A stretch of DNA of 64,000 nucleotides from Candidatus Levyibacteriota bacterium (lineage in GTDB: Bacteria > Patescibacteriota > Microgenomatia > Levybacterales > GWA1-39-11). How positions within the stretch are numbered: the first letter of the stretch is position 1; every line of letters starts with the position of its first letter. The notes below the pieces were generated by a model. The model was not told the DNA's origin and did no database searches. It worked only from the letters and a program-made list of their open reading frames with translations. Shown here in pieces: positions 1 to 64,000 of the stretch. Both the position numbers and the translations under genes were made by a program. The stretch lies in assembly GCA_018062815.1 (NCBI GenBank), contig JAGORM010000002.1, positions 92,325 through 156,324 on the forward strand. Direction: 5' to 3'.

Positions 1-516
1 GAGGTGTCTTATTAAGTTAAGAAACGAGTGCAACCCCTATCTTGTGTTAAATATTCACAAGAGACTGCCCCGATTTTATCGGGGAGGAAGGAGGGGCGGA
101 CGTCAAGTCCGCATGGCCCTTATACCTTGGGCTACACACACCCTACAATGGCGAAAAACAATGCGTCGCAAGCCGGTAACGGCAAGCTAATCGCTGAAAT
201 TTCGCCTCAGTTCAGATCGAGGTCTGAAATTCGACCTCGTGAAGTCGGAATTGGTAGTAATCGCAAATCAGCAGGTTGCGGTGAATACGTTCTCGGGTCT
301 TGTACACACCGCCCGTCAAGGCAGCAAAGTCGGAAGCTATCGAATCCCACCTTTCTGTGTTTGATTTTAAGTATAGTTTTAAATCATTTTGAGATTTGAT
401 TTATTAAGCTAACTTTTTAATCGATCGTAGAAAGGTGGGAGAGATAGAGTTCGATGATGAGGCTTAAGTCGTAACAAGGTATCCCTAGCCGAAGCTGGGG
501 ATGGATCACCTCCTTT
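1..516 (+). rRNA. rrs: 16S ribosomal RNA, partial 3' end (about E. coli position 1070 to the end), with an AT-rich insertion at the tip of helix 44
   Basis: Conserved blocks are gcaacccctatc, ggaggaaggaggggcggacgtcaagtc, gggctacacacaccctacaatgg, gaagtcggaatt.gtagtaatcg, gtacacaccgcccgtca, aagtcgtaacaaggta and 3' ggatcacctcctttct (anti-SD). About 60 nt extra (tgtgtttgattttaag...cgatcgta) sit between cccacctttc and gaaaggtggg. Confidence 0.9.
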
Positions 517-766
517 CTAAATTTTTTTCCTATTACCTTTTTGGCGATAGGAAAACGATTTCGCTCGTCCAAGCGCCTTTAAGTACAAAAGGAATGGGCA
601 ACCATTCCTACCACTTTCTAAGCATCTTTAACTTTCTATCTACAAAGTGCAAAATAGTTGATGATAAACTCAACTGCTTTTGTATTTACTTGTGGATTTA
701 TATAATAAGCCTTGGGGAAATCCTGAGGTTTTTTTGTGGCTAAATTTAAAAAAAATAGAAGCTTTT

Positions 767-841
767 TGGAGGTACGGACGGGATTTGAACCCGTGAATGG
801 CGGTTTTGCAGACCGCTGCGTTACCACTTCGCCACCGTACC
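767..841 (-). tRNA. tRNA-Cys (anticodon GCA), CCA encoded
   Basis: Minus strand reads GGTACGGTGGCGAAGTGGTAACGCAGCGGTCTGCAAAACCGCCATTCACGGGTTCAAATCCCGTCCGTACCTCCA. It folds as a cloverleaf with anticodon loop CTGCAAA, a 3-bp D-stem, T-loop TTCAAAT and discriminator U typical of tRNA-Cys. Confidence 0.85.
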
Positions 842-1058
842 AAGTGTATGAATTGTACCAAATGGACAGCCTTAATTCTACAGAGTGGTATAATAAATAT
901 ATGAGTAAAGAAAGCGCAGGGGTTTCTGAGAAATTGAAAATAGCTGGTTTGCTGACATCAGCCATAGGTATATTAGTATCTACTGCACCACTAATTGCAT
1001 TAGGGGTATTAACGTATGTAGCAGGTAGTAGTATGTCTAATCGTCAAAAAACATAAAT

Positions 1059-1424
1059 ATGGTAAAAATTGAAGAAGAAGTATTTGAAGGAGTGGTTTTC
1101 TCAGAAGAGGATGAAATGTCTGCTTTAGATCACCAGATTTTGGCTGGTGAATGGAAGAATCTTACTAAAAATGAGTATTATCATAAGAGAACTCGAGCGG
1201 GCAAGATTATAGCCATGCATCAGGCAATCTCAAATCGTATAAAACAACTTGAAAAACTCTTTTACCCTCTTGTTCGTGACCATCCAGGAAGAGCAGAAAA
1301 GCTACTTATGGAGATTAAAAAGTTAAGATACTTACAGCAGTATTTACTACAAGCATATGTATGGGAAAATCAGGGAGAATTGAACGAGCATGAAATTCCA
1401 AGTGAGCTTGAAGACCTTCTGTAG
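1059..1424 (+). CDS. hypothetical protein (121 aa, acidic, cytoplasmic)
   Basis: Clean ORF between the two tRNAs; no recognisable motif. Confidence 0.35.
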   Translation: MVKIEEEVFEGVVFSEEDEMSALDHQILAGEWKNLTKNEYYHKRTRAGKIIAMHQAISNRIKQLEKLFYPLVRDHPGRAEKLLMEIKKLRYLQQYLLQAYVWENQGELNEHEIPSELEDLL

Positions 1425-1556
1425 ATATGTGTGTCGCAGTGGAACGGAATGCTCAATGCGCATGAGTTCATTTGCGATCTAAGCGATGACAAATGTAGGG
1501 ATGCAATTATTCGCCTCTTTCTTTAGGGTATGAATTATTTCTCCTGAAATCTAAAG

Positions 1557-1628
1557 TGGGTCGTAATGGAGTCGGACCATTCGCCTCTTTCTTATCAGGA
1601 AAGCGTTCTACCGCTGAACTAACGACCC
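1557..1628 (-). tRNA. tRNA-Ile (anticodon GAU), no encoded CCA
   Basis: Minus strand reads GGGTCGTTAGTTCAGCGGTAGAACGCTTTCCTGATAAGAAAGAGGCGAATGGTCCGACTCCATTACGACCCA. It has a canonical D-arm (GTTC AGCGGTA GAAC), anticodon loop CTGATAA and T-stem AATGG/CCATT. The T-loop TCCGACT is slightly atypical. Confidence 0.7.
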
Positions 1629-1829
1629 TCGGTATTAACGATTTCAGGAAAAATTTAATTGTAAAAGTTCATGTTCGCGGACAAAGTCCACCAACAAAGT
1701 TTTTTTAGGCGCACCCTATTAAAGGGATGACCATCACAAGTTTTGTTTACGCTGAGATAACAATCCCCGACATAATTACTTGATCTGATATTTTAACAAA
1801 AATGTAGGCATGAAGACAACATCATGTAT

Positions 1830-2576
1830 TTAGAGGAGGAAGATAATAATTCCACCTATTACTGTTATTACAATTCCGCCAATGATTCCGACCGTAGCTC
1901 CTATGGATCCACTAGGAGGGATAGTAGGTTGAATGGGCTGGCTAGTCGGAATAACAGGGTTGTTAACTATTGGCGGTGGGTTATTCACTGGAGGATTAAC
2001 CACAACCGGTGTTTTTGTAGGCGATGGAGTAGGAGTAGGCGTCAGTGTAGGAGTAGGCGTAGGAGTAGGTATTTTTGTTGGTGTAGGTGAGGGAGTAGGA
2101 GTAGGCGTCAGTGTAGGAGTAGGCGTAGGAGTGCTTACAGGAATAGTAGGGGTTGGGGTTGCCGTTGGAGGTGGAGGGGTGCAAGAACTGGTAGCACTTC
2201 CAACGCCACTGGGTCCGCATGTATTTTTTGCTATAACCTCACATCTGTATGATTTTCCTTCCTCTGGTTGGAATGTGATAGAAGTTGCCGTGGTGTTGCC
2301 TGCGAGTAATTGTGTATTTGTTGACAGGTCTATAATCTTATAATCATATGATGTTGCCCCCGATACCGCGTTCCATGAGCATTTTCCCGCATCAACTGGA
2401 CATGCATTAGGGGCTTGAGAGATGCGTTGAGGTGGCTGGGGTGTAGTTATTTTTTGAATAAGAAAAACCAGTGTCGGAATAACAATCACTAATGTAACGA
2501 TTCCTATAATAAGTATTTTTTTCTTTAGTTTTGTATTCATATTATTGACATATTCCGCTATAAATTGGCAAACCAT
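1830..2576 (-). CDS. surface protein with an N-terminal TM helix, an FN3-like domain, a Pro/Thr-rich repeat linker and a C-terminal hydrophobic anchor
   Basis: N-term MNTKLKKKILIIGIVTLVIVIPTLVF (likely true start near 2540). The linker has PTPTPTLTPTPTPSPT repeated. The C-terminal IGGIVITVIGGIIIFLL is hydrophobic. Confidence 0.55.
   Translation of the reverse strand: MVCQFIAEYVNNMNTKLKKKILIIGIVTLVIVIPTLVFLIQKITTPQPPQRISQAPNACPVDAGKCSWNAVSGATSYDYKIIDLSTNTQLLAGNTTATSITFQPEEGKSYRCEVIAKNTCGPSGVGSATSSCTPPPPTATPTPTIPVSTPTPTPTLTPTPTPSPTPTKIPTPTPTPTLTPTPTPSPTKTPVVVNPPVNNPPPIVNNPVIPTSQPIQPTIPPSGSIGATVGIIGGIVITVIGGIIIFLL
2030..2160. repeat. approximately 60-bp tandem direct repeat (2 copies) encoding the PTPTPTLTPTPTPSPT linker
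   Basis: gtaggagtaggcgtcagtgtaggagtaggcgtaggagt recurs about 60 bp apart within the CDS. Confidence 0.6.
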
Positions 2577-3549
2577 TTATATTAGACACGCTACAAATAC
2601 CGCTTATACAATCCGTAGGTACAGAGCATGAAGATCCTGGTTTTCCAACATTACTTTTAGGAGTTGGGGTAGCTGTTGGAGCTCTTGTTGGAGTAACTGT
2701 TGGTTGATTCCCCGTTGGGGTTATTGGTGTCTGATCTCCTGAAGTGGGAGAAGGAATAGGTGTGCTTATTTTAGGTGTAGGAGTAGGTATTACGCTTGAT
2801 CCGCCATCACAGCCGATACAGGTAACAATTACGCCTGCAGGAGTTCCAGGTACAGGACATGCTAACGTAGGCGTAGGAGTTCCAGGTACGTTTGTTGGCG
2901 GTGGGGTATTTCCAGGGGGTTGAGTTACTCCTACGGTAGGAGTAGGTATTTTTGTAGGCGATGGTGTTGGGGTAGATTCTGTTGTTGGTGTAGGCGAGGG
3001 TGTTGGAGGAGTTTCACAGTCAAAATAGAAAAAGAATGACATTTCCGTTCCGTTCCTACTTTTTATATTGTCTGACTGTGTTGCGTCTGGAAGATATACA
3101 TCAGGTGTCCCATCGCCTGCATACACCCTACATGTACCGTTAAATGATCCACCTGAGAAATAAGCGTTTACCTGAAGATTATCATCGCAGCCACCTGAAC
3201 TGCACCCAATTGTTTGGATGTCCCCATATGAGGCTGTGCCATTAAATGGTGAAGTAGTAGTTGAGTCTGATCTTTTTAAACATTTTACCTCGCTGGTGCA
3301 GGCAGGGGCTCCAACATCAATTCTAAAGACTTGATTTGGAGGAATATTCTTACCAGTTATCTTGAAATTAAGCCCAACAGAGTCTACAAAGTTTACTCCC
3401 GGGTAAATTTCAGATACAGGTACATTTCCTGCCCCTGGGCAAGTGTCCCAACTCTTTGCGCAAGCAACATTGTCAGAGGTGTTTATGCCAATAAAATAGA
3501 GTGCTATAAAAAATACGACCCCTATAAATATTTTTTTAATTCTGTTCAT
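2542..3549 (-). CDS. secreted protein with a signal peptide, Pro/Thr-rich linkers and a Cys-rich C-terminal knot
   Basis: N-term MNRIKKIFIGVVFFIALYFIG has the hydrophobic h-region of a signal peptide. PTPSPT tracts follow. The C-term reads SSCSVPTDCISGICS...SGICQ. Confidence 0.5.
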   Translation of the reverse strand: MNRIKKIFIGVVFFIALYFIGINTSDNVACAKSWDTCPGAGNVPVSEIYPGVNFVDSVGLNFKITGKNIPPNQVFRIDVGAPACTSEVKCLKRSDSTTTSPFNGTASYGDIQTIGCSSGGCDDNLQVNAYFSGGSFNGTCRVYAGDGTPDVYLPDATQSDNIKSRNGTEMSFFFYFDCETPPTPSPTPTTESTPTPSPTKIPTPTVGVTQPPGNTPPPTNVPGTPTPTLACPVPGTPAGVIVTCIGCDGGSSVIPTPTPKISTPIPSPTSGDQTPITPTGNQPTVTPTRAPTATPTPKSNVGKPGSSCSVPTDCISGICSVSNINGLPIYSGICQ

Positions 3550-3550
3550 A

Positions 3551-4405
3551 TCATCTTGAACTGTCTATGTACTGATTTACAGTATCATACTTTGAATTAT
3601 TTGCTTCTTTAACTTGAGCTAATATAATAGATCCGCCTGGGGATACTAAAACTTGAGATGTTTGACCTGGTTTAAGCATAAAAAATGCATCTTTAAATAA
3701 CGGATTCCAACTTGAATTTTTAGTTACATATTCATTTGTGAAAAGCTTTATTGTTGGGTCAAAGCTTGCAGAATTTTTAATTTGATTATATGCTTCTTCT
3801 AAGCTTTCTCCTTGTGTTGTGAGTGCACGAATTTGATTGAGAGTGTCTACGGCCTCACTTGCGTCTTTATCATAGGTGTCACTAAGTGGATTTTTAAAAA
3901 CGCTCACAAAATCTATAGTTCTTGAGTTAACAACCTGTTTTTCTAAACTATCCTCAGTTTTATTTTGAAGTGTTTGGTAGCTAGCGTCTTCGGTGGAGGA
4001 AATTTTAGAATTTGAAATTCCTGCTTTAATTGCTGCCTGTCTAATCTGAATGTTTTCTGCCGCGGCAGCGCGCAGTTTTGGATCGTTTTTTGCCTGATCG
4101 TAGTATGGTCCCCATATTTTTTTCATTTCACTATCTATTTCTGCTTTTGTTAAGGATGATGTAAGAGACTTTTCTTCAACGCTTACAGTGTTTTGGGTTT
4201 GGGTATTCAATTGATTAGATAAAAACAAAAAGGCGCCAACTGGTACTATAACAAGAAATCCAAGTATAACTCCTAACACATAAAACTTATTTGGCGAAAA
4301 TTTTTTATAAGACGGTGGATGAATATTTGCAGTATTCTCCATCTGAAGGTTTCTTTGCTGAATATATTTTTCGTATCTGTCTTTAAATTGATTTTGTGGA
4401 TCCAT
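3551..4405 (-). CDS. membrane-anchored protein with a degenerate PpiC-type (parvulin/SurA-like) C-terminal domain
   Basis: Single TM (FYVLGVILGFLVIVPVGAFLFL). C-term FMLKPGQTSQVLVSPGGSIILAQVKE loosely matches the parvulin FxLKPGEISxPVxTxxGYHIIKV. Confidence 0.4.
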   Translation of the reverse strand: MDPQNQFKDRYEKYIQQRNLQMENTANIHPPSYKKFSPNKFYVLGVILGFLVIVPVGAFLFLSNQLNTQTQNTVSVEEKSLTSSLTKAEIDSEMKKIWGPYYDQAKNDPKLRAAAAENIQIRQAAIKAGISNSKISSTEDASYQTLQNKTEDSLEKQVVNSRTIDFVSVFKNPLSDTYDKDASEAVDTLNQIRALTTQGESLEEAYNQIKNSASFDPTIKLFTNEYVTKNSSWNPLFKDAFFMLKPGQTSQVLVSPGGSIILAQVKEANNSKYDTVNQYIDSSR

Positions 4406-4476
4406 AAAGAAATAAAACCGATAAATTCGGGTACTTCTTTATAGTAGAGAGAAAGGGAAAAAGTGTCAAGGAGAAG

Positions 4477-5439
4477 TTAATCACCTCTTCTTGTTGCAAA
4501 TCCGCGAAGAAGTATGTTTAAATCCCGTGGATCCATGACTCCGTTATCATTTAAGTCAGAAAGTACTTTATATTCGTTTGTGCAATCTGTTCCAGCATAG
4601 CATGACAAAAGAATAGAATAGTCATTTATGTCTAATAAATTATTTGAAGATCCTTCTGATTGAATATCACCTGAGACCACCACAACAGGAGGTGTAGTCG
4701 CGGTTATACTTTGTGATAACTGATGAACTCCGGGTATAGTTTTTGTGAGTGAGTTTGCGGCGCGCACTTTTATGGTGTAAGGTCCGCTTGCAATATTATT
4801 AAATATTGCGTTTCCCTTATATACACCATTGTCATAGGTAAGTGTTGCGGTTGTTTTTCCTGCTTCAGTATTTTGCTCATCATATGCGTATACATCAAAT
4901 GCTCTGGAGGGGTGTTGCGGTTGGTTATTTTCTCCCAATGCAGTGTTTGAGCCAATTCCAGGAAGGGAAACTGCAAGAGTTATTGCTGCACCCTGTGATG
5001 TGCTCGGTGTTGTACTTAAAGCAGGAGAGGGTATGGGTGTTGCTGTAGGATTTGGAGTTGGAGTAACCATAATGCACTGAATGCAGTTGGTTTGATTTGG
5101 ATTATTAGGCGAGTCTTGGCAGGATTTTGCGAAACTTCCCTGATAGGGACCAGAGGGAATGTACTGCCAACATGAATATTGTCCGACTTCACAGGAGACA
5201 TGGTCGGTTCCGCCGCAATACTTAACTAATGTAGCGGAAGAAGGATTTTCGGATTCTGAGTTAGTTGTTGTAAAGTCCACGGAAGCTGCACGTTGACGGA
5301 TATCTTGCTGTTGGTTTGTAAGCATAACCGTTACCGGGATAGAAAGAATAAGAACAACAATTATCAGAGACCCTATCACCCTTTTTTTGGAAGAAAGGAA
5401 AAGTTCTTCAAAAATACTGCCAAAAGAGCTTGGATTCAT
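4477..5439 (-). CDS. secreted Pro/Thr-rich protein with a C-terminal dockerin-like Ca-binding repeat
   Basis: N-terminal TM is followed by LTNQQQDIRQRAAS. The C-terminus has GDIQSEGSSNNLLDINDYSILLSCYAG and SDLNDNGVMDPRDLNILLRGF. The second segment fits the dockerin loop D-x-N-x-N-G-x-x-D-x-x-D-L-x-x-L-L. Confidence 0.55.
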   Translation of the reverse strand: MNPSSFGSIFEELFLSSKKRVIGSLIIVVLILSIPVTVMLTNQQQDIRQRAASVDFTTTNSESENPSSATLVKYCGGTDHVSCEVGQYSCWQYIPSGPYQGSFAKSCQDSPNNPNQTNCIQCIMVTPTPNPTATPIPSPALSTTPSTSQGAAITLAVSLPGIGSNTALGENNQPQHPSRAFDVYAYDEQNTEAGKTTATLTYDNGVYKGNAIFNNIASGPYTIKVRAANSLTKTIPGVHQLSQSITATTPPVVVVSGDIQSEGSSNNLLDINDYSILLSCYAGTDCTNEYKVLSDLNDNGVMDPRDLNILLRGFATRRGD

Positions 5440-5517
5440 ATACTAATCATAGGTAGATTTTTTTATTTTTGCAAGACCTTGGGATTTGCTGTTTTATAAA
5501 AGTGCAGAATTTTAGAT

Positions 5518-5964
5518 TTAGTTTTCTGTAGTTGAAACAGTACAGGATGCAAGAGCGTTAGGTAAATTGTTCTCCATAGGTTTAGACGGATCAAGAAGTG
5601 ATATTTTCCAAGTAGTTTCAGGTTTATCAAATTTATAGATTATTGTGTCTTCCTTTTTTTCAACAATTGAATATCCATCTGCGGGTTCAATGTATGGTTC
5701 AGGTGCATATGGGTATGAGACTACTAAAAGTTCAGATGTTTCCCCCGGTCTTATTGTTCCAGGCGTAAAGATACATGCGGGTGTACTATCTGCTGCTTGT
5801 TGTCTGACATCTTGCTGCTGATTTGCAAGATAAAATGTTAAGGGGACAGCACCTAACACAAACAATACAAAAAACACGCTAATTGTTCTTTGCGGAGAGG
5901 AAAATAGTGCTTTTCCTAGTACATACCCAATTGAGCGTTTTTCAACAACTTTCATTCCATACAT
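5518..5964 (-). CDS. small secreted protein sharing the TM-NQQQDxRQxAA N-terminal module with the 4477..5439 protein
   Basis: The N-terminus reads VFFVLFVLGAVPLTFYLANQQQDVRQQAAD. Confidence 0.45.
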   Translation of the reverse strand: MYGMKVVEKRSIGYVLGKALFSSPQRTISVFFVLFVLGAVPLTFYLANQQQDVRQQAADSTPACIFTPGTIRPGETSELLVVSYPYAPEPYIEPADGYSIVEKKEDTIIYKFDKPETTWKISLLDPSKPMENNLPNALASCTVSTTEN

Positions 5965-6075
5965 ATCATAGTAACGTTTTTTTTATTTTGCAAGAAGAAA
6001 ATGTTACTTGCGAAATTATCCGGATTTGGATAGTATTGTTCCATACGTTCACTTTGGTAGAAAGTTTTTAAAATT

Positions 6076-6648
6076 ATGGTACTTTCAGACAGAGATATAA
6101 AAAAAGCATTAGAGGAGAAACGAATTGTTATCTCTCCCCAGCCTGACATATTAACTCAACTAGGATCTTGCTCAATAGATTTACGATTAGGAAATTTGTT
6201 TAGAATTTTCGATCACAGTAAGTATCCGTTCATAGATCCATACAAAAAAGATTACGGTGCAGATATAACACGTGAAGTAGAACTTAATGGTACAGACCAG
6301 TTTATTATGCAACCTGGAGATTTTGTGCTTGCCGTAACAATGGAAAAAGTAACAATTCCTGATAATCTGATGGGTAGATTAGAGGGTAGATCGTCATTGG
6401 GGAGGATGGGAATAGTTGTTCATTCGACCGCATCTATTTTTGATCCGGGGTGGAATGGGAAATGTGTTTTAGAATTGGGTAATTTAGGGCGTATGGCTGT
6501 TGCCCTTACTCCTGGGATGAGAATTTGTGCAATGACCTTTGAAGAGTTAAGTTCGCCCTCAGAAATGCCATACAGTAAAAGACAGGACGCAAAATACGTT
6601 ATGCAAGAAGGGCCAATAGAAAGCAAAATTGCGCAAGAGAGCCAGTAG
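6076..6648 (+). CDS. dcd: dCTP deaminase
   Basis: MVLSDRDIKKALEEKRIVISP...SIDLRLGNLFRIF...SSLGRMGIVVH...FDPGWNG matches Dcd/dUTPase-fold signatures. Confidence 0.8.
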   Translation: MVLSDRDIKKALEEKRIVISPQPDILTQLGSCSIDLRLGNLFRIFDHSKYPFIDPYKKDYGADITREVELNGTDQFIMQPGDFVLAVTMEKVTIPDNLMGRLEGRSSLGRMGIVVHSTASIFDPGWNGKCVLELGNLGRMAVALTPGMRICAMTFEELSSPSEMPYSKRQDAKYVMQEGPIESKIAQESQ

Positions 6649-6710
6649 TAGCAATTAGATAGTCGTATATATTACATATTTGAGAATTTATACTTACTAC
6701 ATACTGCTTA

Positions 6711-7406
6711 ATGCATAATACTATTATGAAATACAATATAAATCTTGATATATCACTTAAAGAAAACCCATATCCTGGTTCTTATATAGCTCTTGAAGGA
6801 ATAGATGGAAGTGGGAAAACAACTCAGGTAGAATTGCTTGCAAAATACTTTAGGTCTCTTGGAAAAGAAGTAGTAACAACCAGGGAGCCAAGAAAAGAAG
6901 GACTAATTGGTGATTTAGTTCAGAAGGTGCTTTTAGGAAAGGAAAAATTACCCTCGGTTTCGCTACAGTATCTTTTCTCCGCGGATAGATCAGCGCACCA
7001 CGAAGAACTTGTAGAGCCGTCTTTAAAAGAGGGGAAGATTGTAATCTCTGATAGATGTTTTTGGTCGGCAATTGTTTATGGAATACTTGACAGAACAGGC
7101 GGTAAGTATGACACTAACGTTTCTGATTTATTATTAATTTCACAATCAATTCTTTCTATGTATCATCAATTCATCATCCCTGACCATACGTTTTATCTTA
7201 GAATTTCTCTTGAAACGGCAATTAAAAGACTGAGTGGGAAAAAAGAAACTGTAGAAATTTATGAGGAAAAAAGTAAACTTGAAAAACTTATTACTGGGTA
7301 TGACTTCTTAGAGAAAAAGTTTTCAGATAACATAATAACGTTAAGTGGTGAAGGGGATACTGGTATGGTCACAAAACGTATTTTAGAAAGGATTAAAGAT
7401 AAGTGA
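6711..7406 (+). CDS. tmk: thymidylate (dTMP) kinase
   Basis: P-loop IALEGIDGSGKTTQVELLAKYF, then DRCFWSAIVYG (the DR(Y/F)xxS motif). Confidence 0.85.
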   Translation: MHNTIMKYNINLDISLKENPYPGSYIALEGIDGSGKTTQVELLAKYFRSLGKEVVTTREPRKEGLIGDLVQKVLLGKEKLPSVSLQYLFSADRSAHHEELVEPSLKEGKIVISDRCFWSAIVYGILDRTGGKYDTNVSDLLLISQSILSMYHQFIIPDHTFYLRISLETAIKRLSGKKETVEIYEEKSKLEKLITGYDFLEKKFSDNIITLSGEGDTGMVTKRILERIKDK

Positions 7407-7942
7407 TTTTAGAACCCAAGTTGCTTTTACAATTAGTTAAGAAAAATAAACTTGTTGAAAATCTTGCGGATAGGGAGTTAACAAATCCAGAGGGTGCAGG
7501 ATTTGATCTTCGAATTGGTAAGGTTTTTAAACTTCAGGGAGACTCATTTTTAGGAATTGATGAGCGTAAAACTCCAGATGTAAAACTTGTTGCAGAATTT
7601 AATCCTAAAAAGATATCTAAAATTGTTATAAAGCCGGGAGAAATTTATCTGACAGAAACATATGAAAAATTTAATATGCCGCTTGATTTAGTCGGGATTC
7701 TAAAGCCCAGAACAACACTTCAAAGGTCGGGAATTATTGCGCGTATGGCAATTGTTGACCCGGGGTATAGTGGGACGGTTCATCCGCTTTTATATAATGC
7801 CGGACCGGCAACTGTGACAATTGAAATGGGTGCGCGGTATATTTTTGCAATGTTTATGGAAATAAAAGGAAAAGGAAGTCAGTATAGAGGGCAATGGCAA
7901 GGTGGACGCGTCGCCGCAACAAAAAAAGAGAGACAAGTTTAA
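7403..7942 (+). CDS. second dCTP deaminase/dUTPase-fold protein; possibly a Dcd-type dUTP diphosphatase
   Basis: GAGFDLRIGKVF...KPRTTLQRSGIIARMAIVDPGYSG shows the Dcd/Dut family jelly-roll motifs but is distinct from 6076..6648. The start overlaps the tmk stop by 4 bp. Confidence 0.65.
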   Translation: MILEPKLLLQLVKKNKLVENLADRELTNPEGAGFDLRIGKVFKLQGDSFLGIDERKTPDVKLVAEFNPKKISKIVIKPGEIYLTETYEKFNMPLDLVGILKPRTTLQRSGIIARMAIVDPGYSGTVHPLLYNAGPATVTIEMGARYIFAMFMEIKGKGSQYRGQWQGGRVAATKKERQV

Positions 7943-8597
7943 CTCCTCTATGAGTTCTTACAGAGCATACATCTTTGATCTAGATGGAACGATTACTAAT
8001 ACTATGGTAGTTTGGTTAGATCTTTTTAGGCAAGCACTTGCTCATTTTAAGGTCCCATCACCAGAAGATTCTATGATTATGAAATACACCCATGATTGGA
8101 GAGAGATGGTAAACCTTGGGCTACCAGAAGAAAAAGTCTTGGAATTTTCTTCTTACATGACAGAAAAAGCACATACCCATTTGCCTGAAGCAGCATTTCA
8201 TGTGGGTGCTTATGAAACGCTCGATTCACTGAAAAACAACAGGGAAAAAATTGCAATATTTTCCAATATGGATCGTCCGTTATTTGAATCTGCTATAAAA
8301 CATAGGAATTTACATACCATTACGTCTGTTACGATTGCTGGAACTGACGTGCCTCACAGAAAGCCAAAACCTGACGGAATACTACGCGCATTGGAACTTC
8401 TAAAAATTCCAAAAAAAGAACATACAAACGTTGTTTATATAGGAGATAAAGAAACTGATATTCAATCAGCGCGCGCTGCTGGGGTTACTAGTATCTTGTA
8501 CTATCCAGCATCCCATCAGAACATGTATAAATTAGAGGAATTAAAGCTGCATAAACCGGATCGCATTATTACGGATTGGTCACAGCTCTTAACTTGA
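7902..8597 (+). CDS. HAD-superfamily hydrolase (phosphatase; plausible nucleotidase)
   Basis: Motif I reads YIFDLDGTITNT and motif IV reads VYIGDKETDIQSARAAG. The true start is probably the internal Met MSSYRAYIF near 7947. Confidence 0.7.
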   Translation: MDASPQQKKRDKFNSSMSSYRAYIFDLDGTITNTMVVWLDLFRQALAHFKVPSPEDSMIMKYTHDWREMVNLGLPEEKVLEFSSYMTEKAHTHLPEAAFHVGAYETLDSLKNNREKIAIFSNMDRPLFESAIKHRNLHTITSVTIAGTDVPHRKPKPDGILRALELLKIPKKEHTNVVYIGDKETDIQSARAAGVTSILYYPASHQNMYKLEELKLHKPDRIITDWSQLLT

Positions 8598-8634
8598 AAA
8601 AACGCTTTAAAGAGTTTATAAATAAACAGTCATT

Positions 8635-9627
8635 ATGGCAAACCAAAAACATCAGGAATATCAATATTTAGACTTACTGAAAGAAGCCTTAGAGCATGGG
8701 GAACGCAAGGTTGATCGTGGGACAGATATAAAGCTGTATAGTTTGTTTGGTCGTCAAACTCGATACGACTTGTCAGAAGGATTTCCGCTTTTGACCACTA
8801 AAAAAGTTTACTGGAAGGGTGTTATTCATGAACTTGCGTGGTTTATGTCAGGCGACACAAATATTAAATATTTAGTGGATAACAACGTACATATCTGGGA
8901 CGACTACCCATACAAAATTTTTAAAACAAAAAATGCTAAATCTAAATTCACAAAAGATGAGTTTATTGAAAAAATTCGGGAGGACGCAAAATTTGCAAAA
9001 AAGTGGGGAGACCTTCCTCGGATATATGGAGAAATGTGGAGGAAATGGCCTACCCATTCGGCAAGCTCAGGGCGAGCTAAAAAACCTCGAACAATTGATC
9101 AGTTGGCCTGGGTGATGCAGGAGTTAAAAGAGGATCCAGATGCAAAAAATGCAATTGTTACTTCCTGGAATCCAGAATATATGTATACCATGGCGTTGAA
9201 AAAGGAGGCAAATAGATTTCCCATCTGCCACAACATGTATCAAGTTTCCAGGCGTGGGAACAAGTTATCATTACAGCTCTATCAAAGAAGCGCAGACTTG
9301 TTCTTAGGAGTTCCATTTAATATTGCTTCATATTCTCTGCTTATCATTATTCTTGCAAACATTATGGATTTAGAACCCGGAGAATTTATTCATACCTTTG
9401 GAGACGCGCATATTTATGAAAATCATATACCACAGGTAAAAGAACAGTTAACTCGTGTGCCAAGACCTTTTCCAAAGATAAAAATAAATCGGAAAATAAA
9501 ATCTATTGATGATTTTAAAGCAGAGGATATTGAGCTTTTAGAATATGATCCGTATCCTGCCATGAAAGCAGAGCTGACAGTTGCGGGAGGTCTGTATGAC
9601 AAAAAAACCGGCAAAATGGCCGGATGA
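8635..9627 (+). CDS. thyA: thymidylate synthase (ThyA), long form with an about 50-aa insertion
   Basis: LLTTKKVYWKGVIHELAWFMSGDTNIKYL, the active-site region FPICHNMYQ, and DLFLGVPFNIASYSLL. Confidence 0.85.
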   Translation: MANQKHQEYQYLDLLKEALEHGERKVDRGTDIKLYSLFGRQTRYDLSEGFPLLTTKKVYWKGVIHELAWFMSGDTNIKYLVDNNVHIWDDYPYKIFKTKNAKSKFTKDEFIEKIREDAKFAKKWGDLPRIYGEMWRKWPTHSASSGRAKKPRTIDQLAWVMQELKEDPDAKNAIVTSWNPEYMYTMALKKEANRFPICHNMYQVSRRGNKLSLQLYQRSADLFLGVPFNIASYSLLIIILANIMDLEPGEFIHTFGDAHIYENHIPQVKEQLTRVPRPFPKIKINRKIKSIDDFKAEDIELLEYDPYPAMKAELTVAGGLYDKKTGKMAG

Positions 9628-9662
9628 GGTTGGTAGTAAGTAGACAGTAGTATGTATTAAGT

Positions 9663-10037
9663 ATGAATACGAAAATACATTCATTTACAGACTTGAATGC
9701 TTGGAAAGAGTCTCACATGTTAGTACTTCAAATATATAAAATAACAAAAGAATTTTCTGCGGATGAAAAGTTTGGACTTGTAGACCAGATGAGAAGATGT
9801 GCGGTGTCAATTAGTAGTAATATTGCGGAAGGATTTTTCAGGAGAACAAAAAAAGAAAAAGCCCAATTTTTCTATATGGCACTTGGATCTTTAACAGAAC
9901 TTCAGAATCAGCTATTAATCTCTCGTGATTTAACGTATATTGATAACAAGACGTTTACGGATTTAGCCGAGCAAACAGTAACCATAAGTAAACTTGTTAA
10001 TGGTTTGGTGAAGAGTTCGAGGAATTTTAATACATAA
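9663..10037 (+). CDS. four-helix-bundle protein (23S rRNA intervening-sequence protein family)
   Basis: DLNAWKESHMLVLQIYKITKEF...DQMRRCAVSISSNIAEGF is the hallmark pattern of that family. Confidence 0.65.
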   Translation: MNTKIHSFTDLNAWKESHMLVLQIYKITKEFSADEKFGLVDQMRRCAVSISSNIAEGFFRRTKKEKAQFFYMALGSLTELQNQLLISRDLTYIDNKTFTDLAEQTVTISKLVNGLVKSSRNFNT

Positions 10038-10047
10038 TACTTACTAC

Positions 10048-10488
10048 ATGATACACAATACTCGTATTTCTACCGTTGCAGCGCTTGCGTTTAAAGATGA
10101 TAAAGTTCTTTTAGTAAGGCATGGAGAAGCGGCCCATCATTTAACAGGCGTATATGGCTTACCAGGAGGAAGACTTGACGAGGGTGAAAATCTTTTAGAC
10201 GGTGCAGCACGCGAATTTCAAGAAGAAACTGGGCTTATTGCTGATAAATCATCAATGGTTCAGATTCCAATCAGTTACGAAGCAGAAATTCCCAGAAAAG
10301 GTGGGGAAATTTTAAGTACATCATGGAGCGTGTTTTTAGTAAAAAATTACCAAGGAGATTTGTTGGATTCAAAAGACACTGATGAAACAATTCCCGAATG
10401 GGTTGAAGTAGGCAGCGTAGCAGAACTTAATTTGCTGCCGAATACAGAAGATGCTATAAAGGAGGGGCAACAAATTCTTAACTTATAA
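10048..10488 (+). CDS. NUDIX hydrolase
   Basis: The Nudix box reads GLPGGRLDEGENLLDGAAREFQEETGL. Confidence 0.75.
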   Translation: MIHNTRISTVAALAFKDDKVLLVRHGEAAHHLTGVYGLPGGRLDEGENLLDGAAREFQEETGLIADKSSMVQIPISYEAEIPRKGGEILSTSWSVFLVKNYQGDLLDSKDTDETIPEWVEVGSVAELNLLPNTEDAIKEGQQILNL

Positions 10489-10491
10489 TTC

Positions 10492-11058
10492 ATGATACAA
10501 AATACCAGGGTTAGTATAATTGCGGCAATTGGGAAAAACAGAGAACTTGGAAAAGAAGATAGACTGCTGTGGGAAATTCCAGAGGATGCAAAATTTTTTA
10601 GAGACATGACACGCGGGCATGTGAATATTATGGGAAGGAAAACCTATGAATCTTTGCTTCACTATTACAAAGGAAAGCCCATGCCAAAAAGAGTAAGTGT
10701 TGTAGTGACTCGTGACGCAAAATATAAAGCAGCCGATGGTGTATTTGTTTTTACTGACATGAAAGAGGCGGTAGAGTTTGCCAAAAAAAAAGAGCAGGAG
10801 ATTTCTAAGATTGAAGAGTATAAGAATGCACGAGACCTAAGGTCTCTGGAGGCTGAAGTGTATGACATAGGTGGAGGACAGATTTATGCGCTTGGTCTTC
10901 CCTTTGCTGATAGATTATATCTGACATTTGTAGACGGTGAATTTCCTCAGGCAGATGCCTTTTTTCCGGAATTTCCAGAATTTACTAAAGTTGTGGGGGA
11001 GAAAAAAGGTTTAAAGGGTGAATATGATTACACATTTAAAACTTTAGAACGGGGATGA
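10492..11058 (+). CDS. folA: dihydrofolate reductase
   Basis: VSIIAAIGKNRELGKEDRLLWEIPEDAKFFRDMTRGHVNIMGRKTYES and the C-terminal DIGGGQIYALGLP. Confidence 0.85.
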   Translation: MIQNTRVSIIAAIGKNRELGKEDRLLWEIPEDAKFFRDMTRGHVNIMGRKTYESLLHYYKGKPMPKRVSVVVTRDAKYKAADGVFVFTDMKEAVEFAKKKEQEISKIEEYKNARDLRSLEAEVYDIGGGQIYALGLPFADRLYLTFVDGEFPQADAFFPEFPEFTKVVGEKKGLKGEYDYTFKTLERG

Positions 11059-11119
11059 TCTTTTTAAAGGGATTAATTGATAGACTTCTTCAATCTTATT
11101 TTAAAAACCATATAATCTT

Positions 11120-11575
11120 ATGAAAAAGCTGAAGAAGTATGAATTTTATCCACCTCACAAGCATTTTGTGCGTTTTCTTAAGCGTGTTGAATATAAAAGA
11201 TATTTTTTGTACTTAATCCGTTGGCAATTATCAACTCCTATACTTGCACCCATTGTAGCCTGGGTAAAACATTCACCATCTATTCTTGGTACTCCTGAAG
11301 ATTGGTATGCTGCGGGAATCGCAAATCTTATAGGAGGTCTTATTTTCTTTTGGGTTGACCTTTTTATATTCAAATCTCAATCTTTGGCTACACAATGGGA
11401 AATTAAAGAAAATATTAGATGTACGGATTGCAGAAAGATTGCTCGTGGTTATAGACTAGTTAAAACACCAAAATATGACAGGACAAAAGATATAAATCCT
11501 GAATTTAGGTGTGAAAATTGTTCTATGAAAAAGTCAAAAAAATTAAGAGAAAGAGGTATTTCTACTGAAGGGTGA
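11120..11575 (+). CDS. hypothetical membrane protein with a C-terminal CxxC...CxxC zinc-ribbon
   Basis: Two predicted TM helices, then CTDCRK...CENCSMKK. Confidence 0.4.
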   Translation: MKKLKKYEFYPPHKHFVRFLKRVEYKRYFLYLIRWQLSTPILAPIVAWVKHSPSILGTPEDWYAAGIANLIGGLIFFWVDLFIFKSQSLATQWEIKENIRCTDCRKIARGYRLVKTPKYDRTKDINPEFRCENCSMKKSKKLRERGISTEG

Positions 11576-12194
11576 TCGTGAGGGGTCGAGTATCTTTAAG
11601 GATAGAGCCCTGAGTAGTATTTGTTGTCACCTTTGTTTCTTTCCCAAATGTAATACTTGCAGAAGCACTTGTTCCTTTTATCACAGTAAATGCTAATTTC
11701 CCAATACTTCCGGTCCCATTTACAGGCAAGCCGTTTGTGCTTATAACTTCTGCAAAAGTTAGCTTTCCGGGAACTGAAGTATCTGTAAATAGTGTCATAT
11801 GAGATCCGGGATTGTTTCCGAAAAGTGAATTAGTGGTTTCAGACGGAAGAATCTTAACATTTGTTATCTGTTTTGGGTCATAAAGAATTTCTGCTTGGGC
11901 ACCAGTTATAGGGGTACCTGCCGTTTCAACAATTATGTCAACGGTCGCTGATGGTGTAGTTGAGGTTGAAAGGTCTAACACTGCAGGAAAAAAAGAGACG
12001 CTAGCCGTTTTCATAACTGTTGGGGTGGGGGTAACTGTTGCAACTGTAACTGCTGGTTTATTTTGGGATCCAATCCAAATGGAAAGCCCGAGTAGTGCAA
12101 CCGTTAGAGTAACTAAAAAAGATATCAGAATTAATGTTTTTCCTGGGATACTCCTCATATATTTATTATGCCCATAAGGGCAAAAAAATTGCAA
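11562..12194 (-). CDS. secreted or membrane-anchored cohesin-like domain protein
   Basis: N-terminal TM and a PT linker, then VDIIVETAGTPITGAQAEILYDPKQITNVKI...GKLTFAEVISTNG...GSIGKLAFTVIKGT...ITFGKE. This resembles the type-I cohesin pattern (xFxYDPxxLxxxxV ... G.F.F...G.AxxxFxV). Confidence 0.45.
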   Translation of the reverse strand: MQFFCPYGHNKYMRSIPGKTLILISFLVTLTVALLGLSIWIGSQNKPAVTVATVTPTPTVMKTASVSFFPAVLDLSTSTTPSATVDIIVETAGTPITGAQAEILYDPKQITNVKILPSETTNSLFGNNPGSHMTLFTDTSVPGKLTFAEVISTNGLPVNGTGSIGKLAFTVIKGTSASASITFGKETKVTTNTTQGSILKDTRPLTITLQ

Positions 12195-12208
12195 GAGGAG
12201 AGGTTATA

Positions 12209-13093
12209 CTATGTCCCATGCATTTTCCTAGCTTTAGCATATGCGGAAATTGCCTGTGCAGTATCTTGAAGTGTGACTTGAGGGAAACGCTTTTCGTATG
12301 TTATCCATTGTGTATTTTTCCCGTTTAGCCATCCTATGTCAGAAGAATGAAAAGCTCCAATACCTTTCCCCATAGTTATCTGTTCACCTGCTCTAATAGC
12401 AAGATCAACTGTTCTTATAAGTCCACCCGAATCACGCCATTTCCATATCTCTTCCGGTGATAGAGTAATTTTTTTATTTAGTGGGAAAATTTTTCCGGTA
12501 TTTAACGCGTCTTCATGTGTTCTCATGTCTTGATCAAATCCCCCAAAATCAACCGCAATTCCTATTACTTTTCCCGGATTTTCTTTTGTCTTTTCCTCAA
12601 GTGCGTGCATATTTTCTATTAGCTTAGGATAATCTTTATATACTAATGCCATATTTTCTCTAATCTTTTTCCTTCCTAAGTGAATAAATCTTCCTCCTAT
12701 TAAATCTAAATGCTCTTCAATTTTTGGAATTGTTTTATTCATGAGAGTCATAAGTCCATCAATTTCTTTTGGTGGCCTGAGCCAGTTATCAGTTGAGAAT
12801 CCCCATGCAATAGCTGTTTGTGTTGGGATATCTTTATGGGAGAGCACTTTAAGTTGAAGGAGTAAATTGTCTGTTCCCATTTGATAGGCTGTGGAAGTCT
12901 CAATTCTTGCATCTTGTGCAAATCTTCTTTGACCATCCGGGATGATGAGAACAGACTTTGGAAACTCCTCATCGCTGAGACTTTTGAGTTCAGGAGAATT
13001 TCTAAAATTCACTTTGTAGGCCAAGTCTATCCACCTTTTTTTATCCAGATCACGTTTCAGCAAATTGTATGAATGTGCCTCTTTAAGGTTCAT
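12209..13093 (-). CDS. uppS: isoprenyl transferase of the undecaprenyl-diphosphate synthase (cis-prenyltransferase) family
   Basis: VLIIPDGQRRFAQ (compare IIMDGNGRWA) and AIAWGFSTDNWLRPPKEIDGLMTL (compare YAFSTENWKRP). Confidence 0.6.
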   Translation of the reverse strand: MNLKEAHSYNLLKRDLDKKRWIDLAYKVNFRNSPELKSLSDEEFPKSVLIIPDGQRRFAQDARIETSTAYQMGTDNLLLQLKVLSHKDIPTQTAIAWGFSTDNWLRPPKEIDGLMTLMNKTIPKIEEHLDLIGGRFIHLGRKKIRENMALVYKDYPKLIENMHALEEKTKENPGKVIGIAVDFGGFDQDMRTHEDALNTGKIFPLNKKITLSPEEIWKWRDSGGLIRTVDLAIRAGEQITMGKGIGAFHSSDIGWLNGKNTQWITYEKRFPQVTLQDTAQAISAYAKARKMHGT

Positions 13094-13179
13094 GAGAGAA
13101 ACAATAGTACTACTTTAGCCGTCATAGCGCAACTTTTATGACTATCTTTTACTTATAAAATTTATGATATAATCTGGCT

Positions 13180-14442
13180 ATGAAGGTAAAAGATGTAATG
13201 CAGACCTCAGTCATTTCAGTTTCTGAAGACGCTCTTATCAAGGAAGTTGCTCAGATGATTTTCTCCATAGGTATTTCAGGCGCACCCGTTGTTAAGGGGA
13301 ATAATCTGGTTGGTATTGTTACGGAAGAAGATATCCTAGCACATATGTACACAAATGATAAAAAGAATACGCAGGATTATATGGGAGTTCAAGACTTTAA
13401 TTTGGTAGAGCATAATATAGTTAGCCTTTTGGATAAACCGGTAAGTACTATTATGAATAGAAATGTTTTATCAATAACTGGGGATGAGCCTGTCATGAAG
13501 GCGCAAGGGTTAATGCTTAACAAGAAATTCAGTAGGGTACCGGTAGTAAACAAAAAAAAAGAACTAATCGGGATAATTTCTCAAGGAGATATTTTTAGAG
13601 AAGTTTTAAAAGAAGAAATGCCCGTATTAGAGAAAGATCGATTCGCGAGTTTTATGTCGACAAACTATGACATGATGATTGATTGGGAGCAGAGATTTGA
13701 GGAAGAATTTCCATCTCTTTTTAGAATATTTAAAAAAGAAAGCGTGCAAAAAGTTTTAGATTTGGGCGTGTGGAGTGGCATATTTAGTATAGGGCTTGCA
13801 CAAGAGGGGTTAAGCGTAACTGCGCTTGAACAAAATAAACTTATGCTAGAAATTGCAAATAAAAAACGAGAAGCCCTTTCACCCGTAATAAAAGACAATA
13901 TACAATTTTTCAACACAGACTACTCAGATATTAAAAGTGTAACAAATGGTGAATATGATGCAGCGCTTTGTTTAGGTAATGCACTTCTGTACATGCCGGG
14001 GGATCTGTCTCATATATTTACGCAAGTGCATAGTGTGTTAAAGCAAAATGGGATATGTATTATTCAAATAATAAATGTGAATCGTGTGTTAGAGAAAAAA
14101 AAGAGACTCCTTAATTTTCAAATTCAAAAACCATCCGAACTTTCTGGTCATGAAAGATTATTTTTGGAGTTTCTTGATAAAAAGGACAAAGACATAGTAC
14201 GTCATAATCTTGCAGTTTTTGATTCATCTGGGGGAAGTTGGGTATACCAGGGGGGAACGGCTATAGATATGAAGTTTGTTCAGGAAAAAGAAATTTCTAA
14301 AACTTTGAAAGAAGTTGGGTTTTCAGATATATCAGTTGGAGGGTATCAGGGCGAGTATCAGGGTGAATATAGTCCTATTTCTTTTATTAAACCATTCGAT
14401 GCTTCTACAAGCGATTGGATGACAATTGTTGCAAGAAAGTAG
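13180..14442 (+). CDS. CBS-pair domain fused to a class I SAM-dependent methyltransferase
   Basis: Two CBS motifs (VMQTSVISVSEDALIKEV..., IMNRNVLSITGDEPVMKA...) followed by the MTase motif I VLDLGVWSGIFSIGLA. Confidence 0.6.
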   Translation: MKVKDVMQTSVISVSEDALIKEVAQMIFSIGISGAPVVKGNNLVGIVTEEDILAHMYTNDKKNTQDYMGVQDFNLVEHNIVSLLDKPVSTIMNRNVLSITGDEPVMKAQGLMLNKKFSRVPVVNKKKELIGIISQGDIFREVLKEEMPVLEKDRFASFMSTNYDMMIDWEQRFEEEFPSLFRIFKKESVQKVLDLGVWSGIFSIGLAQEGLSVTALEQNKLMLEIANKKREALSPVIKDNIQFFNTDYSDIKSVTNGEYDAALCLGNALLYMPGDLSHIFTQVHSVLKQNGICIIQIINVNRVLEKKKRLLNFQIQKPSELSGHERLFLEFLDKKDKDIVRHNLAVFDSSGGSWVYQGGTAIDMKFVQEKEISKTLKEVGFSDISVGGYQGEYQGEYSPISFIKPFDASTSDWMTIVARK

Positions 14443-14455
14443 TTTTTAATACGAA

Positions 14456-15391
14456 TTATTTTTTCCCTTCGCAAATTACTACGGGAAGATTCTTTATCGG
14501 GAATCCATTGTTAAATAGATAATCATATCCTCTTGCCGGTTTTACAGGTGCTTCACTTACCGCGATATTACTAAAGTGAGGACGGAGTAGGGCTAATTGC
14601 TCCGCTGACAAATGACTTCCTGATATATCTTCCATGCCTGGATAGTATGCAAAAAATGTAAATACTCCCTCTTTGCTGTACAGTATTTTTGTGAGCGTTG
14701 CGATATCTTCTATGTCATTAACGCCTGTTTCCGTTTTTTCTAGAGGGAAAGTATCTGAAATTATAATGTTAAATTTTTTCTTTTCATTCTCAAGACGTTG
14801 TGTAACCTCTCTTGCATCTCCTTCATGTATGACAATATCTATATCATATTTTATTCCTGATCTTTCACTCTTATCCTTTATGGATCTCATCATAATATCT
14901 TTCCATGCATAAACCCCAAATTCTTCATTTTGTAAAACATCCTGATTAAGTTCAATAACATGATATTCCCCGGATCCTCTTTGCATAAGATGATCAATTA
15001 CTTTTGTCCCTGCAATATTAAGTCCTGCGCCTCTCTCTAGTACTCTTAATTTGTGCTTGGGGTTCATGCCTTTTATGGTTTTTGTTGCAAAAGCTTGATC
15101 TACTGTTTCAACAGCCCATGGAGCCTCGCAAGTATCCATTACTTGCATGGTTGTATTATCGGCCTCTATAAGCAATCTTTTCCCGTCGCCATATCGGTAA
15201 GTATTTCCATCCCGATCTGTTATACGACCCCCTGGATAGCCAATAACCTTAGCGGATGCATTTTTCCACAACTCTATGGAAGACGTTAAATCTTTAGTGT
15301 CAGTATTGTCTATTGCCGACTCTTTATTTAGTCTAAATTTTGATTCTGCAAGCGGAATTCCGCCCAACGTATTTTCGGATGAGTATCCCAT
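14456..15391 (-). CDS. putative SAM-dependent methyltransferase or spermidine-synthase-like protein
   Basis: LRVLERGAGLNIAGTKVIDHL resembles a Rossmann-fold motif I. Otherwise unrecognised. Confidence 0.3.
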   Translation of the reverse strand: MGYSSENTLGGIPLAESKFRLNKESAIDNTDTKDLTSSIELWKNASAKVIGYPGGRITDRDGNTYRYGDGKRLLIEADNTTMQVMDTCEAPWAVETVDQAFATKTIKGMNPKHKLRVLERGAGLNIAGTKVIDHLMQRGSGEYHVIELNQDVLQNEEFGVYAWKDIMMRSIKDKSERSGIKYDIDIVIHEGDAREVTQRLENEKKKFNIIISDTFPLEKTETGVNDIEDIATLTKILYSKEGVFTFFAYYPGMEDISGSHLSAEQLALLRPHFSNIAVSEAPVKPARGYDYLFNNGFPIKNLPVVICEGKK

Positions 15392-15496
15392 ATTTTTAGA
15401 CGCAAAAACAACCGAGTATACAAATATATCCGGTTTGAGACTTATTATATATCCTAGAGCGTGAACAAGTCAAGAAAACTACGAGTAAAAGGAGTA

Positions 15497-16852
15497 TTAA
15501 GGTAGGGGGAACTTTATTGCAAATTCTTTAACCTCACGACCAATTTTTTGTAAATTTTTATTACTCATTATTTCTTTTTTCTGGTTTTTCCACCATTCAG
15601 CTCTTTTTTCTTTCTCTTTTGGAGCTTCATTTCCCAAAACCTGATTTACCGCGTCATTCATCCATTTTGCTACTTTTTTCATGTCCCGTTCCTTGAGCCC
15701 CCGAGTAGTTATAGCGGGAGTTCCCAATCTGATTCCGGACGGGTAGAATGGTGGGTTAGTATCAAAAGGCACGCCGTTTTTGTTTAGCACTATGCCTGCT
15801 TGCTCTAGTGCAAGCGCTGCTACATTCCCGCTTACTTTTTTGTTTCTAAGGTCTATTAAAATCAGATGATTGTCTGAGCCTCCGCTAACTAAACTAAAAT
15901 TATATTTAAGTAGCTCCTCAGCAAGTGCTTTGGTATTTTTTACAATCTGTTCACCATATCTTTTAAATTTTGGGGAACTTGCTTCTTTTATGGAAACAGC
16001 AATTGCTGCTGTTTGATTATCATGTGGGCCTCCCTGAAGCCCAGGAATAATAGCAGTATCAATAAGCTTTGGTAGATCAGGGTTTTTTGTAATTCCCTTT
16101 TCAGTTACCATAATAAGTCCCCCCCTGGGCCCTCTTAACGTCTTGTGAGTTGTTGTGGTTACAATATGTGCATAGGGAACAGGAGAGGGGTGAACGCCTG
16201 CTACAACTAATCCTGCGATGTGTGAGATATCAGCAAGTAAATAAGCTCCTACCTTTTCCGCAATAGCACCAAATTTCTTAAAATCTATAATTCTGGGATA
16301 TGCAGTGAAACCACAGACAATAATATCTGGTTTTTCAGCTAATGCCAGTTTTTCAATAGCCGCATAGTCAAGTTTTCCGTCTTTCCCCAGTTCATATAAT
16401 ACAGACTTAAAGAACTTTCCTGATGCTGATTGAGGCTGTCCGTGAGTTAAATGCCCTCCAAAGGCAAGAGAAAGTCCCATTATCTTTCCTTTTAACGGTT
16501 GCAAAAGTGCAAAGTATACAGCAAGATTCATAACTGACCCTGAAAGGGGCTGCACGTTAACATAGGGGATATCCAGTAATTTTTTAATTCTCTCTTGAGC
16601 CAAAAGTTCAACCTCATCAGCGACCGCGTTTCCCTGGTAGTATCTTTTCTTAGGATATCCCTCTGAATATTTGTTGTTAAGACTGGTACCAAGTGCTTCA
16701 AGAACCGCAGAAGATGCGTAATTTTCTGAGGGGATCATTTCTAGGACTTCTTTTTGTCTCTTGTCCTCTGCTTTTATAAGTTTAAAAATTTCAGGATCTT
16801 GCTGCTTGAGGTTCATACAGTTCAATATACTAAAAAAAATCCTTACAAACAA
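15497..16852 (-). CDS. glyA: serine hydroxymethyltransferase
   Basis: EMIPSENYASSAVLEALGTSLNNKYSEGYP...THKTLRGPRGGLIM. The likely true start is MNLKQQD near 16816. Confidence 0.9.
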   Translation of the reverse strand: MFVRIFFSILNCMNLKQQDPEIFKLIKAEDKRQKEVLEMIPSENYASSAVLEALGTSLNNKYSEGYPKKRYYQGNAVADEVELLAQERIKKLLDIPYVNVQPLSGSVMNLAVYFALLQPLKGKIMGLSLAFGGHLTHGQPQSASGKFFKSVLYELGKDGKLDYAAIEKLALAEKPDIIVCGFTAYPRIIDFKKFGAIAEKVGAYLLADISHIAGLVVAGVHPSPVPYAHIVTTTTHKTLRGPRGGLIMVTEKGITKNPDLPKLIDTAIIPGLQGGPHDNQTAAIAVSIKEASSPKFKRYGEQIVKNTKALAEELLKYNFSLVSGGSDNHLILIDLRNKKVSGNVAALALEQAGIVLNKNGVPFDTNPPFYPSGIRLGTPAITTRGLKERDMKKVAKWMNDAVNQVLGNEAPKEKEKRAEWWKNQKKEIMSNKNLQKIGREVKEFAIKFPLP

Positions 16853-16859
16853 CTTGTAT

Positions 16860-16888
16860 TTGACAGCAGAGTAAAGCTTTGAAATACT
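16860..16888 (+). promoter_or_regulatory. candidate sigma70-type promoter (TTGACA-17-AATACT) for the 16898 ORF
   Basis: Read directly from the divergent intergenic region. Confidence 0.3.
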
Positions 16889-16897
16889 GTTAGTTAT

Positions 16898-17479
16898 ATG
16901 AGTAATAAAAAGATACTGGTAGGTGTTGTTTTTGCAGTTGCTATGTTGGGTGGCGCTATTTTTTTAGCTTTTAGAAATTATCAGTCGCAAGTAAATGAGA
17001 TGCCAGTGAGTGCTTTGAGTGAATTTAGTAATGCCAATTTGGATGAAAGTAATTATAAATCAGCAAATCTTGCTCAGTTTTCTATTTCATTCCCGAATTC
17101 TTTTACTTCATCTGAACATATACTTTCAGGTGATGAAGGAGTGTCGCTTGTTTTAAATTCCGAAGACCTTGATAAGAATTTGGCGTCATTTACAATAGAA
17201 AAATACCCCGTAGATAAAGTGGAATTAAAATCATTAATTGAGTACTTTAATAGATCTAAGTTGTCACAAAGAGATATTTTTTTAGGTCAGACAAAAATTC
17301 AGGCAGTATATTTTACAGGAGCGGCTCCTTCACTACAGGGGCCAGTACAGCAAAATGTTATTCTTCTAAGCCATAATGGGTATGTATATAAAATACAGAT
17401 GTCGTACACATCAGAGGAAAGAAATGTTGAGTTAGAGGAAGAATTCAAGAATATTTCCTCAACAATTAATTTTCTATAA
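16898..17479 (+). CDS. hypothetical membrane-anchored protein
   Basis: N-terminal TM (ILVGVVFAVAMLGGAIFLAF); no motif. Confidence 0.35.
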   Translation: MSNKKILVGVVFAVAMLGGAIFLAFRNYQSQVNEMPVSALSEFSNANLDESNYKSANLAQFSISFPNSFTSSEHILSGDEGVSLVLNSEDLDKNLASFTIEKYPVDKVELKSLIEYFNRSKLSQRDIFLGQTKIQAVYFTGAAPSLQGPVQQNVILLSHNGYVYKIQMSYTSEERNVELEEEFKNISSTINFL

Positions 17480-17489
17480 TAAATAGTGG

Positions 17490-18482
17490 CTAGTCGCCAA
17501 TTACTCCTCCCCATTCAACTGCTGTAAATCCTTTTCTTTCAGGAGCGGGAGTAATAGTGAGTTGTATAACGTTTTTAGGATTTATGAGAGGTGCAAAATA
17601 AGCAATAAACTCTATGAAAGTATCAGGTTTGGGTGTAATTAAAACACTATCCTGACGTTCTTTTTCCTCTTTTTCTAATACGGAAAAGAAGATATAGTTA
17701 GTATCAAGTTCTTGTAGTCGTGGGATCCAGAAGTCTAAAAATTCATCTTGTTCGTCTTTTTTTGTAAGACCCAGCAATATGATTTTATCCCTTAAGTTAC
17801 TTTTCAGGTTTTCTTTTGAGAGAACAATTCCTTTTTTGGGACGGTTAACTTTTCCCGATTCTATTTCATAAAATAATTCTCTGTATGTTTTTCCCATATA
17901 TTCAAGTTTTCCGCTAGGGTGTGCGAGTACATTTTTCCATCCACCGGATGGGTAGAGCGGATCACTAACAATTATCTTTCCTTGCGTTTTAACTGTCACA
18001 TTTACATATGTTTCAGTAGTTGGGTAAAGATAGATAACTGGTTTTCCTATGCAGTATGATCCATCTCCATAGTTAAGGTTTGTCTCACAAAATATGTATT
18101 GATTGCAAAAGTCAGCCTTAGCTTGAGTATCAAACGGGTTTTCAACTACACATCTCTTATTTTTGCATGTGAACATTCCTTGACGTGCTTTGCATATGCA
18201 TGGAAGTGTAACCGGTTTTCCGGTGTCAACAGGGCATATGGATGTGTCTTCCTGGTCTGGAGTTGATTCGGTTACTGTAGGGACAAGGGTTTTGGGTTGT
18301 GCCGGGTTAAAAGTATCTATCTGTATGTTAGCGCGTGGATTATTTGATGCAATTTTTGCAGCTTTAGGAGTTTTTGCAATTAATATTGCGGCAAAAACAG
18401 CACATGTCACAAGAAGTAAAATTCCTATTTTGATAAATGATATTCTATGTGCCTTTTTACTAATGTTTTTCTTTCTTTTCAT
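17490..18482 (-). CDS. hypothetical secreted Cys-rich protein
   Basis: N-terminal TM, a Cys-rich block (CPVDTGKPVTLPCICK...CKNKRC), and an uncharacterised C-terminal domain. Confidence 0.35.
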   Translation of the reverse strand: MKRKKNISKKAHRISFIKIGILLLVTCAVFAAILIAKTPKAAKIASNNPRANIQIDTFNPAQPKTLVPTVTESTPDQEDTSICPVDTGKPVTLPCICKARQGMFTCKNKRCVVENPFDTQAKADFCNQYIFCETNLNYGDGSYCIGKPVIYLYPTTETYVNVTVKTQGKIIVSDPLYPSGGWKNVLAHPSGKLEYMGKTYRELFYEIESGKVNRPKKGIVLSKENLKSNLRDKIILLGLTKKDEQDEFLDFWIPRLQELDTNYIFFSVLEKEEKERQDSVLITPKPDTFIEFIAYFAPLINPKNVIQLTITPAPERKGFTAVEWGGVIGD

Positions 18483-19079
18483 TTATTTTGTGTTAATTTC
18501 CAGATTTACTTTTCCTAGTACAACATTTGGAGTTTGTGGAGAGGACGCAAAAGATGCTTGGTCAATTTTTATAATTGCGGAAGTTGTTCCCTGTGTAAGT
18601 TTTCCGGTTACTTTTGCAATTATTCCCTTCCCTTTTGGGTATGGAATTGAAGTGGGTATCAGATAAGACTGGCTAATTGTTCCTTGTTCAGGGTTGCTTT
18701 GTTTGATTCCTGCGGTGAGATTTACAGAATAGGATAAGGCAGAGGAAGGATCATTTACGGATATAATTTTAACATTACTAACTTGAAGCGGATCATACGA
18801 TAGCGCAATTGTAATTTTAGAGACGGGGATGCCATAGCTATCAAATAGTATGCTTGAGGTAAATGTGGACTGTTTATTTATGGTTATTGTGTTGGGTGAG
18901 AAAGAAACCATCATAGTAGGAGATTCTTGTTTGGGTGTTTGAGTAGGAACTATTTTTTGAGTTAATGAAGGAGGAGGGGTATTTTCATTGAGAAATACAA
19001 AAAAAACAATAAATATAAAAATAACTATAGATACTAAAAATAAAATAAGCGTCAATTTTTTTTTGAAAACACCAGTCAT
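18483..19079 (-). CDS. membrane-anchored cohesin-like domain protein
   Basis: ITIALSYDPLQVSNVKIISV...GKGIIAKVTGKLTQGTTSAIIKIDQASF resembles the cohesin pattern and the 11562..12194 protein. Confidence 0.4.
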   Translation of the reverse strand: MTGVFKKKLTLILFLVSIVIFIFIVFFVFLNENTPPPSLTQKIVPTQTPKQESPTMMVSFSPNTITINKQSTFTSSILFDSYGIPVSKITIALSYDPLQVSNVKIISVNDPSSALSYSVNLTAGIKQSNPEQGTISQSYLIPTSIPYPKGKGIIAKVTGKLTQGTTSAIIKIDQASFASSPQTPNVVLGKVNLEINTK

Positions 19080-19093
19080 ATCTTTATCTTATA

Positions 19094-21226
19094 TCATATA
19101 CATACTCCTGCGCCAGGATTGTTTGTAAAGACACAGGCAGTACCCGTTTTCATTTGTAGGCACTGATTATTTCTGGTGCAGCTTGTTACGTTTACTTCAG
19201 AGTTGGTGGATGCTGTACTGCCTGAAGTACCTGTGCAGCAGATATTTCCTTTTCCTGATTTCTGACATGAATAATTATGTCCCAATGGAGAAGCCAGAGT
19301 GCCTGATTTACACGTGTTTCCTGACTCACAGTGATAAGAGCTTGTATTGCAGTATGCGCCTGATTCTGAGGGGTCTTTGTATACACAATATGATGTTGCA
19401 GTTCCCGTACTGCTTGTACACTTAAATTCAGGGGCACAGTCGCTATTCCCATTATAACAGTGGTCGTTTTCCCTTCCTGATCCTCCCGTATTTCCTCCAC
19501 CACCTGATGAGGGAGCAACACAACTAGATTTATTTGCCATGCATTTCCCTTGCGCTTCACAATAGCGTTCAGTAAATCTACAGCAGTAAGTCTGGTTTGA
19601 GGAGTTATTTGCGTCTTTCCATCCGGGGTAGCATGCGTTATCTGAGCTTCCTCCGCAAGAGCTTCCCTGAGTTGTGCATGATTGACCTATCTGATTATCG
19701 CTGTTATTGCCGTTTTCACCGGTATTGTTTCCCGGGGGAGGATTTTCTTTTTTTTGATCATCATTTTTGGGAGGACTATTATTATTTCCAGTGTTTTCAA
19801 GACAACAAACAGAGCGAGAACTGCCATACGCGTTTGCGCATGCTAAATTTGCTTCTTGTTGCGTAGCGTTTGTGTCAGGCTTAAATCCAGTGCCACATGC
19901 CGTTGCCTGACAGGTATTCACTTTTCCAGAAGGACCTATGTTATTGCATGCGCTTGGACGGAATGTGCACTTAGCTCCATCCCAATAAGGAGTAGGGTCT
20001 TTACAGGTCTGTCCTTGAGGAGGCTGAGGGAGTGTGCCTGAGTTGTCTTGCACCCAGGGGAATTTGTTACATATCTTCATGAGACCGTTTTTAGGTGTAA
20101 AATCATAGGTTTTATCAGCACAAAGATAGACATCATAATATTTACCCGTCGCATAGGGATTTGGGGTTGATTTTGCTTTTTGATCTGTAAATAGACCCAG
20201 TTTATAGTTTTCATTTGTGGGTTGGGTTGTCATGCATATTGGCCCGTAATATCCGTTGGGATAGGAATCTGTATTAACCCCGTTTTTCTCTTTGCAGATG
20301 ACTGTGGTAGAAGATTTACCCGTGCCGGGATTTTGTTGGAAATTATTACCTTCACCTTCAAAATAAGCGCTTTTTTTAAGTGTCTCTTTTTCTCTTAAGT
20401 TAAAATTTCCTCCTGGGAAAACGCCTTGATCACCCATTATGGAATTTTTATATTCTGGGGAATTAACGGGATATCCTATCTCGTTCGGATGAGAAAGTCC
20501 AAATGTATGTCCTAGTTCATGAGCTATAGCTCCCGTGCCCTGTCTGCTAGTGGGCATTTTTTCAGAAGTACACCTATCAACGGAATTAATCGGGTCATTT
20601 TTGTAATAATATTTTTTTATTCTATTACAGTTTTTGTCCAACTCTGGGTAAATGGAGACATCTCCAATTACGGCAGTCGCAAGTTCACCATTTGCGCCCG
20701 CGTATCCTCCGCCACCCATAAATGCTACAATATTAATTGTTCCAAACTGAGGTCGTCCTATTTCTTGAAGTATATTGCCCATGCCATCTTTTTGAATACA
20801 CTCTGTCTCTCCGTTGCTGCACCAATACCATTCTGAATCTTTTTTCCCAATAACTGTTTTTACCGGTTGCAAAACAAATGTTTTCCCGTTCAATTGCTTA
20901 CCGTAATATGTGCGTATTTCATCCATTTTCTGATTAATATGATTTACTACAGCGTTATCTACTGGATAGTCTGTTGGAAAAAATACTATTGGTTGAACAG
21001 AAAAAGCATTATCCGCTATGCGAGAAGTTGTGGGCTGATTTACCTGGTTTGGGTTGCGAGTTAAACTATTTAAAAAAGAAAGTCCTCCAAACGGAACAAA
21101 GATTGCTATCGCAACGGTTGCAAGTGTGAGGAGAGACAAAAAACCTGAGGACTTATTTATTGTTTTATTGCTAGGTTTAATAAAAGAAGTTTTCATAAAA
21201 TAGGTTTGTTTTAAGAAATCACACAT
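19094..21226 (-). CDS. secreted zinc metalloprotease of the metzincin type with a long Cys/Gly/Asn-rich C-terminal region
   Basis: AHELGHTFGLSHPNE is the HExxHxxGxxH signature, with a downstream SIMGD Met-turn candidate. There is an N-terminal TM/signal. The roughly 300-aa C-terminal tail has many Cys, with N/G/S-rich low-complexity stretches. Confidence 0.6.
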   Translation of the reverse strand: MCDFLKQTYFMKTSFIKPSNKTINKSSGFLSLLTLATVAIAIFVPFGGLSFLNSLTRNPNQVNQPTTSRIADNAFSVQPIVFFPTDYPVDNAVVNHINQKMDEIRTYYGKQLNGKTFVLQPVKTVIGKKDSEWYWCSNGETECIQKDGMGNILQEIGRPQFGTINIVAFMGGGGYAGANGELATAVIGDVSIYPELDKNCNRIKKYYYKNDPINSVDRCTSEKMPTSRQGTGAIAHELGHTFGLSHPNEIGYPVNSPEYKNSIMGDQGVFPGGNFNLREKETLKKSAYFEGEGNNFQQNPGTGKSSTTVICKEKNGVNTDSYPNGYYGPICMTTQPTNENYKLGLFTDQKAKSTPNPYATGKYYDVYLCADKTYDFTPKNGLMKICNKFPWVQDNSGTLPQPPQGQTCKDPTPYWDGAKCTFRPSACNNIGPSGKVNTCQATACGTGFKPDTNATQQEANLACANAYGSSRSVCCLENTGNNNSPPKNDDQKKENPPPGNNTGENGNNSDNQIGQSCTTQGSSCGGSSDNACYPGWKDANNSSNQTYCCRFTERYCEAQGKCMANKSSCVAPSSGGGGNTGGSGRENDHCYNGNSDCAPEFKCTSSTGTATSYCVYKDPSESGAYCNTSSYHCESGNTCKSGTLASPLGHNYSCQKSGKGNICCTGTSGSTASTNSEVNVTSCTRNNQCLQMKTGTACVFTNNPGAGVCI

Positions 21227-21264
21227 TATTACATTAGCATGTGTAATCTATAAGTCAACAGGTC

Positions 21265-21780
21265 TTAGCTACAGTTTGTTTTTTCAAATTCCTTTTCTGC
21301 TTTTATTGTTCCCCCTGTCAAATCATTCCCTGATGCAGTGCCGCCTTCATAAAGAATTACTTGCCAGGATTTAGTATTAAATCCATCTGTATTATCCAAC
21401 ACCAAATCATTCACTTGAACGTTTTGTTGATTTGGTTCGAAAGAGTTATAGATGTTTTCATTTATGGTTACCGGCGTAAAAATTTCTCCATTTTTGATTT
21501 CTATTTTGTAGTGTCCATTGGCTGTTCCATGAAACGCAAGGGTAACATTTGAGGTATTATTTGTGCTGTCACACTGTACGCTTGAGGGGAGTTCTATTCT
21601 CCAGCTACTGGAAGGAGTTGCCTGCGGAGATCCAGTATCATTTGCATTTCCATTATTTTTCTTACTGTTTTCTGCCTGAAATAAAAACTGTCCACCTACA
21701 AGTAAAAATGCACCAACAATGACTATAAATATAATAAGAAATTCAATTTCGCCCCTGGTAGTTTTTAATAATTGCTTCAT
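21265..21780 (-). CDS. TadE-like pilin-like (pseudopilin) secreted protein
   Basis: N-term TTRGEIEFLIIFIVIVGAFLLVGG has a Gly followed by Glu at +5 then a hydrophobic helix. This is the class III (prepilin-type) signal as in TadE/TadF. Confidence 0.4.
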   Translation of the reverse strand: MKQLLKTTRGEIEFLIIFIVIVGAFLLVGGQFLFQAENSKKNNGNANDTGSPQATPSSSWRIELPSSVQCDSTNNTSNVTLAFHGTANGHYKIEIKNGEIFTPVTINENIYNSFEPNQQNVQVNDLVLDNTDGFNTKSWQVILYEGGTASGNDLTGGTIKAEKEFEKTNCS

Positions 21781-22811
21781 GGTGTCGGAGTAAGGTTTGT
21801 GCTACCTCCTGTTTCCTCGCAGATCTTGTCCGCAATCTGCCCATAAATTGCCTTAATATCCTCAGGTTTTGTTGTTTTATAAAATGAATTGGGTGAGGCA
21901 ACAGCTTGCATCATGGTTGTAAGCTTGCTTTCAAACGGTCCATCTGTCTTTGGATCAAATACCAGAATCGAGAACACTCTGACATTTTTTCCATTTATGT
22001 TTTTTAGTGCTTGTATTTGTTGGGCAATTTGAGGATTTGTGGTCGGATCCTGATCCGCATCAAAGCAACGGCACGTTCCGGTTTGGTACGCACACATTGG
22101 ATATCTAGCGCTGGAAAAAGATGAGCATGCTGTTGCTGTTGGTACTCCAACACCGTCTCCTTCAGGAATACCATCAGAAATAAAAACCAGATTAAATGAA
22201 TTGTCTTTAAATTTAGGATCAGAAACTGCTTTTGTTAGATCCTCAAGCTCTGCTGCAAAAGCGGTGCGCGTATTAGTTCCGCCTGAGGCTACCAACTGAT
22301 TCACGGCTGCATTAAATTGTGATTTGTTGTTTTTATAAAAATCAATTTCAACCGGTCGGGAAGTTGCTGTTGAGCCTGTATCACTTGAGCTATAACGCCT
22401 AAGACCTGTGATAGAATCATTCGTAAAATTGCTTGCAAAGTCTTTAAGTGAGGATTTAATTATTTGTATTTTATTACCGCGTTCCATTGAGCCTGATGTA
22501 TCAACAAGAAAGTCAATAGCAGCACGGTTACTACATGCTGCAAATCTTATGGTTTTTAGCTGTAGCGCATTTTTTTGTGTTGAGTTTTCGCGGATTGGTT
22601 CACCTATGACATTACTACCCGATTCAGACAGCTTAAATTGAGGACCACCAGAAACCAGAAGAAAAGCACCAAATATTATGACTCCAATAAGTAAATAAAG
22701 CGCAACTTCTCCGCGTTGCCAGAAGAGAAAACTCTTTTTTAGTGTGTGTTTTGATAAATTTGAGGATTTTTTTTTCTTTGAGTTTTTATGGGGAATAGAT
22801 TTTTTCTTCAC
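21777..22811 (-). CDS. von Willebrand factor A domain protein with a TadE-like pilin-type N-terminus (TadG-like putative pilus-tip adhesin)
   Basis: N-term QRGEVALYLLIGVIIFGAFLLVSGG is paralogous to the upstream protein's N-terminus. The MIDAS motif reads FLVDTSGSMERG. It overlaps the previous gene by 4 bp. Confidence 0.55.
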   Translation of the reverse strand: MKKKSIPHKNSKKKKSSNLSKHTLKKSFLFWQRGEVALYLLIGVIIFGAFLLVSGGPQFKLSESGSNVIGEPIRENSTQKNALQLKTIRFAACSNRAAIDFLVDTSGSMERGNKIQIIKSSLKDFASNFTNDSITGLRRYSSSDTGSTATSRPVEIDFYKNNKSQFNAAVNQLVASGGTNTRTAFAAELEDLTKAVSDPKFKDNSFNLVFISDGIPEGDGVGVPTATACSSFSSARYPMCAYQTGTCRCFDADQDPTTNPQIAQQIQALKNINGKNVRVFSILVFDPKTDGPFESKLTTMMQAVASPNSFYKTTKPEDIKAIYGQIADKICEETGGSTNLTPTP

Positions 22812-22983
22812 ATTTTATTGTATATATATGTAGTTTTATTAGTCAACAATTAGTTTAAAAACAGGAATAGTAATATTTATTCTTGCTTGTAAGTTAAAAT
22901 CTTCAGTCTCTTAAAGACGTAGTGAAGTATCCTAAATTTGTGCTACAAAATAATATACAGTGGGTAAAGCCATGAAAGCTTTA

Positions 22984-23011
22984 TTGTAATTTGTGAGCTT
23001 GTTTGCTATAA
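22984..23011 (+). promoter_or_regulatory. sigma70-type promoter with an extended -10 (TTGTAA-17-TGcTATAAT) upstream of rpsB
   Basis: ttgtaatttgtgagcttgtttgctataat. The leader downstream contains the inverted repeat cattcggg...cccgaatg. Confidence 0.5.
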
Positions 23012-23082
23012 TGCATTATTCGGGAAACCGAAAATTCACACATTCGGGATGAATATAGTTCTGACTAATCCTCAGAACCCGA

Positions 23083-23958
23083 ATGGAGGATCAGCCATCT
23101 TTAAAATTATTATGGCTGATAAAAAGAACTATGAGAGATATAACCCTTGAAGAATTACTTACAGCAGGTTGCCATTTTGGCCATCAGGTAAATCGTCGCA
23201 ATCCAAAAGCAGACGATTATATATTTGAGGCGCGTTCAAATGTACACATTATAAACCTTGAAAAGACTCGCGAGGGGCTAATTGCTGCAGCAAAATATGT
23301 GAAAGAATTATCAGCTCGTGATGGATCACTAGTTGTAGTTGGAACAAAACGACAAGCAAAACAAATCGTCAGAGAAGAAATTGCAAGGGCAGAGAAAGAG
23401 GCGCCCGGTAAGTTGTACACAATAACTGCAAGGTGGGTTGGCGGAATACTCACCAATTTTAATGAAGTCGCAAAAAATATAAAGAAACTCAAAAATCTTG
23501 AAGAATTACTCTCAACTAGTAAGAAGGATGCATATACTAAGCGTGAACAGGTACTTTTTGAGCGAGAACGTCAAAAATTATCAGACTTTTATGGTGGAAT
23601 TTCTGAGATGACTGATATTCCTGATGCATTATTTATTGTAGGTACTCAATCTGAAGCTATAGCAGTAAGTGAAGCCAAGAGAATGAATTCAGAGATTGTG
23701 GGAATAGTTGATACAAATGCAGATCCATCCGTTATTGATTACCCAATTCCTGCAAACGATGACGCTGTGGGTTCAATAAAGCTTATTACAAGTTATATTA
23801 TGGATGCATGGATAGAAGGGAAAAAAGAAGCTGCAAAAAAGAGCGCAGATGAAGCAATTGAGGAAAAGAAAAAATCTGAAGCAGAAGTGGTAGTTGAGGA
23901 TATTGAAAAAATAAAAGAAGTGAAAAGCAAAAAAACTACCAAGAAATCTAAAGAATAA
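23083..23958 (+). CDS. rpsB: 30S ribosomal protein S2 with a Lys/Glu-rich C-terminal extension
   Basis: LLTAGCHFGHQVNRRNPKADDYIF...HIINLEKT. The true start is possibly the internal Met MRDITLEELL. Confidence 0.9.
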   Translation: MEDQPSLKLLWLIKRTMRDITLEELLTAGCHFGHQVNRRNPKADDYIFEARSNVHIINLEKTREGLIAAAKYVKELSARDGSLVVVGTKRQAKQIVREEIARAEKEAPGKLYTITARWVGGILTNFNEVAKNIKKLKNLEELLSTSKKDAYTKREQVLFERERQKLSDFYGGISEMTDIPDALFIVGTQSEAIAVSEAKRMNSEIVGIVDTNADPSVIDYPIPANDDAVGSIKLITSYIMDAWIEGKKEAAKKSADEAIEEKKKSEAEVVVEDIEKIKEVKSKKTTKKSKE

Positions 23959-23976
23959 TATTTTATACTTACTACT

Positions 23977-24432
23977 ATGGCTGTTGATACAAAACTGATA
24001 AAAGAACTACGAGACAAAACAGGCGCAGGAATTGCTGACTGTAGAGAGGCTATTGAGGAATCAAAGGGTGACTTGAAAAAGGCAGAGGAGATTCTTCAAA
24101 AAAAAGGATTTGAAAAAGCGGCAAAAAAAGGTGATCGTGAAACCAATTCAGGATTAATAGATTCTTATGTGCATGCAGGAAGAATTGGAGTTTTAGTAGA
24201 ACTTCTTTGTGAAACTGACTTTGTTGCGCGCACAGATGAATTTAAGACCTTATCTCATGAGATTGCCCTTCAAATATCTTCCATGAATCCAAAGAATGCA
24301 AATGAGCTTCTTGAGCAGGAGTATATACGGGATTCTTCAAAAACTATAGAGATTTTAATAAAAGAGTCTGTTGCAAAATTAGGCGAAAACATTATTCTTG
24401 GCCGATTCTCCCGAATTGAACTCGGCAAATAA
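23977..24432 (+). CDS. tsf: elongation factor Ts (short form)
   Basis: LIKELRDKTGAGIADCREAIEESKGDLKKAEEIL is the UBA-like N-terminal domain of EF-Ts. It sits directly downstream of rpsB. Confidence 0.75.
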   Translation: MAVDTKLIKELRDKTGAGIADCREAIEESKGDLKKAEEILQKKGFEKAAKKGDRETNSGLIDSYVHAGRIGVLVELLCETDFVARTDEFKTLSHEIALQISSMNPKNANELLEQEYIRDSSKTIEILIKESVAKLGENIILGRFSRIELGK

Positions 24433-24440
24433 TATATAAT

Positions 24441-24683
24441 ATGGGAAGGCGCAATGAACAAATTAGTTCTTATATGGGCTTTAAAAGCGAACTAAGTGGT
24501 TCTCATAGTAAAGGCGTAATTGAGGAAATGAAGAGAAACAGGAAGTTGATCAAGATGCAACAGAAGAGAATTGGAAAAAAGCCTGAGCAGTCAAAAGAAG
24601 CTCAACCACATGAAATTCTGTTAGATGTTCCAGAATTTACCATTCACCCAAACCGTAAGATTGATTTTACTAGCAATCATTAA
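24441..24683 (+). CDS. hypothetical small basic protein (doubtful)
   Basis: ORF only; no motif. Confidence 0.2.
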   Translation: MGRRNEQISSYMGFKSELSGSHSKGVIEEMKRNRKLIKMQQKRIGKKPEQSKEAQPHEILLDVPEFTIHPNRKIDFTSNH

Positions 24684-24710
24684 TCCCCCTTTATTTACAT
24701 TTTATTTCTT

Positions 24711-25838
24711 GTGTATAATATCTCCATAATGATTTTAACTATTTTTGCTTTTATTATTATTCTTTCAGTTCTTGTTCTTATTCATGAACTTGGGCATTTT
24801 TTGACTGCTAAAAAGTTCGGAATTAAGGTTGAAGAATTTGGATTTGGATTTCCTCCTCGTGTTTTTGGTATAAAAAAAGGAGAAACTTTGTATTCAATAA
24901 ATCTTCTACCTGTTGGGGGGTTTGTGAAACTATACGGTGAAGATGCAGCAGGAGGAGGAAGTGTGAAGAATACGGGTAAAAAGGATTTACCCACAAAAGA
25001 CATAAGGCGTGCGTTTTACGCGAGACCAGTCTGGCAGCGTTTTTTGGTAGTGGTCGCGGGTGTAGTTATGAACTTTGTTTTAGCGGTAGTTCTAATTTCC
25101 TATGTATTTAGTACCACAGGAATTGCAGTTCCCTCATCAACTGTTAAGATTACTGAAGTTTTAAAAAATAGTCCTGCAGCATTAAGCGGGCTTATGGTAG
25201 GAGATGTGGTGGGGGCAGTAAATGGTAAAAGTACAACCTCTACAAAAGAATTTATCCAGACAATCAAAAAAAATGAAGGGAAAAAAGTTACGCTTTTAGT
25301 AGTAAGAGAAGGAGTATCGCAGGATATTCAATTGACACCAAGAAGCAATTATCCAAAGGGTCAAGGTCCGGTTGGAGTAGGTATAACAGATATAGAAATT
25401 AAAAAATATCCATGGTATCAAGCGCCTTTTTTTGGAACAATCGAGGCGTTCAAATTTTCATGGATGATTGTCTCAGGTCTAGGTCAGATGATATACACGC
25501 TTTTTTTTGAAGGACATAAGCCTGAGGGGGTGGCAGGGCCGATTGGTGTTGCCCAGCTTACGGGTCAAGCGGTTTCATCCGGTGTAACCGTTACTTTATG
25601 GTTTACAGCATTATTGTCTATAAACCTTGCGGTTTTAAATGTCTTGCCAATTCCGGCACTAGATGGTGGAAGGCTTTTCTTTATTGTGACAGAGGCAGTA
25701 ACTCGCAGGAAAATAAATCCAAAATACGAATCATACGCGCATGCTGCAGGACTCGTGGTGCTTTTAGGGCTTATGCTTATAATCACGCTGTTTGATATCA
25801 TCCGTATTGCCTCAGGGCAAAGCCTTCTTCCAAAATAA
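24711..25838 (+). CDS. rseP: RIP site-2 metalloprotease (M50, RseP-like) with a PDZ domain
   Basis: LIHELGHFLTAKKFGI carries the HExxH in a TM helix. A PDZ-like segment and the C-terminal LDGG motif follow. Confidence 0.8.
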   Translation: MYNISIMILTIFAFIIILSVLVLIHELGHFLTAKKFGIKVEEFGFGFPPRVFGIKKGETLYSINLLPVGGFVKLYGEDAAGGGSVKNTGKKDLPTKDIRRAFYARPVWQRFLVVVAGVVMNFVLAVVLISYVFSTTGIAVPSSTVKITEVLKNSPAALSGLMVGDVVGAVNGKSTTSTKEFIQTIKKNEGKKVTLLVVREGVSQDIQLTPRSNYPKGQGPVGVGITDIEIKKYPWYQAPFFGTIEAFKFSWMIVSGLGQMIYTLFFEGHKPEGVAGPIGVAQLTGQAVSSGVTVTLWFTALLSINLAVLNVLPIPALDGGRLFFIVTEAVTRRKINPKYESYAHAAGLVVLLGLMLIITLFDIIRIASGQSLLPK

Positions 25839-25993
25839 TACCAGACGTATATTTTTGCATATTCATTTTCACGGTTTGTTTAAAAATATCAATTTTCTGG
25901 AAAGTTTAAGCAAAAAAACAGATGCGGAGAATGTGCTTGGGAGAAGTGATGATTGATTATTAGGAAAGGTTTTGTTATTCTCATAGGTATTCT

Positions 25994-26551
25994 ATGGATA
26001 CAATTACCCCGGACGTGAAGCAAAAGATGCAAAAAGCATTGGATTCAGTAAGATTGGATTTTGCAACCGTCAGAACAGGCAAGGCATCCCCGTCTCTAGT
26101 TGAGAATATTGTTATTAAGGCGTATGGTGGAGCAACGCCCCTTAGAGTAATGGAACTTGCAACTATTCATGTACAAGACGCACATACACTTGTGCTTACA
26201 CCATTTGACCACAGTGTCATAGGTGAAATTGAACATGGGATTCAAGACGCTAAGATAGGGATAAATCCCATTATTGATGGAAATTTTCTTCGAATTAATT
26301 TACCGCCTTTATCTGAGGATAGAAGACGCGAATTTGTAAAAATGGTAAAGCAAAAAGGAGAGCAAGGAAAAGTTATGATGAGACAGATAAGGCATGACGG
26401 TATGGAAGACGCAAAAAAACTGGAAAAAGAAGAGGTTTCAGAAGATGAGATAGTACGCGTTGAAAAAGAGATACAACGCTTAACTGACCATTTTATAAAA
26501 GAAATTGATGATCTTGCCGCTCAAAAAGAAGAAGAACTCATGAAGGTATAG
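25994..26551 (+). CDS. frr: ribosome recycling factor
   Basis: VRTGKASPSLVENIVIKAYGGATPL...RINLPPLSEDRRREFVKMVKQ. Confidence 0.9.
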   Translation: MDTITPDVKQKMQKALDSVRLDFATVRTGKASPSLVENIVIKAYGGATPLRVMELATIHVQDAHTLVLTPFDHSVIGEIEHGIQDAKIGINPIIDGNFLRINLPPLSEDRRREFVKMVKQKGEQGKVMMRQIRHDGMEDAKKLEKEEVSEDEIVRVEKEIQRLTDHFIKEIDDLAAQKEEELMKV

Positions 26552-26630
26552 TAGTTTTTATCCACGTTGATCTGTTTGTTTATTTTTTTAAATAATCTGA
26601 TTTTGTAGATTCTCAGACCAGTTTACAGGA

Positions 26631-27278
26631 ATGTATATGTTGGTTATTTGTTATATAATGGTTACCGTTATGCGACTACCTAAAGCTCTTTCCCGTGTTA
26701 TTGAAGATTTTGAACGATTGCCTGGAGTCGGACCAAAGTCTGCTCAAAGACTTGCGTTCTATCTGCTTCATGTGCCCCAGAGTAACCTAGAACAGTTTGC
26801 AAATGATTTAGTGCATTTAAAGAAAGAAACTGTTTTGTGTTCACTGTGCTATAACATTGGTGACATTGACCCTTGTTTTATTTGTGCTGATCCAGGGCGG
26901 GATAAGGCAACTCTTTGTGTAGTTGAAGATGCATTGGATGTTTTGGCAATTGAACGAAGCGGAAAATATGGAGGGGTATACCATGTTCTTCATGGAGTTG
27001 TAGACCCGCTTAACAGCATAGGTCCGGATGATATATATATTCCGCAATTATTAAGTAGGGTAAAAACATTGGGAAGTGATCTTGAGGAAATTATTTTTGC
27101 AACAAATCCTACCATGGAAGGGGAGGCCACTGCAATGTACATAGTGAGACAATTAAAGGAAAAGGCTGATGGGGTAAAGCTCACGCGCATAGGTCATGGA
27201 CTTCCTATTGGGGCAGACATAGAATATGCTGATGAAACAACACTAGACCGCGCACTTGAAGGAAGAAGGGAGTATTAG
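26631..27278 (+). CDS. recR: recombination protein RecR
   Basis: LPGVGPKSAQRLAFYLL (HhH), a C4 zinc finger (CSLC...CFIC), and Toprim DxD (VVEDALDVLAIE). The true start is probably MRLPKALS near 26670. Confidence 0.85.
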   Translation: MYMLVICYIMVTVMRLPKALSRVIEDFERLPGVGPKSAQRLAFYLLHVPQSNLEQFANDLVHLKKETVLCSLCYNIGDIDPCFICADPGRDKATLCVVEDALDVLAIERSGKYGGVYHVLHGVVDPLNSIGPDDIYIPQLLSRVKTLGSDLEEIIFATNPTMEGEATAMYIVRQLKEKADGVKLTRIGHGLPIGADIEYADETTLDRALEGRREY

Positions 27279-27360
27279 CCCAAGTTTCAATTAGGGTAGT
27301 TCTTGCAAGCTCGAATGATATTAAATATTGACATAAATTAACAATTCGGTATAATCACAA

Positions 27361-28827
27361 ATGAAACCCTCCCAAAAAAGTAAAGAAAAAATGGCAACCT
27401 CTGGAAGACTACCAGGACTCTATATTCCACCATCTCCGCACGTAGATCAGATTCCTGACAATAAATTATTCGCCCTGTCAACGGTTGATGGGCGGGATCG
27501 TCGTTTAACCAAATCAATAGCTCCTTATTTTTCAGAGTTTGCTACATTCGCAACTAGGGCAGAGATATCAGGGAAATATCTTATTGCGTTAGATAAAATG
27601 GGCGGAGTGCTTCCTCGAGCCTTAACACAGGAAGAAACTGAAACACTAGATACTTTTGGGGAGAAAATGACTGAGGCTGATGTAGAAGAGGTTAAGGCTT
27701 TTGAAAGGAAGACCAATCATGACGTTGTGGCACTACGCTTACATATGAAGAAAAAATTCAGCACGTCCTCACTAGCGGATCTTTCAGAATTTAATGATAT
27801 TTTTTTGACCTCAGATGATAAAAATAATCTCACTTTCAGACTTAACTTGATGCGGGCAACCCATGCAGTGATTCTTCCAATCCTGAATAATCTTGAATCT
27901 AACCTTGGGGGGGTGAGACAAGAGCACGCAGAAACTGTTGAGGAGGCACGAACGCATGGTCAGGCTGCCGGACCTACTACAGCTGGAAAAGAGTTTGGTG
28001 TTTTCCATGAACGACTAAGGAAACAGGTGAAAAAATTAGCAGAGCAACGTTTGACTGGAAAGTTGAATGGCGCAGTGGGAAATTGGAGTTCTATGAGGTA
28101 TGTTCATCCTGAAAAAGACTGGATTAACTTTTCAAGGGATTTTGTAGAATCCCTTGGGCTTACTCCAAATGACATGACAACGCAGATAAATCCATATGAT
28201 GATGTTGCAGAGTATCTGCAAAATTATACTAGAATTAATAACATACTTGTAGGTTTAGATGATGATATGTGGCATTATATTTCGGATAATTGGATTGTTC
28301 AGATACCAAAAGCAGGTGAGGCAGGATCTTCTGCAATGCCACAAAAAGTTAATCCAATTGATTTTGAAAAGAGTGAGGGAAATTTGGAGGAGGCAACTGA
28401 CCTCATGGAGGGATTCGCACGTAGACTTCCTAGATCCCGATTTCAAAGAGATCTGAGAGACAGTACTCAGATAAGAAACGTTGGTTTGGCTTTAGGGCTT
28501 GCGACTGTAGGTTATGCATCAATACTTGAAGGCTTTCCAAAAACTGCGATAAACGCTTCGGTGATGAAAGATGTTCTTAATAGTGACTGGACTATATTGA
28601 GCGAGCCAGTGCAGGTTTACTTACGGAGATTTACTGATGTTGCAGATCCTTATGAATTAATGAAGCAATTAGTGAGAGGTAATCATATGGGGCAAGAGCA
28701 ATGGCACGAATTAATTGATAATCTACCGGTTAGTAAGGATCATAAGGATCACTTGAAAAAACTAACACCGGAGACTTATCTTGGTTATGCTGTAGAGTTA
28801 GCAAAAGGAGTTTCAAAAAAAATATAA
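27361..28827 (+). CDS. purB: adenylosuccinate lyase (fumarate-lyase superfamily)
   Basis: LSTVDGRDRRL (compare SPVDGRY), ERKTNHDVVAL (compare ERTTNHDVKAV), and the signature GSSAMPQKVNPIDFE. Confidence 0.75.
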   Translation: MKPSQKSKEKMATSGRLPGLYIPPSPHVDQIPDNKLFALSTVDGRDRRLTKSIAPYFSEFATFATRAEISGKYLIALDKMGGVLPRALTQEETETLDTFGEKMTEADVEEVKAFERKTNHDVVALRLHMKKKFSTSSLADLSEFNDIFLTSDDKNNLTFRLNLMRATHAVILPILNNLESNLGGVRQEHAETVEEARTHGQAAGPTTAGKEFGVFHERLRKQVKKLAEQRLTGKLNGAVGNWSSMRYVHPEKDWINFSRDFVESLGLTPNDMTTQINPYDDVAEYLQNYTRINNILVGLDDDMWHYISDNWIVQIPKAGEAGSSAMPQKVNPIDFEKSEGNLEEATDLMEGFARRLPRSRFQRDLRDSTQIRNVGLALGLATVGYASILEGFPKTAINASVMKDVLNSDWTILSEPVQVYLRRFTDVADPYELMKQLVRGNHMGQEQWHELIDNLPVSKDHKDHLKKLTPETYLGYAVELAKGVSKKI

Positions 28828-28889
28828 AAGATTGTGTATCAAATTGCGCCATAACAAATACATGAGGTATTGAAGTGACATTTTTTCAG

Positions 28890-28911
28890 CCTCAATTGAG
28901 GTCGAACCTCA
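28890..28911 (+). terminator. hairpin candidate downstream of purB (cctcaattgagg / ttgaggtcgaacctcaa)
   Basis: Perfect palindrome, but no strong downstream T-tract. Confidence 0.25.
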
Positions 28912-28968
28912 ATTAGCTTTATGTTCCTGAAAACTACACTGGTTTTACATCGGATATTGTTTTTTCTC

Positions 28969-28997
28969 TTGACAAAGAATAGATAGAGTCGTATTAT
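28969..28997 (+). promoter_or_regulatory. sigma70-type promoter TTGACA-17-TATTAT upstream of the 29020 ORF
   Basis: ttgacaaagaatagatagagtcgtattat. Confidence 0.5.
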
Positions 28998-29019
28998 CAG
29001 CATATCTTACCCCAAAGAC

Positions 29020-29676
29020 ATGTCAGAAAAAACAAAACCCACACAAGAACAGGTATTTCTTCTTGAAGAGGCTCGTAAAAAGAAACAAGAGGCATCTGCC
29101 TTAGAGGCAAGCATTAATGAAGCGCGTACCCATGTTCCTGAATTAAAAGTAAAAGTTGAAGAGCTCTTGGGTATTCCTCCTGTTCAACCAAAAGTAAATA
29201 TGACACAAGAACAGGTGAAGGAAGCTCTTGAAAACCGCTTAACCAAGCCTAACATGGGGAATATTATGAATGAGATAAATCTTGATCTGGGGAATGAATG
29301 GGTTTACTTCCACAATTCCTATGTTGTATTAGGTGCTTCAGTTGATAATTCTGTTAAGGTGGATGTATTTAAAGGATTAGGCAGGGATGGAGGACGTGAT
29401 TATAACAATGACGACATTACAATAGTAATTCCTGATTTAGGAATGAAATTGATTTTACCTGATAAATCAAACAATGCTAGCATAGAATCTACACATAGAG
29501 GGAGTGAGCCGTTCACGATGCATACCACCATAGGTGCTCCGGTAAAGTCTTGGCCATTATGGAAAAGGGATATGACTATGGAGGATTATAAGCACTTTGA
29601 TGCGTTGCTAGATAGACTAACTCAGTCAGATGTGGAGAAGACTGAAGTAAAAAGACCTACAAGGCGGACTAGATAA
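29020..29676 (+). CDS. hypothetical cytoplasmic protein
   Basis: Clean ORF with its own promoter; no motif. Confidence 0.4.
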   Translation: MSEKTKPTQEQVFLLEEARKKKQEASALEASINEARTHVPELKVKVEELLGIPPVQPKVNMTQEQVKEALENRLTKPNMGNIMNEINLDLGNEWVYFHNSYVVLGASVDNSVKVDVFKGLGRDGGRDYNNDDITIVIPDLGMKLILPDKSNNASIESTHRGSEPFTMHTTIGAPVKSWPLWKRDMTMEDYKHFDALLDRLTQSDVEKTEVKRPTRRTR

Positions 29677-29699
29677 TTTACTCTGGATTTAGGATCTGA

Positions 29700-30386
29700 T
29701 TAGATTATAGTCTGCGTTAAAACAGAGTTGGCAGTTTTTTCAGAGATTATCCTAACTTCAATTTTTTTACCATCATATTTAAATCCAAGTTTAATTGTGT
29801 TTGATTCGTTATTTTTAACATACAAATTTTGTTGTGCGTTTGCTTCAGGATTTCCAGGCATAGAATAAATAGAAACACCATATTCACGTGGAATCTCAGG
29901 AATAGCCATAAAATCATGGTTAGTTGGAGCTGTAGACTTAAGACCTGCGTCTTTTGCTGCCCAGTAGATAAGTGATGCTAAATGACACACTCCGTCTCCT
30001 ATAAGATATCCGTCATGCTTATAGCCATCTTGCTCCGCAAAATTAACATCAATAGTTTTTGCTATAGAATCTTTATACTCGGGAAGTGAATCTCTTTGGA
30101 AGGTGTAGGTTTCCCCAGGCTTAAGCTCGAAGCTAAAATCAAAGGGTCTGCGTACGGTTTCCCAGTCTGGAGTAGCTGAAACAGGCATACCACGCATATA
30201 AGAAAGAGTAAGCAGAATATTATCCTTCATAACCTCATTCATGAATGATCCAGGCATTGCACGGTTTTCAAGACTCATAGAGCGCCCAACCTCAGTTTGA
30301 GGCTGATTCACTTGAGGCATTCCTCCAAAAAGAAGGGTATTTGCTACCAAAGCAAATAGAGATATGGTTAAAAATGCGTGTTTCAT
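29700..30386 (-). CDS. secreted VanW-like domain protein
   Basis: The signal peptide reads MKHAFLTISLFALVANTLLFGG. KPGETYTF...GDGVCHLASLIYWAAKDAGL...TNHDF match the VanW core (GGGVCQVSTTLYNAAL...NHS). Confidence 0.5.
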   Translation of the reverse strand: MKHAFLTISLFALVANTLLFGGMPQVNQPQTEVGRSMSLENRAMPGSFMNEVMKDNILLTLSYMRGMPVSATPDWETVRRPFDFSFELKPGETYTFQRDSLPEYKDSIAKTIDVNFAEQDGYKHDGYLIGDGVCHLASLIYWAAKDAGLKSTAPTNHDFMAIPEIPREYGVSIYSMPGNPEANAQQNLYVKNNESNTIKLGFKYDGKKIEVRIISEKTANSVLTQTII

Positions 30387-30567
30387 ATAGTTCGAACGTA
30401 ATAGTATAGCTATTGCGTTCGAAGAATACGATCTGTGCGTAAACTGTGCCTGGGGATCTTGAGAGAAGTAGACCTATAATATAGCACAAAATTGGGAAAA
30501 TGTCAAGTAGTAGAGACTTTTAAAATTGCGTCTTTACAACCCTAATGTTTTTTACCTATTATAAATT

Positions 30568-31311
30568 ATGTCCAAAAAAACATTACATAAAAAAACGATT
30601 CATAGATCTAAGAAAAAAATTCTAAGAACTAAAAAAGTTATAGTATTGTTTCTGGGTGGGGCACTCGTGTTATTACTTGGTGTTTTAAGTCTCACTTTTA
30701 TTACTCAGGAAAAGTTTTGTGCCAACTCAATTTCCTGCATTACTGATTTATCAGGAAAATATGAAGATCATGCAAAGACAGGAGTATTTTCAGGCAAGAC
30801 GATTAAGGTTCCTGTGCAAGTTGCGTTAGCTTACACAAACCCTTCGAAAAACGTATTAGGTGAAACAAGCGGAAAGAAAAAAATTAAAGTTGATTTATCA
30901 AGCCAAAGACTATATGCATATGAAGGCGATCAGATGATCATGGATTTTCCTGTTTCGACAGGAAAGTGGAATAAAACACCAACGGGTATATTTAATATTT
31001 GGGTAAAGTTATTATATACACGGATGGCAGGTGGTAGTGGGGCAGACTATTATAATCTACCAAACGTGCCCTACACTATGTTTTATTCAAACGCAGAGGT
31101 TCCGCGGGGGGCAGGATATAGTATACACGGGGCATACTGGCATAATAATTTTGGACACCCAATGAGTCACGGATGTGTGAATATGAGAATTGCTGATGCT
31201 GGCCTGCTTTTTGCGTGGGCCGATCCACAGACAACCGGATGGAACTCTAAAACCACAGAGGTAAATCAAGGCACTGAAGTTGAGGTGTACGGAGAAACAC
31301 CAGTTGAGTGA
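30568..31311 (+). CDS. L,D-transpeptidase (YkuD family), membrane-anchored
   Basis: N-terminal TM. The catalytic region reads YSIHGAYWHNNFGHPMSHGCVNMRIADAGLLFAW (H...SHGCxxM). Confidence 0.75.
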   Translation: MSKKTLHKKTIHRSKKKILRTKKVIVLFLGGALVLLLGVLSLTFITQEKFCANSISCITDLSGKYEDHAKTGVFSGKTIKVPVQVALAYTNPSKNVLGETSGKKKIKVDLSSQRLYAYEGDQMIMDFPVSTGKWNKTPTGIFNIWVKLLYTRMAGGSGADYYNLPNVPYTMFYSNAEVPRGAGYSIHGAYWHNNFGHPMSHGCVNMRIADAGLLFAWADPQTTGWNSKTTEVNQGTEVEVYGETPVE

Positions 31312-31314
31312 TTA

Positions 31315-31854
31315 TTATGTAGTTGCAAGATGAGGAACAAGATTTCCCAAGGTGCTTGATAGTCTTTCCTTTAATTCATCTAAAGATCTGTTATTTGTCC
31401 TTATGACTAGCGTAGTAACTTCAGCTCCACGTTGTCCTACCGTCCTATGATCATCTGTTTCAGCAAAATCTTCTGAATTATCAAGACCTCCATGGATCCG
31501 AAGTGCATATACAGATTCACCCTTTTGTATAAGAAACCCAACTCTAACGAGTGTATTTGGACTAAATAATGAGAAGGGGGCATCTGGGTTTTGAGCAGAT
31601 AATTTGTTGGCTTTGTTCCCTAAATTTTTATCAAAGTCTATATAAAATGCCTTTTCTTGTATTCCTCTTTTTTTTGAATCCCGTTTTTCTAAAACGTTAA
31701 CTTCATCTTTGATTCCCTCAGGGAGTTCATCGAAAAAATCATACACAGTGTTTTTTAAAAGATTTAAAAAAGATGCCTGCTCTTGAGGCAGGTTTTCAAA
31801 CGAATTAGGTTTAAAATGCAGATTGCTGTAATCTTCAGGTTCAGGCATAATCAT
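31315..31854 (-). CDS. hypothetical protein
   Basis: ORF only. Confidence 0.3.
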   Translation of the reverse strand: MIMPEPEDYSNLHFKPNSFENLPQEQASFLNLLKNTVYDFFDELPEGIKDEVNVLEKRDSKKRGIQEKAFYIDFDKNLGNKANKLSAQNPDAPFSLFSPNTLVRVGFLIQKGESVYALRIHGGLDNSEDFAETDDHRTVGQRGAEVTTLVIRTNNRSLDELKERLSSTLGNLVPHLATT

Positions 31855-31903
31855 ATTATACCAGTGGATTGAGTATAAAAAAACATGTTACAATGTTTTC
31901 TTC

Positions 31904-33181
31904 ATGAAAAAAGCTCTTATTCTTTTTCCTGCGTTTAACAGTAAAAATTACCGATACTATTTTATAGGTCAATTAATATCTCTTGCTGGAACATGGCTCC
32001 AAGTTGTAGCAGAGGGATGGCTTGTTCTAACCCTTACAAACTCAGCCTTTCTTATAGGGGTTGTAGCTGCTTGCGCAACTCTTCCAACTCTTTTTTTCTC
32101 CTTATTCGGAGGAGTAATAATTGATAGATTTTCAACTAAGAAAATTTTACTTGTGACGCAATTTTCGGCGATGGTATTGGCAGGCATATATGGAATGTTA
32201 ACGGTTCTTCATCTCATTGATATTTGGTCAATTATGCTTTTAGCATTTTTATTAGGTGTAGTTTCAGCAATTGATTTTCCTGCAAGACAAGCATTTACTG
32301 TGGAGTTAGTTGGCCGTGAGCATCTGTCCTCAGCAATTGCTCTGAATGCGGGCATTTTTAATGCAGCCAGGATAATAGGCCCTGGGTTTGCGGGAATTCT
32401 TATAGCGTTATTTGGACCTGGTGGGGCTTTTTTGGTAAATTCAGTCACATATATCGCGGCAATCATAAGTACCAATATGATAAAAACAGAAGCTAAAAAG
32501 AAAGTTATTCACCCTCATCCGATTCGTGCGATTAAAGAAGGGTTATCCTACACATTTTCCCATCCTACTATCCGAACTCTTATTATATTGGCAGCCATAA
32601 TCTCCATATTTGGGTGGTCATACACGACAATAATGCCATATATTGCAAAAAACACATTACACGCAAATGCGGCAACTTTGGGTTACCTTTATGCCGTTGC
32701 GGGAGTTGGTGCGCTTGTTGCTACATTCATAGTTTCTGCGTTGAGTAAAAAAATAAGCGGGACGGCGTTTATTGTTGGAGGGACTCTTTTGTATGCAGTA
32801 TCAATTTTTGGTTTCACATTTGCTAAAAGTTTCTTGTTTGCTTTTCCATTTCTTTTTCTGTCAGGAATAGGATTGTTATCTGCGTTTGCAAATATTAATT
32901 CGTCAGTTCAGCACTCAGTTGCAGATAAGTTTAGGGGCCGTGTTTTGAGTATTTATATTCTCTCATTTATTGGATTGCTGCCATTTGGTAACTTTCAAAT
33001 TGGACTTGTGTCAGAGTATTTTGGTCCAGAAAATGCTATAAGAATAGGGGCTGTTATTGTATTTTTTGCTGCTGTTTGGTTCTATTTTTCTCGCAAAAAA
33101 AGAAATATTGATCAGGAGAAGTATAATAAATCTCAACTTCAGGAAATTCCTGAGCCAATATTGGCTCAAGGCGAGGCTTAA
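31904..33181 (+). CDS. MFS transporter
   Basis: About 12 TM helices. The loop 2-3 reads GGVIIDRFSTKKILL, an MFS-type G-x-x-x-D-R/K motif. Confidence 0.7.
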   Translation: MKKALILFPAFNSKNYRYYFIGQLISLAGTWLQVVAEGWLVLTLTNSAFLIGVVAACATLPTLFFSLFGGVIIDRFSTKKILLVTQFSAMVLAGIYGMLTVLHLIDIWSIMLLAFLLGVVSAIDFPARQAFTVELVGREHLSSAIALNAGIFNAARIIGPGFAGILIALFGPGGAFLVNSVTYIAAIISTNMIKTEAKKKVIHPHPIRAIKEGLSYTFSHPTIRTLIILAAIISIFGWSYTTIMPYIAKNTLHANAATLGYLYAVAGVGALVATFIVSALSKKISGTAFIVGGTLLYAVSIFGFTFAKSFLFAFPFLFLSGIGLLSAFANINSSVQHSVADKFRGRVLSIYILSFIGLLPFGNFQIGLVSEYFGPENAIRIGAVIVFFAAVWFYFSRKKRNIDQEKYNKSQLQEIPEPILAQGEA

Positions 33182-33268
33182 TCTACTTGACTTTTTTTTA
33201 AAAATTCAGCACACTAGAAATGTAAGAAATTATACGTAAGGAGGTGAAGATATATTAATCACAAAGCA

Positions 33269-33475
33269 TTGAGAATAACTACATACGTTTTGGTAATTAT
33301 TGGAGCGTTAAATTGGGGAATTATTGGAGTGTTAGGAGTAAATTTTATTAATGTATTACTTGCTGGCTCACCAGTTATTGAAAAAATTATTTATATTTTA
33401 GTTGGAGCTTCTGCAGTTTATGACATTATGATAGCACGCGGAATGGGAAGATCTTACTCCAAAAAGAAAAAGTAG
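33269..33475 (+). CDS. DUF378-family small membrane protein
   Basis: GALNWGIIGVLGVNF...YILVGASAVYDI. A strong SD aaggaggtgaag lies upstream. Confidence 0.6.
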   Translation: MRITTYVLVIIGALNWGIIGVLGVNFINVLLAGSPVIEKIIYILVGASAVYDIMIARGMGRSYSKKKK

Positions 33476-33491
33476 ATATCCAAAATAGATT

Positions 33492-34448
33492 TCACTTTAG
33501 CATAATATCAATTTCTGAGATTGTATCTTTTGCTGTATGAAATTCCATAAGTCTTAGTCTCATTTCTGAAGCGCCTTCAAATCCGGCAAGATATGCCTTA
33601 TAAAATTTTTTCATAATCTCAAAATTTTTAGTATTTTCCCAGGTGGTATCAAAAAGTGAAATATGTTTTTTTAGCAGGTTTAATCTGTCATAAATAGAGA
33701 TATCTTCAGTTTTTCTTCCTGAAAATACCCATGGGTTGTGTAGCATTCCACGACCGATCATTATTCCATCAACACCGTAATTTTTTACAATTTTTTCTCC
33801 CATGTTTTTGTCTAAAATATCTCCGTTTGCCACTATGGTAGTTTTTTTACTTATCTTATTTCTTAGATTTACTGCTTTCCCAAATTCCTCAAAGTGAGCT
33901 GGAACTTTAGACATTTCAGAGGCAGTCCTTGCGTGGACAGTGATTGCAGCAGGTTTAAGCGTAAGTAAAAAACCGATCCAGTCTTCAGTTACGATTTTGT
34001 TGTATCCAATTCTTGTTTTTATAGACACAGGCAAACTGTTTCCTGCACCTTCATTTGCGGCAAGATACAGTTCTTGTGCTAGATTGGGGTTATTGATGAG
34101 CCCTGCACAGCATCCGTTTTTCACTATTTTTTTATCCGGACATCCCATATTTATATCGATTCCGTCATAACTTAGGTCTTTTAGTATTTTTGCTGCTTTA
34201 AAATAGTGATCTGGATTTTTTCCCCAAATTTGAGCAATCAAAGGGCGTTCAACATCTGTATATTTAAGGCGCTGATGAATATACCTTTCCCCGCCTTTTA
34301 TTATCCCGTCAGCATTTGTAAATTCAGTAAAGTATAAATCAGGTTTTCCAACAGAGGCGAGTACCTGTCTGAAGACGGTATCAGTCACATCTTCCATGGG
34401 CGCTTGAACAAAAAATGGAGAAGTAAGTTTTTCCCAAACGGTTTTCAT
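33492..34448 (-). CDS. dus: tRNA-dihydrouridine synthase
   Basis: FFVQAPMEDVTDTVFRQVL...YFTEF...GIDINMGCP...ITVHART is a TIM-barrel FMN Dus signature. Confidence 0.85.
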   Translation of the reverse strand: MKTVWEKLTSPFFVQAPMEDVTDTVFRQVLASVGKPDLYFTEFTNADGIIKGGERYIHQRLKYTDVERPLIAQIWGKNPDHYFKAAKILKDLSYDGIDINMGCPDKKIVKNGCCAGLINNPNLAQELYLAANEGAGNSLPVSIKTRIGYNKIVTEDWIGFLLTLKPAAITVHARTASEMSKVPAHFEEFGKAVNLRNKISKKTTIVANGDILDKNMGEKIVKNYGVDGIMIGRGMLHNPWVFSGRKTEDISIYDRLNLLKKHISLFDTTWENTKNFEIMKKFYKAYLAGFEGASEMRLRLMEFHTAKDTISEIDIMLK

Positions 34449-34528
34449 ATCATGGAATTATACCATTTGTATGATAAAAAAATGAAAATTTAGAGATAAT
34501 ATTGAATAAATATTTAGGTGTTTTGTTT

Positions 34529-34557
34529 GACATTTGAAAGATCAGGTATTATAGTTA
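34529..34557 (+). promoter_or_regulatory. sigma70-type promoter TTGACA-17-TATAGT upstream of the tandem receiver genes
   Basis: ttgacatttgaaagatcaggtattatagt. The downstream ORF appears to use a GTG start. Confidence 0.45.
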
Positions 34558-34561
34558 GCTT

Positions 34562-34930
34562 GTGGAAGAGAAAACTGACAAGAGGGTATTAATAGTAGAT
34601 GATGATACAGAATTTATTAAGGAGTTCTCACAGAAAATAGAAACGCAAGGATTACAGGTTCACAGTGCAATAACGCCAAAAGAAGCACTTGATTATATTG
34701 CTCAAAACGAAGTTGATTTTATAATACTCGATTTTGTTATGCCTGAAATGGACGGATACTCTGTATATCACATCATAAATAATGATATGAGAAAAAATAT
34801 TCCAACAATAATTTTAACTAATTTTCCAAACGCAAAAGATATGCCACAAGATCTTGAAATATATGTTAAATCTGAAACAAATCTCAACAAGTTAGCCGCA
34901 GAAATTAAAATGAAATTGAGCTCAAAATAA
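34562..34930 (+). CDS. standalone response-regulator receiver domain protein (CheY-like)
   Basis: VLIVDDD...IILDFVMPEMDGY...IILTN. Confidence 0.75.
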   Translation: MEEKTDKRVLIVDDDTEFIKEFSQKIETQGLQVHSAITPKEALDYIAQNEVDFIILDFVMPEMDGYSVYHIINNDMRKNIPTIILTNFPNAKDMPQDLEIYVKSETNLNKLAAEIKMKLSSK

Positions 34931-34932
34931 AT

Positions 34933-35310
34933 ATGAACGAAGATACAAAGAAAAAAATTCTTATAGTAGATGATGATGTAGAGTTTACAAATCGTTTTTC
35001 GGAGCGAGTGGAAGCATCTGGTCTGCACGCCGTTGTTGCGGTTACGGGTAAAGAAGCGCTTGACTATTTAACGGAGCATGAGGTTTCATTTATTGTCTTG
35101 GATTTTGTTATGCCTGAAATGGACGGATATACTTTTTATCATATATTGAAGCATGATATGAGAAAAAATATTCCTACTGTAATACTTACAAATATGGCAG
35201 GAACTCAAGATGCAGATGATCTTGAAGTGTTTATCAAATCAGAAACAAACCTTGATGAACTGATAGGTAAGATTAAAAGCCGCGTAGACGAGTTGTCGAA
35301 TGTTAAATAA
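34933..35310 (+). CDS. standalone response-regulator receiver domain protein (tandem paralog)
   Basis: ILIVDDD...IVLDFVMPEMDGYTFYHILKHDMRKNIPTVILTN is near-identical in its core to the upstream gene. Confidence 0.75.
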   Translation: MNEDTKKKILIVDDDVEFTNRFSERVEASGLHAVVAVTGKEALDYLTEHEVSFIVLDFVMPEMDGYTFYHILKHDMRKNIPTVILTNMAGTQDADDLEVFIKSETNLDELIGKIKSRVDELSNVK

Positions 35311-36010
35311 TTTTTATACCTCTTTACAAAACAAAAAAGACCCAGAAAGAGCACGCGTATCCTCCAGATTTTTCAAAACTGGAATTGGAGAGTATGGTGA
35401 GGGGGATGTTTTTATAGGACTTTCAGTTCCAGTGTCAAGAAAATTAGCCATAGAATATTCAAATTTACCGCTCTCAGACATTTCCCTATTGCTTAAATCA
35501 AGAATTCATGAAGAACGATTAATAGCGTTACTCATATTGATTATCAAATTTCAGAGAGGTGACGGTATCGCAAAACATCAGATTTACTCAAGTTACTTAA
35601 GTTATAAAAAATACATTAATAATTGGGATTTAGTAGATTTATCAGCCCCTAAAATAGTGGGTGAATATTTGAGAACCCAGAAAGATAGATCTATTCTAAT
35701 AGAGTTAGCGGAATCTAAGAGTTTATGGGATAAGCGTATTGCTATGCTTGCAACATTTCAATTTATTGTAAAAGATAGGAATTTTATTGATACATTTAGA
35801 GTGGCAACAATTTTAATACCTGAAAGGCATGATCTTGTTCAAAAGGCAGTGGGTTGGATGTTAAGAGAGGTTGGAAAAAGGATATCCGGAAAAACTGAAA
35901 AAGAATATCTAAAAATACACTACAAAAGTATGGGAAGGACGGCGTTGAGATACGCAATTGAAAGGTTTGATGAGAAAGAAAGGAAAAAATATTTATATGG
36001 CAAAATATAA
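35300..36010 (+). CDS. DNA alkylation repair enzyme (AlkD/AlkC HEAT-like repeat family)
   Basis: FFKTGIGEYGEGDVFIGLSVP...NNWDLVD...WDKRIAMLATF...QKAVGWMLREVGK. Confidence 0.65.
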   Translation: MLNNFYTSLQNKKDPERARVSSRFFKTGIGEYGEGDVFIGLSVPVSRKLAIEYSNLPLSDISLLLKSRIHEERLIALLILIIKFQRGDGIAKHQIYSSYLSYKKYINNWDLVDLSAPKIVGEYLRTQKDRSILIELAESKSLWDKRIAMLATFQFIVKDRNFIDTFRVATILIPERHDLVQKAVGWMLREVGKRISGKTEKEYLKIHYKSMGRTALRYAIERFDEKERKKYLYGKI

Positions 36011-36482
36011 GAAAGCACTTATTGTTGGGAGATTTCAGCCATTTCACTTGGGGCATAAATATTTAATAGAGAAAGCGCTTGAGCTTGCAGACACTGTCAT
36101 AATAGGGTTAGGAAGCTCAAATATTACTGATGATAAAAATCCATTTAGTCTTGAGACAAGGAAAAGTTTTATACAAGAGTTTTTAATTCAGGAAAAATTA
36201 AATTCCAAAATCTTAGAAATAATTCCAATAGAAGATGTTCCAAATGATGATGAATGGATGAGGATTATAGAGGGAAAAGTAAAAGAGATAGATGTTGTAA
36301 TTGGGGATAACGATTGGGTTAATGGAATTTTTGAGAAAAGAAAAATTCCGGTTGTCAAAATAGGATATTTAAAAAGACATATTCTTACAGGCACAGAAAT
36401 AAGGAAGAACATGAAAGAAAAAAAATCATGGGAGGAGAGGGTCCCTTCATATTTAGTTCCGTATATTAAAAACGCAGTATAA
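35958..36482 (+). CDS. nicotinamide-nucleotide adenylyltransferase (NadM/archaeal-type cytidylyltransferase fold)
   Basis: ALIVGRFQPFHLGHKYLIE shows the (H/T)xGH nucleotidyltransferase motif in the GRFQPFHxGH context. The true start is likely MAKYKK near 35997, overlapping the upstream gene end. Confidence 0.65.
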   Translation: MKGLMRKKGKNIYMAKYKKALIVGRFQPFHLGHKYLIEKALELADTVIIGLGSSNITDDKNPFSLETRKSFIQEFLIQEKLNSKILEIIPIEDVPNDDEWMRIIEGKVKEIDVVIGDNDWVNGIFEKRKIPVVKIGYLKRHILTGTEIRKNMKEKKSWEERVPSYLVPYIKNAV

Positions 36483-36528
36483 GCGGTTTATTTAGCAAAA
36501 GCAGAAAGATAATTGGTATAGTAATTAT

Positions 36529-37185
36529 GTGGCAATATTATTCTTTGTTGAATTGTTGATTCTTTTTTTTATTTCTCAAAAAACGACTCAAAGCATTTCC
36601 CAATTTTTATACAAAATAACGAAAAGTAAAAGGATAACAATATTTTTTCTTGCGTTCTTATTTCTTCCGGGGACAATAATTCATGAGTTTTCACATGCTA
36701 TAGCTGCTGCTATTACAGGTGTGCGGGTAGGAAGAATGGATTTAATGCCAGAATACATTCAAGGTGGCTTAAAGCTTGGGAGTGTTCAGGTGGGGAAAGC
36801 AGATATTGTGCGCAATTTTTTTATTGGTATTGCGCCATTTATAAGTGGGACAATACTGCTTCTGGTTATTATTTATATCGTGTTATCATATTCATTTTTT
36901 GCATCATTTGGAATAACAATTCTTAGTCTTTATTTAGTTTTTGTGATTTCAAATACTATGTTTTCATCAAGAAAGGATATGGAGGGCGCAGTCGAATTTT
37001 TTATACTTATTGCAGTTTTTTTACTGGCATTTTACTTACTTGGCTTACGGTTTGATACAATCAGCTTGAATTTTTTATCAATTTTTAATCACATGTTTAA
37101 AATCGGCTCTTACTATTTATTAGTACCATTAGGAATTGATATTTTTATAATCACGTTTACTGCAATAATATTTAGAAGCCACTAG
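36529..37185 (+). CDS. polytopic membrane protein with an HExxH motif (putative membrane-embedded metalloprotease)
   Basis: TIIHEFSHAIAAAITG sits within a TM region; about 6 TM helices. Confidence 0.3.
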   Translation: MAILFFVELLILFFISQKTTQSISQFLYKITKSKRITIFFLAFLFLPGTIIHEFSHAIAAAITGVRVGRMDLMPEYIQGGLKLGSVQVGKADIVRNFFIGIAPFISGTILLLVIIYIVLSYSFFASFGITILSLYLVFVISNTMFSSRKDMEGAVEFFILIAVFLLAFYLLGLRFDTISLNFLSIFNHMFKIGSYYLLVPLGIDIFIITFTAIIFRSH

Positions 37186-37189
37186 ATTG

Positions 37190-38884
37190 TTACCTCCAGA
37201 AATAGTAGAAAGGAGTGTTTTTGGACTTGTTAACGGAAATTTCATTAGTTGCTGAGTTGTTATTTTGATCATACGCAACTACCTTTACTTTGTGTTGCCC
37301 CTTAGATATATTTTTTGTATTCCATGAATAGGTAAATGGTCTTTGAGTATCAACCCTATTTAATTTTCCGTCGATATAAAACTCTACTGCTGAAACGTTT
37401 CTATTATCTGTTGCGTTAACTTGAATTGACGTTGTATTTTTAGATATTAAGGAATTGTTTCCTGGATTTAGAATTACAATTTCAGGCGCGAGTGTATCAG
37501 CTGCGACGGGTGTAGCTGTAGGACGAATAGTTGGCGTTGGTGTTGGAGGTCTGGGTGTAGCTGTAGGACGAATAGTTGGCGTTGGTGTTGGAGGTCTGGG
37601 TGTAGCTGTAGGCAGAGGAGTGACCTTTGCAGTTGGAGTAGGATTTTGCGTAATGGTTGTTGGAGATACAGTTGTTACTGTAGGAGATGGAAGAATTAAA
37701 TTCAGAGTAAATGGTCTCCTATACATTGTGTGATAGACAGTGTTATGTTGTCCTTTTGAATAGTATAAATATCCATTCTGATTAGTTTCCCATGCACCGG
37801 GTGTATTTGGAGAAATTAGGGTAGCGTAGTAATACCATACGTCTCCAGTTGCTAAGCTTCCAAGATTTTTAGGAAATGTGATCGGTATCATTTGAGGCGT
37901 TTCAAAAAAAATTCCATCTGTAGACAGAGTGGTGTAAAAACCGTTTGATGCCTGAAATAAAAGCAGATACCTATTAAGATATGTATTAAAGCTTATGTTT
38001 GCAAGAGAAATAAATACACTTTCAGAGACCGGTTCAGGACGGGAGATAACAGGCGTGCTTTCTCCTCCCAAGCCTGGAGTAGAGAATTCCCCGTTATGCC
38101 ATTTTTTATAACTTCCTGGAATAGCGGCTAAATTGAATGGTGCACGGGCTAGATATATTTGATCAGGACTACCAGTACTCCAATCTGTGTAATATACATA
38201 AATGTAATCTCCGATTTTTATAGCCGAGGGTTGGCCGGCGCCACTTACTCGTGGTTTATCGCAACTTACATCATGTGTTCTTCCTGTAATTATTGCGCCT
38301 TTGCGGTTCCATGATATTCCTCCATCGGTAGATGTAGCTACCCCAACCGTTGCAGTATAAGGATTATTTGGTTTTCCTGGGCAGTGATGTTCAGCGTGAT
38401 AAATTCCGATTAGCTCTCCAGGGTTTTGACCAGGCAATACACTCCCGAATCCCACATAATCCGCGTCAAATTCACTACCCCCAGGATTGCTAGGGAGAAA
38501 AATAGGAATAGGGTTTCCGCTTGATGTTCTTGCTTGAGGAGTTAAATTGTTTAAATCTGACCCGCTATATCTATATGATCTCACCTCCGAAGTAAGCCAG
38601 AGTTTTATGCCGTTTGCGTCTTTTACCATGGAAAGGGTAGTATCAGGCCAGCTTCCCAATAATTCGTTGGGAATGTTTGGAAAACCTGCTTCCTCAGCTC
38701 CCAGCGTTATTGTGTATTGTGTACTGCTTTGAGCAGGTGCCCTGTAGTCAAAAAGATGATTTGTTTTCAAAAGAGCATATGTTCCGATACCCAAAATTGC
38801 TAAGACAATAATAGAGAAGTAAGGATTGCCAATAAGTCGGCGAAGTGAAAATTTATTTTTTTTCCTTTGGATAGCTTTCACCAT
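37190..38884 (-). CDS. secreted or membrane-anchored protein with a beta-propeller/glycosidase-like N-terminal domain, a PT repeat linker and a C-terminal Ig-like domain
   Basis: N-terminal TM. The linker has PRPPTPTPTIRPTAT repeated. The C-terminal segment VEFYIDGKLNRVDTQRPFTYSWNTKNISKGQHKVKVVAYD resembles an Ig-like domain. Confidence 0.45.
   Translation of the reverse strand: MVKAIQRKKNKFSLRRLIGNPYFSIIVLAILGIGTYALLKTNHLFDYRAPAQSSTQYTITLGAEEAGFPNIPNELLGSWPDTTLSMVKDANGIKLWLTSEVRSYRYSGSDLNNLTPQARTSSGNPIPIFLPSNPGGSEFDADYVGFGSVLPGQNPGELIGIYHAEHHCPGKPNNPYTATVGVATSTDGGISWNRKGAIITGRTHDVSCDKPRVSGAGQPSAIKIGDYIYVYYTDWSTGSPDQIYLARAPFNLAAIPGSYKKWHNGEFSTPGLGGESTPVISRPEPVSESVFISLANISFNTYLNRYLLLFQASNGFYTTLSTDGIFFETPQMIPITFPKNLGSLATGDVWYYYATLISPNTPGAWETNQNGYLYYSKGQHNTVYHTMYRRPFTLNLILPSPTVTTVSPTTITQNPTPTAKVTPLPTATPRPPTPTPTIRPTATPRPPTPTPTIRPTATPVAADTLAPEIVILNPGNNSLISKNTTSIQVNATDNRNVSAVEFYIDGKLNRVDTQRPFTYSWNTKNISKGQHKVKVVAYDQNNNSATNEISVNKSKNTPFYYFWR
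37512..37612. repeat. perfect 45-bp tandem direct repeat (2 copies plus an 11-bp partial third)
   Basis: gtagctgtaggacgaatagttggcgttggtgttggaggtctgggt occurs at 37512..37556 and again at 37557..37601. It is in frame and encodes PRPPTPTPTIRPTAT. Confidence 0.85.
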
Positions 38885-38976
38885 GAGTTAAGCGTATTAT
38901 CTGTTAGGACTATTTGTCAAGTGTATGTTTAAAATGTCTATTGACAATTGAGTGAAAGACTGACAATAATAAATAT

Positions 38977-39531
38977 ATGCCAAAATCAGCCACTCACGAA
39001 ACATTACGTCACCATCACAATTTACTACTTCTTTGTATACTTGCTCTATTTGTAATTCTTGGAATTTTAGGCTTTAAATACTTAACAGTGAAAAAGGAAT
39101 GGCGTGGCCATGCTGTTCAGCTTCAAGGAGGAATTCAGAAATACCAAGACCTTGAATCTATTGAGGAGGCAAACATTATAGGTACAACAGTAACTTCATT
39201 CCCTCCAATTATTCCGCTTATTAAAATTCCAGGTCAATTGCAATCGTACATAGAGGCAATTGGTAAGGAAACGGGAAGAGATATAGTAGTAGTTGATAAA
39301 AACAAGAAAATAATAGCTGATACTAATCCTGCTGAAGTTGGACAGACTTATAATTTCGATACAAACGGAGAACTTGCAAAGACTATGTTTGATGGGACTC
39401 CACGTTCTTTCACAGAAAAGAGCACTGCTTACCCGGACGGAATTATACTGGAGACTGTTCAATTAAAAGACTCGAAAGGAACTATTATAGGAGCAATTCT
39501 TATCTCCCCATCGAACGTATTTAGTAAATAA
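38977..39531 (+). CDS. hypothetical membrane-anchored protein
   Basis: N-terminal TM; no motif. Confidence 0.35.
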   Translation: MPKSATHETLRHHHNLLLLCILALFVILGILGFKYLTVKKEWRGHAVQLQGGIQKYQDLESIEEANIIGTTVTSFPPIIPLIKIPGQLQSYIEAIGKETGRDIVVVDKNKKIIADTNPAEVGQTYNFDTNGELAKTMFDGTPRSFTEKSTAYPDGIILETVQLKDSKGTIIGAILISPSNVFSK

Positions 39532-39575
39532 TTTCCTATATACTCCAATACTTTACTTATGATACAATCCTTCAC

Positions 39576-40238
39576 ATGATAAATGTGCTTATCCCTACTG
39601 GGAAAATGGACCTGCTTGTATCCGTATACATTTTTTGCATAGTTGCCTCTGAGTTAATGGGTGCAAAGACATTTCCTCTTGTAAATATTTTAGGTTATCA
39701 ACTGAATGCAAGTATTGCGATATTTTTATTTCCTTTTATTTTTACCATAAACGATATTGTCGCTGAAGTATACGGTAAAGAGCGCGCAAGAAGTGTTGTA
39801 AGATCAGGAATTTTTATTGTGTTCCTTTTATTTCTTTTCACTATTCTCGCAACATCCCTGCCTCCATCTATGAGATTTACAAGAAGTGAGAGTGCATATG
39901 ACACAATTTTTAGTTTTTCCACAAGACTTGCAGCAGCATCACTTATTGCGCTAATAATTTCAGAATTTACAGACGTGTATATTTTTTTAAAAATTAAAAA
40001 AAAATTAGGTCACAAAGCACTTTGGTTTCGTAACAACATCTCAAATGTTATAGCTCAATTGTGCGATACGGTTTTATTTATAACCTTAGCTTTTTACGCG
40101 CTTGATAAGCCCGTTCACGACAATATAATATTTCTTTCAAGTATAATACTTCCATATTGGCTTCTGAAGTGTTTCGCATCTATAATTGAGACTCCTTTTG
40201 TCTACTTAGGTGTTAAGTGGCTAAGAGAGAAAAAGTAA
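39576..40238 (+). CDS. queuosine-precursor transporter (YhhQ/DUF165 family)
   Basis: ASIAIFLFPFIFTINDIVAEVYGKERARSVV... with 6 TM helices is typical of YhhQ. Confidence 0.6.
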   Translation: MINVLIPTGKMDLLVSVYIFCIVASELMGAKTFPLVNILGYQLNASIAIFLFPFIFTINDIVAEVYGKERARSVVRSGIFIVFLLFLFTILATSLPPSMRFTRSESAYDTIFSFSTRLAAASLIALIISEFTDVYIFLKIKKKLGHKALWFRNNISNVIAQLCDTVLFITLAFYALDKPVHDNIIFLSSIILPYWLLKCFASIIETPFVYLGVKWLREKK

Positions 40239-40775
40239 GTGTCCTCCATGAATATTATTCTACTTGCGGTCTCCAGCATTAATGGGAAAATAACGTCTGA
40301 TAAGAATTCCGATATTTATATGTGGACAAGTAAGGAGGATAAAGAAATATTTTTTTCAGAAATTAATAACGCAGAAGTTATATGTATGGGATCAAAAACA
40401 TACGACTCAGCAAGGCATCTTATGGTACACAAAAAGGGGAGAGTAAGAATAGTCTTTACAAGAAACAAAAAAAGATACAAAAATGAGGAAATACCAGGAT
40501 GTCTTGAATTTACTACAGAAGCACCAAAAAAGATTATAGCTAAATACAAACAAAATGGGGTAAGGCAAGTGTTAGTGGTTGGGGGAGGAGAGATTAATTC
40601 ACTATTTCTCAAACAAAAACTTATTTCCAAAATTTACCTTACCATAGAGCCGGTCATTTTAGGCAAAGGAAAACCTCTCATTAAAGATGTTGAAGCATAT
40701 TGTAATCTAAAGCTAGAGAGCGCTAAGAAGTTAAATAAAAAAGGTACCATGCGTTTAATTTATAAAGTGGTCTAG
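40239..40775 (+). CDS. dihydrofolate-reductase-like (RibD C-terminal/YwjB family) protein
   Basis: MNIILLAVSSINGKIT...VLVVGGGEINSLFLKQKLISKIYLTIEPVILGKG. Confidence 0.55.
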   Translation: MSSMNIILLAVSSINGKITSDKNSDIYMWTSKEDKEIFFSEINNAEVICMGSKTYDSARHLMVHKKGRVRIVFTRNKKRYKNEEIPGCLEFTTEAPKKIIAKYKQNGVRQVLVVGGGEINSLFLKQKLISKIYLTIEPVILGKGKPLIKDVEAYCNLKLESAKKLNKKGTMRLIYKVV

Positions 40776-40809
40776 TTTAGAGACTTCGTATCTGATTAAA
40801 TATATCAAT

Positions 40810-42381
40810 ATGAGAAACGCTCTTCAGATAATAGGCATTGTTTTAATTCTACTCCCATTTTATTTTTTTCTTTATAAAATTTTCTCAGTGAGAGCATTAT
40901 CATTTGGATGTTTTGATGATTGCGGAAATTATATGGCGGGGTATTTCATGAATCAAGGTAGAGTGCTGTATTCGGAGATATTCTATAACCATATTATGGG
41001 TGCGGCCTGGCTATCCTATTTTATACAAAAATTTCACAGCTCAATAAATGTTTATGATTTAGTACTTGTTCACAGACAAGTAATATTGATTATCTCATTT
41101 ATGTTTAGTGTAATTTTCATAAAACGATTTGGCTGGTTGGGATTTTATTTTATCGTATTTTATGAGCTGAGTAAATTTTATTTTTTTGGTGACAGATTTT
41201 TGGCTGAATCAATTGTTGTATTTGCAGCGGCCTATTTGGTAGGTGTACTTTTCTATAAGTACCAATACAAACAATTAAAAACTTTTGACATTCTCTTTTC
41301 TGGATTTTTAACTTTTTTAATTATATTTTTACGTGAGCCTTATATTCCATTAGCTGTATTTTTATATACAGCTATTTTATACGGAAAACAGTACAAAAAA
41401 ATAAAAACAGTATCAATTATGATATTTTTATTCTTAATTTTTATTGTCGCAATAAATACACAAGTTAAAGATTTTTTTTTCAACGATTTTACGGTAAATA
41501 TGCAGACTGCAATAAAAGGTGAGATTGGTAGAAATAACACATTTGGTGTTGGGATAATACAGGTGTTTTTCTACCCCGTGTTTATATTTATGTATGGGAA
41601 AATTAACGCATTGCGCTTTTTTGAAGTTGCGCTAAGTATTGCGTTTATTTTTGGAATAGTTTTTGTATTTCTGAAAAAAAGAAAAAGGACAATGGCTATC
41701 CTTGTTGTATTATCACTTGCGCTTGCAAATATACGAGTAACACCTCCCGGGACATCCTACTATGAGGCATATCATATGCTTGTTTGGTACGGTATGTATA
41801 TCTTTATAACTCTAGCACTGCTTATGGTATTAATGAAAAAGTATAAAAAGTTAGGAATCGCGCTTTCTGTAATTCTAGCTGTTTCATGGGGGTATTTGGT
41901 CTTTTTACCGGGATCATATCTGTATGACAAAATAGACCTGCAGGAGCAGCTGCTTACGAATTTTGGAAATGATATGAACATAGGAAATGTTATTAATCAT
42001 TTATCAGATTCATCTGACACGTTATTTTTAGATGGGGGAGATGACATGATTTATTGGGTTTCTAAAAGAAATTCACCTTATAAATACAGTTTATATACGG
42101 GGGTAATGCCACAGATAAAATTGTATAAAGATGCAAGAATTAATATGTTTAAATCTGATCCTCCTGACTTTTTTTATGATTTCTGTTCACCTAGAGCTCC
42201 TTATAATACTCAGCTCCCATCTTTTGTAAAATCATCTTATGTTCAACTCCTTTATAATGGAAAACCTAGCTGTTTATATATAAGAAAAGAAAAGATGAAA
42301 AAAATAACTCCTGCCCAGTGGAGAGCAGCAAATGAGGGGTTTTTTAGTTTATCTCAAAACAAAGAAAATAAAAATGAATAA
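40810..42381 (+). CDS. large polytopic membrane protein (possibly a PMT/ArnT-like glycosyltransferase or polymerase)
   Basis: More than 10 TM helices; no catalytic motif confidently seen. Confidence 0.35.
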   Translation: MRNALQIIGIVLILLPFYFFLYKIFSVRALSFGCFDDCGNYMAGYFMNQGRVLYSEIFYNHIMGAAWLSYFIQKFHSSINVYDLVLVHRQVILIISFMFSVIFIKRFGWLGFYFIVFYELSKFYFFGDRFLAESIVVFAAAYLVGVLFYKYQYKQLKTFDILFSGFLTFLIIFLREPYIPLAVFLYTAILYGKQYKKIKTVSIMIFLFLIFIVAINTQVKDFFFNDFTVNMQTAIKGEIGRNNTFGVGIIQVFFYPVFIFMYGKINALRFFEVALSIAFIFGIVFVFLKKRKRTMAILVVLSLALANIRVTPPGTSYYEAYHMLVWYGMYIFITLALLMVLMKKYKKLGIALSVILAVSWGYLVFLPGSYLYDKIDLQEQLLTNFGNDMNIGNVINHLSDSSDTLFLDGGDDMIYWVSKRNSPYKYSLYTGVMPQIKLYKDARINMFKSDPPDFFYDFCSPRAPYNTQLPSFVKSSYVQLLYNGKPSCLYIRKEKMKKITPAQWRAANEGFFSLSQNKENKNE

Positions 42382-42456
42382 ATATGAGAAATGCATCATT
42401 AAATTAATAAAGTAGCCCTTGAACTTTTTTGTGGTAGGTATAGAATTATTATAGAC

Positions 42457-42909
42457 ATGTTAAGAACAAATGACTATTTTTGGGAAAAAAGATTAGTACC
42501 CTTTATCTCCTCATGGTATCTTTATTTTGCAAGACTTTCTCTTTTTATTATTTATTTCTACTTTGGGTTTATAAAAATACTTGGGAGCTCACCTGCCGGA
42601 CCACTTGTGTACGCACTGGAAAGACAAACTCTTCCTTTGATTCCATTTAATGTTTTTTATATATCTTTTTCTCTTTTTGAAATGTTGATAGGTGTGTTAT
42701 TTTTATTTCCTCGCCTAACTCGGTTAGTATTTATTTTATTTGTTATTCATATCGCAACCACAATGATGCCGCTTTTTATATTACCTGCATATTCGTGGCA
42801 AAGTACTTTTATACCAACAATAGAAGGTCAATATATGATCAAAAATATTGCATTAATTGCCCTTGCTTGCAGCATCTTGGTAAATACGAAAATAAAAAAG
42901 AAAAGTTAG
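42457..42909 (+). CDS. hypothetical membrane protein (4 TM)
   Basis: Hydrophobic ORF. Confidence 0.35.
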   Translation: MLRTNDYFWEKRLVPFISSWYLYFARLSLFIIYFYFGFIKILGSSPAGPLVYALERQTLPLIPFNVFYISFSLFEMLIGVLFLFPRLTRLVFILFVIHIATTMMPLFILPAYSWQSTFIPTIEGQYMIKNIALIALACSILVNTKIKKKS

Positions 42910-42974
42910 TGGACCTCAAGTATTTTACGCGCCTTGAATTTTAAATGAAATTTTTTGTTTGAAGAATACCGAGT

Positions 42975-44627
42975 CTACCAGTTAGTTCTTAAATGAGACA
43001 TCGCATAAGACAAAGTTCCTCCTATTTTTTTTCTGGGATTAAATATGTTCTGGGGATCAAAAATATTTTTTGTTTCAGAAAATAAATCGTATATTTTCTC
43101 TCCGTACATTTGTTTTAAATAAGGTGTTCTTACTAATCCATCGTTGTGTTCTCCCGTAATAGATCCGTGATACGAAATTACAAGATCATATACTTGACGC
43201 GAAATTTCTGGAATTGCTCGTCTTACGGAAGGTTTTGTAATATCAACTAGGGGAATAATATGAAAATTGCCGTCCCCAACGTGACCTGCTACTGTAAAAA
43301 TAAATTCTTTGTGTTTTTTTATGATGCTGACAACTTTTGGAATTACCTCTGCTATATATTCTGGGCGAATTACAAAATCATCTATAAACGGAGCAGTATG
43401 TTTATTTTTTATTTTCTGTCGTAGTAGGTTAAAACTTTCACGTCTTATGAGCCAATATTTTTGTTCCTGATTTTCGATTGCTATTTTCGATTTTGGGTGA
43501 AGTGGCTCAAGTTTTTTTTTCAAAGATGCTATTTTTCGCTTTAATTCTTCAGCATCATTTCCTGTAAAGTCTATTTGTAGGACAAGCTTAGGCAATCCTC
43601 CACGGGCAACCATCATAAATTCCGGCAAAAAAGCAATCCCTGTGCCAATGATCCCTTTTGCCCCCAGTTTTTTCGCAAATTCAGGGAAGTATTTTAATGC
43701 AAGCTTTAGGGTGTTGTCATCGTAAGATTCAAAACTTTCTGGATGCTCGGACATAACTATTTTTATAATTTCCCCAAGGTGAGAGAGGTCATGCAGAAAC
43801 ACTATCATCATCTCTCTGTGCATATGAAGAGGAACCAGATCTATCTTTGCTTCAAGAAGTATCCCGAGTGTTCCTTGTGCGCCGACCCAAAGCTTAGAAA
43901 GATCAAATGTCTTTTCTTCTTTATTGTATACATTCCATAAATTATATCCAGCCGAATTTTTTGACACCATGGGTTTTGCGTCCATTATCTGTTTATAATT
44001 TTTGTCAATTAAATGAAACATTTTTTTATAAATTTCTCCTTCTAGGTTTTTTTGTAACATTTTTTTATTAAGCACATCCTCTGATATCTTATGAAAGTTG
44101 TAAATGTTACCGTCTCGTAAAACAACTTTTACACTGTGTACATATTTTTCAGTTTTCCCGTAATATAAAGACTTCTCTCCTCCAGAGTTATTATTTACAA
44201 TTCCCCCCATAGCGCAAATTTCACGAGAAGCAGGATACGAAGGGAAAATTAGTCCTTCTCGTATTGTCTCTTTTTCAAAATCCCTATAGAAGACTCCAGG
44301 TTCGGTTATAGCAAGCCTATCATCTATTATTGGTGTGTGATTAAAATATTTTCCGAATGCAACAATTATGGAATCGTTTATGCTTCCTCCACCCATATCA
44401 GTTCCCCCAGATCTTGCTGTAAGTGATAGGGTAGGATGATTTTTCTTATGTCTTTCTACAAACGTTACAAGACTTGTAACATCCTTTTCACTTTTAGGAA
44501 AAACAACAAGTTGAGGTTTTACCTCAAACAAACTTGCATCGTGTGAGTATTCAGAAAGAGTATTGGGATCGTTTTCTATATCCCCACTAAAAACTTTTTT
44601 TAGTTCATCTATCAGTTGTTCATCCAT
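42975..44627 (-). CDS. FAD-linked oxidase (PCMH-type FAD-binding; GlcD/D-lactate dehydrogenase-like)
   Basis: SLTARSGGTDMGGGSIN (FAD_binding_4) and C-terminal GHVGDGNFHIIPL...GSITGEHNDGLVR. Confidence 0.75.
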   Translation of the reverse strand: MDEQLIDELKKVFSGDIENDPNTLSEYSHDASLFEVKPQLVVFPKSEKDVTSLVTFVERHKKNHPTLSLTARSGGTDMGGGSINDSIIVAFGKYFNHTPIIDDRLAITEPGVFYRDFEKETIREGLIFPSYPASREICAMGGIVNNNSGGEKSLYYGKTEKYVHSVKVVLRDGNIYNFHKISEDVLNKKMLQKNLEGEIYKKMFHLIDKNYKQIMDAKPMVSKNSAGYNLWNVYNKEEKTFDLSKLWVGAQGTLGILLEAKIDLVPLHMHREMMIVFLHDLSHLGEIIKIVMSEHPESFESYDDNTLKLALKYFPEFAKKLGAKGIIGTGIAFLPEFMMVARGGLPKLVLQIDFTGNDAEELKRKIASLKKKLEPLHPKSKIAIENQEQKYWLIRRESFNLLRQKIKNKHTAPFIDDFVIRPEYIAEVIPKVVSIIKKHKEFIFTVAGHVGDGNFHIIPLVDITKPSVRRAIPEISRQVYDLVISYHGSITGEHNDGLVRTPYLKQMYGEKIYDLFSETKNIFDPQNIFNPRKKIGGTLSYAMSHLRTNW

Positions 44628-44743
44628 ATATTAATTTATGCATAAAAAAACTATTGATGCAACAATTTTATAATTTTTCTTATTTAATAAATTTTATTCT
44701 TCTATTCTTGATTCTTCGGGTGGGTTTCATTTATTATTAATGT

Positions 44744-45415
44744 ATGTCACAAGTAGATTCTGAAGAAAAAAAGATAGAAGGAGATGTCGAGAACATAATA
44801 GATGAAAATAGAGTAGTTAACTTTTCTGATGCAGTATTTGCTTTTGCTGCGACTCTTCTTGTTCTAAAAATTGATATTCCACAAATAAATTCTGGATTTG
44901 TAGAGACACAACTTATTACTTCTCTGGTTAATTTATGGCCGCAGTATTTTGCAAATATAATCTCATTTTTGATAATAGGATATTATTGGCTAACTCATCA
45001 TATGGTTTTCGGATTGCTCAGAAAATTTAACAGAACTGTAGTCTGGATGAATATAGTTTTTCTAATTCTTGTTTCCTTTATTCCTTTTCCGGTTGATTTA
45101 TATGGAGATTTTAATAACGTTCCTGCGGTTGTGGTATTCTATTCAGCTAGTCTTGCGCTGGTAGGATATATGCTTGCAATCATTTGGTGGTATGCATCTG
45201 CAAACAACAGATTAATTTCCCCTGAAATGACCAAGAGAAAAATATCATTTATTACCGCTAAAATACTGGTTGCCCCTGTTGTTTTTACGTTATCTATGCC
45301 TCTAGTTTATTTTCATCCGATCATGGCTCAAGCATCATGGGTACTTATTATTTTAGGTGTTTTTATGATTAACAAGAAATTTCACTATAAATCCTCAACA
45401 GATACTGGAGTTTGA
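44744..45415 (+). CDS. DUF1211/TMEM175-family putative K+ channel
   Basis: RVVNFSDAVFAFAATLLVLKI carries the RxxxFSDGxxAxAxTLLV signature in TM1; 6 TM helices. Confidence 0.55.
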   Translation: MSQVDSEEKKIEGDVENIIDENRVVNFSDAVFAFAATLLVLKIDIPQINSGFVETQLITSLVNLWPQYFANIISFLIIGYYWLTHHMVFGLLRKFNRTVVWMNIVFLILVSFIPFPVDLYGDFNNVPAVVVFYSASLALVGYMLAIIWWYASANNRLISPEMTKRKISFITAKILVAPVVFTLSMPLVYFHPIMAQASWVLIILGVFMINKKFHYKSSTDTGV

Positions 45416-45417
45416 TA

Positions 45418-46086
45418 TTATTGAATGAGAGAAATAGCACGAGAGGCCACCATTCCAATAATGATAAGTGATATTGTTGCCTCCATCATCATCAGAAGCT
45501 TCACTCTTTTAGTGAGCGGTAGAGTATCAGCAGGAGAGAAGCCTGTACTAGTAAAAAATGAGAAAAAAACGTAGTCTAAAAATTTAGGCTTAAAATTATC
45601 CCAACCGGGAATTTTTGATTGATATTGAGGGAAAAGAAGGTCATACCTTGTTTCATTTTCTGCTAATTCACGGGCAACGGGTCCGTTTCGGTCTACAATC
45701 CAATACCACAGCGAAAAAACTAGTAGGCTAGACAGCCAAATAATTAGTGCATCAAGTAAAATCGCTTCTCCGTTTTGACTAATCTGTTTATTTAAAATGA
45801 GCTCAACTAAGTTTACAAAAATGTGGTATGTCATAAAAGCAAGAAGCCCCATAAAGATCCATCTCAGAAATTTACCCATCTTAAAAATTATCCCGAAACA
45901 GCTTGCAATTATGTAAAGAAGATATACGCTAAAAGAAAGAGGAACACTGGTGAAAAAAGTGTAGATATTTTCACTTTTATCAGAAAGATTAGCAAGCAGT
46001 ATGTTGTTAAGAACTGCAATCGCTAGGATAACAATAAATATTTTAAATTCAACTGAAAGAATATTTTTCCCACCTATTTTTGACAT
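45418..46086 (-). CDS. hypothetical polytopic membrane protein
   Basis: 6 TM helices. FTSTGFSP weakly resembles a K-channel filter but lacks GYG/GFG. Confidence 0.3.
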   Translation of the reverse strand: MSKIGGKNILSVEFKIFIVILAIAVLNNILLANLSDKSENIYTFFTSVPLSFSVYLLYIIASCFGIIFKMGKFLRWIFMGLLAFMTYHIFVNLVELILNKQISQNGEAILLDALIIWLSSLLVFSLWYWIVDRNGPVARELAENETRYDLLFPQYQSKIPGWDNFKPKFLDYVFFSFFTSTGFSPADTLPLTKRVKLLMMMEATISLIIIGMVASRAISLIQ

Positions 46087-46122
46087 ATATTAATAATGGC
46101 AAAAATTTAATTAAAAAGAAAG

Positions 46123-46734
46123 ATGTATAATAACAATATGTATTTGTGTCCAATGCATCATAGTGTAACCTCAAAGAGATCAGGTAAGTGTCCTATATGC
46201 GGAATGGAGCTTGAGCAAAAGATTGGTGGGAAAATAATATTACACGAGGAAGCAATAACACATTCTAGCTACAATCCGTTAATTATTATAATAGGAATCA
46301 TATTTATTTCTTCACTTTTTACTACTTACCCCAATTTTGAAATTGCATTAATTATTCAAAACTTTATGATTGGATTTTTTATTGTATTCGCAGCGTTCAA
46401 GTTAATTGATCTCAAGGGTTTTTCTGAAGGTTATAGGACATATGATCTTCTTGCGGAAAGATTTAGTTTCTATGGTTATATATATCCCTTTATTGAGTTG
46501 GCGTTTGGACTAATAATGATTTTAGGCTTTTTTCAACAAGAAGTGCTAGTAATTGAGATGATTATTATGACGTTTTCTGGATTAGGTGTAATCCTAAAAC
46601 TAATGAAGCATGAAAAATTTAAATGTGTGTGTCTTGGTACTTTTTTAAAAGTACCGTTGACAAAAGTGTCTCTTGTTGAAAATTTTGGTATGGCATTTCT
46701 TGGACTTGTGTCATATTTACTGTTCTACCTGTAA
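46123..46734 (+). CDS. heavy-metal-binding (CPMH...CPICGM) domain fused to a MauE/DoxX-like membrane domain
   Basis: YLCPMHHSVTSKRSGKCPICGMEL matches the HMBD seen in CusB/CopA N-termini. TM helices follow, with a KCVCLGTF Cys-x-Cys motif like MauE. Confidence 0.5.
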   Translation: MYNNNMYLCPMHHSVTSKRSGKCPICGMELEQKIGGKIILHEEAITHSSYNPLIIIIGIIFISSLFTTYPNFEIALIIQNFMIGFFIVFAAFKLIDLKGFSEGYRTYDLLAERFSFYGYIYPFIELAFGLIMILGFFQQEVLVIEMIIMTFSGLGVILKLMKHEKFKCVCLGTFLKVPLTKVSLVENFGMAFLGLVSYLLFYL

Positions 46735-46824
46735 TTACATATTTCTTACATTCTTTTTATTCCCCTCTTACCCGTTATCTATAAACTTTAAAAATCTAAA
46801 AGTAAAAGGAGGTGATGTTGGTTT

Positions 46825-47145
46825 ATGATAAAAGAAAGAAAAAGAAAGAGTAACGGAACAAATTCAGTAGCTGCGGCAGGAATAGGCGCAGTAATTGGTG
46901 CAAGTGTCGCGATTGCAGCATCCGAAGCACTCAAAAATCCTAAAACAAAAGAAAAAGTAATTCATACTCTTGAGATTGTTAAGAATCAGGCAATAGATAA
47001 GATACCGCAAGCGGTATATGAAGGAAAAAAGAATGCAGAGTTAAAGAAATTAGGAAAAAACATAACAAAGAAAGTAAATAAAAGGGCAGATAGGATAAAA
47101 GGCGCAGTAAAAAATAATACTAAAGTTCCTACTGCAATTAATTAA
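46825..47145 (+). CDS. hypothetical small protein (YtxH-like?)
   Basis: An SD aaaggaggtga lies upstream. There is an N-terminal hydrophobic segment followed by a Lys-rich tail. Confidence 0.3.
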   Translation: MIKERKRKSNGTNSVAAAGIGAVIGASVAIAASEALKNPKTKEKVIHTLEIVKNQAIDKIPQAVYEGKKNAELKKLGKNITKKVNKRADRIKGAVKNNTKVPTAIN

Positions 47146-47585
47146 GATTCATTTTCAGCTAAATTAAATTCTTTAAATCTGTCTTTGGGTACAAAGCGAA
47201 TTGAAAGAGAGTTGACGCAGTGTCTAGTGTTCTGGGGAGTAAGATTTTCGCCTATAAAAACATGTCCTAAGTGTGCGTTACAAGTAGCACATTGAATTTC
47301 TGTACGTATATTATCAGGGTCAGGTGTTCGTTTTACGGCTCCTGGATAATTTTCATCAAATGATGGCCAGCCACAGCCTGCGTCAAATTTGGATTTAGAA
47401 GAAAATAGCGGAGAATTGCATTGGCGGCAAATAAACAATCCGTCTTTATAGAAATTGTCATACTCCCCACTGAAAGGCGGCTCTGTGCCTTTATCAAGCA
47501 TTATGTGTTTTTCGTTGGGGGTAAGCGTGTTAAGCGTCATGCAGTATAAGTATACCAGAGATATTTTAATGTATTGAAGGAACAA
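47142..47585 (-). CDS. msrB: peptide methionine sulfoxide reductase MsrB
   Basis: CRQCNSPLF...GCGWPSF...IRTEIQCATCNAHLGHVF. Confidence 0.85.
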   Translation of the reverse strand: MFLQYIKISLVYLYCMTLNTLTPNEKHIMLDKGTEPPFSGEYDNFYKDGLFICRQCNSPLFSSKSKFDAGCGWPSFDENYPGAVKRTPDPDNIRTEIQCATCNAHLGHVFIGENLTPQNTRHCVNSLSIRFVPKDRFKEFNLAENES

Positions 47586-48294
47586 AAACTGTTTTATAAA
47601 ATTCTTTAAATTGCTGATTTTTTATAGGAAGTCGTTGTATCATTTCATCAGGGATACCGTTATTTGGTATATCTGAGGGTAAAATAAACATAAGCTTTAG
47701 ATCATTTGCAGGCTTTAATATAAGGTCTTTTTCGTGGAATTTTACACTTAAAAAATTATTGGCTCGTTTAAAGGGTTCTTCATTTTCCGCAATAAGTTTT
47801 GTGTTTACCTCTGATATATGGGAATCTGCATTCATAGATAGAGCTATTTTTTCTGGTCCAATTTTTAGTCCATATTGGTACAATTTTTTTACTTGTGTTA
47901 TTTTTTTATCATCTGAATGCTCAATAAGCATACCGTTTGGATGCCATGTTTTTCTCATTCCTCTTTTAGGGTTTTTAGATTTTGCCTCAGGATGAAGTGC
48001 TAGGAAGAATCTTGCAGTAGCTTGAGGAGACAGTATAGTTCTTAAATTTTGATTTTGTGTAATATGCAAATAATTATACGCAAATATTTCAAAGACTTTT
48101 CCGAGTGCATATGCAGTTGTACCTTGTTCTTTGTTGGTTCCCAGAGAAGATTTAACGCTTTGTCTTGCGTTATCTAGCGAACTGTCATGCAGAGCTCTGC
48201 GGAGTGCGTGGATAACATGAAGATTCAGCCCGGCTATAGCTTCATTTTGAGCTTCTGGTCTCTTTAGGTTTTCAATAAAAGTCATAAGGGGCAA
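47566..48294 (-). CDS. hypothetical protein (overlaps the msrB start by 20 bp)
   Basis: ORF only. Confidence 0.35.
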   Translation of the reverse strand: MPLMTFIENLKRPEAQNEAIAGLNLHVIHALRRALHDSSLDNARQSVKSSLGTNKEQGTTAYALGKVFEIFAYNYLHITQNQNLRTILSPQATARFFLALHPEAKSKNPKRGMRKTWHPNGMLIEHSDDKKITQVKKLYQYGLKIGPEKIALSMNADSHISEVNTKLIAENEEPFKRANNFLSVKFHEKDLILKPANDLKLMFILPSDIPNNGIPDEMIQRLPIKNQQFKEFYKTVFVPSIH

Positions 48295-48336
48295 ATTATA
48301 CCAAAAATAAGCAGAAATAAAAACATTTGTGGTCTC

Positions 48337-48996
48337 TTACAACCTGGCAAGATACATATATCCTTTGTTTTTGGTAGAGTAGACTATATCTACGTCTATT
48401 TTCTGTCGTAACCTCCTTATTATTCCATTAAGTTTATTTATATCTCCTGTGTTAGTTAGTGAAATTAGTTCTTGATTTGGTATGGCTCTATTAGTGTTTT
48501 GAGTTAAAGCAAAGAGTATTTCAAATTCATTTTTGGTAACTGGAATATTTTGTCCATTGTTTTCGACCCTTAGTCTTTCAATATCTATTTTAAGCCCCTG
48601 TGTATTTTCCACGGGCTTATGCACTTCCGGGCTAATCATTCTATTCTGTATAGCTTGCATATGAGCAGATAACACTTCAGGTGATTCAGAAGTAATGTGC
48701 ACGTGATCCGCACCTTTATTTAGATATTCAGTAGTTTTTCTGTAGGAAAGTTGAGAAGGTGACATTGCGACAATCGTTCCGCGTGGAAATACATTTTTTA
48801 AATCTTTTAGACTAGACTCTGCGACAAGAAAGATATCATTTTTTTGGCGTAAGCTCATAGCCTCGCTAGCGTTTTGGATATAAGTTACTTTATGACCCAA
48901 TGATCGTAAATCTTGGGTAAACAACAGTTCATCCTCCATTTTTGCATCAAGTGCTACCACGGAGGCTTTATGTGATCGTAATATTTCTTGTTGCAT
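48337..48996 (-). CDS. OmpR/PhoB-type winged-helix regulator with a degenerate receiver domain
   Basis: C-term TKNEFEILFALTQN...LNGIIRRLRQKI...STKNKGYM matches the OmpR wHTH. The N-terminal domain lacks the clear DD...D...K receiver residues. Confidence 0.5.
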   Translation of the reverse strand: MQQEILRSHKASVVALDAKMEDELLFTQDLRSLGHKVTYIQNASEAMSLRQKNDIFLVAESSLKDLKNVFPRGTIVAMSPSQLSYRKTTEYLNKGADHVHITSESPEVLSAHMQAIQNRMISPEVHKPVENTQGLKIDIERLRVENNGQNIPVTKNEFEILFALTQNTNRAIPNQELISLTNTGDINKLNGIIRRLRQKIDVDIVYSTKNKGYMYLARL

Positions 48997-49100
48997 AAGT
49001 ATATTTTGGTATTATACACCTGTAAAAACGGTTTTCAAATATTCTTATTGTTTTAAGTTCTTGCTTTACAAATTAAGATTCAGGGGCTATTATTAAAAAA

Positions 49101-49442
49101 ATGCCATCAAAAGAAAGAGATAATAGTTCTGAATATAATTTAACAAACAGAGAGAGGGTTCAGCAAGCGCAAAGGAGACAGATTCAGGATAAAAAAGTTG
49201 ATAACTTGTCCACTGAAACTTCCGTAAGTAAAAAAAATAGATTTGCGTTCCAAAAAGACGCAAGAATTGAAGGAATGAAGACATTGTCTGAAGTAACGCA
49301 ATTTATTAGGGAGGAAAATACGGGTATTTCCATTTCAGACAGAACGTTTTATGATAAATTGCAGTCAATGAGCTCAAATGGGTCCTTGCCTCAATCCGAT
49401 GGCACGACTAGTGCTTTACGAAAAATTCTTCGCAGAAGGTAG
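49101..49442 (+). CDS. hypothetical protein
   Basis: ORF only. Confidence 0.3.
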   Translation: MPSKERDNSSEYNLTNRERVQQAQRRQIQDKKVDNLSTETSVSKKNRFAFQKDARIEGMKTLSEVTQFIREENTGISISDRTFYDKLQSMSSNGSLPQSDGTTSALRKILRRR

Positions 49443-49469
49443 TATTGTGACTTATTTCCTTGACATCGT

Positions 49470-50102
49470 ATGGTTTCGTGTTACTATTACTTTGTGAGTG
49501 TAAAACTTTGGTTAATTATAGGCGCAGCAGTAGTAATATTTGCCGGTCTTTTTGGATTCATGTATCTGCAAAGCATGACAAATAGAGCAGCAACAAACAC
49601 TATGATGAAAAAATCTTCGTCTACCGAATCATCCGCATTTTCATCACTATCAGACATATTTACAAATAAATCCTTAAGTTTAACTTGTGACTTTATAGAT
49701 AAGGAAGGTAAAAAAACAAAAATTTATATTAAAAGTGGAAAAGTAAGGGCAGAAATTACGGGTAATGAAGTTGAAGATTCGGGGAATGTAATAGTAAAAG
49801 AAGACACAATGTATTTCTGGAATGGAACGCAAGGTATGATGATGAAATATGATACTGAAAAAATGAAAGGTGATAACGCTCAGAATTTGAATGCTGTTCA
49901 GGGGCAAGCAGTTCTTCAGGGGATAGAGCAATATAGGCAGTCATGTTCTCCTGCAGTAGTTTCTGATTCTCTATTTACTCCACCTGTAAATATCAAATTT
50001 CAGGACTTGTCAGAAATGATGAAAATAATGCCAAGCGGTGCAACTGTACCAAGCATTAACCCTTCACAATATCAAGACTTGATGGAGCAATATCAGCAGT
50101 AA
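49470..50102 (+). CDS. hypothetical membrane-anchored secreted protein (paralog of 51214..51747)
   Basis: N-terminal TM. KKTKIYIKSGKVRAEI...TMYFWNG...IEQYRQSCSPAVVSDSLFTPP aligns with the paralog's TKTKTYIKNGKIYIQV...HVYIWDS...IEKYRDSCVEADVSDAIFIVP. Confidence 0.4.
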   Translation: MVSCYYYFVSVKLWLIIGAAVVIFAGLFGFMYLQSMTNRAATNTMMKKSSSTESSAFSSLSDIFTNKSLSLTCDFIDKEGKKTKIYIKSGKVRAEITGNEVEDSGNVIVKEDTMYFWNGTQGMMMKYDTEKMKGDNAQNLNAVQGQAVLQGIEQYRQSCSPAVVSDSLFTPPVNIKFQDLSEMMKIMPSGATVPSINPSQYQDLMEQYQQ

Positions 50103-50112
50103 TTTCAGGGTT

Positions 50113-51156
50113 TTAGCTCATAATCCCAGTAATCATTGCTACTACTTTATTTTCCTCATTGTCTAATCCGTCTATTTTTTTTAGTTTCTTAGCGTTTGCC
50201 ATTTTTTCCCAGTTTGAGAGTATAGAGCCTTTTATGTAAGCATCTATAACATGAGGATGAATGTAGTATTTTCTGCAGGTATTAGGTTTATTTCGCAAGT
50301 GACTTGCTACTTTTTTTACAATTTCAACAATATTTTTTTTTGAATCTTCCTCTTGAGCTGGAATTCCTGCTTTGTCAAATGCCGTGGCTGCAAGAACAGT
50401 TCCTCCCCAGGTTCTAAAGTCTTTTGCTGTAATTTCTGCACCTGTTATCTCCTGAAGATATGTATTTACATCTTGGGAGGAAATAGATTGAATAATTCCT
50501 TCTTCATCTTTGTATTCAAATAGATCTTGACCGGGAAGCTCTTTGCATCTTCTTACAATTTTTGCTACTTTTTTATTTTTGATACTTACATTGTGGTATA
50601 CGCCTGACTTTCCCTTGAACTGAAAAACAATATTTGATTTATAGGAAACACTTGCGTGTTTATTCTTGAGCGTAGTAAGTCCATAGGATTTATTCTCGCG
50701 CTCGTATTCCTCGTTACCAATTCTGATTAGTGTGTTTTCAAGAAGCCAGACCACAGCAGATATTACTTTTCTTCTCTGAATTCCCATAAGTGTTAGATCC
50801 TGCTTGACGGTAGCTCTTATTTTGGGAAGATGCTGTGCAAACTCCAAGAGATGTGAAAATTTTTCTTGCTGTGAAATTTGATTCCAAAGCGGGTTGTACC
50901 TATATTGTTTTCTTCCCCGAGCGTCATATCCTGTTGCTTGAAGATGTCCGTTTGCATGAGAGCATATCCAAACATTTTTGTATGCGGGGGGTATTGCAAG
51001 TTTTTGTATTCGATCAACTACTTTTTTATCTGTAATTTTTTTTCCTTCGGTATCAAAATACTCAAACGTGTTTCTGACTCTTTTTCTTGTGTATCCAGGT
51101 TTTTTGTCCGTAGAGTATCTTAGGTTTGTATTCTTTAGGAAATCGTTATCAGTCAT
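50113..51156 (-). CDS. type IB DNA topoisomerase (poxvirus/bacterial TopIB type)
   Basis: N-term LRYSTDKKPGYTRKRVRN...IPPAYKNVWIC...GYDARGRKQYRYNP. The C-terminal RKYYIHP region is the candidate active-site Tyr. Confidence 0.7.
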   Translation of the reverse strand: MTDNDFLKNTNLRYSTDKKPGYTRKRVRNTFEYFDTEGKKITDKKVVDRIQKLAIPPAYKNVWICSHANGHLQATGYDARGRKQYRYNPLWNQISQQEKFSHLLEFAQHLPKIRATVKQDLTLMGIQRRKVISAVVWLLENTLIRIGNEEYERENKSYGLTTLKNKHASVSYKSNIVFQFKGKSGVYHNVSIKNKKVAKIVRRCKELPGQDLFEYKDEEGIIQSISSQDVNTYLQEITGAEITAKDFRTWGGTVLAATAFDKAGIPAQEEDSKKNIVEIVKKVASHLRNKPNTCRKYYIHPHVIDAYIKGSILSNWEKMANAKKLKKIDGLDNEENKVVAMITGIMS

Positions 51157-51213
51157 TCACCTATTATAGAGTATTACTTGAATGATGAATAGGCTTTTTT
51201 GTAATATTAATGA

Positions 51214-51747
51214 GTGCGAATAAAAATAGGAATTTTTCTACTAATTATCTTTATAGTTTTAATGTTTCTTGGGGGATATGTAGTTATTCAGAATGCAAGA
51301 AAGATGTTTACTCCGGAAAAAAGTTCTTCTCAGGCAGCTCTTTTCACTTCATTAGAAGATATTCTTACAAAAAAAATGAGTATAAGATGTGAGTATACTG
51401 ATGAAGCCGGAACAAAAACAAAAACTTACATAAAAAACGGGAAAATATATATCCAGGTTATTTCAGTAGATCCCTTTGAAAACCTAACGGTTATATACGA
51501 AAATAATCATGTCTACATTTGGGATAGCAAGAACGCAACAAAAATTTTACTGCCTGATAATCTGATAAAAACAGCAAGTATAGGCATGCAACAGCAAATT
51601 TCCCAGGGTATTGAAAAATATAGAGATAGTTGTGTTGAGGCAGACGTTTCAGATGCCATTTTTATAGTTCCTAAAGACATAGAATTTATTGATGCGTCGG
51701 ACTCAAAGAGCGGGGGAAATGCTCTGTTAAAACTTATAAACAGATAA
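51214..51747 (+). CDS. hypothetical membrane-anchored secreted protein (paralog of 49470..50102)
   Basis: See 49470..50102. Confidence 0.4.
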   Translation: MRIKIGIFLLIIFIVLMFLGGYVVIQNARKMFTPEKSSSQAALFTSLEDILTKKMSIRCEYTDEAGTKTKTYIKNGKIYIQVISVDPFENLTVIYENNHVYIWDSKNATKILLPDNLIKTASIGMQQQISQGIEKYRDSCVEADVSDAIFIVPKDIEFIDASDSKSGGNALLKLINR

Positions 51748-51803
51748 TAGAAGGGTGTGGGGAGGTATAATTCTTATTTGAAACAGTTATTTTTGTACTA
51801 TGG

Positions 51804-52295
51804 TTATGCTTTCTCGTACTCGCCCATTTTAAGCCATTCAATGTAGGCGCACCCCGTTGCCATACGTTTTTCCTTGTCCCATCCTGCAGTTTGGCATTTT
51901 TTCATTTTTTTACCTGTTGCTGTGGTATAAAGTACTAATTTTTTTCCGCACATGGGGCAATCCTCATCTAATTCTTCGCTTGATCCGTTTATCCACTCAA
52001 CAAAATCGCACCCTGTTGCTTTTTTTGATTCCTTATCCCAAATGTTTGTACTGCATTTTTTCATTTTCTTCCCGCTTTTAGTTGTAGCCATTACAAGTGG
52101 ACTTCCGCATTTAGGACATGGCTCTGATAAGGCTTCAGGTTCTATTTCTAGCCACTTAACATAATCGCATCCAATATTTTTTCTCTCATCCTTGTCCCAT
52201 GATCCAGAAGAGCATCTTTGAAGTTTTTTACCCGTTGTCGTAATGGATATTGGGGATAATTCTGATCCGCATTTAGGACATGTTTTTTCAGACAT
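51804..52295 (-). CDS. protein made of three tandem topoisomerase-type C4 zinc-ribbon repeats
   Basis: Three repeats follow the pattern CP(K/M)CG...L......(T/S)G(K)K(M/L)(K/Q)(R/K)C(S/Q)...WDK(E/D)......GC(D/A)(Y/F)(V/I)(K/E)W. Confidence 0.55.
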   Translation of the reverse strand: MSEKTCPKCGSELSPISITTTGKKLQRCSSGSWDKDERKNIGCDYVKWLEIEPEALSEPCPKCGSPLVMATTKSGKKMKKCSTNIWDKESKKATGCDFVEWINGSSEELDEDCPMCGKKLVLYTTATGKKMKKCQTAGWDKEKRMATGCAYIEWLKMGEYEKA

Positions 52296-52353
52296 AGTAT
52301 CTAATACTATGTGAGATGCTTTTACATGTCAATACTTGACATTGATATATTAA

Positions 52354-52566
52354 GTGTTTCATAGTGATAATATGCCAAAGAAAAAAGCCAAAACATATTC
52401 AAAGGAGAACTTATGGGAGAAGTATAAAATATTTATTATCCCGTCACTAATAGGTGGGGTAGTAGCATGGTTCTTTTCAGCAAGTTTTGAGTTAGGTGTT
52501 GTTGTTTTTATAGCGGTTTGGATAGGAAATTGGATAGGATTGCAAACACGGTCGAAAAATAAATAG
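52354..52566 (+). CDS. hypothetical small membrane protein
   Basis: ORF with 2 hydrophobic helices. Confidence 0.25.
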   Translation: MFHSDNMPKKKAKTYSKENLWEKYKIFIIPSLIGGVVAWFFSASFELGVVVFIAVWIGNWIGLQTRSKNK

Positions 52567-52669
52567 TATTTATAATTCTTTAAAATACTCTCGGGTGGTT
52601 TTATATGGGTCTTTGTTGTCTTCCAAAAATTAAATAAAAATATTCCGTGTGAATAAGTGAATAGCCAGT

Positions 52670-52909
52670 ATGACAAAAGATCATTCTAAAAGTTTCAAGG
52701 TACTATCAGTAGTTCTCATATTTTCAGTTATTGTTCTTTTTCTTTTTATACCGGTTGCAACTTTTGGGACAACGTTTGAGAACACGACAGATCAGACGGT
52801 AGACGTAGTTGATCATGCAGATGGGAAAAATAATTTTACTCCAGGAAAGATAAAGGGCCAGAATATATTGCAAAAAATACACACTTCATTTAACGGAAAA
52901 GGTGTGTAG
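52670..52909 (+). CDS. hypothetical small secreted protein
   Basis: N-terminal signal-like segment. Confidence 0.25.
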   Translation: MTKDHSKSFKVLSVVLIFSVIVLFLFIPVATFGTTFENTTDQTVDVVDHADGKNNFTPGKIKGQNILQKIHTSFNGKGV

Positions 52910-52913
52910 TTGA

Positions 52914-53420
52914 TTGCTTATTCTAGATAAATTTGAAATACTAAATGTTATGAAGCTTGTAAGGTTTATTGTGGCATTGTCTATTTGTTTCATTATTGCA
53001 GGGCTTGGAAGTCTGGTGACATATCCCTCAATTCCCACATGGTATGCTAATTTAATAAAACCTTTTTTTACTCCCCCAAGTTTTGTATTCGGACCAGTCT
53101 GGACAATTCTATACATTATGATGGGAACAGCTTTATATATTGTTTGGGATAAAAAAACTAAAAAAAGAAAATTAAAAAAACTTGCGGTGAAGGTTTTTTT
53201 GTTGCAATTGGTGTTAAATTTTCTTTGGTCTTATGTGTTTTTTTATCTCAACATGCTTTGGATGTCAGTTTTAGTAATAGTATTTCTTTGGGTAAGTATT
53301 TTTATATGTATAAAATTATTTTCTAAAATTTCAAAAACAGCGAGCTATTTATTGTATCCTTATATTGTATGGGTTAGTTTTGCCACACTTTTAAATATCG
53401 CAATATCCGTGTTAAATTAA
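52914..53420 (+). CDS. tspO: TspO/MBR family tryptophan-rich sensory protein
   Basis: WYANLIKPFFTPPSFVFGPVWTILYIMMGTALYIVW...LLQLVLNFLWSYVFF. Confidence 0.75.
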   Translation: MLILDKFEILNVMKLVRFIVALSICFIIAGLGSLVTYPSIPTWYANLIKPFFTPPSFVFGPVWTILYIMMGTALYIVWDKKTKKRKLKKLAVKVFLLQLVLNFLWSYVFFYLNMLWMSVLVIVFLWVSIFICIKLFSKISKTASYLLYPYIVWVSFATLLNIAISVLN

Positions 53421-53452
53421 CTAATTACCCAATTCTTTGCTACAATGTATTT

Positions 53453-54103
53453 ATGACCTCAGAAGTAAGACAAAAACTAGATACATTCTTTTCTCAATAT
53501 AGGTCTCACTTAGTTAAAAAAGGTGAAATTATTATAAGAGCTCAAGAAGAGCCTTTGGGGATTTTCTATTTAAACTCTGGAGTAATTAAAGAATATCTAA
53601 TTTCAAAGAAAGGAGAAGAACTGGTAGTGAATGTTTTTAAACCGTATTCTTTTTTTCCTATGTCTTACGCATTAAATAATACAAGAAATAATTATTATTT
53701 TGAGGCAGTCAGTGACTGCGAGTTTAGAAGAGCGCCCAGAGAAGACGTTTTAACATTTGTTAAAGAAAACTCAGATATACTGTTTGATCTATTAGCACGC
53801 GTGTATTCTGGTACAGACGGCATGATGGTGCGAATGGCGTACCTAATGGGTGGGAGTGCATATGAACGCTTAGTTTCAGAGTTGGTAATTCAGTCAGAAC
53901 GATTCGGAGAAAAAGATTCGGTCGGGAGAATTGTGCTTTCTATTTCAGAGAAGGACTTGGCGGCGTTGACAGGCATGACCAGAGAGACCGTAAGTCGTGA
54001 GCTCAAGATACTAAAGGATAAAAATTTAGTAAGTTTTAACAGGAATTTTTTAGTAGTTGAAAGCATAGATAAGTTAAAAGAAGAAGTTATAAACGGGGTT
54101 TAA
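53453..54103 (+). CDS. Crp/Fnr-family transcriptional regulator
   Basis: A cNMP-binding-like N-terminal domain and the C-terminal HTH LTGMTRETVSRELKILKDKNLV. Confidence 0.75.
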   Translation: MTSEVRQKLDTFFSQYRSHLVKKGEIIIRAQEEPLGIFYLNSGVIKEYLISKKGEELVVNVFKPYSFFPMSYALNNTRNNYYFEAVSDCEFRRAPREDVLTFVKENSDILFDLLARVYSGTDGMMVRMAYLMGGSAYERLVSELVIQSERFGEKDSVGRIVLSISEKDLAALTGMTRETVSRELKILKDKNLVSFNRNFLVVESIDKLKEEVINGV

Positions 54104-54459
54104 ATTGAACTTCTTGTAATTACTTCTTCTGTGGGAATTATTCTTGCCTTTTTTCTTTCATTTTCAGGCATGCTATTGGGCAGCAGGTATCCTTGCCAAT
54201 GACCTTCTCCAATAAAAAGCTCTAAATGAGTTAAGTCGGTAAGATTTGGTTCTTTTTCTACTTCATAAATTCGGTAATTGCCCCTAGAAAGTACGCAGTT
54301 TATGTCCTGATTATTTGTCACTTGAGCAATCATTTCTCCGATATCCTCAGCCAATATTAATGCAAATGACTTAACCTCATCCATAGATATGATCTTTGTA
54401 TTGGTTTTTGTTTCAAAAAGAATGTAATGTCCGATTTTGATTAGCCTAATCACCCTCAC
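54100..54459 (-). CDS. hypothetical protein
   Basis: ORF only. Confidence 0.3.
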   Translation of the reverse strand: MRVIRLIKIGHYILFETKTNTKIISMDEVKSFALILAEDIGEMIAQVTNNQDINCVLSRGNYRIYEVEKEPNLTDLTHLELFIGEGHWQGYLLPNSMPENERKKARIIPTEEVITRSSI

Positions 54460-54487
54460 ATGTTAAATGTTTTAGGGTTTATTGTCG

Positions 54488-54501
54488 TTGATTTTAATCA
54501 A
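54488..54501. promoter_or_regulatory. Crp/Fnr-family binding-site candidate TTGAT-N4-ATCAA upstream of the cupin gene
   Basis: ttgattttaatcaa is a perfect palindrome about 145 bp upstream of the 54646 start, adjacent to the Crp/Fnr gene. Confidence 0.45.
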
Positions 54502-54645
54502 TGAAGTAGTGGCAGAAAAGTTCTATAGTATTTTTAAAATGAAGTTAATATTTAGATTTACTGTAGGTGAATTTATGGAATATTTTCATGATATAAAAAT
54601 TTTATGGAAATTTTACAAACATAGTATTGGTTAAGGAGGTGAAGC

Positions 54646-55011
54646 ATGTTTAAAATAGACATTCATGATATTACACAAAAAAACACTTTTTTTAGGAAGG
54701 TGCTGCATACAGGAGAAAAAGCTCAGCTTGTAGTAATGAATATCCAAAAGGGTGGTGAGGTAGGGCAAGAGGTGCATGTTGGCACAGATCAGATTCTGGT
54801 TTTAATTGAAGGTAAAGCTAAGGCTGTTATAAATGGTGAGGAGAAAGATTTTTCTCTGCACGAATTGTTATTTGTACCGGCAGGTGCAGCTCACAATATA
54901 ATAAACTTAGGTGATTCGGATTTAAAGCTATATACAATTTACGCACCGCCTGAGCATTTAGATGGAACCATACACAAAACACAAGAAGAAGCTCTACGTG
55001 AGCGTGATTAG
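54646..55011 (+). CDS. cupin-domain protein
   Basis: GGEVGQEVHVGTDQILVLIEGKAKAVINGEE...FVPAGAAHNIINLG shows cupin motifs. A strong SD aaggaggtgaagc lies upstream. Confidence 0.6.
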   Translation: MFKIDIHDITQKNTFFRKVLHTGEKAQLVVMNIQKGGEVGQEVHVGTDQILVLIEGKAKAVINGEEKDFSLHELLFVPAGAAHNIINLGDSDLKLYTIYAPPEHLDGTIHKTQEEALRERD

Positions 55012-55072
55012 TTAAGTAAAAAGCAAGACTTAAAATCCCTGATTCTTTTTGGTAGAATATAAAATAACTTAA

Positions 55073-56293
55073 ATGCGAAAGCTTTTTCGCGTTTATTTTT
55101 TTATGCATAAGAACAGGAATCTATTAATTATTGCACTTATCGCAATGGTGAACATGTTAGGGTATGGAATAATTATTCCTATTCTCTATGGGTATTCTAA
55201 GAAATACGGATTATCGGATTTTGATAATGGTCTTCTCTTTGCGCTTTTCTCAATTTGTCAGTTTGCTTCAACACCAATTATAGGTCGTTTATCAGATAAG
55301 TATGGTAGACGTCCTTTGCTGATTACTTCAATCTTAGGAACAGTTGCATCTTTTTTTGTCATGGCATTTGCTCCGAACGCTCTGTTTCTGTTTCTTGCCC
55401 GAGCCTTGGATGGTTTAACCGCGGGGAATATTCCGGTTGTATTTGCTGTAATATCAGATTCCACAAAGCCTGAAGACCGCCCGCGGGCGTTTGGTTTGGT
55501 TGGTGCGGCTTTTAGTTTTGGCTTCGTGTTTGGTCCTGCAGTGGCTGCATTTACAGTAGGTTTTGGAGAGGGCGTTCCGTTTATTATTGCCGGAATAGTA
55601 ACGTTAATCGCAGCAATATTAACCATTGTTTTTCTTCCTGAAACAAATAAACATATGGGTGAGGTAAGACATGGAAAATTATTTGATTTTCCTCTAATGT
55701 TAAAAACACTTATAAACCCTGAAGTCGGTCCGACCTTTCTTATTTCGCTTATTTTCTTTCTTGCCTTCTCTTGCTCAATTATTTACGGGTTTCAGCCATT
55801 TGTTTTGAATGTGTTGCACATGTCATCTTCCCAAAACGCTATGCTCTTTACACTTTTTGGTGTCGTTGGGCTAATCACTCAAACGCTTCTGGTTCAGAGG
55901 TTTTCTAAATGGTTAGGAGTGAAGCGTGCATTCATGACGTCGATTGTTTTTACAGCAATTGCGATGCTTATCATGCCATTATTTAATTCAATTAGCATTT
56001 TTATCTTTGCGATGATTATTCTGGGACTTTTTAACAGTATAGTACAGACATTGATCCCTGCAATTTTATCTCAGGAGGCGGATGCAAAATCACAGGGATC
56101 TATAATGGGATTAAATGCTTCATATCAAAGCATTGGGATGATTATAGGTCCGATATTGGGAGGAGTTCTTGCAACAATTGCTATACCTCTCCCTTTTATA
56201 GTGGGTGGGTTATTGGTTATACTATGTTTTTTCCTTTCCTTTAAGGTTATGCAAAAGGGTATGAAGAAAGATTCAGCCTTCAAATCCTCCTAA
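55073..56293 (+). CDS. MFS transporter (drug:H+ antiporter-like)
   Basis: GRLSDKYGRRPLL (MFS motif A) and 12 TM helices. Confidence 0.75.
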   Translation: MRKLFRVYFFMHKNRNLLIIALIAMVNMLGYGIIIPILYGYSKKYGLSDFDNGLLFALFSICQFASTPIIGRLSDKYGRRPLLITSILGTVASFFVMAFAPNALFLFLARALDGLTAGNIPVVFAVISDSTKPEDRPRAFGLVGAAFSFGFVFGPAVAAFTVGFGEGVPFIIAGIVTLIAAILTIVFLPETNKHMGEVRHGKLFDFPLMLKTLINPEVGPTFLISLIFFLAFSCSIIYGFQPFVLNVLHMSSSQNAMLFTLFGVVGLITQTLLVQRFSKWLGVKRAFMTSIVFTAIAMLIMPLFNSISIFIFAMIILGLFNSIVQTLIPAILSQEADAKSQGSIMGLNASYQSIGMIIGPILGGVLATIAIPLPFIVGGLLVILCFFLSFKVMQKGMKKDSAFKSS

Positions 56294-56446
56294 GCCTTAA
56301 GACCTTGGTGCCTGATTTGCTACTTGTGAATATAAAAATTGCTTGATACTCTATATAGAAGCGAGGATTTTTATGTATACACCTCTTGCCGCCACTTATC
56401 TTACAGACAAACCAGGTTTTCATTTTTTATTTTTATTTGAAGGGAG

Positions 56447-56653
56447 GTGACGATAATGAAAGTATTAACAATGGTTGCATTTGTTCTTTTAATAGTAGGC
56501 GGATTGAATTGGGGTCTGGTTGGATTATTTCAATTTGATCTAGTTGCGGCTATATTTGGTGTAGGATCACTTATTTCAAATATAGTGTATATTCTTGTGG
56601 GTCTTTCTGCGGTGTATGTTGCGGTAGTTGTACTACCAAAACAAATGAAGTAA
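56447..56653 (+). CDS. DUF378-family small membrane protein (paralog of 33269..33475)
   Basis: GGLNWGLVGLFQF...YILVGLSAVYVA. An SD gaagggaggtgacg lies upstream. Confidence 0.6.
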   Translation: MTIMKVLTMVAFVLLIVGGLNWGLVGLFQFDLVAAIFGVGSLISNIVYILVGLSAVYVAVVVLPKQMK

Positions 56654-56760
56654 TTGTTACTTCAGTGGCACAAACAATCTTTGTGCCACTCTTAGCAATA
56701 ACTACAAAGCATCTATGTAAAGTGAAAAGTTAATTGCTTAGTTTAAGTCTTGCCCGTCAT

Positions 56761-57153
56761 TTAATTCCCTTTTATATAGAGATATATATTATTCTTATGT
56801 GTCACCTCTTTCCATTCGGGAAGTAAATAATAATTTGTAAGAACTCTTGTTCCAGCTTTTAATTCTTTCATTAATTTTTTTGCCAGAGGTAATAATATAT
56901 CTGGCATGGGGTAGACTGTGACAATATCAAATTTGGATAGATCAGTTTTCCAAAAATCCTCATTAACTATGTTTATTTTTTGATTTACTTTTGCCTGCCT
57001 AGCCAAATCATTTGATTTGTAAATTAAATTCTGATTCAATTCATATCCTGTTACAATCCCACCTTTTTTGGCAAAAGCTATAGATATTCTTCCGTCTCCT
57101 GAACCTAAATCAGCAACTGTTTCACCATGTTTAATAGATGATAGTTCGACCAT
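56761..57153 (-). CDS. small class I SAM-dependent methyltransferase-domain protein
   Basis: VADLGSGDGRISIAFAKKGGIVTGYELN is motif I, followed by an acidic residue. Confidence 0.5.
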   Translation of the reverse strand: MVELSSIKHGETVADLGSGDGRISIAFAKKGGIVTGYELNQNLIYKSNDLARQAKVNQKINIVNEDFWKTDLSKFDIVTVYPMPDILLPLAKKLMKELKAGTRVLTNYYLLPEWKEVTHKNNIYLYIKGN

Positions 57154-57265
57154 TGTTTCAACTTTGTATCTGGAGGTTTCAAAATACGGAATAAGAGGGT
57201 AGGTAGTTATATGTATATTTTACACTATTCGCAACTGATGACATTAGCAGTATAATAAGTGAAAT

Positions 57266-57946
57266 ATGCAAGACAAAAAATATAAATTATCACCTTCGGA
57301 TTTTGGATATTTATGGAACGACTGTAAGCACTGTTACTATCATAAGGTAAAGTATGGAATCGCTTCACCTGGTATCTTTCCGTCAATGTTTGGTCGCATA
57401 AATAAGCTACTCCAAGACTCAATTATGGGTAACAACCTAAACTCTATCCACCCCGACCTTCCTTCAGGCGTTATTTCAGTACAGGAAGGGTTCCTAAGAT
57501 CAACTCCTGTTCCTGGGGCAACAAATTGTTACATTCAGGGAAGATTTGATATCTTAACGCGGTTGGATGATGGTACACATACAGTAATAGATTTTAAAAT
57601 AACTGCACCAGATGAGGAAAAACTACTTGATAAATATTCAAGTCAATTACACGCCTACAAGTTTGCTTTGGAAAATCCTGAGAGAGGTGAGCCTGTACAA
57701 ATCTCAAAATTAGGAATTGTAAGCGTAAATCCGGAAGAAATGGCGCTAAAAAACGGGAAAATAATTTTTACGACAGTGCCCAGATATCACGAAGTTAAGA
57801 CTGATATGAATAAATTTTACTCACTTATTTCAGATATCTCAAAAGTTTTAGACGGAGACAAACCACTTCCCTCTGATTCATGCACTCTTTGTAAATATAG
57901 AGCGTATTTTATAAATTCTGAATCTGAAAGTGATATTCCTTTTTAG
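57266..57946 (+). CDS. PD-(D/E)xK nuclease, Cas4/RecB-like, with four Cys
   Basis: GRFDIL...HTVIDFK (D...D/ExK), QLHAYKFAL (the Q..Y motif), N-terminal CKHC and C-terminal CTLCKY. Confidence 0.45.
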   Translation: MQDKKYKLSPSDFGYLWNDCKHCYYHKVKYGIASPGIFPSMFGRINKLLQDSIMGNNLNSIHPDLPSGVISVQEGFLRSTPVPGATNCYIQGRFDILTRLDDGTHTVIDFKITAPDEEKLLDKYSSQLHAYKFALENPERGEPVQISKLGIVSVNPEEMALKNGKIIFTTVPRYHEVKTDMNKFYSLISDISKVLDGDKPLPSDSCTLCKYRAYFINSESESDIPF

Positions 57947-57949
57947 GTA

Positions 57950-58540
57950 TTACTCATTGAAGGGTTGAATTGATTGAGAACTTTCTACGGTTATAGATTG
58001 TGAGCACGAATCAAACGGACCGGTTATCAAATATTCAGAACTCTGAGTCAGTGCAGTTTTTGAAAAATGGTTTTTAAATACTATTCTTAGAACGGAGTTA
58101 TCGCTTCCTATAAGAACCGTACGATTATTAGTTTTTTCACCTATAAAAGCTTCAAGTAATGGTATATAGGAGAAAAGATTAGGTTTTAGAGAATCTTCGT
58201 AGTTGAGTGTATTAATTTTCCCAATTCTTGTTTGAATCCCTTTTTCGCAAAAAGCTCGCGAGCCGCCCAGAACTCCGAATGTGCCTAGAACAACCGCAAT
58301 TCCCATTACTCCAAGTGAGCCCTTCAGGGTAAAGGAAAATGCTTTCTGTTGTTTGATTTCTTCCAGTAGTTTTGTGATCTTACGCAGAGGGTTTCCAATA
58401 TGTATATCTATTAGCTCGTCATCTTGTGCCTTTCGTACACGAGAATTATCATGAAGAAGAGACATAAGAGGATTTGACCTTTTTTCAGTCACAGTTTCTT
58501 GTGGTTTATCTTTTTCGTTTTGAGGTGATGCTTCAACCAT
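57950..58540 (-). CDS. hypothetical membrane-anchored protein
   Basis: One internal TM (LGVMGIAVVLGTFGVLGG). Confidence 0.3.
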   Translation of the reverse strand: MVEASPQNEKDKPQETVTEKRSNPLMSLLHDNSRVRKAQDDELIDIHIGNPLRKITKLLEEIKQQKAFSFTLKGSLGVMGIAVVLGTFGVLGGSRAFCEKGIQTRIGKINTLNYEDSLKPNLFSYIPLLEAFIGEKTNNRTVLIGSDNSVLRIVFKNHFSKTALTQSSEYLITGPFDSCSQSITVESSQSIQPFNE

Positions 58541-58703
58541 GAAAGTATAACTATATTTAGAATAATAAAAAAAATACAGGTAATCAACTGGCAGAAGTGG
58601 GAATTTATGTGTGTAATGAAAAACTTTATTTAGTTTAAGTTATTCGGAAATAACAAAATAATATCACGTTCTAAGTACGGAACCTACCATGTTGATCCAA
58701 TTT

Positions 58704-58928
58704 TTATTTTGTACTGAGAAGTTCAGACAGTTCTATTTTTAAGACCTCAGAAATTTTTATTAAAAGTTTGAGAGAGGGGTAGTATCTACCTTGCTCAATA
58801 TATCCCATATAGCTTCTGCTGATCCCTAGTTGAATCGCAAAATCTTTTTGGGTAAGATTATTTTTTTTTCTAAGCATTTGGATTTTAAGCCCTAATGTTT
58901 TAAGTGTGTTATTTTGAGTAAGTTTCAT
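58704..58928 (-). CDS. XRE-family helix-turn-helix transcriptional regulator
   Basis: LTQKDFAIQLGISRSYMGYIEQGRYYPSLKLLIKISEVL. Confidence 0.7.
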   Translation of the reverse strand: MKLTQNNTLKTLGLKIQMLRKKNNLTQKDFAIQLGISRSYMGYIEQGRYYPSLKLLIKISEVLKIELSELLSTK

Positions 58929-59226
58929 GTTTTCCTAATACGATTGTCTATTTTACTAAAAGGAGGCTTGAAAAGTAAACATGTATTAATAGCGTAGTAA
59001 ACGCTTGACTTGAATGCTTATATATACTAAGCTTTTTATTAGTATTATTTAGATATTCCATGAATGGGTAAATATTATTCTGGTTATGTCTAGGTTATTT
59101 ACGTTTGGAAGCTAAAAATAAATTTACTTCTGATGCGTTACAGCTGAATACCTTAAGTTTATTTTTAAGGGTTTTAATAAAAGGCTGTACCAGGAGAGAT
59201 AAGCATCGCGCATTAAAAACTTTTTC

Positions 59227-61050
59227 ATGAAGTTAAAAACGCAATTATTTCTTATAACAGTTTTTTTTATAACTCTTGCTTTTATTATTGGACTCATCTT
59301 CATTTTAAGTATGCAGCAAGTTTCTAATTCGGCAAAGCAGGGTCAAAAAACCTACATGTTAATAAGAAACATTCTCTGGAGCAGTAAGATATTAAGTAGC
59401 TACAGTTTGTATCATGAGGATAGATTTAGGGCGCAATGGGAATCAAAGCACCATTCTATTGAGCTTTTAACAAATTCGGTATTGCCTGGTTATACTAGTT
59501 CTTGGGATAAACAGGTATTAAAAGATCTTCAAGAAAAAAATACAATCTCAGGTGAAATGTTTATCAATTTAGTTAATGCGTACAAAGTTGGCTCTTCTCA
59601 GGCTAAGAAAGACCAGCTAGAAAATAGTCTAATCGCAATTTCTCAGGATATGCTAGATTCTGGCATAATGTTGTCAGACAGTAACATCGGAAAGACTGAG
59701 AAAATACTTAATATCTATAATCTTTTAATTACAGCACTACTGGCTATTTTTACACTTGCTTCCTTAGTTTTTATATTCGTTATTTTTAAAAGTTTTATTC
59801 GCCCCATGTCCAAGCTTCAAAAAGGAATTGAGACCATTACAAGCGGAAATCTTGACTATAGACTTGATATCAAAAGTCATGATGAGATAGGGCAACTTGC
59901 AGCCGCGTTTAATAAAATGGCTAAAAATTTGAAAGAATCAAATGAGAAAACATTATTAAATAGTCGGGACTTGAAAAAATTTAAAATGGCTGTTGAATTC
60001 GCCTCTGATCAAATTGTTATTACAGACAAAGCGGGTACTGTAGTTTATGCAAATAAAGCGACAGAAAAAATAACCGGGTATAGTGTTGATAAGGCAATGG
60101 GAAAAAAAGCAGGAGTCTTGTGGGGAGGACAAATGGAAAAAGCTTTTTATATGAACATGTGGAAAGCTATAAATGAAAAAAAGGATTTTGAAGCTGAAAT
60201 AACAAACAAGAGAGTAAACGGCGAGAAATACATAACTGAGATTCATATATCCCCGGTACTTGATGACGTAGCAAACATTCTATTCTTTGTTTCCATAGAA
60301 CGTGATATTACAAAAATAAAGGAGATAGATAGAATGAAATCAGAGTTTATTTCGCTCGCCTCTCATCAATTGAGGACACCTCTTGGGATTTCTAAATGGT
60401 ATTTAGAGGTAATACAAAAAGATGCTTCTTTTAAAAAATTGCCAAAAATTGAGAGAGAATATATAGCTGAAATATATACAAGTAATGAGCGTTTGCTAAG
60501 TCTTGTACGGGAATTACTTTCTGTTTCTCGTATTGATCAGGATAGAGTAAAAAATAATCCTCAGAAAGCCAGCATTTTAGAACTTACAAAAAATGTAGTA
60601 AAAGAGATGAATGTATTAGCCAAAAAAAAGAACATAAAGCTTGATTTGGCAATAAAATCTACAGATATTCCGCTTTTCAATATTGATTTAGAAAGGCTGC
60701 ATGAAACAATTGAAAACCTTATCGCAAATGCTCTACAGTACACTCCGGATCAGGGAAGGGTCAATGTAACTATTGATAGGTACATGAATAAATGGGTAAG
60801 CATTTCCGTACAGGACTCAGGAATTGGTATTTCTCAAGCAGATCAGAAAAAGTTGTTTTCAAAATTTTTTCGTACTGAAAATGGTTCATTAAAAAATACT
60901 TCCGGATCCGGGCTTGGGCTGTATATTGTAAAGTCATATGTTGAAGAATGGGGTGGGAAGATAATAGTTGAGAGTACTGAGGGGAAAGGTTCAACGTTTA
61001 TTGTTAGGTTACCCTTTAATATAAGTAAAAAAAATCACACAGCAACATAG
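59227..61050 (+). CDS. sensor histidine kinase (2 TM with a periplasmic domain, HAMP, PAS, HisKA, HATPase)
   Basis: HAMP reads IGQLAAAFNKMAKNL. PAS reads FASDQIVITDKAGTVVYANKATEKITGY. The H-box reads SEFISLASHQLRTPL. The G-boxes read DSGIGI...GSGLGLYIV. Confidence 0.85.
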   Translation: MKLKTQLFLITVFFITLAFIIGLIFILSMQQVSNSAKQGQKTYMLIRNILWSSKILSSYSLYHEDRFRAQWESKHHSIELLTNSVLPGYTSSWDKQVLKDLQEKNTISGEMFINLVNAYKVGSSQAKKDQLENSLIAISQDMLDSGIMLSDSNIGKTEKILNIYNLLITALLAIFTLASLVFIFVIFKSFIRPMSKLQKGIETITSGNLDYRLDIKSHDEIGQLAAAFNKMAKNLKESNEKTLLNSRDLKKFKMAVEFASDQIVITDKAGTVVYANKATEKITGYSVDKAMGKKAGVLWGGQMEKAFYMNMWKAINEKKDFEAEITNKRVNGEKYITEIHISPVLDDVANILFFVSIERDITKIKEIDRMKSEFISLASHQLRTPLGISKWYLEVIQKDASFKKLPKIEREYIAEIYTSNERLLSLVRELLSVSRIDQDRVKNNPQKASILELTKNVVKEMNVLAKKKNIKLDLAIKSTDIPLFNIDLERLHETIENLIANALQYTPDQGRVNVTIDRYMNKWVSISVQDSGIGISQADQKKLFSKFFRTENGSLKNTSGSGLGLYIVKSYVEEWGGKIIVESTEGKGSTFIVRLPFNISKKNHTAT

Positions 61051-61080
61051 ACTAGAGTTGCCTTGCAGCGCAATATATAG

Positions 61081-61452
61081 ATGAAAAAAATACTGATCAT
61101 TGAAGATGAGGAAGCATACAGAAGAATTATTTATGATCAACTCATAAAGAATGGATATGAGGTTATCGTAGCCGTTGATGGAGAAGAGGGATTAAGAATG
61201 GCATTGAAAGACAAACCAAATCTTATACTCCTTGATCTTATGATGCCTAAATTAGAAGGTTTAAAAATGTTAAATAATTTAAACAGATTTAAAGAAGGTC
61301 TTTCTATACCTGTATTTATACTTACTAATGTGAATGATTCAAATATAACTACTGAGGCTATGTACAGTCATGCAAGTAAATATTTCGTAAAGTCAGATAC
61401 GAAAATAGAAGATTTACTAGGGAATATAAATACATATTTAAAAGGGGGGTGA
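61081..61452 (+). CDS. standalone response-regulator receiver domain protein
   Basis: ILIIEDE...LILLDLMMPKLEG...FILTN. Confidence 0.75.
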   Translation: MKKILIIEDEEAYRRIIYDQLIKNGYEVIVAVDGEEGLRMALKDKPNLILLDLMMPKLEGLKMLNNLNRFKEGLSIPVFILTNVNDSNITTEAMYSHASKYFVKSDTKIEDLLGNINTYLKGG

Positions 61453-61826
61453 TGAAAATAAAAAAAATACTAATTGTTGAAGATGAACCATCATATTCTA
61501 AATTACTTCATGAGGAGTTAGGGAGTAGCGGATATAAAATTATTGAAGCAACTAACGGAAAAGATGGTTTACTTGTGGCAAACGCTGAATTTCCAGATCT
61601 TATAATTCTTGATATAAAAATGCCCGTAATGAATGGTATGGATATGTTATCCGAAATAAGAAAAAGTGAATACGGCAAATCAGTAAAGGCGATTGTTTTA
61701 ACGAATCTGGAGCCGGATGATGAGATTATCCAAAAAGTAGTAAAGGATAAACCCACATATTATTTGATAAAAAGCGACATCCAGCTAAATCAGCTTATCG
61801 AAAAAATAAAAGAAACACTTAAATAA
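61449..61826 (+). CDS. standalone response-regulator receiver domain protein
   Basis: ILIVEDEP...LIILDIKMPVMNG...IVLTN. It overlaps the previous gene by 4 bp. Confidence 0.75.
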   Translation: MMKIKKILIVEDEPSYSKLLHEELGSSGYKIIEATNGKDGLLVANAEFPDLIILDIKMPVMNGMDMLSEIRKSEYGKSVKAIVLTNLEPDDEIIQKVVKDKPTYYLIKSDIQLNQLIEKIKETLK

Positions 61827-61874
61827 TTTTTAAGGCTGAAAACCACAATATATTGCCAAAATTCATGCGGAGGC

Positions 61875-62822
61875 TTAAAAGAGGTCTTTGGTAAGTTCAG
61901 TTAAAGAAAATTCTACCTCAAAAGTGGTTCTGTCACCAACATTTACATATAATGACAACGTGTCTTTTTCCTCTTTTTTTATAAGTCCACCACAGGAATA
62001 TATAACGCGTCTTTCTTCTGGATGCAACTCCTCTATAAGCGGAGTACCATCCTTGTTTAGAAAATTATCCGGAGTTAGTATGGGGTCGGGAGCTACCACA
62101 ACTTTAAATTGATTTTCTTGTCTAATTAATTTTGCGCGTCCTATGCTATATACATACTTTTCTGACCCGTCAATTATTTTTTTTGATATACCGTGGATTA
62201 TAAAAAGTGCTTCATGTGGGGTAATCCATAGTGGAGGCATAGTAGTACCTATTCTCCACATCGCCCAGGGTAAGTTAACAGGAAAGACAATATCACCGAG
62301 TTTTTCTGGCACTTGTGAATGGAGAGAGAAAGCTAAGAGCTTGTGATAATAATCTTCTGATTCAGGGCGAAAAAGGTAAGTAGTGTTATCAATCGGAGTT
62401 AAATTTTTCCCTGGACCAAAAGTTCCTATAAAAAGAAACGGAGGAAGCTCCTGTTTCCAGGATTGTAGGGAATCTATTTTGACAATTGCCGGAAATGGTA
62501 CTGGTTTTCCTGTTTTGCTTCTTAAAACAGAAGTGAGCCCTATGAGTAAATTACCATTGCTTAGGAGGAGGGCACGTGGATCTTCTAAGCTAATATTATC
62601 ATATAACGGTTTCCATATTATACGTTCATGAATATTTGCTCCGTATTGATCTATCTCAAACAGTTTTAGAATTCCAGTATCAGGTTCACCATTTTCCCCG
62701 GGTGTTGTTACTTCACGACCTATAAAACAGACAGAATTATCATCTGTTTTTTGCCATACAGCCAAATTGTAACGCGCTACGTCTATATTTGGAAAGATAT
62801 ATTTTATTTGTTTAATTTTCAT
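61875..62822 (-). CDS. hypothetical protein, possibly a beta-propeller glycosidase/phosphorylase-like fold
   Basis: No confident motif. It is co-oriented and overlapping with the downstream glycosidase-like gene. Confidence 0.3.
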   Translation of the reverse strand: MKIKQIKYIFPNIDVARYNLAVWQKTDDNSVCFIGREVTTPGENGEPDTGILKLFEIDQYGANIHERIIWKPLYDNISLEDPRALLLSNGNLLIGLTSVLRSKTGKPVPFPAIVKIDSLQSWKQELPPFLFIGTFGPGKNLTPIDNTTYLFRPESEDYYHKLLAFSLHSQVPEKLGDIVFPVNLPWAMWRIGTTMPPLWITPHEALFIIHGISKKIIDGSEKYVYSIGRAKLIRQENQFKVVVAPDPILTPDNFLNKDGTPLIEELHPEERRVIYSCGGLIKKEEKDTLSLYVNVGDRTTFEVEFSLTELTKDLF

Positions 62823-63969
62823 TTAATTGTGTAATTATAATACTTGACATTAAATATGATACCTGCGATTCCGCTCCTTGATTAAGATTGACACGATCCG
62901 GGTGTAAACCGTCGTAGCAACCCCCATTTGTATAATCATATAGTGCTTTTTTTAAACTGTTATTACCCAAAAACCAACTAAAGCAGATATTAGCTAATTT
63001 CCTATAATTGTCCTTTCCAGTGTAACGGTATGCACTTGCTAACGCAAGAATCATTGATGCTGGATCTTCCGGTTGTTGGTCATAGCTGCTTCTTTTCTCT
63101 TTATTTTTATACCAATGTGTGTGTCCAATTGGTATGTATGTTTTAGAAAATGTTTTGCTAATAAGAAATTGTAAGCTTAACACTCCTTGAATGCCATATT
63201 TTTCATTTTTTAATGTTTCCGAGGCTATAATAAGACTTTCGGGGAGGAGTGCATTGTTATAGTTTAAGTCATGTTCAAACCATCTCCAAGACTTAATAGA
63301 GTTTTTTGCCAATGCGTGGAGTAAGGAATCTGCATGTTCCTTTATTTTTGCTTTGAGTAGAGGCTGCATTTCAGGAAGAACCGTTAAAGCCAGGGAGAAA
63401 GATTTTATTGCCAATGCTTTTGCGCGTAGATGGGTGAGTTTTATGTCTTGTTTCAGATTAAGAAGAAAAATTCTTTTCGCCTCTTGTCTTATCCCTGGTG
63501 AGATATTTTTGTTTGTCATTATTTCAGATAATCCCCATAAGGCACGCATTTGTGCATCTTCTAAATCTTCTATGCCGTTTTGTTTAGTAGGTGTTTTATC
63601 ACCAAATTCAACATAATTCATGAATGATCCGTCTTTTTGTTGACAATTCTTAATAAATGTAAGATATACTTTCAGTAGCCTTTTCACTTTATTTGTATAG
63701 CCAATTTTAATCAGCCAACTGCAGACTATAAGTGCGCGCGTATTGTCATCTAATGTGTAGCCAAAATCTTTATCCGGATCTGAAAAGCGTGCAAACTGGA
63801 ATAAGCCAAAATTATCCGTCATATGTATGAGATGGTCTAGTTTTATAGGAGGTATAGATAATTTTCCAAGAAGTGACAAATATTCACGTGCTACATTACT
63901 CCACATCATGCTGCGCGTATTTTTATAAGCATTTTTGTGCATTCGCAAAAGTCTCTTCTTGTCTCCCAA
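62812..63969 (-). CDS. putative six-hairpin (alpha/alpha)6 glycoside-hydrolase-like protein; the N-terminal limit is uncertain near the window edge
   Basis: Trp/Tyr/Asp-rich helical repeats (YTLDDNTRALIV..., DAQMRALWGL...). The family is not identified. Confidence 0.3.
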   Translation of the reverse strand: MGDKKRLLRMHKNAYKNTRSMMWSNVAREYLSLLGKLSIPPIKLDHLIHMTDNFGLFQFARFSDPDKDFGYTLDDNTRALIVCSWLIKIGYTNKVKRLLKVYLTFIKNCQQKDGSFMNYVEFGDKTPTKQNGIEDLEDAQMRALWGLSEIMTNKNISPGIRQEAKRIFLLNLKQDIKLTHLRAKALAIKSFSLALTVLPEMQPLLKAKIKEHADSLLHALAKNSIKSWRWFEHDLNYNNALLPESLIIASETLKNEKYGIQGVLSLQFLISKTFSKTYIPIGHTHWYKNKEKRSSYDQQPEDPASMILALASAYRYTGKDNYRKLANICFSWFLGNNSLKKALYDYTNGGCYDGLHPDRVNLNQGAESQVSYLMSSIIITQLNEN

Positions 63970-64000
63970 CAGGTTAAGTATTGCACTTGTTAATGCAGGA

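Follow-up and report, generated by a model that had tools for sequence, protein, structure and literature searches.

What does a small membrane protein with a cohesin-like domain hold on to in a Candidatus Levybacteria cell, and which protein would be its partner? The question is raised by a TTG-initiated open reading frame of 210 codons on the minus strand (11562..12194) of the 64-kb stretch of DNA analysed here (the window). The initial annotation had read in this frame an N-terminal transmembrane (TM) segment, a PT linker and a cohesin-like domain; the peptide strings that it quoted are all present in the frame, and the three parts were found both in the sequence and in an AlphaFold model. 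Our answer is that the protein is quite probably a minimal membrane-anchored cohesin that docks a dockerin-tagged surface protein.

The start of the gene lies downstream of the TTG codon. In the homologues, and in an identical public protein from Candidatus Levybacteria (‘hypothetical protein KBC00_01725’, 198 aa), the first residue corresponds to the ATG at 12158 (MRSIPGK...), and the coding sequence was therefore set to 11562..12158. The in-frame extension upstream of it occurs in no homologue, all of which start with M(R/S/K)xIPGKT, and is missing from the 198-aa public annotation; judged from this alignment, it is probably not translated. The gene and its parts are as follows:

11562..12158, minus strand: coding sequence of the membrane-anchored single-cohesin protein, 198 aa plus stop, start taken from the homologue alignment and the identical public protein
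12159..12194, minus strand: in-frame upstream extension from TTG (MQFFCPYGHNKY), absent from homologues
12069..12137, minus strand: predicted N-terminal transmembrane signal-anchor, about aa 8-30, TLILISFLVTLTVALLGLSIWIG, read from the sequence and preceded by R2 and K7
12006..12068, minus strand: low-complexity PT-rich linker, about aa 31-51, SQNKPAVTVATVTPTPTVMKT, read from the sequence and its low pLDDT
11565..12005, minus strand: cohesin domain, about aa 52-198, all-beta, approximately 147 aa

At the N-terminus, two basic residues are followed by about 23 hydrophobic residues, for which the AlphaFold model shows a helix at residues 6-31, and T8, I12 and L15 of this segment are nearly invariant among 46 family members. 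Inspection of the sequence revealed no AxA cleavage site, lipobox Cys or LPXTG motif, and the C-terminus reads ...RPLTITLQ; a lipoprotein or sortase substrate was rejected because both the lipobox Cys and LPXTG are lacking. Given the positive-inside rule and the absence of these three signals, the segment is best taken as an uncleaved signal-anchor, which would insert the protein in the cytoplasmic membrane with its N-terminus inside. The PT-rich linker of about 20 residues, which differs in sequence and length among family members and is modelled as disordered (pLDDT < 50 at residues 40-46), would then put the single cohesin domain outside the cell. Tail to tail, the gene overlaps by 14 nt (11562..11575) the convergent gene 11120..11575 (plus strand). 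The product of that gene, a membrane protein of 151 aa without a family match, has a zinc-ribbon-like CxxC...CxxC at its C-terminus; the gene stays beside the cohesin gene in the closest relatives. A promoter and terminator scan around the cohesin gene gave nothing above chance.

The domain was identified as a cohesin by profile and by fold. Cohesin (PF00963) was the only Pfam match of the target (E 4.5e-5, profile positions 15-137 of 139), at a marginal score of 24.1 bits against a curated cut-off of 24.1 for the 198-aa protein and 24.0 bits for the 210-aa frame; an NCBIfam scan of the target gave no match. All ten close homologues scanned matched PF00963 at E ≤ 0.01 (best 2.7e-7), and a profile of the family searched against the PDB matched cohesins only (5g5d, 3l8q, 2bm3, 2b59, 3kcp). 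The AlphaFold model built on the family alignment (mean pLDDT 78.6; 80-92 over most of the domain) has the nine-stranded beta-sandwich (jelly-roll) fold of cohesins. When this model was compared to the PDB with Foldseek, the top 50 matches listed were 50 cohesins, led by CohA2 of C. acetobutylicum (6kgc; E 8.7e-10, TM 0.78), and a clear gap separates the 20 best structural neighbours, which are true cohesins, from other folds. The cohesin-like domain proposed earlier was thus recovered by two of the checks suggested for it, the profile search and the structural comparison, and the nearest neighbours were not the unrelated Ig-like domains that would have spoken against it. Type II and III cohesins carry an extra helix and beta-flaps and reach about 170 aa, while type I cohesins measure about 140 aa without these; judged by its length of about 147 aa and by its closest structures, the target cohesin may be type-I-like.

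The family of the protein is large. When 1.84 billion representatives (clusters at 50% identity) were searched exhaustively with the family profile, 805 of them matched at E ≤ 1e-3, and 439 still did so at E ≤ 1e-10. Among the best 150 of the 805, nearly all measure 180-230 aa and align end to end. The layout of the family is constant (short basic N-terminus of the type MxKKT, TM helix, variable PT-rich linker, single cohesin domain), and its most conserved stretch is (I/V)(T/S)G(V/A)Q.E(L/I).YDP. This conservation rules out a spurious frame; by sequence comparison, the target gene is real and conserved. Some members had already been flagged PF00963 in database annotation. The organism names recovered for family members were Levybacteria or Levyibacteriota only, and a scan of a genome collection found two close Levyibacteriota loci and no others, while several of the metagenome contigs with family members come from samples labelled as 0.1-0.2 µm groundwater fractions. 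One contig titled ‘uncultured Gammaproteobacteria bacterium’ (L007, CAYMYC010000005.1) carries an 83%-identical cohesin with neighbours as in the Levybacteria window, and its bin label is probably wrong.

The gene next to the cohesin points to what the domain may bind. We fetched 44 metagenome loci by the cohesin motif G[VA]Q[VIL]E[LI]xYDP alone, and a family member was present in all 44. After cohesins sharing 90% identity had been merged and one further locus (L008) included, 39 distinct loci were left, of which 35 reach at least 300 nt upstream of the cohesin. The same-strand frame immediately upstream carries a C-terminal two-segment dockerin module in 27 of these 35 non-redundant loci; as a rule, this frame either overlaps that of the cohesin or stops no more than about 100 nt away from it. 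For the module, the consensus reads LIxGDIxxDNxLDILDYNxLxSC...C....ADLNDDGxVDxxDxNxFxRxFxxxxGD. Searched against the PDB, its profile gave about 30 top matches that were all dockerins (best 4fl4_A, 1.3e-9), including a match to the type II CipA dockerin 2b59_B over the whole module (1e-7), and 18 of 24 aligned modules match Pfam Dockerin_1 (PF00404; best 2.7e-8), the window module being among the non-matches. By this homology, the conserved C-terminal module of the upstream proteins is a dockerin; it differs from clostridial dockerins in a conserved Cys pair between the calcium-loop segments and in its GD end.

Outside the dockerin the partner proteins are highly variable (289-1119 aa). Pfam matches in ten of them were limited to Dockerin_1, SdrD_B, NPCBM_assoc, FixG_C, Ig_VWA7 and PT; these ten also show PT repeats and Cys-rich stretches, and no glycoside hydrolase, CBM or other enzyme domain was found in them. 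As the partner varies this widely and the module recurs in 27/35 loci, the dockerin is the sole constant feature of the upstream neighbour. In the reading that we prefer, the cohesin would capture a secreted protein by its C-terminal calcium-loop dockerin and so retain it non-covalently on the cell surface; across the family, this cargo would be a variable, enzyme-free protein with Ig-like domains and an adhesin-like look. A connection of the cellulosome type would thus most likely serve here for a purpose other than the digestion of cellulose, in agreement with the non-cellulosomal docking role proposed in the initial annotation. An adjacent pair of a single-cohesin and a single-dockerin gene is known from Cellulosilyticum lentocellum, where the complex was shown biochemically (PMC13487519). 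Some loci are more elaborate: a few dockerin proteins upstream of a TM-cohesin also carry an N-terminal cohesin-like domain, resembling adaptor scaffoldins (L017:1705-3147, L043:3536-4864, L051:261-2423), and one contig (L033:1-4873) has a tandem Doc-Coh-Doc-Coh gene arrangement.

Within the window, the search for a partner leads to one protein:

4477..5439, minus strand: candidate partner, 320 aa, secreted or anchored, with a TM/signal segment, QQQDIRQRA motif, Cys-rich region, PT linker, beta-sandwich and C-terminal dockerin in its translation
4480..4698, minus strand: two-segment dockerin module, aa 248-320 (GDIQSEGSSNNLLDINDYSILLSC...C...SDLNDNGVMDPRDLNILLRGFATRRGD), located with a leave-one-out profile

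A dockerin profile of 23 sister modules, from which the window sequence was excluded, matched 4477..5439 at E 7.1e-21 (68 bits), and this was the only match among 370 window ORFs (aa 248-321 of the stop-to-stop frame). The initial annotation had named this gene as a candidate partner for its C-terminus, and it is there that the window's only dockerin module lies. Scanned by itself, the protein had no Pfam match even at E ≤ 10, Dockerin_1 included, and no NCBIfam match; the window dockerin alone gave weak PDB matches, of which 13 of 17 were dockerins. The two tandem segments of a 12-residue calcium loop plus helix that define a dockerin are present: segment 2 is canonical (DLNDNGVMDPRD followed by LNILLRGF), and segment 1 (GDIQSEGSSNNLLDIND followed by YSILLSC) has a degenerate, lengthened calcium loop. 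A word-indexed homologue search with the window dockerin region returned itself only. The C-terminal regions of the window protein and of the L008 protein were unlinked by jackhmmer and linked by pairwise BLASTP (2e-10). The single-sequence AlphaFold model of 4480..4992 was unusable (pLDDT 47).

The argument for this partner comes from a second locus, L014. Over its full length, 4477..5439 is homologous by BLASTP (32% identity, 4e-38) to the dockerin protein L014:369-1235, which ends 54 nt upstream of the L014 cohesin, and that cohesin is the closest metagenomic relative of the target (39% identity, 5e-31; 4e-7 to the window paralogue described below). Because both are homologues of the L014 pair, 4477..5439 and 11562..12158 can be regarded as the two halves of one cassette. 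In the Levybacteria lineage the halves lie about 6 kb apart, with genes for dCTP deaminase, kinases, ThyA, NUDIX and DHFR between them. In the window and in L004-L007, the cohesin gene is not beside a dockerin gene and has a gene for a UppS-like prenyltransferase or a CBS-methyltransferase upstream, the former in the case of the target. The putative pairing of 4477..5439 with the target thus rests on orthology, not on adjacency. The product of 4477..5439 would be the most likely cargo in this genome, and we put the chance that it is the target cohesin's own partner at about even. It may keep an N-terminal TM segment of its own, in which case the geometry of the complex would be different.

The start of this protein is shared more widely. 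Many secreted proteins carry the motif (A/S)(I/V)P(L/V)T....QQQ(D/E)xRQ(R/Q)A after a hydrophobic segment, among them window 4477..5439 and 5518..5964, proteins of L014, L017, L023, L035, L043 and L051, and L004:10144-11412. Many cargo proteins start with a TM-like segment followed by IPxT...QQQDIRQRA and not with an ordinary AxA signal peptide. Neither Pfam nor NCBIfam matched the QQQDIRQRA-type N-terminal motif, which may be a lineage-specific signal or processing site. If the N-terminal segment of the cargo stays uncleaved, this protein would be fastened by both of its ends or could link one cell to another. Where the window has 4477..5964, the contig of a 57%-identical relative (L004:9601-11412) has two genes. 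One encodes a Cys-rich secreted protein of 175 aa whose two-segment dockerin is canonical; the product of the other combines a TM segment and a cohesin and exceeds 420 aa (the gene call gives 627 aa). This gene pair implies that several cohesin and dockerin genes are present in these genomes.

The window itself has a second candidate receptor. Its gene belongs to a run of genes on one strand (17490..22811, minus strand) whose products are membrane-anchored or secreted, a 171-aa TM protein among them:

17490..18482, minus strand: 330-aa TM protein, in the run with the paralogue
18483..19079, minus strand: paralogous 198-aa protein with TM segment, linker and cohesin-like domain, matched by family profiles at 3.9e-12 (A1) and 8.8e-38 (A2)
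19094..21226, minus strand: 710-aa protein that has a zincin-like HExxGH motif and a long tail rich in Cys, in the run with the paralogue
21777..22811, minus strand: VWA-domain protein, in the run with the paralogue

The paralogue is 30% identical to the target, and a Pfam scan of it alone gave no match. It could be the true receptor of the window dockerin instead of the target; all 12 paired cohesins tested lie closer to the target than to the paralogue. The run is kept in related Levybacteria contigs (L011-L013), and the dockerin profile found no dockerin in its proteins. No similarity was seen between the upstream protein of L008 (743 aa) and the one that precedes the paralogue (710 aa).

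Other readings of the cohesin were weighed against docking. The fold could bind a ligand other than a dockerin, such as a cell-wall or host-surface carbohydrate or another protein, and the adjacency of the two genes would then reflect shared regulation of surface proteins. We consider this unlikely, since the 20 best structural neighbours are set apart from other folds as true cohesins and the one thing that the upstream partners have in common is the dockerin module. Less probable still is that the protein is an assembly or export helper that polymerises or processes the upstream protein into something pilus- or fibre-like and is not a static anchor. The gene pairs are indeed tight, same-strand and operon-like, many partners share the IPxT...QQQDIRQRA motif that is perhaps a processing site, and the joint presence of cohesin and dockerin in some partners could let chains form; however, the 198-aa protein consists of anchor, linker and cohesin only, without catalytic, ATPase or polytopic membrane parts.

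The least credible reading, to which we give hardly any weight, is a classical cellulosome anchoring scaffoldin for plant-cell-wall-degrading enzymes, although cellulosomes are the best-known setting of cohesins and dockerins and the closest structures are cellulosomal. Neither a glycoside hydrolase nor a CBM occurs in the ten partner proteins, whose recognisable domains are Ig-like only, and no cellulase or glycoside hydrolase rose above threshold in the 39 window proteins scanned, in line with the earlier statement that the locus shows no sign of cellulases. The genome of Candidatus Levybacteria is, moreover, a reduced one, and the target has one cohesin only and neither an SLH nor a sortase anchor. 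A classical cellulosome component was rejected on account of the enzyme-free partners and the missing SLH/sortase anchor.

The type I cohesins of cellulosomal scaffoldins (CohA2 6kgc from C. acetobutylicum; CipA 1ohz/1aoh and OlpA 3ul4 from C. thermocellum; OlpC 4dh2) share 12-21% identity with the target; they occur in cohesin arrays on SLH- or sortase-anchored scaffoldins and are linked to polysaccharide-degrading enzymes, whereas the target is a single copy on a transmembrane anchor with no such link. Anchoring scaffoldins (SdbA/OlpA/OlpB, ScaE) are held by SLH or LPXTG wall anchors and bind wall-degrading enzymes or enzyme-loaded scaffoldins, while the target has an N-terminal TM helix and the ten family partners are of neither kind. 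The cohesin-like modules of Clostridium perfringens toxins and glycosidases (2vo8, 2w1n, 2jh2, 2o4e) lie inside large secreted glycoside hydrolases and not on a small membrane anchor. Closest in gene arrangement is ClcC/ClcD of Cellulosilyticum lentocellum, likewise one cohesin gene beside one dockerin gene (PMC13487519); this pair enhances cellulase activity, whereas the cargo of the target family has no recognisable enzyme and its cohesin would be membrane-anchored. Non-cellulosomal cohesins and dockerins are described as occurring in many bacteria and archaea in a paper that cites Peer et al. 2009 for this (PMC9012536). Examples from non-cellulolytic organisms are the Archaeoglobus fulgidus cohesin 2xdh and those of ANME archaea, from which the target family differs in its length of about 200 aa, its TM anchor and its operon-like pairing with a dockerin. 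The modules and the docking principle are therefore already known, and the underlying mechanism is not new. Within an incomplete body of literature searched, we found no description of a TM-anchored single-cohesin family or of its dockerin pairing for Candidate Phyla Radiation bacteria; such a family, paired in operon-like fashion with enzyme-free dockerin proteins, is apparently undescribed.

How bacteria of the Candidate Phyla Radiation build and vary their surface and attach to hosts is very little understood, and most of their surface proteins are unannotated. A wider reading, which we offer tentatively and hold to be rather doubtful, is that the TM-cohesin of about 200 aa and its upstream gene form a widespread two-gene ‘plug-and-display’ cassette of ultra-small bacteria of this type, in which a constant membrane socket receives a fast-evolving, enzyme-free, adhesin-like cargo that is exchanged via its dockerin plug; the cassette could be a host-attachment apparatus of episymbionts. 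If this holds, cargo with a cohesin of its own would permit multi-tier assemblies. The docking reading gives a testable model for a large ‘hypothetical protein’ family (805 clusters at 50% identity) and for the variable genes adjoining it. Cohesins and dockerins of a distant lineage, naturally paired in dozens of cases, could also serve in specificity studies or as orthogonal protein-assembly parts.

Several other features of the window were recorded. Its sequence matches contig JAGOPA010000005.1 (assembly GCA_017992235.1). Positions 1..516 (plus strand) are the 3' end of a bacterial 16S rRNA, no 23S rRNA was found in the 64-kb window, and tRNA-Cys and tRNA-Ile lie within 1..1628 on the strand opposite to the 16S rRNA; the rRNA genes are thus unlinked. 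Two secreted proteins of 248 and 335 aa (1830..3549, minus strand) consist mostly of very long PT-rich linkers and Cys-rich stretches, and no family matched them significantly, with two weak sub-threshold matches (Y_Y_Y, metallo_SslE). In a 564-aa protein without a dockerin (37190..38884, minus strand), a Big_7 Ig domain is accompanied by a DUF4185 match that stays below threshold (32 bits; cut-off 39.5), the sole glycosidase-like hint among the scanned window proteins. Type IB topoisomerases are patchily distributed in bacteria, and the window encodes a bacterial one at 50113..51156 (minus strand; Topoisom_I and Top1B_N_bact).

Follow-up and report, generated by a model that had tools for sequence, protein, structure and literature searches.

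In CPR bacteria, type IV pili are so far the only structures with experimental support in host recognition and attachment, and they are near-universal in the phylum (PMC11623550). Several described systems resemble the locus analyzed in this study. In the Tad system, TadE/TadF carry an N-terminal Gly ahead of a hydrophobic helix, and TadG-type proteins place a vWA domain behind the helix. PilB of S. sanguinis, which has a full pilin module and a canonical class III signal, carries a vWA/MIDAS adhesion module behind an N-terminal hydrophobic helix and provides a precedent for the fusion of a vWA module to a pilin (PMC8179133). In archaea, the Sulfolobus bindosome presents large non-pilin ectodomains behind [KR]-G and a hydrophobic helix lacking an acidic residue at +5, in a manner dependent on PibD and Bas PilB/PilC (PMC4371748). 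SpaC of L. rhamnosus, a sortase-pilus tip adhesin, has a vWA domain with an intact MIDAS and inserted arms. RrgA and GBS104 are further sortase-pilus tip adhesins with vWA domains. Among proteases, the reprolysin/ADAM metzincins combine an HExxHxxGxxH motif and a Met-turn with a Cys-rich module after the catalytic domain.

Here, we describe a five-gene operon (22811..17490, minus strand) in a window of 64,000 nt, i.e., the whole stretch of DNA that was analyzed. The organism that carries it belongs to the Levybacteria (CPR/Patescibacteria) and is a tiny bacterium of the symbiotic type. The genes encode, in order of transcription, a vWA protein of 344 aa and proteins of 171, 710, 198, and 330 aa, with a 4-nt overlap followed by spacings of 38, 14, and 0 nt on a single strand according to the ORF coordinates, and every product carries a single hydrophobic helix at its N-terminus. 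The interval 19094-22811, flagged by a first-pass annotation, corresponds to the first three genes of the operon, and the adjacent, co-directional ORFs (344, 171, and 710 aa, all minus) are real; in terms of transcription, the protease gene is downstream of the vWA gene and not immediately upstream, as had been stated. On balance, the operon probably encodes a membrane-tethered module for surface adhesion and proteolysis rather than Tad or type IV pseudopilins, a reading that draws on the observed domain identities, conservation, synteny, and common N-terminal module. The locus provides candidates for CPR host attachment, including a conserved MIDAS vWA protein, its partner family, and the module common to both.

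The vWA protein

The first gene (21777..22811, minus, GTG start) encodes an N-terminally anchored protein of 344 aa that passed the Pfam cut-offs for both VWA (34.7 bits, cut-off 23.8) and VWA_2 (34.3 bits, cut-off 27). In the alignment of its 20 homologues, every one of which came from CPR or metagenomes, the MIDAS residues D104, S106, S108, T179, and D213 were invariant, including the DxSxS motif (D104 T S106 G S108; 22488..22502, minus), in agreement with the intact MIDAS proposed earlier. The AF2 model (mean pLDDT 79) contained a confident Rossmann-like vWA fold at residues 97-333. A Foldseek search against the PDB returned 204 matches at E<=0.001, and those listed were vWA or integrin I-domain proteins; the nearest were vWA modules of pilus adhesins, with SpaC as the top match (E 8e-11) and PilB of S. 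sanguinis (PDB 7ba2) as the fourth-best. Like integrin I-domains and pilus-tip adhesins, the vWA protein would bind its ligand via the MIDAS metal. An extracytoplasmic location fits the six Cys residues conserved in the alignment of homologues.

The mode of anchoring differs from that of sortase-pilus adhesins. The C-terminus of the vWA protein, ICEETGGSTNLTPTP (...GGSTNLTPTP), has no LPXTG motif with a hydrophobic tail, no sortase gene lies nearby, and the anchor is N-terminal. A Lys-rich leader of 32 aa, ending in R33-G34, precedes a hydrophobic helix modelled by AF2 at residues 31-53 (22653..22721, minus), which ends in SGGP. G34 was kept in at least 90% of the homologues, and the next residue was variable. 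Residues 55-85, between the helix and the vWA fold, were disordered in the model (pLDDT <50), and the motif LQLKTIRF (residues 83-90; 22542..22565, minus) stood at a fixed distance of 27-32 aa after the helix. In the topology that we favor, the N-terminal helix of each operon product would act as a signal-anchor that remains embedded in the membrane, and the low-complexity linker would carry the ectodomain outward.

The metzincin-like protease and the small anchored proteins

In the 710-aa protein (19094..21226, minus), a hydrophobic anchor at the N-terminus (SSG-FLSLLTLATVAIAIFVPFGG) is followed by a metzincin-like catalytic domain at residues ~60-290 and a Cys-rich tail. The zinc motif HELGHTFGLSH was found at residues 236-246 (20489..20521, minus), as previously reported, and Met264, a candidate Met-turn, is located 18 residues past the zinc site. 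In the sequence alignment of 62 relatives, H177, E178, H181, H187, and M205 (domain alignment numbering; M205 corresponds to Met264) were at least 90% conserved, and the Gly of HExxHxxGxxH was present in the consensus only. These features suggest that the protein would act as a metzincin-type zinc endopeptidase. Differences from the reprolysin/ADAM proteins were also found. The protein had no Pfam match above the curated cut-off to a named metzincin family (reprolysin M12B, matrixin M10, M66, or M64), and matches to Reprolysin-family models were below threshold, the best being Reprolysin_5 (20.8 bits, cut-off 27). Only 155 representatives of the protease were found at E<=1e-3 among 1.84 billion proteins, and the 62 relatives carry the surface modules Big_7, fn3, dockerin, and CARDB.

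The tail (residues 291-710; 19094..20356, minus) contains 34 Cys residues, as expected from the earlier description, and is longer than the ~300 aa given there (about 420 aa). It has no internal repeat, and residues 293-710 matched no Pfam family at E<=1, therefore including no disintegrin, ADAM_CR, or EGF model; the EGF-like or other Cys-rich adhesion modules considered in the first-pass annotation received no profile match at this threshold. The tail was 47% identical to the last 400 aa of an 808-aa protein in genome context L005, where it follows an unrelated M64-like peptidase, indicating that it is modular. Presumably disulfide-bonded, it may represent a module of its own, serving in targeting or binding.

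The gene for the 171-aa anchored protein (21265..21780, minus) shares its first 4 nt with the end of the vWA gene. The N-terminus of the protein reads TTRG-EIEFLIIFIVIVGAFLLVGG and is a paralogue of the vWA N-terminus, with 43% identity over 42 aa in a pairwise test (E 6e-6), a similarity beyond chance that upholds the relationship first noticed by eye. This N-terminus is followed by a low-complexity linker and a conserved domain of ~115 aa, bracketed in the sequence by C70 and C170. Homologues of the 171-aa protein sit before three unrelated metallopeptidases (in the window and L003, in L005, and in L001). The fourth gene encodes an anchored protein of 198 aa (18483..19079, minus) that was 50% identical to a 201-aa protein of L005. 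This protein had been described as cohesin-like, a label that the searches did not support: it had no Pfam match at E<=1, no NCBIfam match, and no PDB sequence match at E<=10, cohesin included.

The common N-terminal module

The last gene of the operon encodes an anchored protein of 330 aa (17490..18482, minus), which represents the partner family of the vWA proteins. Both families have in common an N-terminal module of ~85 aa, composed of a basic leader, a Gly, a helix of ~21 aa ending in GG, a spacer of ~28 aa, and the motif LQLKTxxF. LQL was invariant in 19/19 vWA homologues, and LQLKTxxF occurred at equal spacing in the partner family, with Q in 109 of 112 members. This common module suggests that vWA and 330-type proteins are sorted, or mutually associated, through it; they would be paired by the module, which may mark one sorting or assembly route.

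The boundaries between leader and helix read R-G/E, R-G/E, K-G/Q, and R-G/Q, followed by 20-22 hydrophobic residues, and recur in the partner homologues (n=120) as RG/E, RG/Q, KG/Q, RG/N, and KGG/I. A boundary Gly was found in 15/21 family ORFs, compared with 5/40 other anchored ORFs of these genomes (Fisher p 6e-6); owing to the homology of the sequences, the family counts are not independent. The Gly noted in the first-pass annotation is therefore real and specific to the vWA and 330-type families, and the 330-aa and 198-aa proteins of this operon lack it.

The residues following the Gly did not conform to the TadE/TadF pattern with Glu at +5 that had been read from the same N-termini. They are E-V-A-L-Y in the vWA protein and E-I-E-F-L in the 171-aa protein, placing Glu at +1 (and also at +3 in the latter). 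Among the 20 vWA homologues, +1 was variable (E/Q/T/G/S/Y), and +5 was Y or another hydrophobic residue. The G/XXXXE[FY] processing motif, in which Glu occupies +5, was absent from the vWA protein, the 171-aa protein, and the 20 homologues. No match to PF07811 (TadE), PF13400 (Tad), PF07963, or PF04021 was obtained with whole proteins at E<=1 or with six N-terminal fragments at E<=10. In particular, N_methyl (PF07963/TIGR02532) matched none of the operon proteins scanned and 0/113 partner-family members at E<=0.1, and Class_IIIsignal (PF04021) gave no match at E<=10. The lollipop pilin fold, with an alpha1 helix on a beta-sheet head, was not seen in the AF2 models of the vWA and 330-aa proteins. 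By the sequence, model, and gene-context criteria applied here, a bacterial pilin or Tad pseudopilin identity was not supported, given the lack of an acidic +5 and of a signal HMM match, and the isolated helix followed by ~30 disordered residues. Compared with PilB of S. sanguinis, the vWA protein lacks an N_methyl match, Glu5, and a pilin head; compared with the Tad system, it has a long disordered linker after the helix.

Among the window ORFs scanned, there was no pilus ATPase or secretin, as originally remarked, and no prepilin peptidase; a G[FM]TLIE-type pilin motif was absent from the entire 64-kb window; and neither the scanned ORFs of the window nor nine related contexts contained tad genes (TadV peptidase, TadA/CpaF, or RcpA). 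The locus is surrounded by housekeeping genes. In the flanks of up to 12 kb of the nine contexts, no pilus genes were found except for a lone canonical pilin gene in L006, ~9 kb from the locus, which carries PF07963 and reads QKG/FTLVELLIV; the vWA and partner proteins of that genome read differently. Of the pilus-tip adhesion-protease module proposed in the first-pass annotation, the surface adhesin and protease withstand this comparison, whereas the pilin component, with no acid at +5, HMM match, or pilin head, does not.

The family-specific boundary Gly lends some plausibility to a class III signal of the archaeal style: a prepilin peptidase would cut after the Gly, and type IV pilus machinery encoded elsewhere would display the non-pilin proteins, either as tip or minor subunits, as initially suggested, or as a bindosome-like surface assembly. 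We consider this reading possible but unlikely. The charged residue at -2 and the Gly fit the archaeal rule (charged -2, G/A/S at -1, hydrophobic H-domain; PMC4371748) as a sequence pattern and fail the bacterial one, although the G/A/S at -1 expected of pilins is present in the form of G34. Moreover, KGQV, KGQI, and KGQL are listed as processing sites, and non-pilin bindosome subunits bear such signals (PMC4371748). The near-universal type IV pili of the phylum and the vWA module on the PilB pilin also speak for this reading. The boundary with its charged -2 residue would be unexpected in ordinary signal-anchors and counts against the membrane-tethered module that we prefer. However, these proteins lack the acidic +5 residue "nearly always" seen in bacterial pilins, no member matched N_methyl, TadE, Tad, or Class_IIIsignal, and Gly-Gly-Pro and a disordered linker come after the helix instead of an alpha1-C helix and pilin head. 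The vWA-family leaders are long (20-34 aa), the Gly is absent from two operon products, its family counts are not independent, and no pilus gene adjoins the locus in the nine contexts. The bindosome itself is archaeal, whereas the present locus belongs to a bacterium, is known from sequence, and occurs in an organism whose canonical pilins do have Glu5.

A more far-reaching version, which we regard as rather doubtful, is a phylum-wide, undescribed CPR display system, in which unrelated ectodomains would be fitted with one module, prepilin peptidase would cut this module at its archaeal-style class III boundary, and type IV pilus machinery would assemble the proteins. With similar doubt, the ectodomains would comprise the vWA adhesin, the fold without a PDB neighbor, and protease partners, and the system would, just as tentatively, be the equivalent in bacteria of the Sulfolobus bindosome, or else a set of tip subunits without Glu5. 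If the module is a prepilin-peptidase substrate, archaeal-type class III display of non-pilin proteins would be extended to bacteria; if it is not cleaved by this enzyme, the module would still be useful as a signature with which to catalog CPR surface proteins.

The conserved pair at the rpsB-tsf locus

The 330-aa protein has a TM helix at residues 16-36, a NIQIDTF motif, a Cys-rich segment with 8 conserved Cys, and a confidently modelled C-terminal domain of 185 aa (KPVIYLYP...EWGG) with no Pfam match and no PDB neighbor. As in the vWA protein, the AF2 model showed a helix followed by a disordered stretch. The partner family comprises at least 627 members, is without annotation or a solved structural relative, and has about 36 invariant residues, including E202, E206, E244, K274, D278, R316, and E323.

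In many CPR lineages, a conserved pair of vWA and 330-type genes is flanked by rpsB-tsf and glyA. The order rpsB-tsf, vWA and partner, glyA was found in L001, L002 (the contig of which stops before glyA), L003, L005, L006, L011, and L067, and the pair occupies the same locus in distant lineages, in one case on a 1.14-Mb contig. The protease, 171-aa, and 198-aa genes are missing from most pair loci. These results indicate that the vWA and 330-type proteins are an ancient CPR pair and that the genes for the 171-aa protein, the protease, and the 198-aa protein constitute a lineage-specific insert in the pair locus.

The same observations could be read, in our opinion improbably, as evidence that the vWA and partner proteins are housekeeping components of the CPR cell wall or division apparatus, with the protease as an unrelated passenger; a core envelope role would then explain the fixed place of the pair among rpsB, tsf, frr, rseP, and glyA. 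The retention of one locus across distant lineages, the enzyme-like appearance of the invariant partner-family residues, and the insert-free loci agree with such a role, and in this respect the pair resembles core envelope machinery more than a host-specific adhesin, which counts against the adhesion and proteolysis module. Nevertheless, gene order kept in reduced genomes need not imply a common function, disulfide-containing vWA-MIDAS ectodomains are typically binders, and the partner genes often occur in several tandem copies (P0030, P0032, and P0048 on one 4.9-kb contig, and three in L007), which fits diversifying surface proteins.

Release into the medium after signal peptidase I cleavage near GG, as for ordinary Sec signal peptides, is quite unlikely despite the basic n-region, hydrophobic core, and small residues (S/V-G-G) at its end, given that the hydrophobic stretch has the length of a membrane span (21-23 residues), that the Pro after GG in the vWA family disfavors such cleavage, and that the fixed distance of 27-32 aa to LQLKTxxF suggests that the helix is part of the mature protein.

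Additionally, a gene on the plus strand, convergent with the operon, encodes an anchored protein of 193 aa (16898..17479) that is a conserved neighbor of the vWA/330-type pair. Comparable small anchored ORFs follow the partner gene on the opposite strand in L003, L005, L006, L007, and L067, and the 193-aa protein (W_193) was matched by L5_195 at E 5e-9.

Organization of the locus in the window and in relatives

Five co-directional ORFs were identified on the minus strand, encoding a vWA protein of 344 aa (22811..21777), a 171-aa protein (21780..21265), a 710-aa protease (21226..19094), and, beyond the interval flagged in the first-pass annotation, a 198-aa protein (19079..18483) and a 330-aa protein (18482..17490). 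Their junctions consisted, in order, of a 4-nt overlap and gaps of 38, 14, and 0 nt, indicating a single five-gene operon. The divergent rpsB-tsf genes (start 23083) flanked it on one side, and a small convergent ORF followed by glyA (SHMT, 16852..15497) on the other. The G+C content of the window was approximately 36-40%, and the nearest database proteins were labelled Candidatus Levybacteria or Levyibacteriota (CPR/Patescibacteria). A scan for promoters and terminators yielded counts not above those of shuffled sequences. A promoter-like TTGACT-18-TACAAT site (22817-22846, minus strand) ended 6 nt ahead of the vWA gene's GTG start codon; it would weakly suggest a leaderless or near-leaderless transcript, such sites being no commoner regionally than in shuffles. 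A PADLOC scan gave no match, so the locus does not belong to the known defence systems.

Pfam and NCBIfam scans of the six cluster proteins and their N-terminal fragments at E ≤ 10 matched only VWA. The 344-aa protein scored above the Pfam VWA and VWA_2 cut-offs, in agreement with the vWA domain and intact MIDAS already described, and the MIDAS residues (D104, S106, S108, T179, and D213) were invariant in an alignment of 20 homologues, as were most of the six Cys.

Several loci carrying vWA homologues shared a frame of rpsB-tsf, the vWA gene, a gene for a protein of 350-440 aa, and glyA (L001, L002, L006, L011, and L067; the L002 contig stops before glyA, and L006 is part of a 1.14-Mb contig). 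In the protein following the vWA protein in L001, the N-terminus bore only a weak resemblance to the 171-aa protein (pairwise E 0.004), and the C-terminal domain was 41% identical to that of the 330-aa protein (E 4e-35). The conserved core thus consists of the vWA and 330-type genes, which in the window have been separated by a lineage-specific insert of the 171-aa, protease, and 198-aa genes. L003 contained exactly the five genes of the window, with a vWA protein 87% identical to the one here, and L005 contained two vWA genes, homologues of the 171-aa, 198-aa, and 330-aa proteins, an M64-like peptidase, and an 808-aa Cys-rich protein. A profile search of genome contigs with the vWA alignment recovered mostly generic MIDAS proteins of other phyla, the relevant hits being L010 and L011 only, and a literature search on vWA proteins in Patescibacteria found no paper describing this locus.

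In addition, nearly all loci encoded, on the opposite strand after the partner gene, a small anchored protein of 190-250 aa without a family match (window 16898-17479, plus strand; L005 17979-18566; L006 11062-11742; L067 8041-8715; and two in L007, 11111-11737 and 12795-13535).

The partner family comprised 627 homologues of the 330-aa protein at E ≤ 1e-3. The 120 homologues listed had no Pfam domain, and the few named ones were from CPR; approximately 36 residues were invariant in an alignment of 113 members. AlphaFold predicted a helix (residues 16-36), disorder extending to approximately residue 80, a small Cys-rich part, and an alpha/beta domain of 185 aa with pLDDT mostly above 90.

The shared N-terminal module and its possible processing

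The vWA protein and its partner start alike in every genome examined, with a basic leader, a Gly, a polar residue, a hydrophobic stretch of about 21 residues with GG often at its end, a spacer (27-32 residues for vWA proteins, with a median of 28 for partners), and the motif [KR][DN][SN]-L-Q-L-K-T-[LF]-x-F. LQL was invariant in all 19 vWA proteins, and the Gln was found in 109 of 112 partners. The N-termini of the vWA and 171-aa proteins, proposed to be paralogous, were indeed similar (pairwise E 6e-6, with 43% identity across 42 residues). The second protein of L011 consists of the N-terminal module alone and lies directly ahead of the vWA gene; this 127-aa protein (L011 5536-5919) has the leader, a Gly-rich boundary, the helix, the spacer, and DNLQLYTF with a Pro/Gly-rich tail. 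Being little more than the shared module, it shows that the module can stand alone.

The boundary Gly (G34 in the vWA protein), scored by an automatic criterion, occurred in 15 of 21 ORFs of the vWA and partner families versus 5 of 40 further anchored, single-pass ORFs in the same DNA (Fisher p 6e-6, for homologous sequences whose counts are not independent), and is specific to these families. Common boundaries among the 120 partner homologues listed were MRG|N, KG|Q, KGG|IE, RG|F, and SG|Q; the 330-aa and 198-aa proteins of the window are without this Gly.

The first-pass annotation had read these N-termini as TadE/TadF class III signals with a Glu at +5. The residues after the Gly are in fact E-V-A-L-Y and E-I-E-F-L, and among the 20 aligned vWA homologues +1 was E, Q, T, G, S, or Y and +5 was never acidic. 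The TadE, Tad, N_methyl, and Class_IIIsignal models gave no match to whole proteins at E ≤ 1 or to six N-terminal fragments at E ≤ 10. Genes for type IV pili or tad functions were absent from flanks of up to 12 kb in the nine contexts, save for one isolated canonical pilin gene in L006, at a distance of about 9 kb. An anchored-protein gene adjoins this pilin gene (L006 19784-20446), its product resembling the small opposite-strand proteins by eye. The idea of a pilus-tip module found no support as stated.

We consider it somewhat probable that the locus encodes, as a joint reading, a membrane-tethered vWA binder and a surface metzincin module, with the helices as signal-anchors. The helices would tether the ectodomains to the cell surface, and the Cys-rich tail would direct the metzincin, acting as a surface protease. 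The vWA protein would be a metal-dependent binder; the pilus adhesins SpaC and PilB are its best structural matches. Its AF2 model comprised a lone helix (residues 31-53), 30 residues with pLDDT below 50, and then the vWA fold.

Archaeal-style class III processing, with display by pilus machinery, is a modified version of the pilus-tip idea and an unlikely alternative. All prepilin peptidases require G, A, or S at -1, a charged -2 matters for the archaeal ones only, and bacterial pilins nearly always have an acidic +5 (PMC4371748); by these rules, the module fits the archaeal signal and fails the bacterial one. In favour of this alternative, large non-pilin subunits of the archaeal bindosome bear exactly this kind of signal (PMC4371748). 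On the other side, pilin-signal HMMs matched neither the cluster proteins nor 113 partners, and the predicted vWA structure showed no pilin head. Moreover, the canonical pilin of L006 (QKG|FTLVELLIV, with N_methyl) differs from that genome's vWA and partner proteins (SSGMIYVVVIL and GGAIYIVFIVL). With type IV pili nearly universal across the phylum (PMC11623550), the likely presence of a prepilin peptidase decides nothing. That the conserved pair has a housekeeping role in the envelope is distinctly unlikely, and cleaved Sec signals are very unlikely.

The nameable domains of the locus are ordinary. What is new is a conserved CPR locus, an N-terminal module with fixed spacing common to its families, and a large unannotated partner family without a solved structural relative.

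The protease, its tail, and the 171-aa protein

The HELGHTFGLSH motif reported for the 710-aa protein was located at residues 236-246. The whole protein had only six homologues among 5.8 billion sequences, and its catalytic domain (residues 60-300) had 155 cluster representatives at E ≤ 1e-3. Across 62 of these, conservation was at least 90% for the H, E, G, H, L, and H of the zinc motif and for a Met lying 18 residues past the last His, which is the metzincin signature. None of the named Pfam peptidase families attained its cut-off; Reprolysin_5, Metallopep, and M66 gave sub-threshold matches in 12-37 of the 62 members.

The tail is Cys-rich as described (34 Cys), but is 420 aa long rather than about 300, and showed no internal repeat or match to EGF-like or other Pfam families. 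Elsewhere the catalytic domain was paired with a dockerin-like segment (P0025 and P0026, homologues of the protease) or with Big_7, fn3, or CARDB. A counterpart of the tail (47% identity) lies behind the unrelated M64-like peptidase of L005, which makes the tail an independent module. This peptidase (L005 12701-13828; 26.4 bits, cut-off 26) and the 808-aa Cys-rich protein (L005 13845-16271) are separate ORFs 16 nt apart, perhaps a single gene broken by a frameshift or an assembly error, or else a true two-gene version of the 710-aa protein.

A C-terminal module, CDPY..G.S.G...IQD....R.EVA....NKGSC......DKT.I.DL...RR...GLE, was observed in L008 (2443-4512), L009 (441-3557), P0025, and P0026; it is common to metzincin relatives, another metallopeptidase (HELLHTFGIRH), and an unrelated 246-aa secreted protein, and in related CPR it probably represents a dockerin-like sorting domain. 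In alignment A3, Dockerin_1 was matched by two members.

Homologues of the 171-aa protein lie directly upstream of three unrelated metallopeptidases in vWA loci (window/L003, L005, and L001), which makes it a possible docking or inhibitor partner of metallopeptidases. It is not a constant companion of this protease family: P0025 and P0026 occur in other contexts, beside proteins with a common dockerin-like C-terminus. The 198-aa protein, previously called cohesin-like, had no match in Pfam or PDB sequence searches, and PDB searches with the protease, the 330-, 198-, and 171-aa proteins, and the partner profile gave nothing useful.

Other genes in the window

A run of five minus-strand genes (1830-5964) looks like a second surface-protein cluster: the products are of surface type with an N-terminal anchor, and several are rich in Pro/Thr or contain Cys. 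The 320-aa protein (4477-5439) has a dockerin-like C-terminal segment (DLNDNGVMDPRDLNILL), and the 248-aa protein (1830-2576) has a C-terminal hydrophobic segment besides its N-terminal anchor. Another likely surface protein is an N-anchored protein of 564 aa (37190-38884, minus strand) with DUF4185, below the cut-off, and a Big_7 Ig domain; five relatives of the metzincin domain carry Big_7 as well. Paralogous proteins of about 120-125 aa are encoded as two tandem pairs (34562-35310 and 61081-61826), with 57% and 35% identity within pairs and approximately 24-32% between them, the second pair following a PAS/HAMP histidine kinase gene. Additionally, this small genome encodes a type IB topoisomerase (50113-51156, minus strand), identified by the bacterial Top1B N-domain and by Pfam Topoisom_I, a model named for the catalytic core of eukaryotic topoisomerase I.

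Follow-up and report, generated by a model that had tools for sequence, protein, structure and literature searches.

What kind of enzyme is encoded by the long reading frame on the minus strand at positions 19094–21226 of the DNA analyzed here (a stretch of 64 kb from a Candidatus Levyibacteriota bacterium, called the window below), and what could be the role of its cysteine-rich tail? CPR bacteria carry tiny genomes; many of them are believed to rely on other cells, and the majority of their surface proteins lack an annotation. A preliminary description, made from the sequence, had suggested a large secreted zinc protease, matrixin- or astacin-like, with a long tail rich in Cys, Gly, and Asn. 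The reading that we prefer, with a probability of about 0.6, is that of an exported and catalytically competent metzincin in which the tail acts as a disulfide-bonded targeting or docking appendage; the export topology, the disulfides, the activity, and the docking are what we infer here.

The reading frame and its probable export

As called, the whole reading frame encodes 710 amino acids; translation probably begins at Met11 (21196), leading to a protein of 700 amino acids. The product deposited at NCBI (P0001) is the 700-residue form, and the orthologs begin at the equivalent Met. Residues 27–50 (21077–21148, minus strand) form an N-terminal hydrophobic segment, an export signal or signal-anchor, which is the sole Kyte–Doolittle peak above 1.5 in the whole protein. 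In the alignment of close relatives, four cysteines of the head are invariant. Together, the hydrophobic segment and these four cysteines suggest that the protease is extracytoplasmic (the preliminary term "secreted" can be retained in this sense), with the segment either cleaved or kept as an anchor. Only about 25 residues separate the hydrophobic segment from the head and, thus, there is no room for a prodomain.

A metzincin head

The catalytic domain (residues ~75–290; 20357–21004, minus strand) is delineated by a family profile, an AF2 model, Foldseek comparisons, and dN/dS values. There is a single copy of the zinc-binding and catalytic motif, HELGHTFGLSH, at residues 236–246 (20489–20521, minus strand), with H236, E237, H240, G243, and H246 at the characteristic positions; this is the HExxHxxGxxH already pointed out in the preliminary description. 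The SIMGD segment (residues 262–266; 20429–20443, minus strand), there a candidate for the Met-turn, is supported as such by conservation and by profile alignment: M264 is invariant in close relatives (alignment A2), at least 90% conserved in the wider-family alignments (A4 and A6), and corresponds, in the family profile alignment, to the methionine that the structures of AMUC_1438 and OgpA place in the Met-turn. Those two proteins (PDB 8DEK and 8DF2 for AMUC_1438, 6Z2D and 6Z2O for OgpA) are both metzincin O-glycopeptidases of Akkermansia muciniphila.

Searches with the whole protein against Pfam, NCBIfam, and, as a single sequence, the PDB give only sub-threshold, motif-level matches. An exhaustive search retrieves 154 family representatives at E ≤ 1e-3, and the whole domain is covered by 135 of the retrieved family proteins. 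With the family profile (A4), AMUC_1438 (8DEK) is matched at E 1.4e-14 over profile positions 31–225 and OgpA (6Z2O) at E 3e-9 over positions 41–257, a link that is transitive through the profile, since the single-sequence PDB search does not recover them. Serralysins, MMPs, and ADAMs match the profile in the motif half only, with E values of at least 6e-6.

The AF2 model of the head, calculated with a deeper head alignment, has a pLDDT of 86.7 and a pTM of 0.85 (a 5-sequence alignment gave a pLDDT of 56.5 and an unusable model). In model numbering, the predicted elements are the strands (E) and helices (H) E16–23, H31–51, E63–66, E103–109, E116–119, E124–128, H169–181, and H217–225. The order, a strand, a long helix, strands, the active-site helix, and a C-terminal helix, is that of a canonical metzincin, and the zinc motif sits in helix 169–181, with a local pLDDT of 97–98. 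The best Foldseek match of the model is OgpA (E 7e-7, although with a TMq of only 0.59), followed by a tier of adamalysins, ADAMs, and fragilysin at TMq ~0.4–0.5; all the top matches are metzincins. Motif, conserved Met, and model agree, and the head is a zinc protease of the metzincin type, as had been proposed at the outset.

The head belongs to a sequence-diverse family that has no Pfam family of its own and for which AMUC_1438 and OgpA are the only solved relatives. Among the relatives, the commonest sub-threshold Pfam family is PF12044 (22 of 37); in AMUC_1438, only ~30 residues fall into PF12044 (PMC9513282). The cluster names of ten relatives are all "hypothetical protein" or absent. 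In other organisms, the family head is joined to Big_7, fn3, ConA-like, dockerin, cadherin-like, F5/8-C, or CBM31 domains, with Pfam-confirmed dockerins in three of 82 head relatives. The dockerin-like C-termini noticed in two distant relatives (P0005 and P0007) were set aside for lack of Pfam support.

Four cysteine-rich blocks in the tail

The tail comprises residues 301–710, that is about 400 residues and not the ~300 initially estimated, and the many cysteines then remarked upon amount to 34, in blocks of 12, 8, 10, and 4. The gene has a Cys content of 5.4%, against a median of 0.6% for the ORFs of the window; the other Cys-rich ORFs identified by Pfam encode zinc-ribbon, SelR, or RecR proteins. 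The two strings quoted earlier are found at residues 517–526 (CTTQGSSCGG) and 663–670 (CCTGTSGS), and the low-complexity stretches rich in N, G, and S correspond to N/G/S/P-rich linkers between the four Cys blocks.

Block T1 (residues 305–475; 19802–20314, minus strand) has 12 Cys, a dN/dS of 0.11–0.19, and no Pfam or PDB match; its last ~50 residues form a six-Cys mini-module terminated by CC. It is followed by a linker of low complexity, rich in Asn, Pro, and Gly by composition (residues 476–516; 19679–19801, minus strand), which varies in length among orthologs and has a dN/dS of 0.15–0.25. Block T2 (residues 517–569; 19520–19678, minus strand), with eight Cys, is 92–98% identical in amino acids at a dS of ~1 and has a dN/dS of 0.008–0.03; in one protein, P0004, a different Cys module takes its place. 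In block T3 (residues 589–664; 19235–19462, minus strand), with a dN/dS of 0.015–0.04, all ten Cys are invariant, P0004 included, and the second half is again a CC-terminated six-Cys mini-module. The C-terminal block T4 (residues 682–710; 19097–19183, minus strand) keeps its four Cys in all sequences, with a dN/dS of 0.07–0.23.

Over the whole tail, 30 of the 34 cysteines are invariant although the tail is 53% identical. T2 and T3, with dN/dS values of 0.008–0.04 versus 0.08–0.14 for the head, are more constrained than the protease itself (these values are approximate, as dS is ~1 and close to saturation). Of the three linkers, two have much higher rates than T2 and T3 (dN/dS 0.09–0.77). The tail is not a low-complexity filler. 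The even number of Cys in every block, the lack of CxxC or CxC among the 34 cysteines, and their invariance suggest that the tail is disulfide-bonded, and the Cys pattern and conservation are consistent with four folded modules.

The CC-terminated six-Cys mini-module is recurrent in a shuffle test, the significance of which is overstated because the pattern was written from the same sequences. A profile search with the mini-module gave no matches, and only noise was obtained from the tail compared piecewise with Pfam at E ≤ 10 or, as a profile, with PDB sequences. Nothing relevant on Cys-rich exoproteins of CPR bacteria emerged from a search of the literature.

Operon context and distribution of the tail

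The gene is the third of a five-gene operon (VWA, small protein, tail-bearing protease, cohesin-like protein, Cys-rich protein), which is conserved in all the long loci. The first gene (21777–22811, minus strand) encodes an N-terminally anchored VWA-domain protein (Pfam VWA, 34.7 bits for a cutoff of 23.8) and is syntenic in L001, L002, L011, and L012. A promoter-like site precedes it at 22846–22817; such sites are no more frequent in the region than chance predicts. The second gene (21265–21780, minus strand), also syntenic, overlaps the first by 4 nt and encodes an N-terminally anchored protein of 171 amino acids that belongs to no known family. The TadE- or pseudopilin-like N-termini considered for these two proteins were dropped for want of Pfam support, and an association of the VWA gene with the head was rejected because distant relatives of the head occur in another neighborhood that has no VWA gene.

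Following the protease gene, the fourth gene (18483–19079, minus strand) encodes an N-terminally anchored protein of 198 amino acids. This protein, which has no Pfam match of its own, is called cohesin-like on the basis of BLASTP (E 3e-6 across 54 residues with the cohesin-domain protein of the window, itself a borderline cohesin at 24.0 vs. 24.1 bits). It shares 70%–75% identity with its close orthologs and 46% with that of L001, and its gene comes directly after the tail gene in L001, L002, L010, L011, and L012, whichever head is present. The fifth gene (17490–18482, minus strand), again syntenic, encodes an N-terminally anchored protein of 330 amino acids, of no known family, with nine Cys in its N-terminal region.

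A search with the tail profile among 5.8 billion proteins returns only five protein clusters, and a scan of metagenome contigs for the tail found none. A genome scan made with a 5-sequence alignment and very specific patterns returned four loci, which do not, therefore, delimit the taxonomic range of the family. In the syntenic locus L001, from a related genome, the same tail and the same five-gene operon are present with an M64-like head instead. After correction of a frameshift, the L001 fusion scores 28.2 bits for a cutoff of 26, with a match that crosses the head–tail junction; the fusion assumes a 1-nt slip in a run of eight As and, if the stop is real, head and tail are adjacent genes. 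In L010, the tail is preceded by a beta-helix-like fragment. From these sequence comparisons, the tail appears to be an interchangeable appendage with a modular targeting or docking role. The preliminary description had likened it to disulfide-rich host-interaction modules; contact with a host would be hypothetical for this Levybacteria lineage.

Alternative readings

The matrixin (M10) or astacin (M12A) affiliation of the preliminary description is not borne out and is by now most improbable. The HExxHxxGxxH motif with a downstream Met does point toward such enzymes, as do weak motif-only matches (MMP-1 at E about 1; Peptidase_M10 at 11.6 bits over 16 residues for a cutoff of 24), but all these matches lie far below cutoff and cover at most about 26 residues, and both the profile and the fold comparisons place OgpA and AMUC_1438 far ahead of MMPs and astacins. 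The PRCGxPD cysteine-switch prodomain of matrixins is missing, with no PRCG anywhere in the protein sequence. The Astacin family of Pfam has no match here and a single weak one among 37 relatives; in place of the astacin signatures HExxHxxGFxHExxRxDRD and SxMHY, the protein reads HELGHTFGLSHPNE and NSIMGDQG, with neither the Glu after the third His nor the Tyr after the Met of the Met-turn. That the head would be a scaffold without catalysis, in a pseudoprotease or an adhesin, is very unlikely as well. The motif Gly is replaced by Leu or Asp in the distant relatives P0005, P0006, and P0007, and conservation is higher in the tail than in the head, both of which would suit a scaffold; the same three relatives, however, keep the zinc ligands, the catalytic Glu, and the Met. 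The loss of the motif in orthologs, which the preliminary description had named as the sign of a pseudoprotease, is not observed: His/Glu/His/His and Met are intact in four of four orthologs and the motif is conserved in 126 of 153 family members, which argues against a pseudoprotease, and the dN/dS of the head (0.08–0.14) indicates purifying selection. As to the tail, it is unlikely that its cysteines bind metal, in the manner of metallothioneins or cluster-binding proteins, instead of forming disulfides. Many CPR bacteria have been described from anoxic habitats, where extracellular disulfides are less certain; a possibly anoxic habitat, the high Cys content, and the negative result of a scan of the 64-kb window for thiol–disulfide oxidoreductase signatures (CxxC motifs of the thioredoxin/DsbA type) would all fit bound metal. 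The CxxC and CxC spacings are nevertheless absent, the Cys number is even in every block, and the tail lies downstream from an export signal and from a protease domain of extracellular type with four conserved Cys.

Two further readings bear on what the protein recognizes. An O-glycopeptidase like OgpA and AMUC_1438, whose substrates would be glycoproteins from a partner cell or the environment, cut just N-terminal to a Ser or Thr that bears an O-glycan, is suggested by the closest solved relatives, which are these two enzymes by profile as well as by fold, by the lectin-like or carbohydrate-binding domains on some relatives, and by the M64-like replacement head in L001, since M64 IgA peptidases cut near the O-glycosylated hinge of IgA (bioRxiv 10.1101/2025.10.18.683246). 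The G′ glycan subsite consists in AMUC_1438 of D166, Y171, and Y217 (OgpA has Phe instead of the first Tyr and Trp instead of the second), and the alanine mutants of each of the three AMUC_1438 residues are inactive (PMC9513282). Tyr175 of the present protein aligns with Y171, but it is Leu or Ile in orthologs with 77%–79% identity; the position of Y217 and of the OgpA Trp, at −6 from HExxH, is occupied by Gly230 and is aromatic in only six of 126 family members; and D166 falls within an insertion absent from the family profile. Besides, no beta-sandwich domain is recognized after the head, where T1 is found, with its 12 Cys and no Pfam or PDB counterpart. Because the residues for glycan recognition are not conserved, a glycan-dependent cleavage of the OgpA type is not supported, and we consider this specificity doubtful. 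A tentative possibility, somewhat easier to entertain, is that the tail represents a docking module of a new kind, which would do the work of a dockerin and plug interchangeable heads onto the membrane-anchored cohesin-like protein, or onto the VWA or Cys-rich partner, in a surface complex specific to Levybacteria. The cohesin-like gene directly follows the tail gene in five of five related loci with any head, its product resembles the cohesin-domain protein of the window, dockerins occur on three of 82 head relatives, and the extreme conservation of T2 and T3 is that expected for an interface with a conserved partner. On the other hand, the 198-residue protein has no Pfam cohesin match of its own (and the reference cohesin is borderline), it is no more conserved than the other operon partners, the tail has no similarity to dockerins, and the N-terminal hydrophobic segment of the protease might make a docking partner superfluous.

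Proposed mechanism and significance

In the preferred reading, an exported and active metzincin with a targeting or docking tail, H236, H240, and H246 would bind the zinc ion, E237 would activate the water molecule, and M264 would form the Met-turn below the metal site. The enzyme would probably be made active without a prodomain and be held at, or released from, the cell surface. The four modules, presumably disulfide-bonded and joined by flexible linkers of Asn, Gly, Pro, and Ser, would constitute a non-catalytic appendage that brings its hydrolase head, of whatever type, to a conserved ligand. Such a ligand could be a component of the co-operonic surface proteins (VWA, cohesin-like, or Cys-rich) or an external polymer or cell surface.

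In these terms, and judging from sequence and model, what was a "hypothetical protein" can be annotated as a probable active metzincin for which solved relatives exist, and the family related to OgpA and AMUC_1438 now reaches CPR bacteria and, with identities of ~30%, DPANN archaea. An orphan set of Cys-rich domains exchanged between heads within a conserved operon is the pattern expected of a dedicated targeting or docking system. A bolder and rather speculative proposal is that the tail is an undescribed docking device restricted to Levybacteria, in which disulfide-knotted modules would attach interchangeable hydrolase heads (here the OgpA-like metzincin, in L001 the M64-like igalysin, and in L010 perhaps a beta-helix enzyme) to the co-operonic VWA, cohesin-like, and Cys-rich apparatus. 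This would be a minimal extracellular machine, reminiscent of a cellulosome or of CLCA, by which an ultra-small CPR cell attacks the surface proteins or glycoproteins of a partner organism. Identification of the ligand of the tail could reveal to what these organisms bind or what they degrade. In practical terms the value is modest, with a possible new protease specificity and new small disulfide-rich binding scaffolds.

Comparison with known metalloproteases

Serralysins (M10B) share the HExxHxxGxxHP motif, with a Pro after the third His, and provide the best NCBIfam match and the third tier of profile matches (E 6e-6). However, the NCBIfam score is 18.4 bits for a cutoff of 500 and the match is restricted to the C-terminal half of the domain, the Tyr of the serralysin Met-turn (SxMSY) is absent, and the tail has no RTX or beta-roll repeats or related Pfam match.

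The association of a protease of the metzincin clan with a Cys-rich region and a VWA domain is also known in CLCA proteins and M64 igalysins (bioRxiv 10.1101/2025.10.18.683246), and the head that precedes this tail in the sister locus L001 is M64-like (HELGHSVGNLNHEY). In the present operon, unlike in CLCA, the VWA domain is encoded by a separate gene and not in the same chain, and there is no CLCA Pfam match. The head in the window has HExxHxxGxxH, and not the HExxHxxxGxxDEY of M64 igalysins.

ADAMs and the P-III reprolysins of snake venoms (M12B) come in the second fold tier (TMq ~0.4–0.5) and resemble the present protein in outline, with a metzincin head in front of non-catalytic modules rich in disulfides, which in ADAMs act as adhesive or targeting exosites (PMC2173380, PMC2174829). 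The differences are several: Reprolysin_2 to Reprolysin_5 reach 17–21 bits for cutoffs of 22–27, on the motif only; the tail has no Disintegrin or ADAM_CR match at E ≤ 10; there is neither prodomain nor cysteine switch; and the third His is followed by Pro where adamalysins have Asp. The resemblance to ADAMs is an analogy and not a membership.

The closest comparison is with OgpA and AMUC_1438, proposed as founders of a large and diverse peptidase family and without a MEROPS family of their own (PMC9513282); OgpA is annotated as M11 at NCBI. These enzymes come from a gut mucin degrader, whereas the present host is a CPR bacterium, and the glycan-site residues are not conserved here (Y217, or Trp, is replaced by Gly230, and D166 has no counterpart). 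Where AMUC_1438 has a beta-sandwich and a module similar to NPCBM/CBM51, the tail offers four orphan Cys-rich blocks. On the side of the likenesses are the HExxHxxGxxH motif with its Pro-rich continuation (of the type HELGHxFGLPH) and the Met-turn, a profile similarity across ~200 residues that extends beyond the motif, with OgpA as the highest-ranking Foldseek match (TMq only 0.59), no apparent prodomain, a Pfam family (PF12044) that sees the motif region only, and the same overall arrangement of a catalytic head followed by a non-catalytic targeting region.

Gene and protein layout

The gene lies at positions 19094–21226 of the window (minus strand) and encodes 710 residues, as the preliminary description had placed it. 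The database copy P0001 (a "hypothetical protein" of a Candidatus Levybacteria MAG) is 100% identical to the product and starts at Met11. Since the orthologues also begin at the methionine equivalent to Met11, the product is probably 700 residues long. The source lineage, Candidatus Levyibacteriota, is part of the Patescibacteria/CPR, in their Microgenomates group. The protein contains just one hydrophobic segment (residues ~27–50), a metzincin head (residues ~75–290) with one occurrence of HELGHTFGLSH (residues 236–246) and a SIMGD sequence (residues 262–266), and a tail (residues 301–710). Cysteines make up 5.4% of the residues, against a window median of 0.6%; there are 39 in total (38 from Met11), of which 4 belong to the head and 34 to the final 400 residues.

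The head: family, fold and catalytic center

The head adds a distant member to a metzincin family that is known yet unclassified. In Pfam and NCBIfam, the models for Reprolysin_3, _4 and _5, Metallopep, M54, M10, and the serralysins all scored below cutoff and spanned only 14–42 residues around the motif. A search of PDB sequences with the single sequence returned only MMP-1 (E about 1). An exhaustive HMMER search with residues 61–309 against 1.84 billion cluster representatives gave 154 representatives at E ≤ 1e-3 (25 at E ≤ 1e-10), and the whole domain is covered in 135 of the proteins retrieved. The motif HExxHxxxxxH is present in 126 of 153 family members, and in 93 of these 126 position 8 of the motif is Gly.

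A profile built from 37 members of the family was compared with solved structures. It aligns over ~200 positions with AMUC_1438 (8DEK, 8DF2; E 1.4e-14) and with OgpA (6Z2D, 6Z2O; E 3e-9); the matches to serralysins (6e-6) and to MMPs or ADAMs (about 1e-3) are confined to the surroundings of the motif. With the same 37-member alignment, AF2 predicts a fold (pLDDT 86.7, pTM 0.85; pLDDT 56.5 with a 5-sequence alignment instead) whose elements follow the metzincin order and whose helix 169–181 contains the motif. With that model, Foldseek places OgpA at the top of the PDB (E 7e-7, TMq 0.59), followed by adamalysins, ADAMs, and fragilysin (TMq about 0.4–0.5). The preliminary description of a metzincin zinc protease therefore holds, with the extended motif intact and the metzincin fold confidently predicted. 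Its matrixin/astacin label does not, since M10 stays below cutoff and both profile and fold rank AMUC_1438 and OgpA ahead of the MMPs; the protein is neither a matrixin nor an astacin.

AMUC_1438 and OgpA have been proposed as the first characterized representatives of a peptidase family that is very large and diverse in sequence; neither enzyme falls into a MEROPS family, and PF12044 takes in only about 30 residues of AMUC_1438 (PMC9513282). Among the relatives found here, PF12044 is the commonest sub-threshold family (22/37). Head relatives at about 30% identity occur in two MAGs of Candidatus Woesearchaeota (DPANN archaea). The family is therefore common to ultra-small bacterial and archaeal lineages, a statement based on scan patterns too specific to give the true taxonomic range.

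The ligands of the catalytic center are conserved. The preliminary description had taken His or Glu substitutions in orthologues as the sign of a pseudoprotease; in all four orthologues H, E, H, G, H and the Met are kept. In the distant relatives P0005, P0006, and P0007, every ligand is retained and the motif Gly is replaced by Leu or Asp. The dN/dS of the head is 0.08–0.14. Judged from its sequence, the protein is not a pseudoprotease, and its intact catalytic center of the metzincin type lies within a confidently predicted metzincin fold. The hydrophobic segment and the domain are only about 25 residues apart, so the protein lacks a prodomain and a cysteine switch; for OgpA, too, there is no sign of a proenzyme form (PMC7518263).

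In AMUC_1438, the alanine mutants of D166, Y171, and Y217 are each inactive, and in the glycan subsites of OgpA a Phe and a Trp, respectively, stand at the positions of Y171 and Y217 (PMC9513282). The position of Y217, six residues ahead of HExxH and aligned without gaps, is Gly230 here and is aromatic in only 6 of 126 family members. The family profile has no counterpart to the insertion in which D166 sits. Y171 aligns with Tyr175, a position occupied by Leu or Ile in orthologues of 77–79% identity. An O-glycopeptidase activity in the style of AMUC_1438 and OgpA is thus probably not to be expected from these alignments, at least not in the same way. Because the glycan-site residues are not kept, we count the head as related to that family through its sequence profile and its fold.

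The cysteine-rich tail

The tail comprises four blocks, each with an even number of cysteines: T1 (residues 305–475, 12 Cys, dN/dS 0.11–0.19), T2 (517–569, 8 Cys, 0.008–0.03), T3 (589–664, 10 Cys, 0.015–0.04), and T4 (682–710, 4 Cys, 0.07–0.23). The linkers are rich in Asn, Pro, Gly, and Ser (dN/dS 0.15–0.25 for T1–T2, 0–0.08 for the 19 residues of T2–T3, and 0.09–0.77 for T3–T4). T2 and T3 keep 92%–98% amino-acid identity at a dS of about 1. Their dN/dS lies below that of the head, so that the most constrained part of the protein is not its protease; with dS near saturation, these ratios are approximate. Thirty of the 34 tail cysteines are invariant, even when P0004 (tail 53% identical) is included.

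No CxxC or CxC spacing occurs among the tail cysteines. By contrast, the other Cys-rich ORFs of the window that Pfam identifies are zinc-ribbon, SelR, or RecR proteins, such as a multi-zinc-ribbon protein (51804–52295, minus strand, 6.9% Cys) and a Cys-rich SelR/MsrB protein (47142–47585, minus strand). A 335-residue protein with 4.4% Cys (2542–3549, minus strand) has no Pfam match. The window showed no signature of an oxidoreductase.

At E ≤ 10, Pfam has no match to any part of the tail, and the tail profile matches no PDB sequence. Against 5.8 billion proteins, the tail-only profile retrieved only P0001, P0002, P0003, and a new protein, P0154; with P0004 these make five clusters. A scan of metagenome contigs for the tail found none. 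At the level of sequence, the tail is thus without detectable relative beyond five protein clusters.

A six-Cys mini-module of ~40 residues recurs, ending in CC: C-x4-12-C-x3-6-C-x10-18-C-x5-10-CC. There are two copies in this tail (window 19235–19351 and 19802–19948, minus strand), two in P0154 (residues 258–357), one in P0007 (residues 373–408), and further copies in the N-terminal region and the tail of P0004. Of 155 proteins examined, 7 contain the pattern, which was derived from these same sequences; shuffles predict 0.065. A database search with the mini-module alignment found nothing. At residues ~600–650 of P0004, T2 is replaced by a different Cys module, NGQKDGTETDVDCGGSCSTCTVGKACSIGSDCQSSTCTGGVC, which indicates block-level shuffling inside the tail itself.

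Operon and apparent exchange of heads

The gene is the third in a tight five-gene block on the minus strand between rpsB-tsf and SHMT. It is preceded by genes for a VWA protein (22811–21777) and a 171-residue protein (21265–21780, with a 4-nt overlap with the VWA gene). After a 14-nt gap comes the gene for a 198-residue protein (18483–19079), directly abutted by that for a 330-residue Cys-containing protein. The block is kept at three other tail-gene loci (L002, L011, L012) and is more divergent at L001. The VWA and 171-residue proteins share an N-terminus (RGE[VI], a hydrophobic stretch, and GAFLLV.GG); it resembles a TadE/pseudopilin leader, a likeness to which Pfam lends no support.

The 198-residue partner is similar, over 54 residues (E 3e-6), to the cohesin-domain protein of the window (11562–12194, minus strand; 24.0 bits vs. 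a cutoff of 24.1), whose orthologue at L001 (17643–18239) reaches 35.8 bits. Elsewhere the head carries other appendages: across 82 multidomain relatives these are Big_7, fn3, ConA-like, dockerin, cadherin-like, F5/8-C, and CBM31 domains, with Pfam dockerins on 3 of the 82. Cohesin proteins in a CPR genome together with dockerin-bearing relatives hint at a surface assembly of the cohesin–dockerin type in these lineages.

At L001, the tail-bearing P0004 (8001–10427) has neither an OgpA-like head nor a signal sequence. Directly upstream is the gene of a membrane-anchored protein with HELGHSVGNLNHEY, an M64-like protease of 375 residues (6857–7984). Within 7921–8010, an A8 run stands just ahead of the stop codon of that gene, and the frame of P0004 is open upstream of its called start, from 7929. 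After a conceptual 1-nt correction, the fused protein passes Pfam Peptidase_M64 (28.2 bits vs. a cutoff of 26) with a match (residues 272–400) that spans the junction. The A8 run and stop could reflect an assembly error, a pseudogene, or programmed slippage. M64 igalysins are placed in a metzincin family of their own (bioRxiv 10.1101/2025.10.18.683246). With the 1-nt slip assumed, the L001 copy of the operon therefore joins this tail to a different protease head. The sequences thus show an apparent swapping of heads within a conserved operon, the fusion in L001 resting on the conceptual correction.

On the short contig L010 (1–2425), P0154 is tail-only, with a called GTG start and a frame open upstream, and is followed by the orthologue of the 198-residue partner. 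Beyond a single TAA at 207, a right-handed beta-helix-like fragment lies upstream in frame (Pfam Beta_helix, 18.9 bits, below the cutoff of 25.9), so that a non-protease head on the tail is also possible.

The loci of P0005 and P0007 (L007 and L008) have a different neighborhood, without the VWA gene. They share the order argS, a 250-residue protein, the head, and an M16 peptidase; at L008 there is also an insertion of two large proteins that faintly match Tricorn/PD40 beta-propellers. Possibly this neighborhood is a locus of its own for extracellular proteolysis. A record titled "uncultured Gammaproteobacteria" (L004, CAYMYC010000005.1) contains a 77% identical orthologue of the Levybacteria gene, seemingly frameshifted in its N-terminal region relative to P0003. 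With an orthologue of the Levybacteria type, that bin is probably mislabeled.

Proposed mode of action and comparison with known systems

The head belongs to a real family, and the tail is conserved, modular, and Cys-patterned. The N-terminal segment would direct export; it is long for a cleavable signal peptide, which makes a signal-anchor plausible. The fold would include two head disulfides and seventeen tail disulfides. The protein may then act as an active endopeptidase at the cell surface, and the tail would be a module that targets or docks it to a conserved ligand; the host-interaction role to which the preliminary description likened the tail is no more than a hypothesis. By analogy only, the overall plan is like that of the ADAM and P-III reprolysins (a metzincin followed by disulfide-rich exosite modules) and, once the VWA partner of the operon is included, like that of the CLCA proteins.

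Follow-up and report, generated by a model that had tools for sequence, protein, structure and literature searches.

The four neighbouring genes at 49.4-52.3 kb of the window, by which we mean the whole 64,000-nucleotide stretch of DNA analysed here, are most likely (a probability of roughly three in four) separate genes with unrelated functions; in this Levybacteria (Microgenomatia, Patescibacteria) chromosome their adjacency would reflect a gene order that is local and particular to the lineage. A first-pass annotation had described a type IB topoisomerase gene (topIB) flanked by two paralogous genes, here called A and B, and followed by a zinc-ribbon gene, and all four open reading frames were recovered at the coordinates and on the strands it gave (Table 1). 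A TopIB combined with a zinc-ribbon partner acting in trans and with flanking paralogues would have amounted to a novel architecture for a topoisomerase. Ordinary gene order is indicated instead, and the arrangement of the locus therefore matters little.

Table 1. Features of the locus, in window coordinates. Promoter matches derive from a consensus scan and are putative.
Feature	Position	Strand	Description
Promoter match near A	49460..49487	plus	Sigma-70-like (TTGACA, 16 nt, TG, TACTAT); ends 6 nt before GTG 49494, overlaps ATG 49470
Paralogue A	49494..50102 (ORF opens at ATG 49470)	plus	Predicted N-terminal membrane anchor and extracytoplasmic domain of ~140 aa
topIB	50113..51156	minus	347 aa; poxvirus-like bacterial type IB DNA topoisomerase
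Divergent intergenic region topIB-B	51157..51213		57 nt
Paralogue B	51214..51747	plus	177 aa, GTG start; 161 aa by some gene callers
Zinc-ribbon gene	51804..52295	minus	163 aa; three tandem 53-aa C4 zinc ribbons, stand-alone
Zinc-ribbon repeat 1	52137-52295	minus	
Zinc-ribbon repeat 2	51978-52136	minus	
Zinc-ribbon repeat 3	51819-51977	minus	
Promoter match near zinc-ribbon gene	52304..52332	minus	Sigma-70-like (TTGACA, 17 nt, TAGTAT); immediately 5′ of the zinc-ribbon gene

Judged from its sequence, topIB encodes an ordinary, intact type IB topoisomerase, in agreement with the first-pass annotation. The protein matches the Pfam families Topoisom_I (PF01028; E = 6.8e-40, 137.3 bits against a cut-off of 23.7) and Top1B_N_bact (PF21338; E = 1.1e-24, 86.3 bits against a cut-off of 27), as well as the D. 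radiodurans TopIB structure 2F4Q (E = 9e-61). Alignment with 2F4Q, together with a script check, gave a complete catalytic pentad of R145, K183, R248, N289 and Y298, and all five residues are invariant in 16 Patescibacteria homologues; the counterparts in D. radiodurans numbering are R137, K174, R239, N280 and Y289. By analogy with the family, the enzyme would relax supercoils through a 3′-phosphotyrosyl intermediate at Y298, helped by R145, K183, R248 and N289. It shares an identical two-domain architecture with the D. radiodurans enzyme (2F4Q/3M4A), which is 346 aa long, and the R-K-R-N-Y pentads of the two align residue by residue, with Asn replacing the poxvirus His in both. The difference lies in its kinship: the window's TopIB falls within a Patescibacteria clade, being 58-79% identical to other Patescibacteria TopIB, which supply all its closest relatives, and 45-53% identical to the rest. 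A metagenome scan with the Patescibacteria TopIB alignment recovered only high-GC, non-Patescibacteria loci (45-53% identity, median GC 0.64), which serve as an outgroup only, and zinc-ribbon, A and B genes were found at none of these loci.

Along the window the genes run in the order A (plus), topIB (minus), B (plus) and zinc-ribbon gene (minus), with A and B opposite to the topIB strand as the first reading of the sequence had it. The zinc-ribbon gene had been placed immediately downstream of topIB, which holds solely in window coordinates; transcriptionally it lies upstream, on the same strand, with the opposite-strand B between the two. The topIB and zinc-ribbon genes are not an operon. 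The promoter-like match in front of the zinc-ribbon gene suggests a transcription unit of its own, though the number of consensus matches across the region, this one and that near A included, is not above shuffled expectation. The consensus scan found no promoter in the short intergenic region between topIB and B.

The three repeats of the zinc-ribbon protein are 37-55% identical to one another and are mirrored in the DNA by a 159-nt period inside the gene. All 12 cysteines (C6/C9/C28/C43, C60/C63/C81/C96 and C113/C116/C134/C149, repeat by repeat) are invariant in an alignment of 18 homologues. The original description of a triple C4 ribbon of the kind found in type IA topoisomerases stands as far as the three four-cysteine repeats and the Pfam profile PF01396 (Zn_ribbon_Top1) are concerned, the latter being passed narrowly at 32.4 bits against a gathering score of 32; the homologue at locus L019 reaches 38.9 bits with the same profile. 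It does not extend to the canonical spacing. Cys3 and Cys4 are separated by 14 residues, including an invariant Trp, and do not match the canonical short second knuckle of ~2-6 residues. On this sequence evidence, the repeats are a variant subtype of the TopA-type ribbon with ~9 extra residues between Cys3 and Cys4.

In this analysis the zinc-ribbon family was met only in Patescibacteria, where it was found in at least 535 species genomes. It comprises 1974 clusters at ~70% identity, with names from Levy-, Roizman-, Moranii- and Saccharibacteria, and its full-length members all fall under one 50%-identity representative among 1.84 billion. A survey of C-terminal tails showed that most members end in a conserved GEEFLPPEP, which the window's protein does not have; L005, L008 and L009 are tail-less as well. 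Single repeats with acidic tails also occur fused to Rad52-like annealing proteins. The neighbours of the zinc-ribbon gene across 80 loci are variable, with no general partner gene; the commonest are an ABC ATPase gene directly downstream (20/80 loci) and a PolB-exonuclease-like gene (7/80). A search of PDB sequences with the zinc-ribbon protein returned an AI-designed TIM barrel as the sole match, which is spurious, and a literature search found no paper joining Patescibacteria, zinc ribbon and topoisomerase.

The zinc-ribbon protein is best read, by analogy, as a stand-alone ssDNA-binding protein akin to YrdD and to the C-terminus of TopA. E. coli YrdD (b3283) is likewise a small protein made solely of tandem four-cysteine ribbons of the topoisomerase IA C-terminal type, and hhalign joins the two over 112 columns (probability 95.4%, E = 1.9e-8). 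Zn-dependent ssDNA binding has been reported for YrdD (cited in PMC4678816), and the same paper describes ssDNA binding by TopA-type C-terminal domains. The two proteins differ in several respects: YrdD has four ribbons and the Patescibacteria protein three; the hhalign alignment opens a 9-residue gap in YrdD where the Patescibacteria repeats carry their ~9-residue, Trp-bearing insertion; the latter repeats have a C-x-[YF]-[VI]-x-W motif after Cys4; an acidic-proline tail is conserved in the Patescibacteria family, though absent from the window's copy; and that family is far more conserved, with ~70% identity across classes. Structurally, the AF2 model of the zinc-ribbon protein comes closest to the C-terminal domains D5-D7 of E. 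coli topoisomerase I (PDB 4RUL), the top Foldseek matches being the E. coli TopA entries 4rul and 9gda at E = 0.02; the arbitrary orientation of the repeats relative to one another makes the match weak over the whole model. Unlike E. coli topoisomerase I, the Patescibacteria protein has no topoisomerase core attached. Its variant repeat also occurs C-terminally in proteins with Toprim and Topoisom_bac domains (P0320, P0324, P0360 and P0396).

The triple zinc-ribbon family probably descends from the ssDNA-binding domains at the C-terminus of type IA topoisomerases, and its members would bind ssDNA via conserved aromatic residues, independently of TopIB. An independent ssDNA-binding factor had been offered as a second option by the first-pass annotation, and both the YrdD/TopA kinship and the spread of the family without TopIB argue for it. 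In most members the GEEFLPPEP tail probably recruits a partner, and it would have been lost in the window's lineage. A role as a replacement for SSB was considered and ruled out: a canonical SSB with a DDIPF tip is encoded in Levybacteria loci L078 and L084, which also carry the zinc-ribbon gene.

One could go further and see in the zinc-ribbon protein a general Patescibacteria ssDNA-binding adaptor, a freed TopA C-terminal domain that docks DNA enzymes by its GEEFLPPEP tail or its ribbons, with TopIB as one client where present. Such an adaptor would account for topIB landing beside the zinc-ribbon gene twice independently (in the window's genus and in L019/L022), and also for the Rad52-like fusions of single, acidic-tailed repeats. 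We regard it as unlikely.

Slightly less probable again is the partnership put forward in the first-pass annotation, in which TopIB would have the zinc-ribbon protein as a DNA-binding subunit acting in trans, a separate polypeptide providing the ribbons for ssDNA recognition that in type IA enzymes are part of the same chain. The ribbons are indeed of the topoisomerase-associated type, and the two genes are close together in the window's genus. Furthermore, an independent adjacency occurs in L019/L022 (TopIB 48% identical), where both genes share a strand and topIB comes immediately first, ~130 nt ahead of the conserved start of the zinc-ribbon protein, or 94 nt ahead of its longest ORF. By a rough estimate, ~0.05-0.1 such adjacencies would be expected by chance among the ~60 lineages sampled, and a weak association between topIB and the zinc-ribbon gene is therefore conceivable. 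The wider comparison speaks against a partnership. Linkage was judged from flanks of up to 10 kb, and within that distance 76 of the 80 zinc-ribbon loci have no TopIB; the four that do represent two independent lineages, and two of the four are close relatives of the window. Seen from the TopIB side, five Patescibacteria lineages beyond the window's genus were compared (L168, L169/170, L171, L172 and L173/174), and none has the zinc-ribbon gene in the 1-7 kb flanks of topIB, which are shortest where a contig ends (~1.2 kb upstream in L172). Genome CAZCYO carries the two genes on separate contigs (L046 and L171), and on contig SRR32548942_27 they are ~20 kb apart. In the window itself an opposite-strand gene lies between them, and a promoter-like match of its own precedes the zinc-ribbon gene. 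The ~70% identity of the zinc-ribbon protein across classes argues for a function independent of the patchily distributed TopIB, and the D. radiodurans TopIB has been reported to be active alone. Two observations had been named in advance as telling against the partnership, namely that the zinc-ribbon protein be widespread independently of TopIB and that the flanking paralogues be absent around topIB in relatives. The former was borne out in the at least 535 species genomes of the family; the latter was not, as topIB does have A- or B-type neighbours in relatives with TopIB at least 75% identical.

The paralogy of A and B was confirmed by BLASTP (33% identity over 163 residues, E = 3e-25), and both proteins have the N-terminal hydrophobic helix of a predicted membrane anchor. 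A probably begins at GTG 49494, giving a protein of 202 aa; this start is preferred because of the NCBI annotation (protein P0241, 202 aa, beginning MSVKLW) and because an in-frame stop codon lies upstream of A's start in relatives. In the AF2 model of A the helix spans residues 6-41 and the core has a pLDDT above 90, and two cysteines, C73 and C159 (ORF numbering), are invariant in the family alignment. The A/B family is small, uncharacterised and restricted to Patescibacteria, its 51 matches all being hypothetical proteins without a Pfam domain. Among PDB matches to the predicted ectodomain of A, LolA comes first (7z6w; probability 0.97, E = 0.03), at a TM score of 0.33-0.37 that makes it a weak match, and LolB stands lower in the list (LolA/LolB entries 7z6w, 3wjt and 8cm1). 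From the model of A, both A and B possibly adopt a LolA-like half-barrel fold. Several features set A apart from LolA and LolB: it has no sequence similarity to them, it is membrane-anchored and it carries the conserved cysteine pair. Its host bacteria are also thought to have no outer membrane. A and B would be old paralogues, membrane-anchored and extracytoplasmic with one conserved cysteine pair, and may bind a hydrophobic ligand at the surface, a function unrelated to DNA topology.

The placement of these genes around topIB has some history. At loci with TopIB at least 75% identical, B-type genes lie upstream of and divergent from topIB and A-type genes downstream and convergent, in separate lineages, and orthology in the A/B tree tracks position, with the window's B grouping with the genes upstream of topIB in L168 and L172. 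Retention of these positions could exceed mere inertia of gene order, and, taken with a family tree that follows position and a B-topIB intergenic region of merely 57 nt, could be read as B, topIB and A forming a conserved functional or co-regulated module, for example with a shared divergent control region coupling envelope function to DNA topology. We consider such a module very unlikely, slightly more so than a TopIB partnership. The genes are on opposite strands, and TopIB is cytoplasmic and DNA-bound whereas A and B are predicted to be extracytoplasmic. Every relative has lost one flank or the other: L168 has a DUF2207 gene inserted, L173 a histidine kinase in place of B, and L168 and L172 have Gmad2 genes in place of A. 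Both A- and B-type genes are missing around TopIB genes of 66-67% identity, and other family members occur with no TopIB nearby (L177, L178, L179, L014, L023, L030 and L059). Under our preferred reading of four unrelated genes in a local order, the B/topIB/A order would already have been present in the common ancestor of the lineages with TopIB at least 75% identical and would since have decayed differently in each; the zinc-ribbon gene would have joined this block in the window's genus only.

The least probable proposal is that topIB arrived recently on a horizontally acquired island spanning 49.4-52.3 kb, an origin that the scattered overall distribution of bacterial TopIB (PMC2647321) could favour and that the first-pass annotation had entertained: the best TopIB matches are all from Patescibacteria (58-79%, against 45-53% for non-Patescibacteria), GC and GC3 of all four genes are inside the window's range, the flanking MsrB, TMEM175-like, TspO and Crp-like genes are syntenic in relatives, no integrase or transposase gene lies nearby, and the search for direct or inverted repeats bounding the block returned just the 159-nt zinc-ribbon period, the A/B paralogy and chance matches between short AT-rich stretches. 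With no bounding repeats and no compositional anomaly, nothing therefore points to recent horizontal acquisition.

What is worth keeping from this locus is a by-product, an unstudied Patescibacteria triple zinc-ribbon protein of the TopA/YrdD type with ribosomal-protein-like conservation, whose repeat has also been recruited by recombinase-like proteins. In these hard-to-study organisms it offers a concrete candidate for a DNA-metabolism factor particular to the lineage, and one that can be tested.

The block lies in a metagenome-assembled genome of Levybacteria (Patescibacteria, the candidate phyla radiation), and overall GC in the window is ~0.36. All four ORFs described in the first-pass annotation were recovered at the positions listed in the table: two paralogous membrane-anchored proteins (A and B) on either side of a 347-aa bacterial type IB topoisomerase (TopIB), and a 163-aa stand-alone triple zinc-ribbon protein (ZnR) next to B. 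A and topIB are convergent with a gap of 10 nt, topIB and B are divergent (57 nt), and B and ZnR are convergent (56 nt). ZnR is encoded upstream of topIB on the same strand, and since an opposite-strand gene lies in between, a simple operon of the two is impossible. The promoter-like site before A overlaps an ATG further upstream in the A ORF; the mRNA of A may be leaderless.

Features of the window and of loci in related genomes (window coordinates unless a locus is named)
Feature	Position	Strand	Remarks
16S rRNA gene, 3′ end	1-516		window begins inside gene
Two tRNA genes	770-841, 1557-1628	opposite to 16S rRNA	
ORF, 710 aa	19094-21226	-	no Pfam match at E <= 1e-5
ORF, 523 aa	40810-42381	+	no Pfam match at E <= 1e-5
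OmpR-type regulator, 219 aa	48337-48996	-	Pfam: C-terminal DNA-binding domain only
Strong promoter-like site	49460-49494		TTGACA, 16 nt, TG, TACTAT; ends 6 nt before likely GTG start of A
A	49470-50102	+	ORF
topIB	50113-51156	-	ORF
B	51214-51747	+	ORF
ZnR gene	51804-52295	-	ORF
ZnR 3′ end	51804-51830	-	tail-less, stops at EYEKA
Promoter-like site	directly upstream of ZnR		TTGACA-17-TAGTAT; consensus match only, matches in region not above shuffled expectation
ORF, 385 aa	62812-63969	-	no Pfam match at E <= 1e-5
Gmad2 (PF10648) proteins	L168 7079-7603; L169 4624-5091; L172 2672-3118; L174 2743-3183	opposite to topIB	

In Pfam, the topoisomerase matches Topoisom_I (6.8e-40) as well as the N-terminal domain of bacterial TopIB (1.1e-24), and its residues 30-341 align to Deinococcus radiodurans TopIB (PDB 2F4Q, E 9e-61). 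From this alignment, checked by script, the catalytic pentad is complete (R145, K183, R248, N289, Y298), and all five residues are invariant among 16 Patescibacteria homologues. We take the D. radiodurans counterparts to be R137, K174, R239, N280 and Y289 in reference numbering. The best 120 relatives in the database are 58-100% identical, those with names coming from Levy-, Curtiss- and other Patescibacteria, while non-Patescibacteria genes from metagenomes, on high-GC contigs, reach 45-53%. Horizontal acquisition had also been proposed, and the distribution of TopIB in bacteria is indeed patchy overall (PMC2647321). Despite this, nothing indicates a recent acquisition here: the GC and GC3 of topIB (0.358 and 0.287) match those of the window ORFs (0.370 ± 0.033 and 0.289 ± 0.028), and a search for repeats bounding the four-gene block found none.

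A and B are paralogs as proposed, the suggested identity of roughly 30% being measured at 33% (E 3e-25), and both carry a hydrophobic helix at the N-terminus. In 13 aligned family members C73, Y115, W117, C159, F169, P172 and F177 are invariant; in alignments of 39-45 sequences C73, W117, C159, P172 and F177 remain so, with Y115 and F169 at least 90% conserved. A profile search returned only 51 relatives, all unnamed and free of Pfam domains; for a few of them a source is given, in most cases Patescibacteria. AF2 models the core of A with confidence (pLDDT > 90 at residues 70-130 and 160-180); the best match of this model in the PDB is LolA, with LolB lower in the list, both weak (E 0.03, TM 0.33-0.37).

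Among relatives with TopIB at least 75% identical, topIB has a divergent B-type gene upstream in locus L172 and, with a DUF2207 gene in between, in L168, and a convergent A-type gene downstream in L173/174. Grouping in a neighbour-joining tree of the family follows position. It follows that the sandwich was ancestral to this clade and decayed differently in each lineage. The expectation that the paralogs flank topIB in relatives thus holds at this level of identity, but not around the 66-67% genes, where the sandwich is absent. More distant family members occur 1.5-2.5 kb from ZnR where TopIB is absent (L014, L023, L030, L059, L179), and in L177 and L178 they have neither gene close by. These positions are most simply read as an old syntenic neighbourhood of ZnR, an A/B-family gene and msrB, with topIB lying within it in one subclade. 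A functional link of A and B with topIB is unlikely because both are predicted to be extracytoplasmic and lie on the opposite strand. In several relatives from Levybacteria, small Gmad2 domain proteins recur at 0-2 kb from topIB, those of L168 and L172 on the side taken by A in the window.

Elsewhere in the window, the remaining 63 kb beyond the 16S rRNA gene contain no 23S rRNA gene, so the rRNA genes are unlinked. The OmpR-type regulator near A has no Pfam match to a receiver domain, which may be degenerate or atypical, and no adjoining histidine kinase gene; relatives L168 and L173 have a full response regulator and kinase near topIB.

ZnR consists of three 53-aa repeats (37-55% pairwise identity), visible in the DNA as a 159-nt period, each with four cysteines in the pattern CPxCG-x16-C-x14-C-x-[YF]-[VI]-x-W. 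The AF2 model is all-beta (pLDDT 76.5). PF01396 (Zn_ribbon_Top1) is barely reached (32.4 against a gathering score of 32). The family profile matches Escherichia coli YrdD at a probability of 95.4% (E 1.9e-8); in this alignment 9 residues, among them an invariant Trp, are inserted between Cys3 and Cys4 relative to YrdD. Type IA (Toprim+Topoisom_bac) proteins carry the same variant repeat at their C-termini. These matches bear out the assignment to ribbons of the TopA kind and place ZnR beside YrdD, which likewise stands alone, consists of several ribbons and is reported to bind ssDNA (PMC4678816).

An exhaustive HMM search over 1.84 billion representatives gave only 281 matches, the whole full-length family forming one 50%-identity cluster. 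The family comprises 1974 clusters, with ~70% identity among Levy-, Roizman-, Moranii- and Saccharibacteria, and two strict peptide patterns alone placed it in at least 535 species genomes. Many low-GC metagenome-assembled genomes with ZnR (L009-L083) are titled 'uncultured Gammaproteobacteria' or 'Pseudomonadales'; with a median GC of 0.39 at the locus and ZnR ~70% identical to that of Levybacteria, they are probably not real Gammaproteobacteria, and the titles look like placeholders. Outside the window's lineage (L010-L087), nearly all members share a C-terminal tail, G[ED]EF[LM]PP[ED]P, a minority having GGEPK..EPPMP.DP and one (L046) ending in SEDMPF. The tail is absent from the window's lineage, where ZnR ends in EYEKA at 9 of 9 loci (at least 86% identity, the window's species included), and it is in precisely these genomes that B adjoins the ZnR 3′ end.

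Whether ZnR is a trans-acting partner of TopIB was addressed from both sides. TopIB is present at 4 of the best 80 ZnR loci (up to 10 kb each side), where the neighbourhood is otherwise variable. Two of these, L008 and L009, are closely related to the window (TopIB 89%) and share its A-topIB-B-ZnR layout; in L019 and L022 TopIB is only 48% identical, and its gene is found immediately upstream of ZnR, both on one strand. Since the window was picked for this adjacency, L019/L022 is the sole independent observation, and with a chance expectation of roughly 0.05-0.1 (assuming ~60 independent lineages, genomes of ~1000 genes, and TopIB in at most half of them) it is suggestive but not significant. 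ZnR was near TopIB in none of five Patescibacteria lineages (TopIB identity: L168 78%, L172 75%, L173/174 76%, L169/170 66%, L171 67%) within flanks of at most 6 kb per side, shrinking to ~1 kb at contig ends. On contig SRR32548942_27 the two genes are ~20 kb apart, and in genome CAZCYO ZnR (L046) and topIB (L171) are on different large contigs. The partner reading is therefore unsupported, and a general adaptor that serves TopIB as well appears improbable. Replacement of SSB by ZnR is ruled out in those Levybacteria loci that also encode a canonical SSB with a DDIPF tip; ZnR there adds to SSB.

The commonest ZnR neighbour, at 20 of the 80 loci (L008-L087), is a gene for an ABC-type ATPase of ~490 aa, which in most cases is encoded on the ZnR strand ~19 nt downstream. 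Seven loci have a divergent PolB-exonuclease-like gene (PF10108) upstream of ZnR, followed by GreA in L179.

The ZnR HMM search also returned proteins with a single ZnR-type repeat (P0328, 206 aa; P0333, 187 aa). It is fused C-terminally to an annealing protein of the Rad52/Rad22 or Erf type and also occurs in a protein with matches to uncharacterised phage families; both end in an acidic tail, EEEDYPFPEEEL, after the repeat. These fusions suggest that the repeat is a portable ssDNA-binding module. We conclude that ZnR functions independently of TopIB and that the locus is ordinary and belongs to known kinds. The best-supported reading, by analogy with YrdD, is the alternative also raised in the first-pass annotation, namely that ZnR would act as an independent ssDNA-binding factor.
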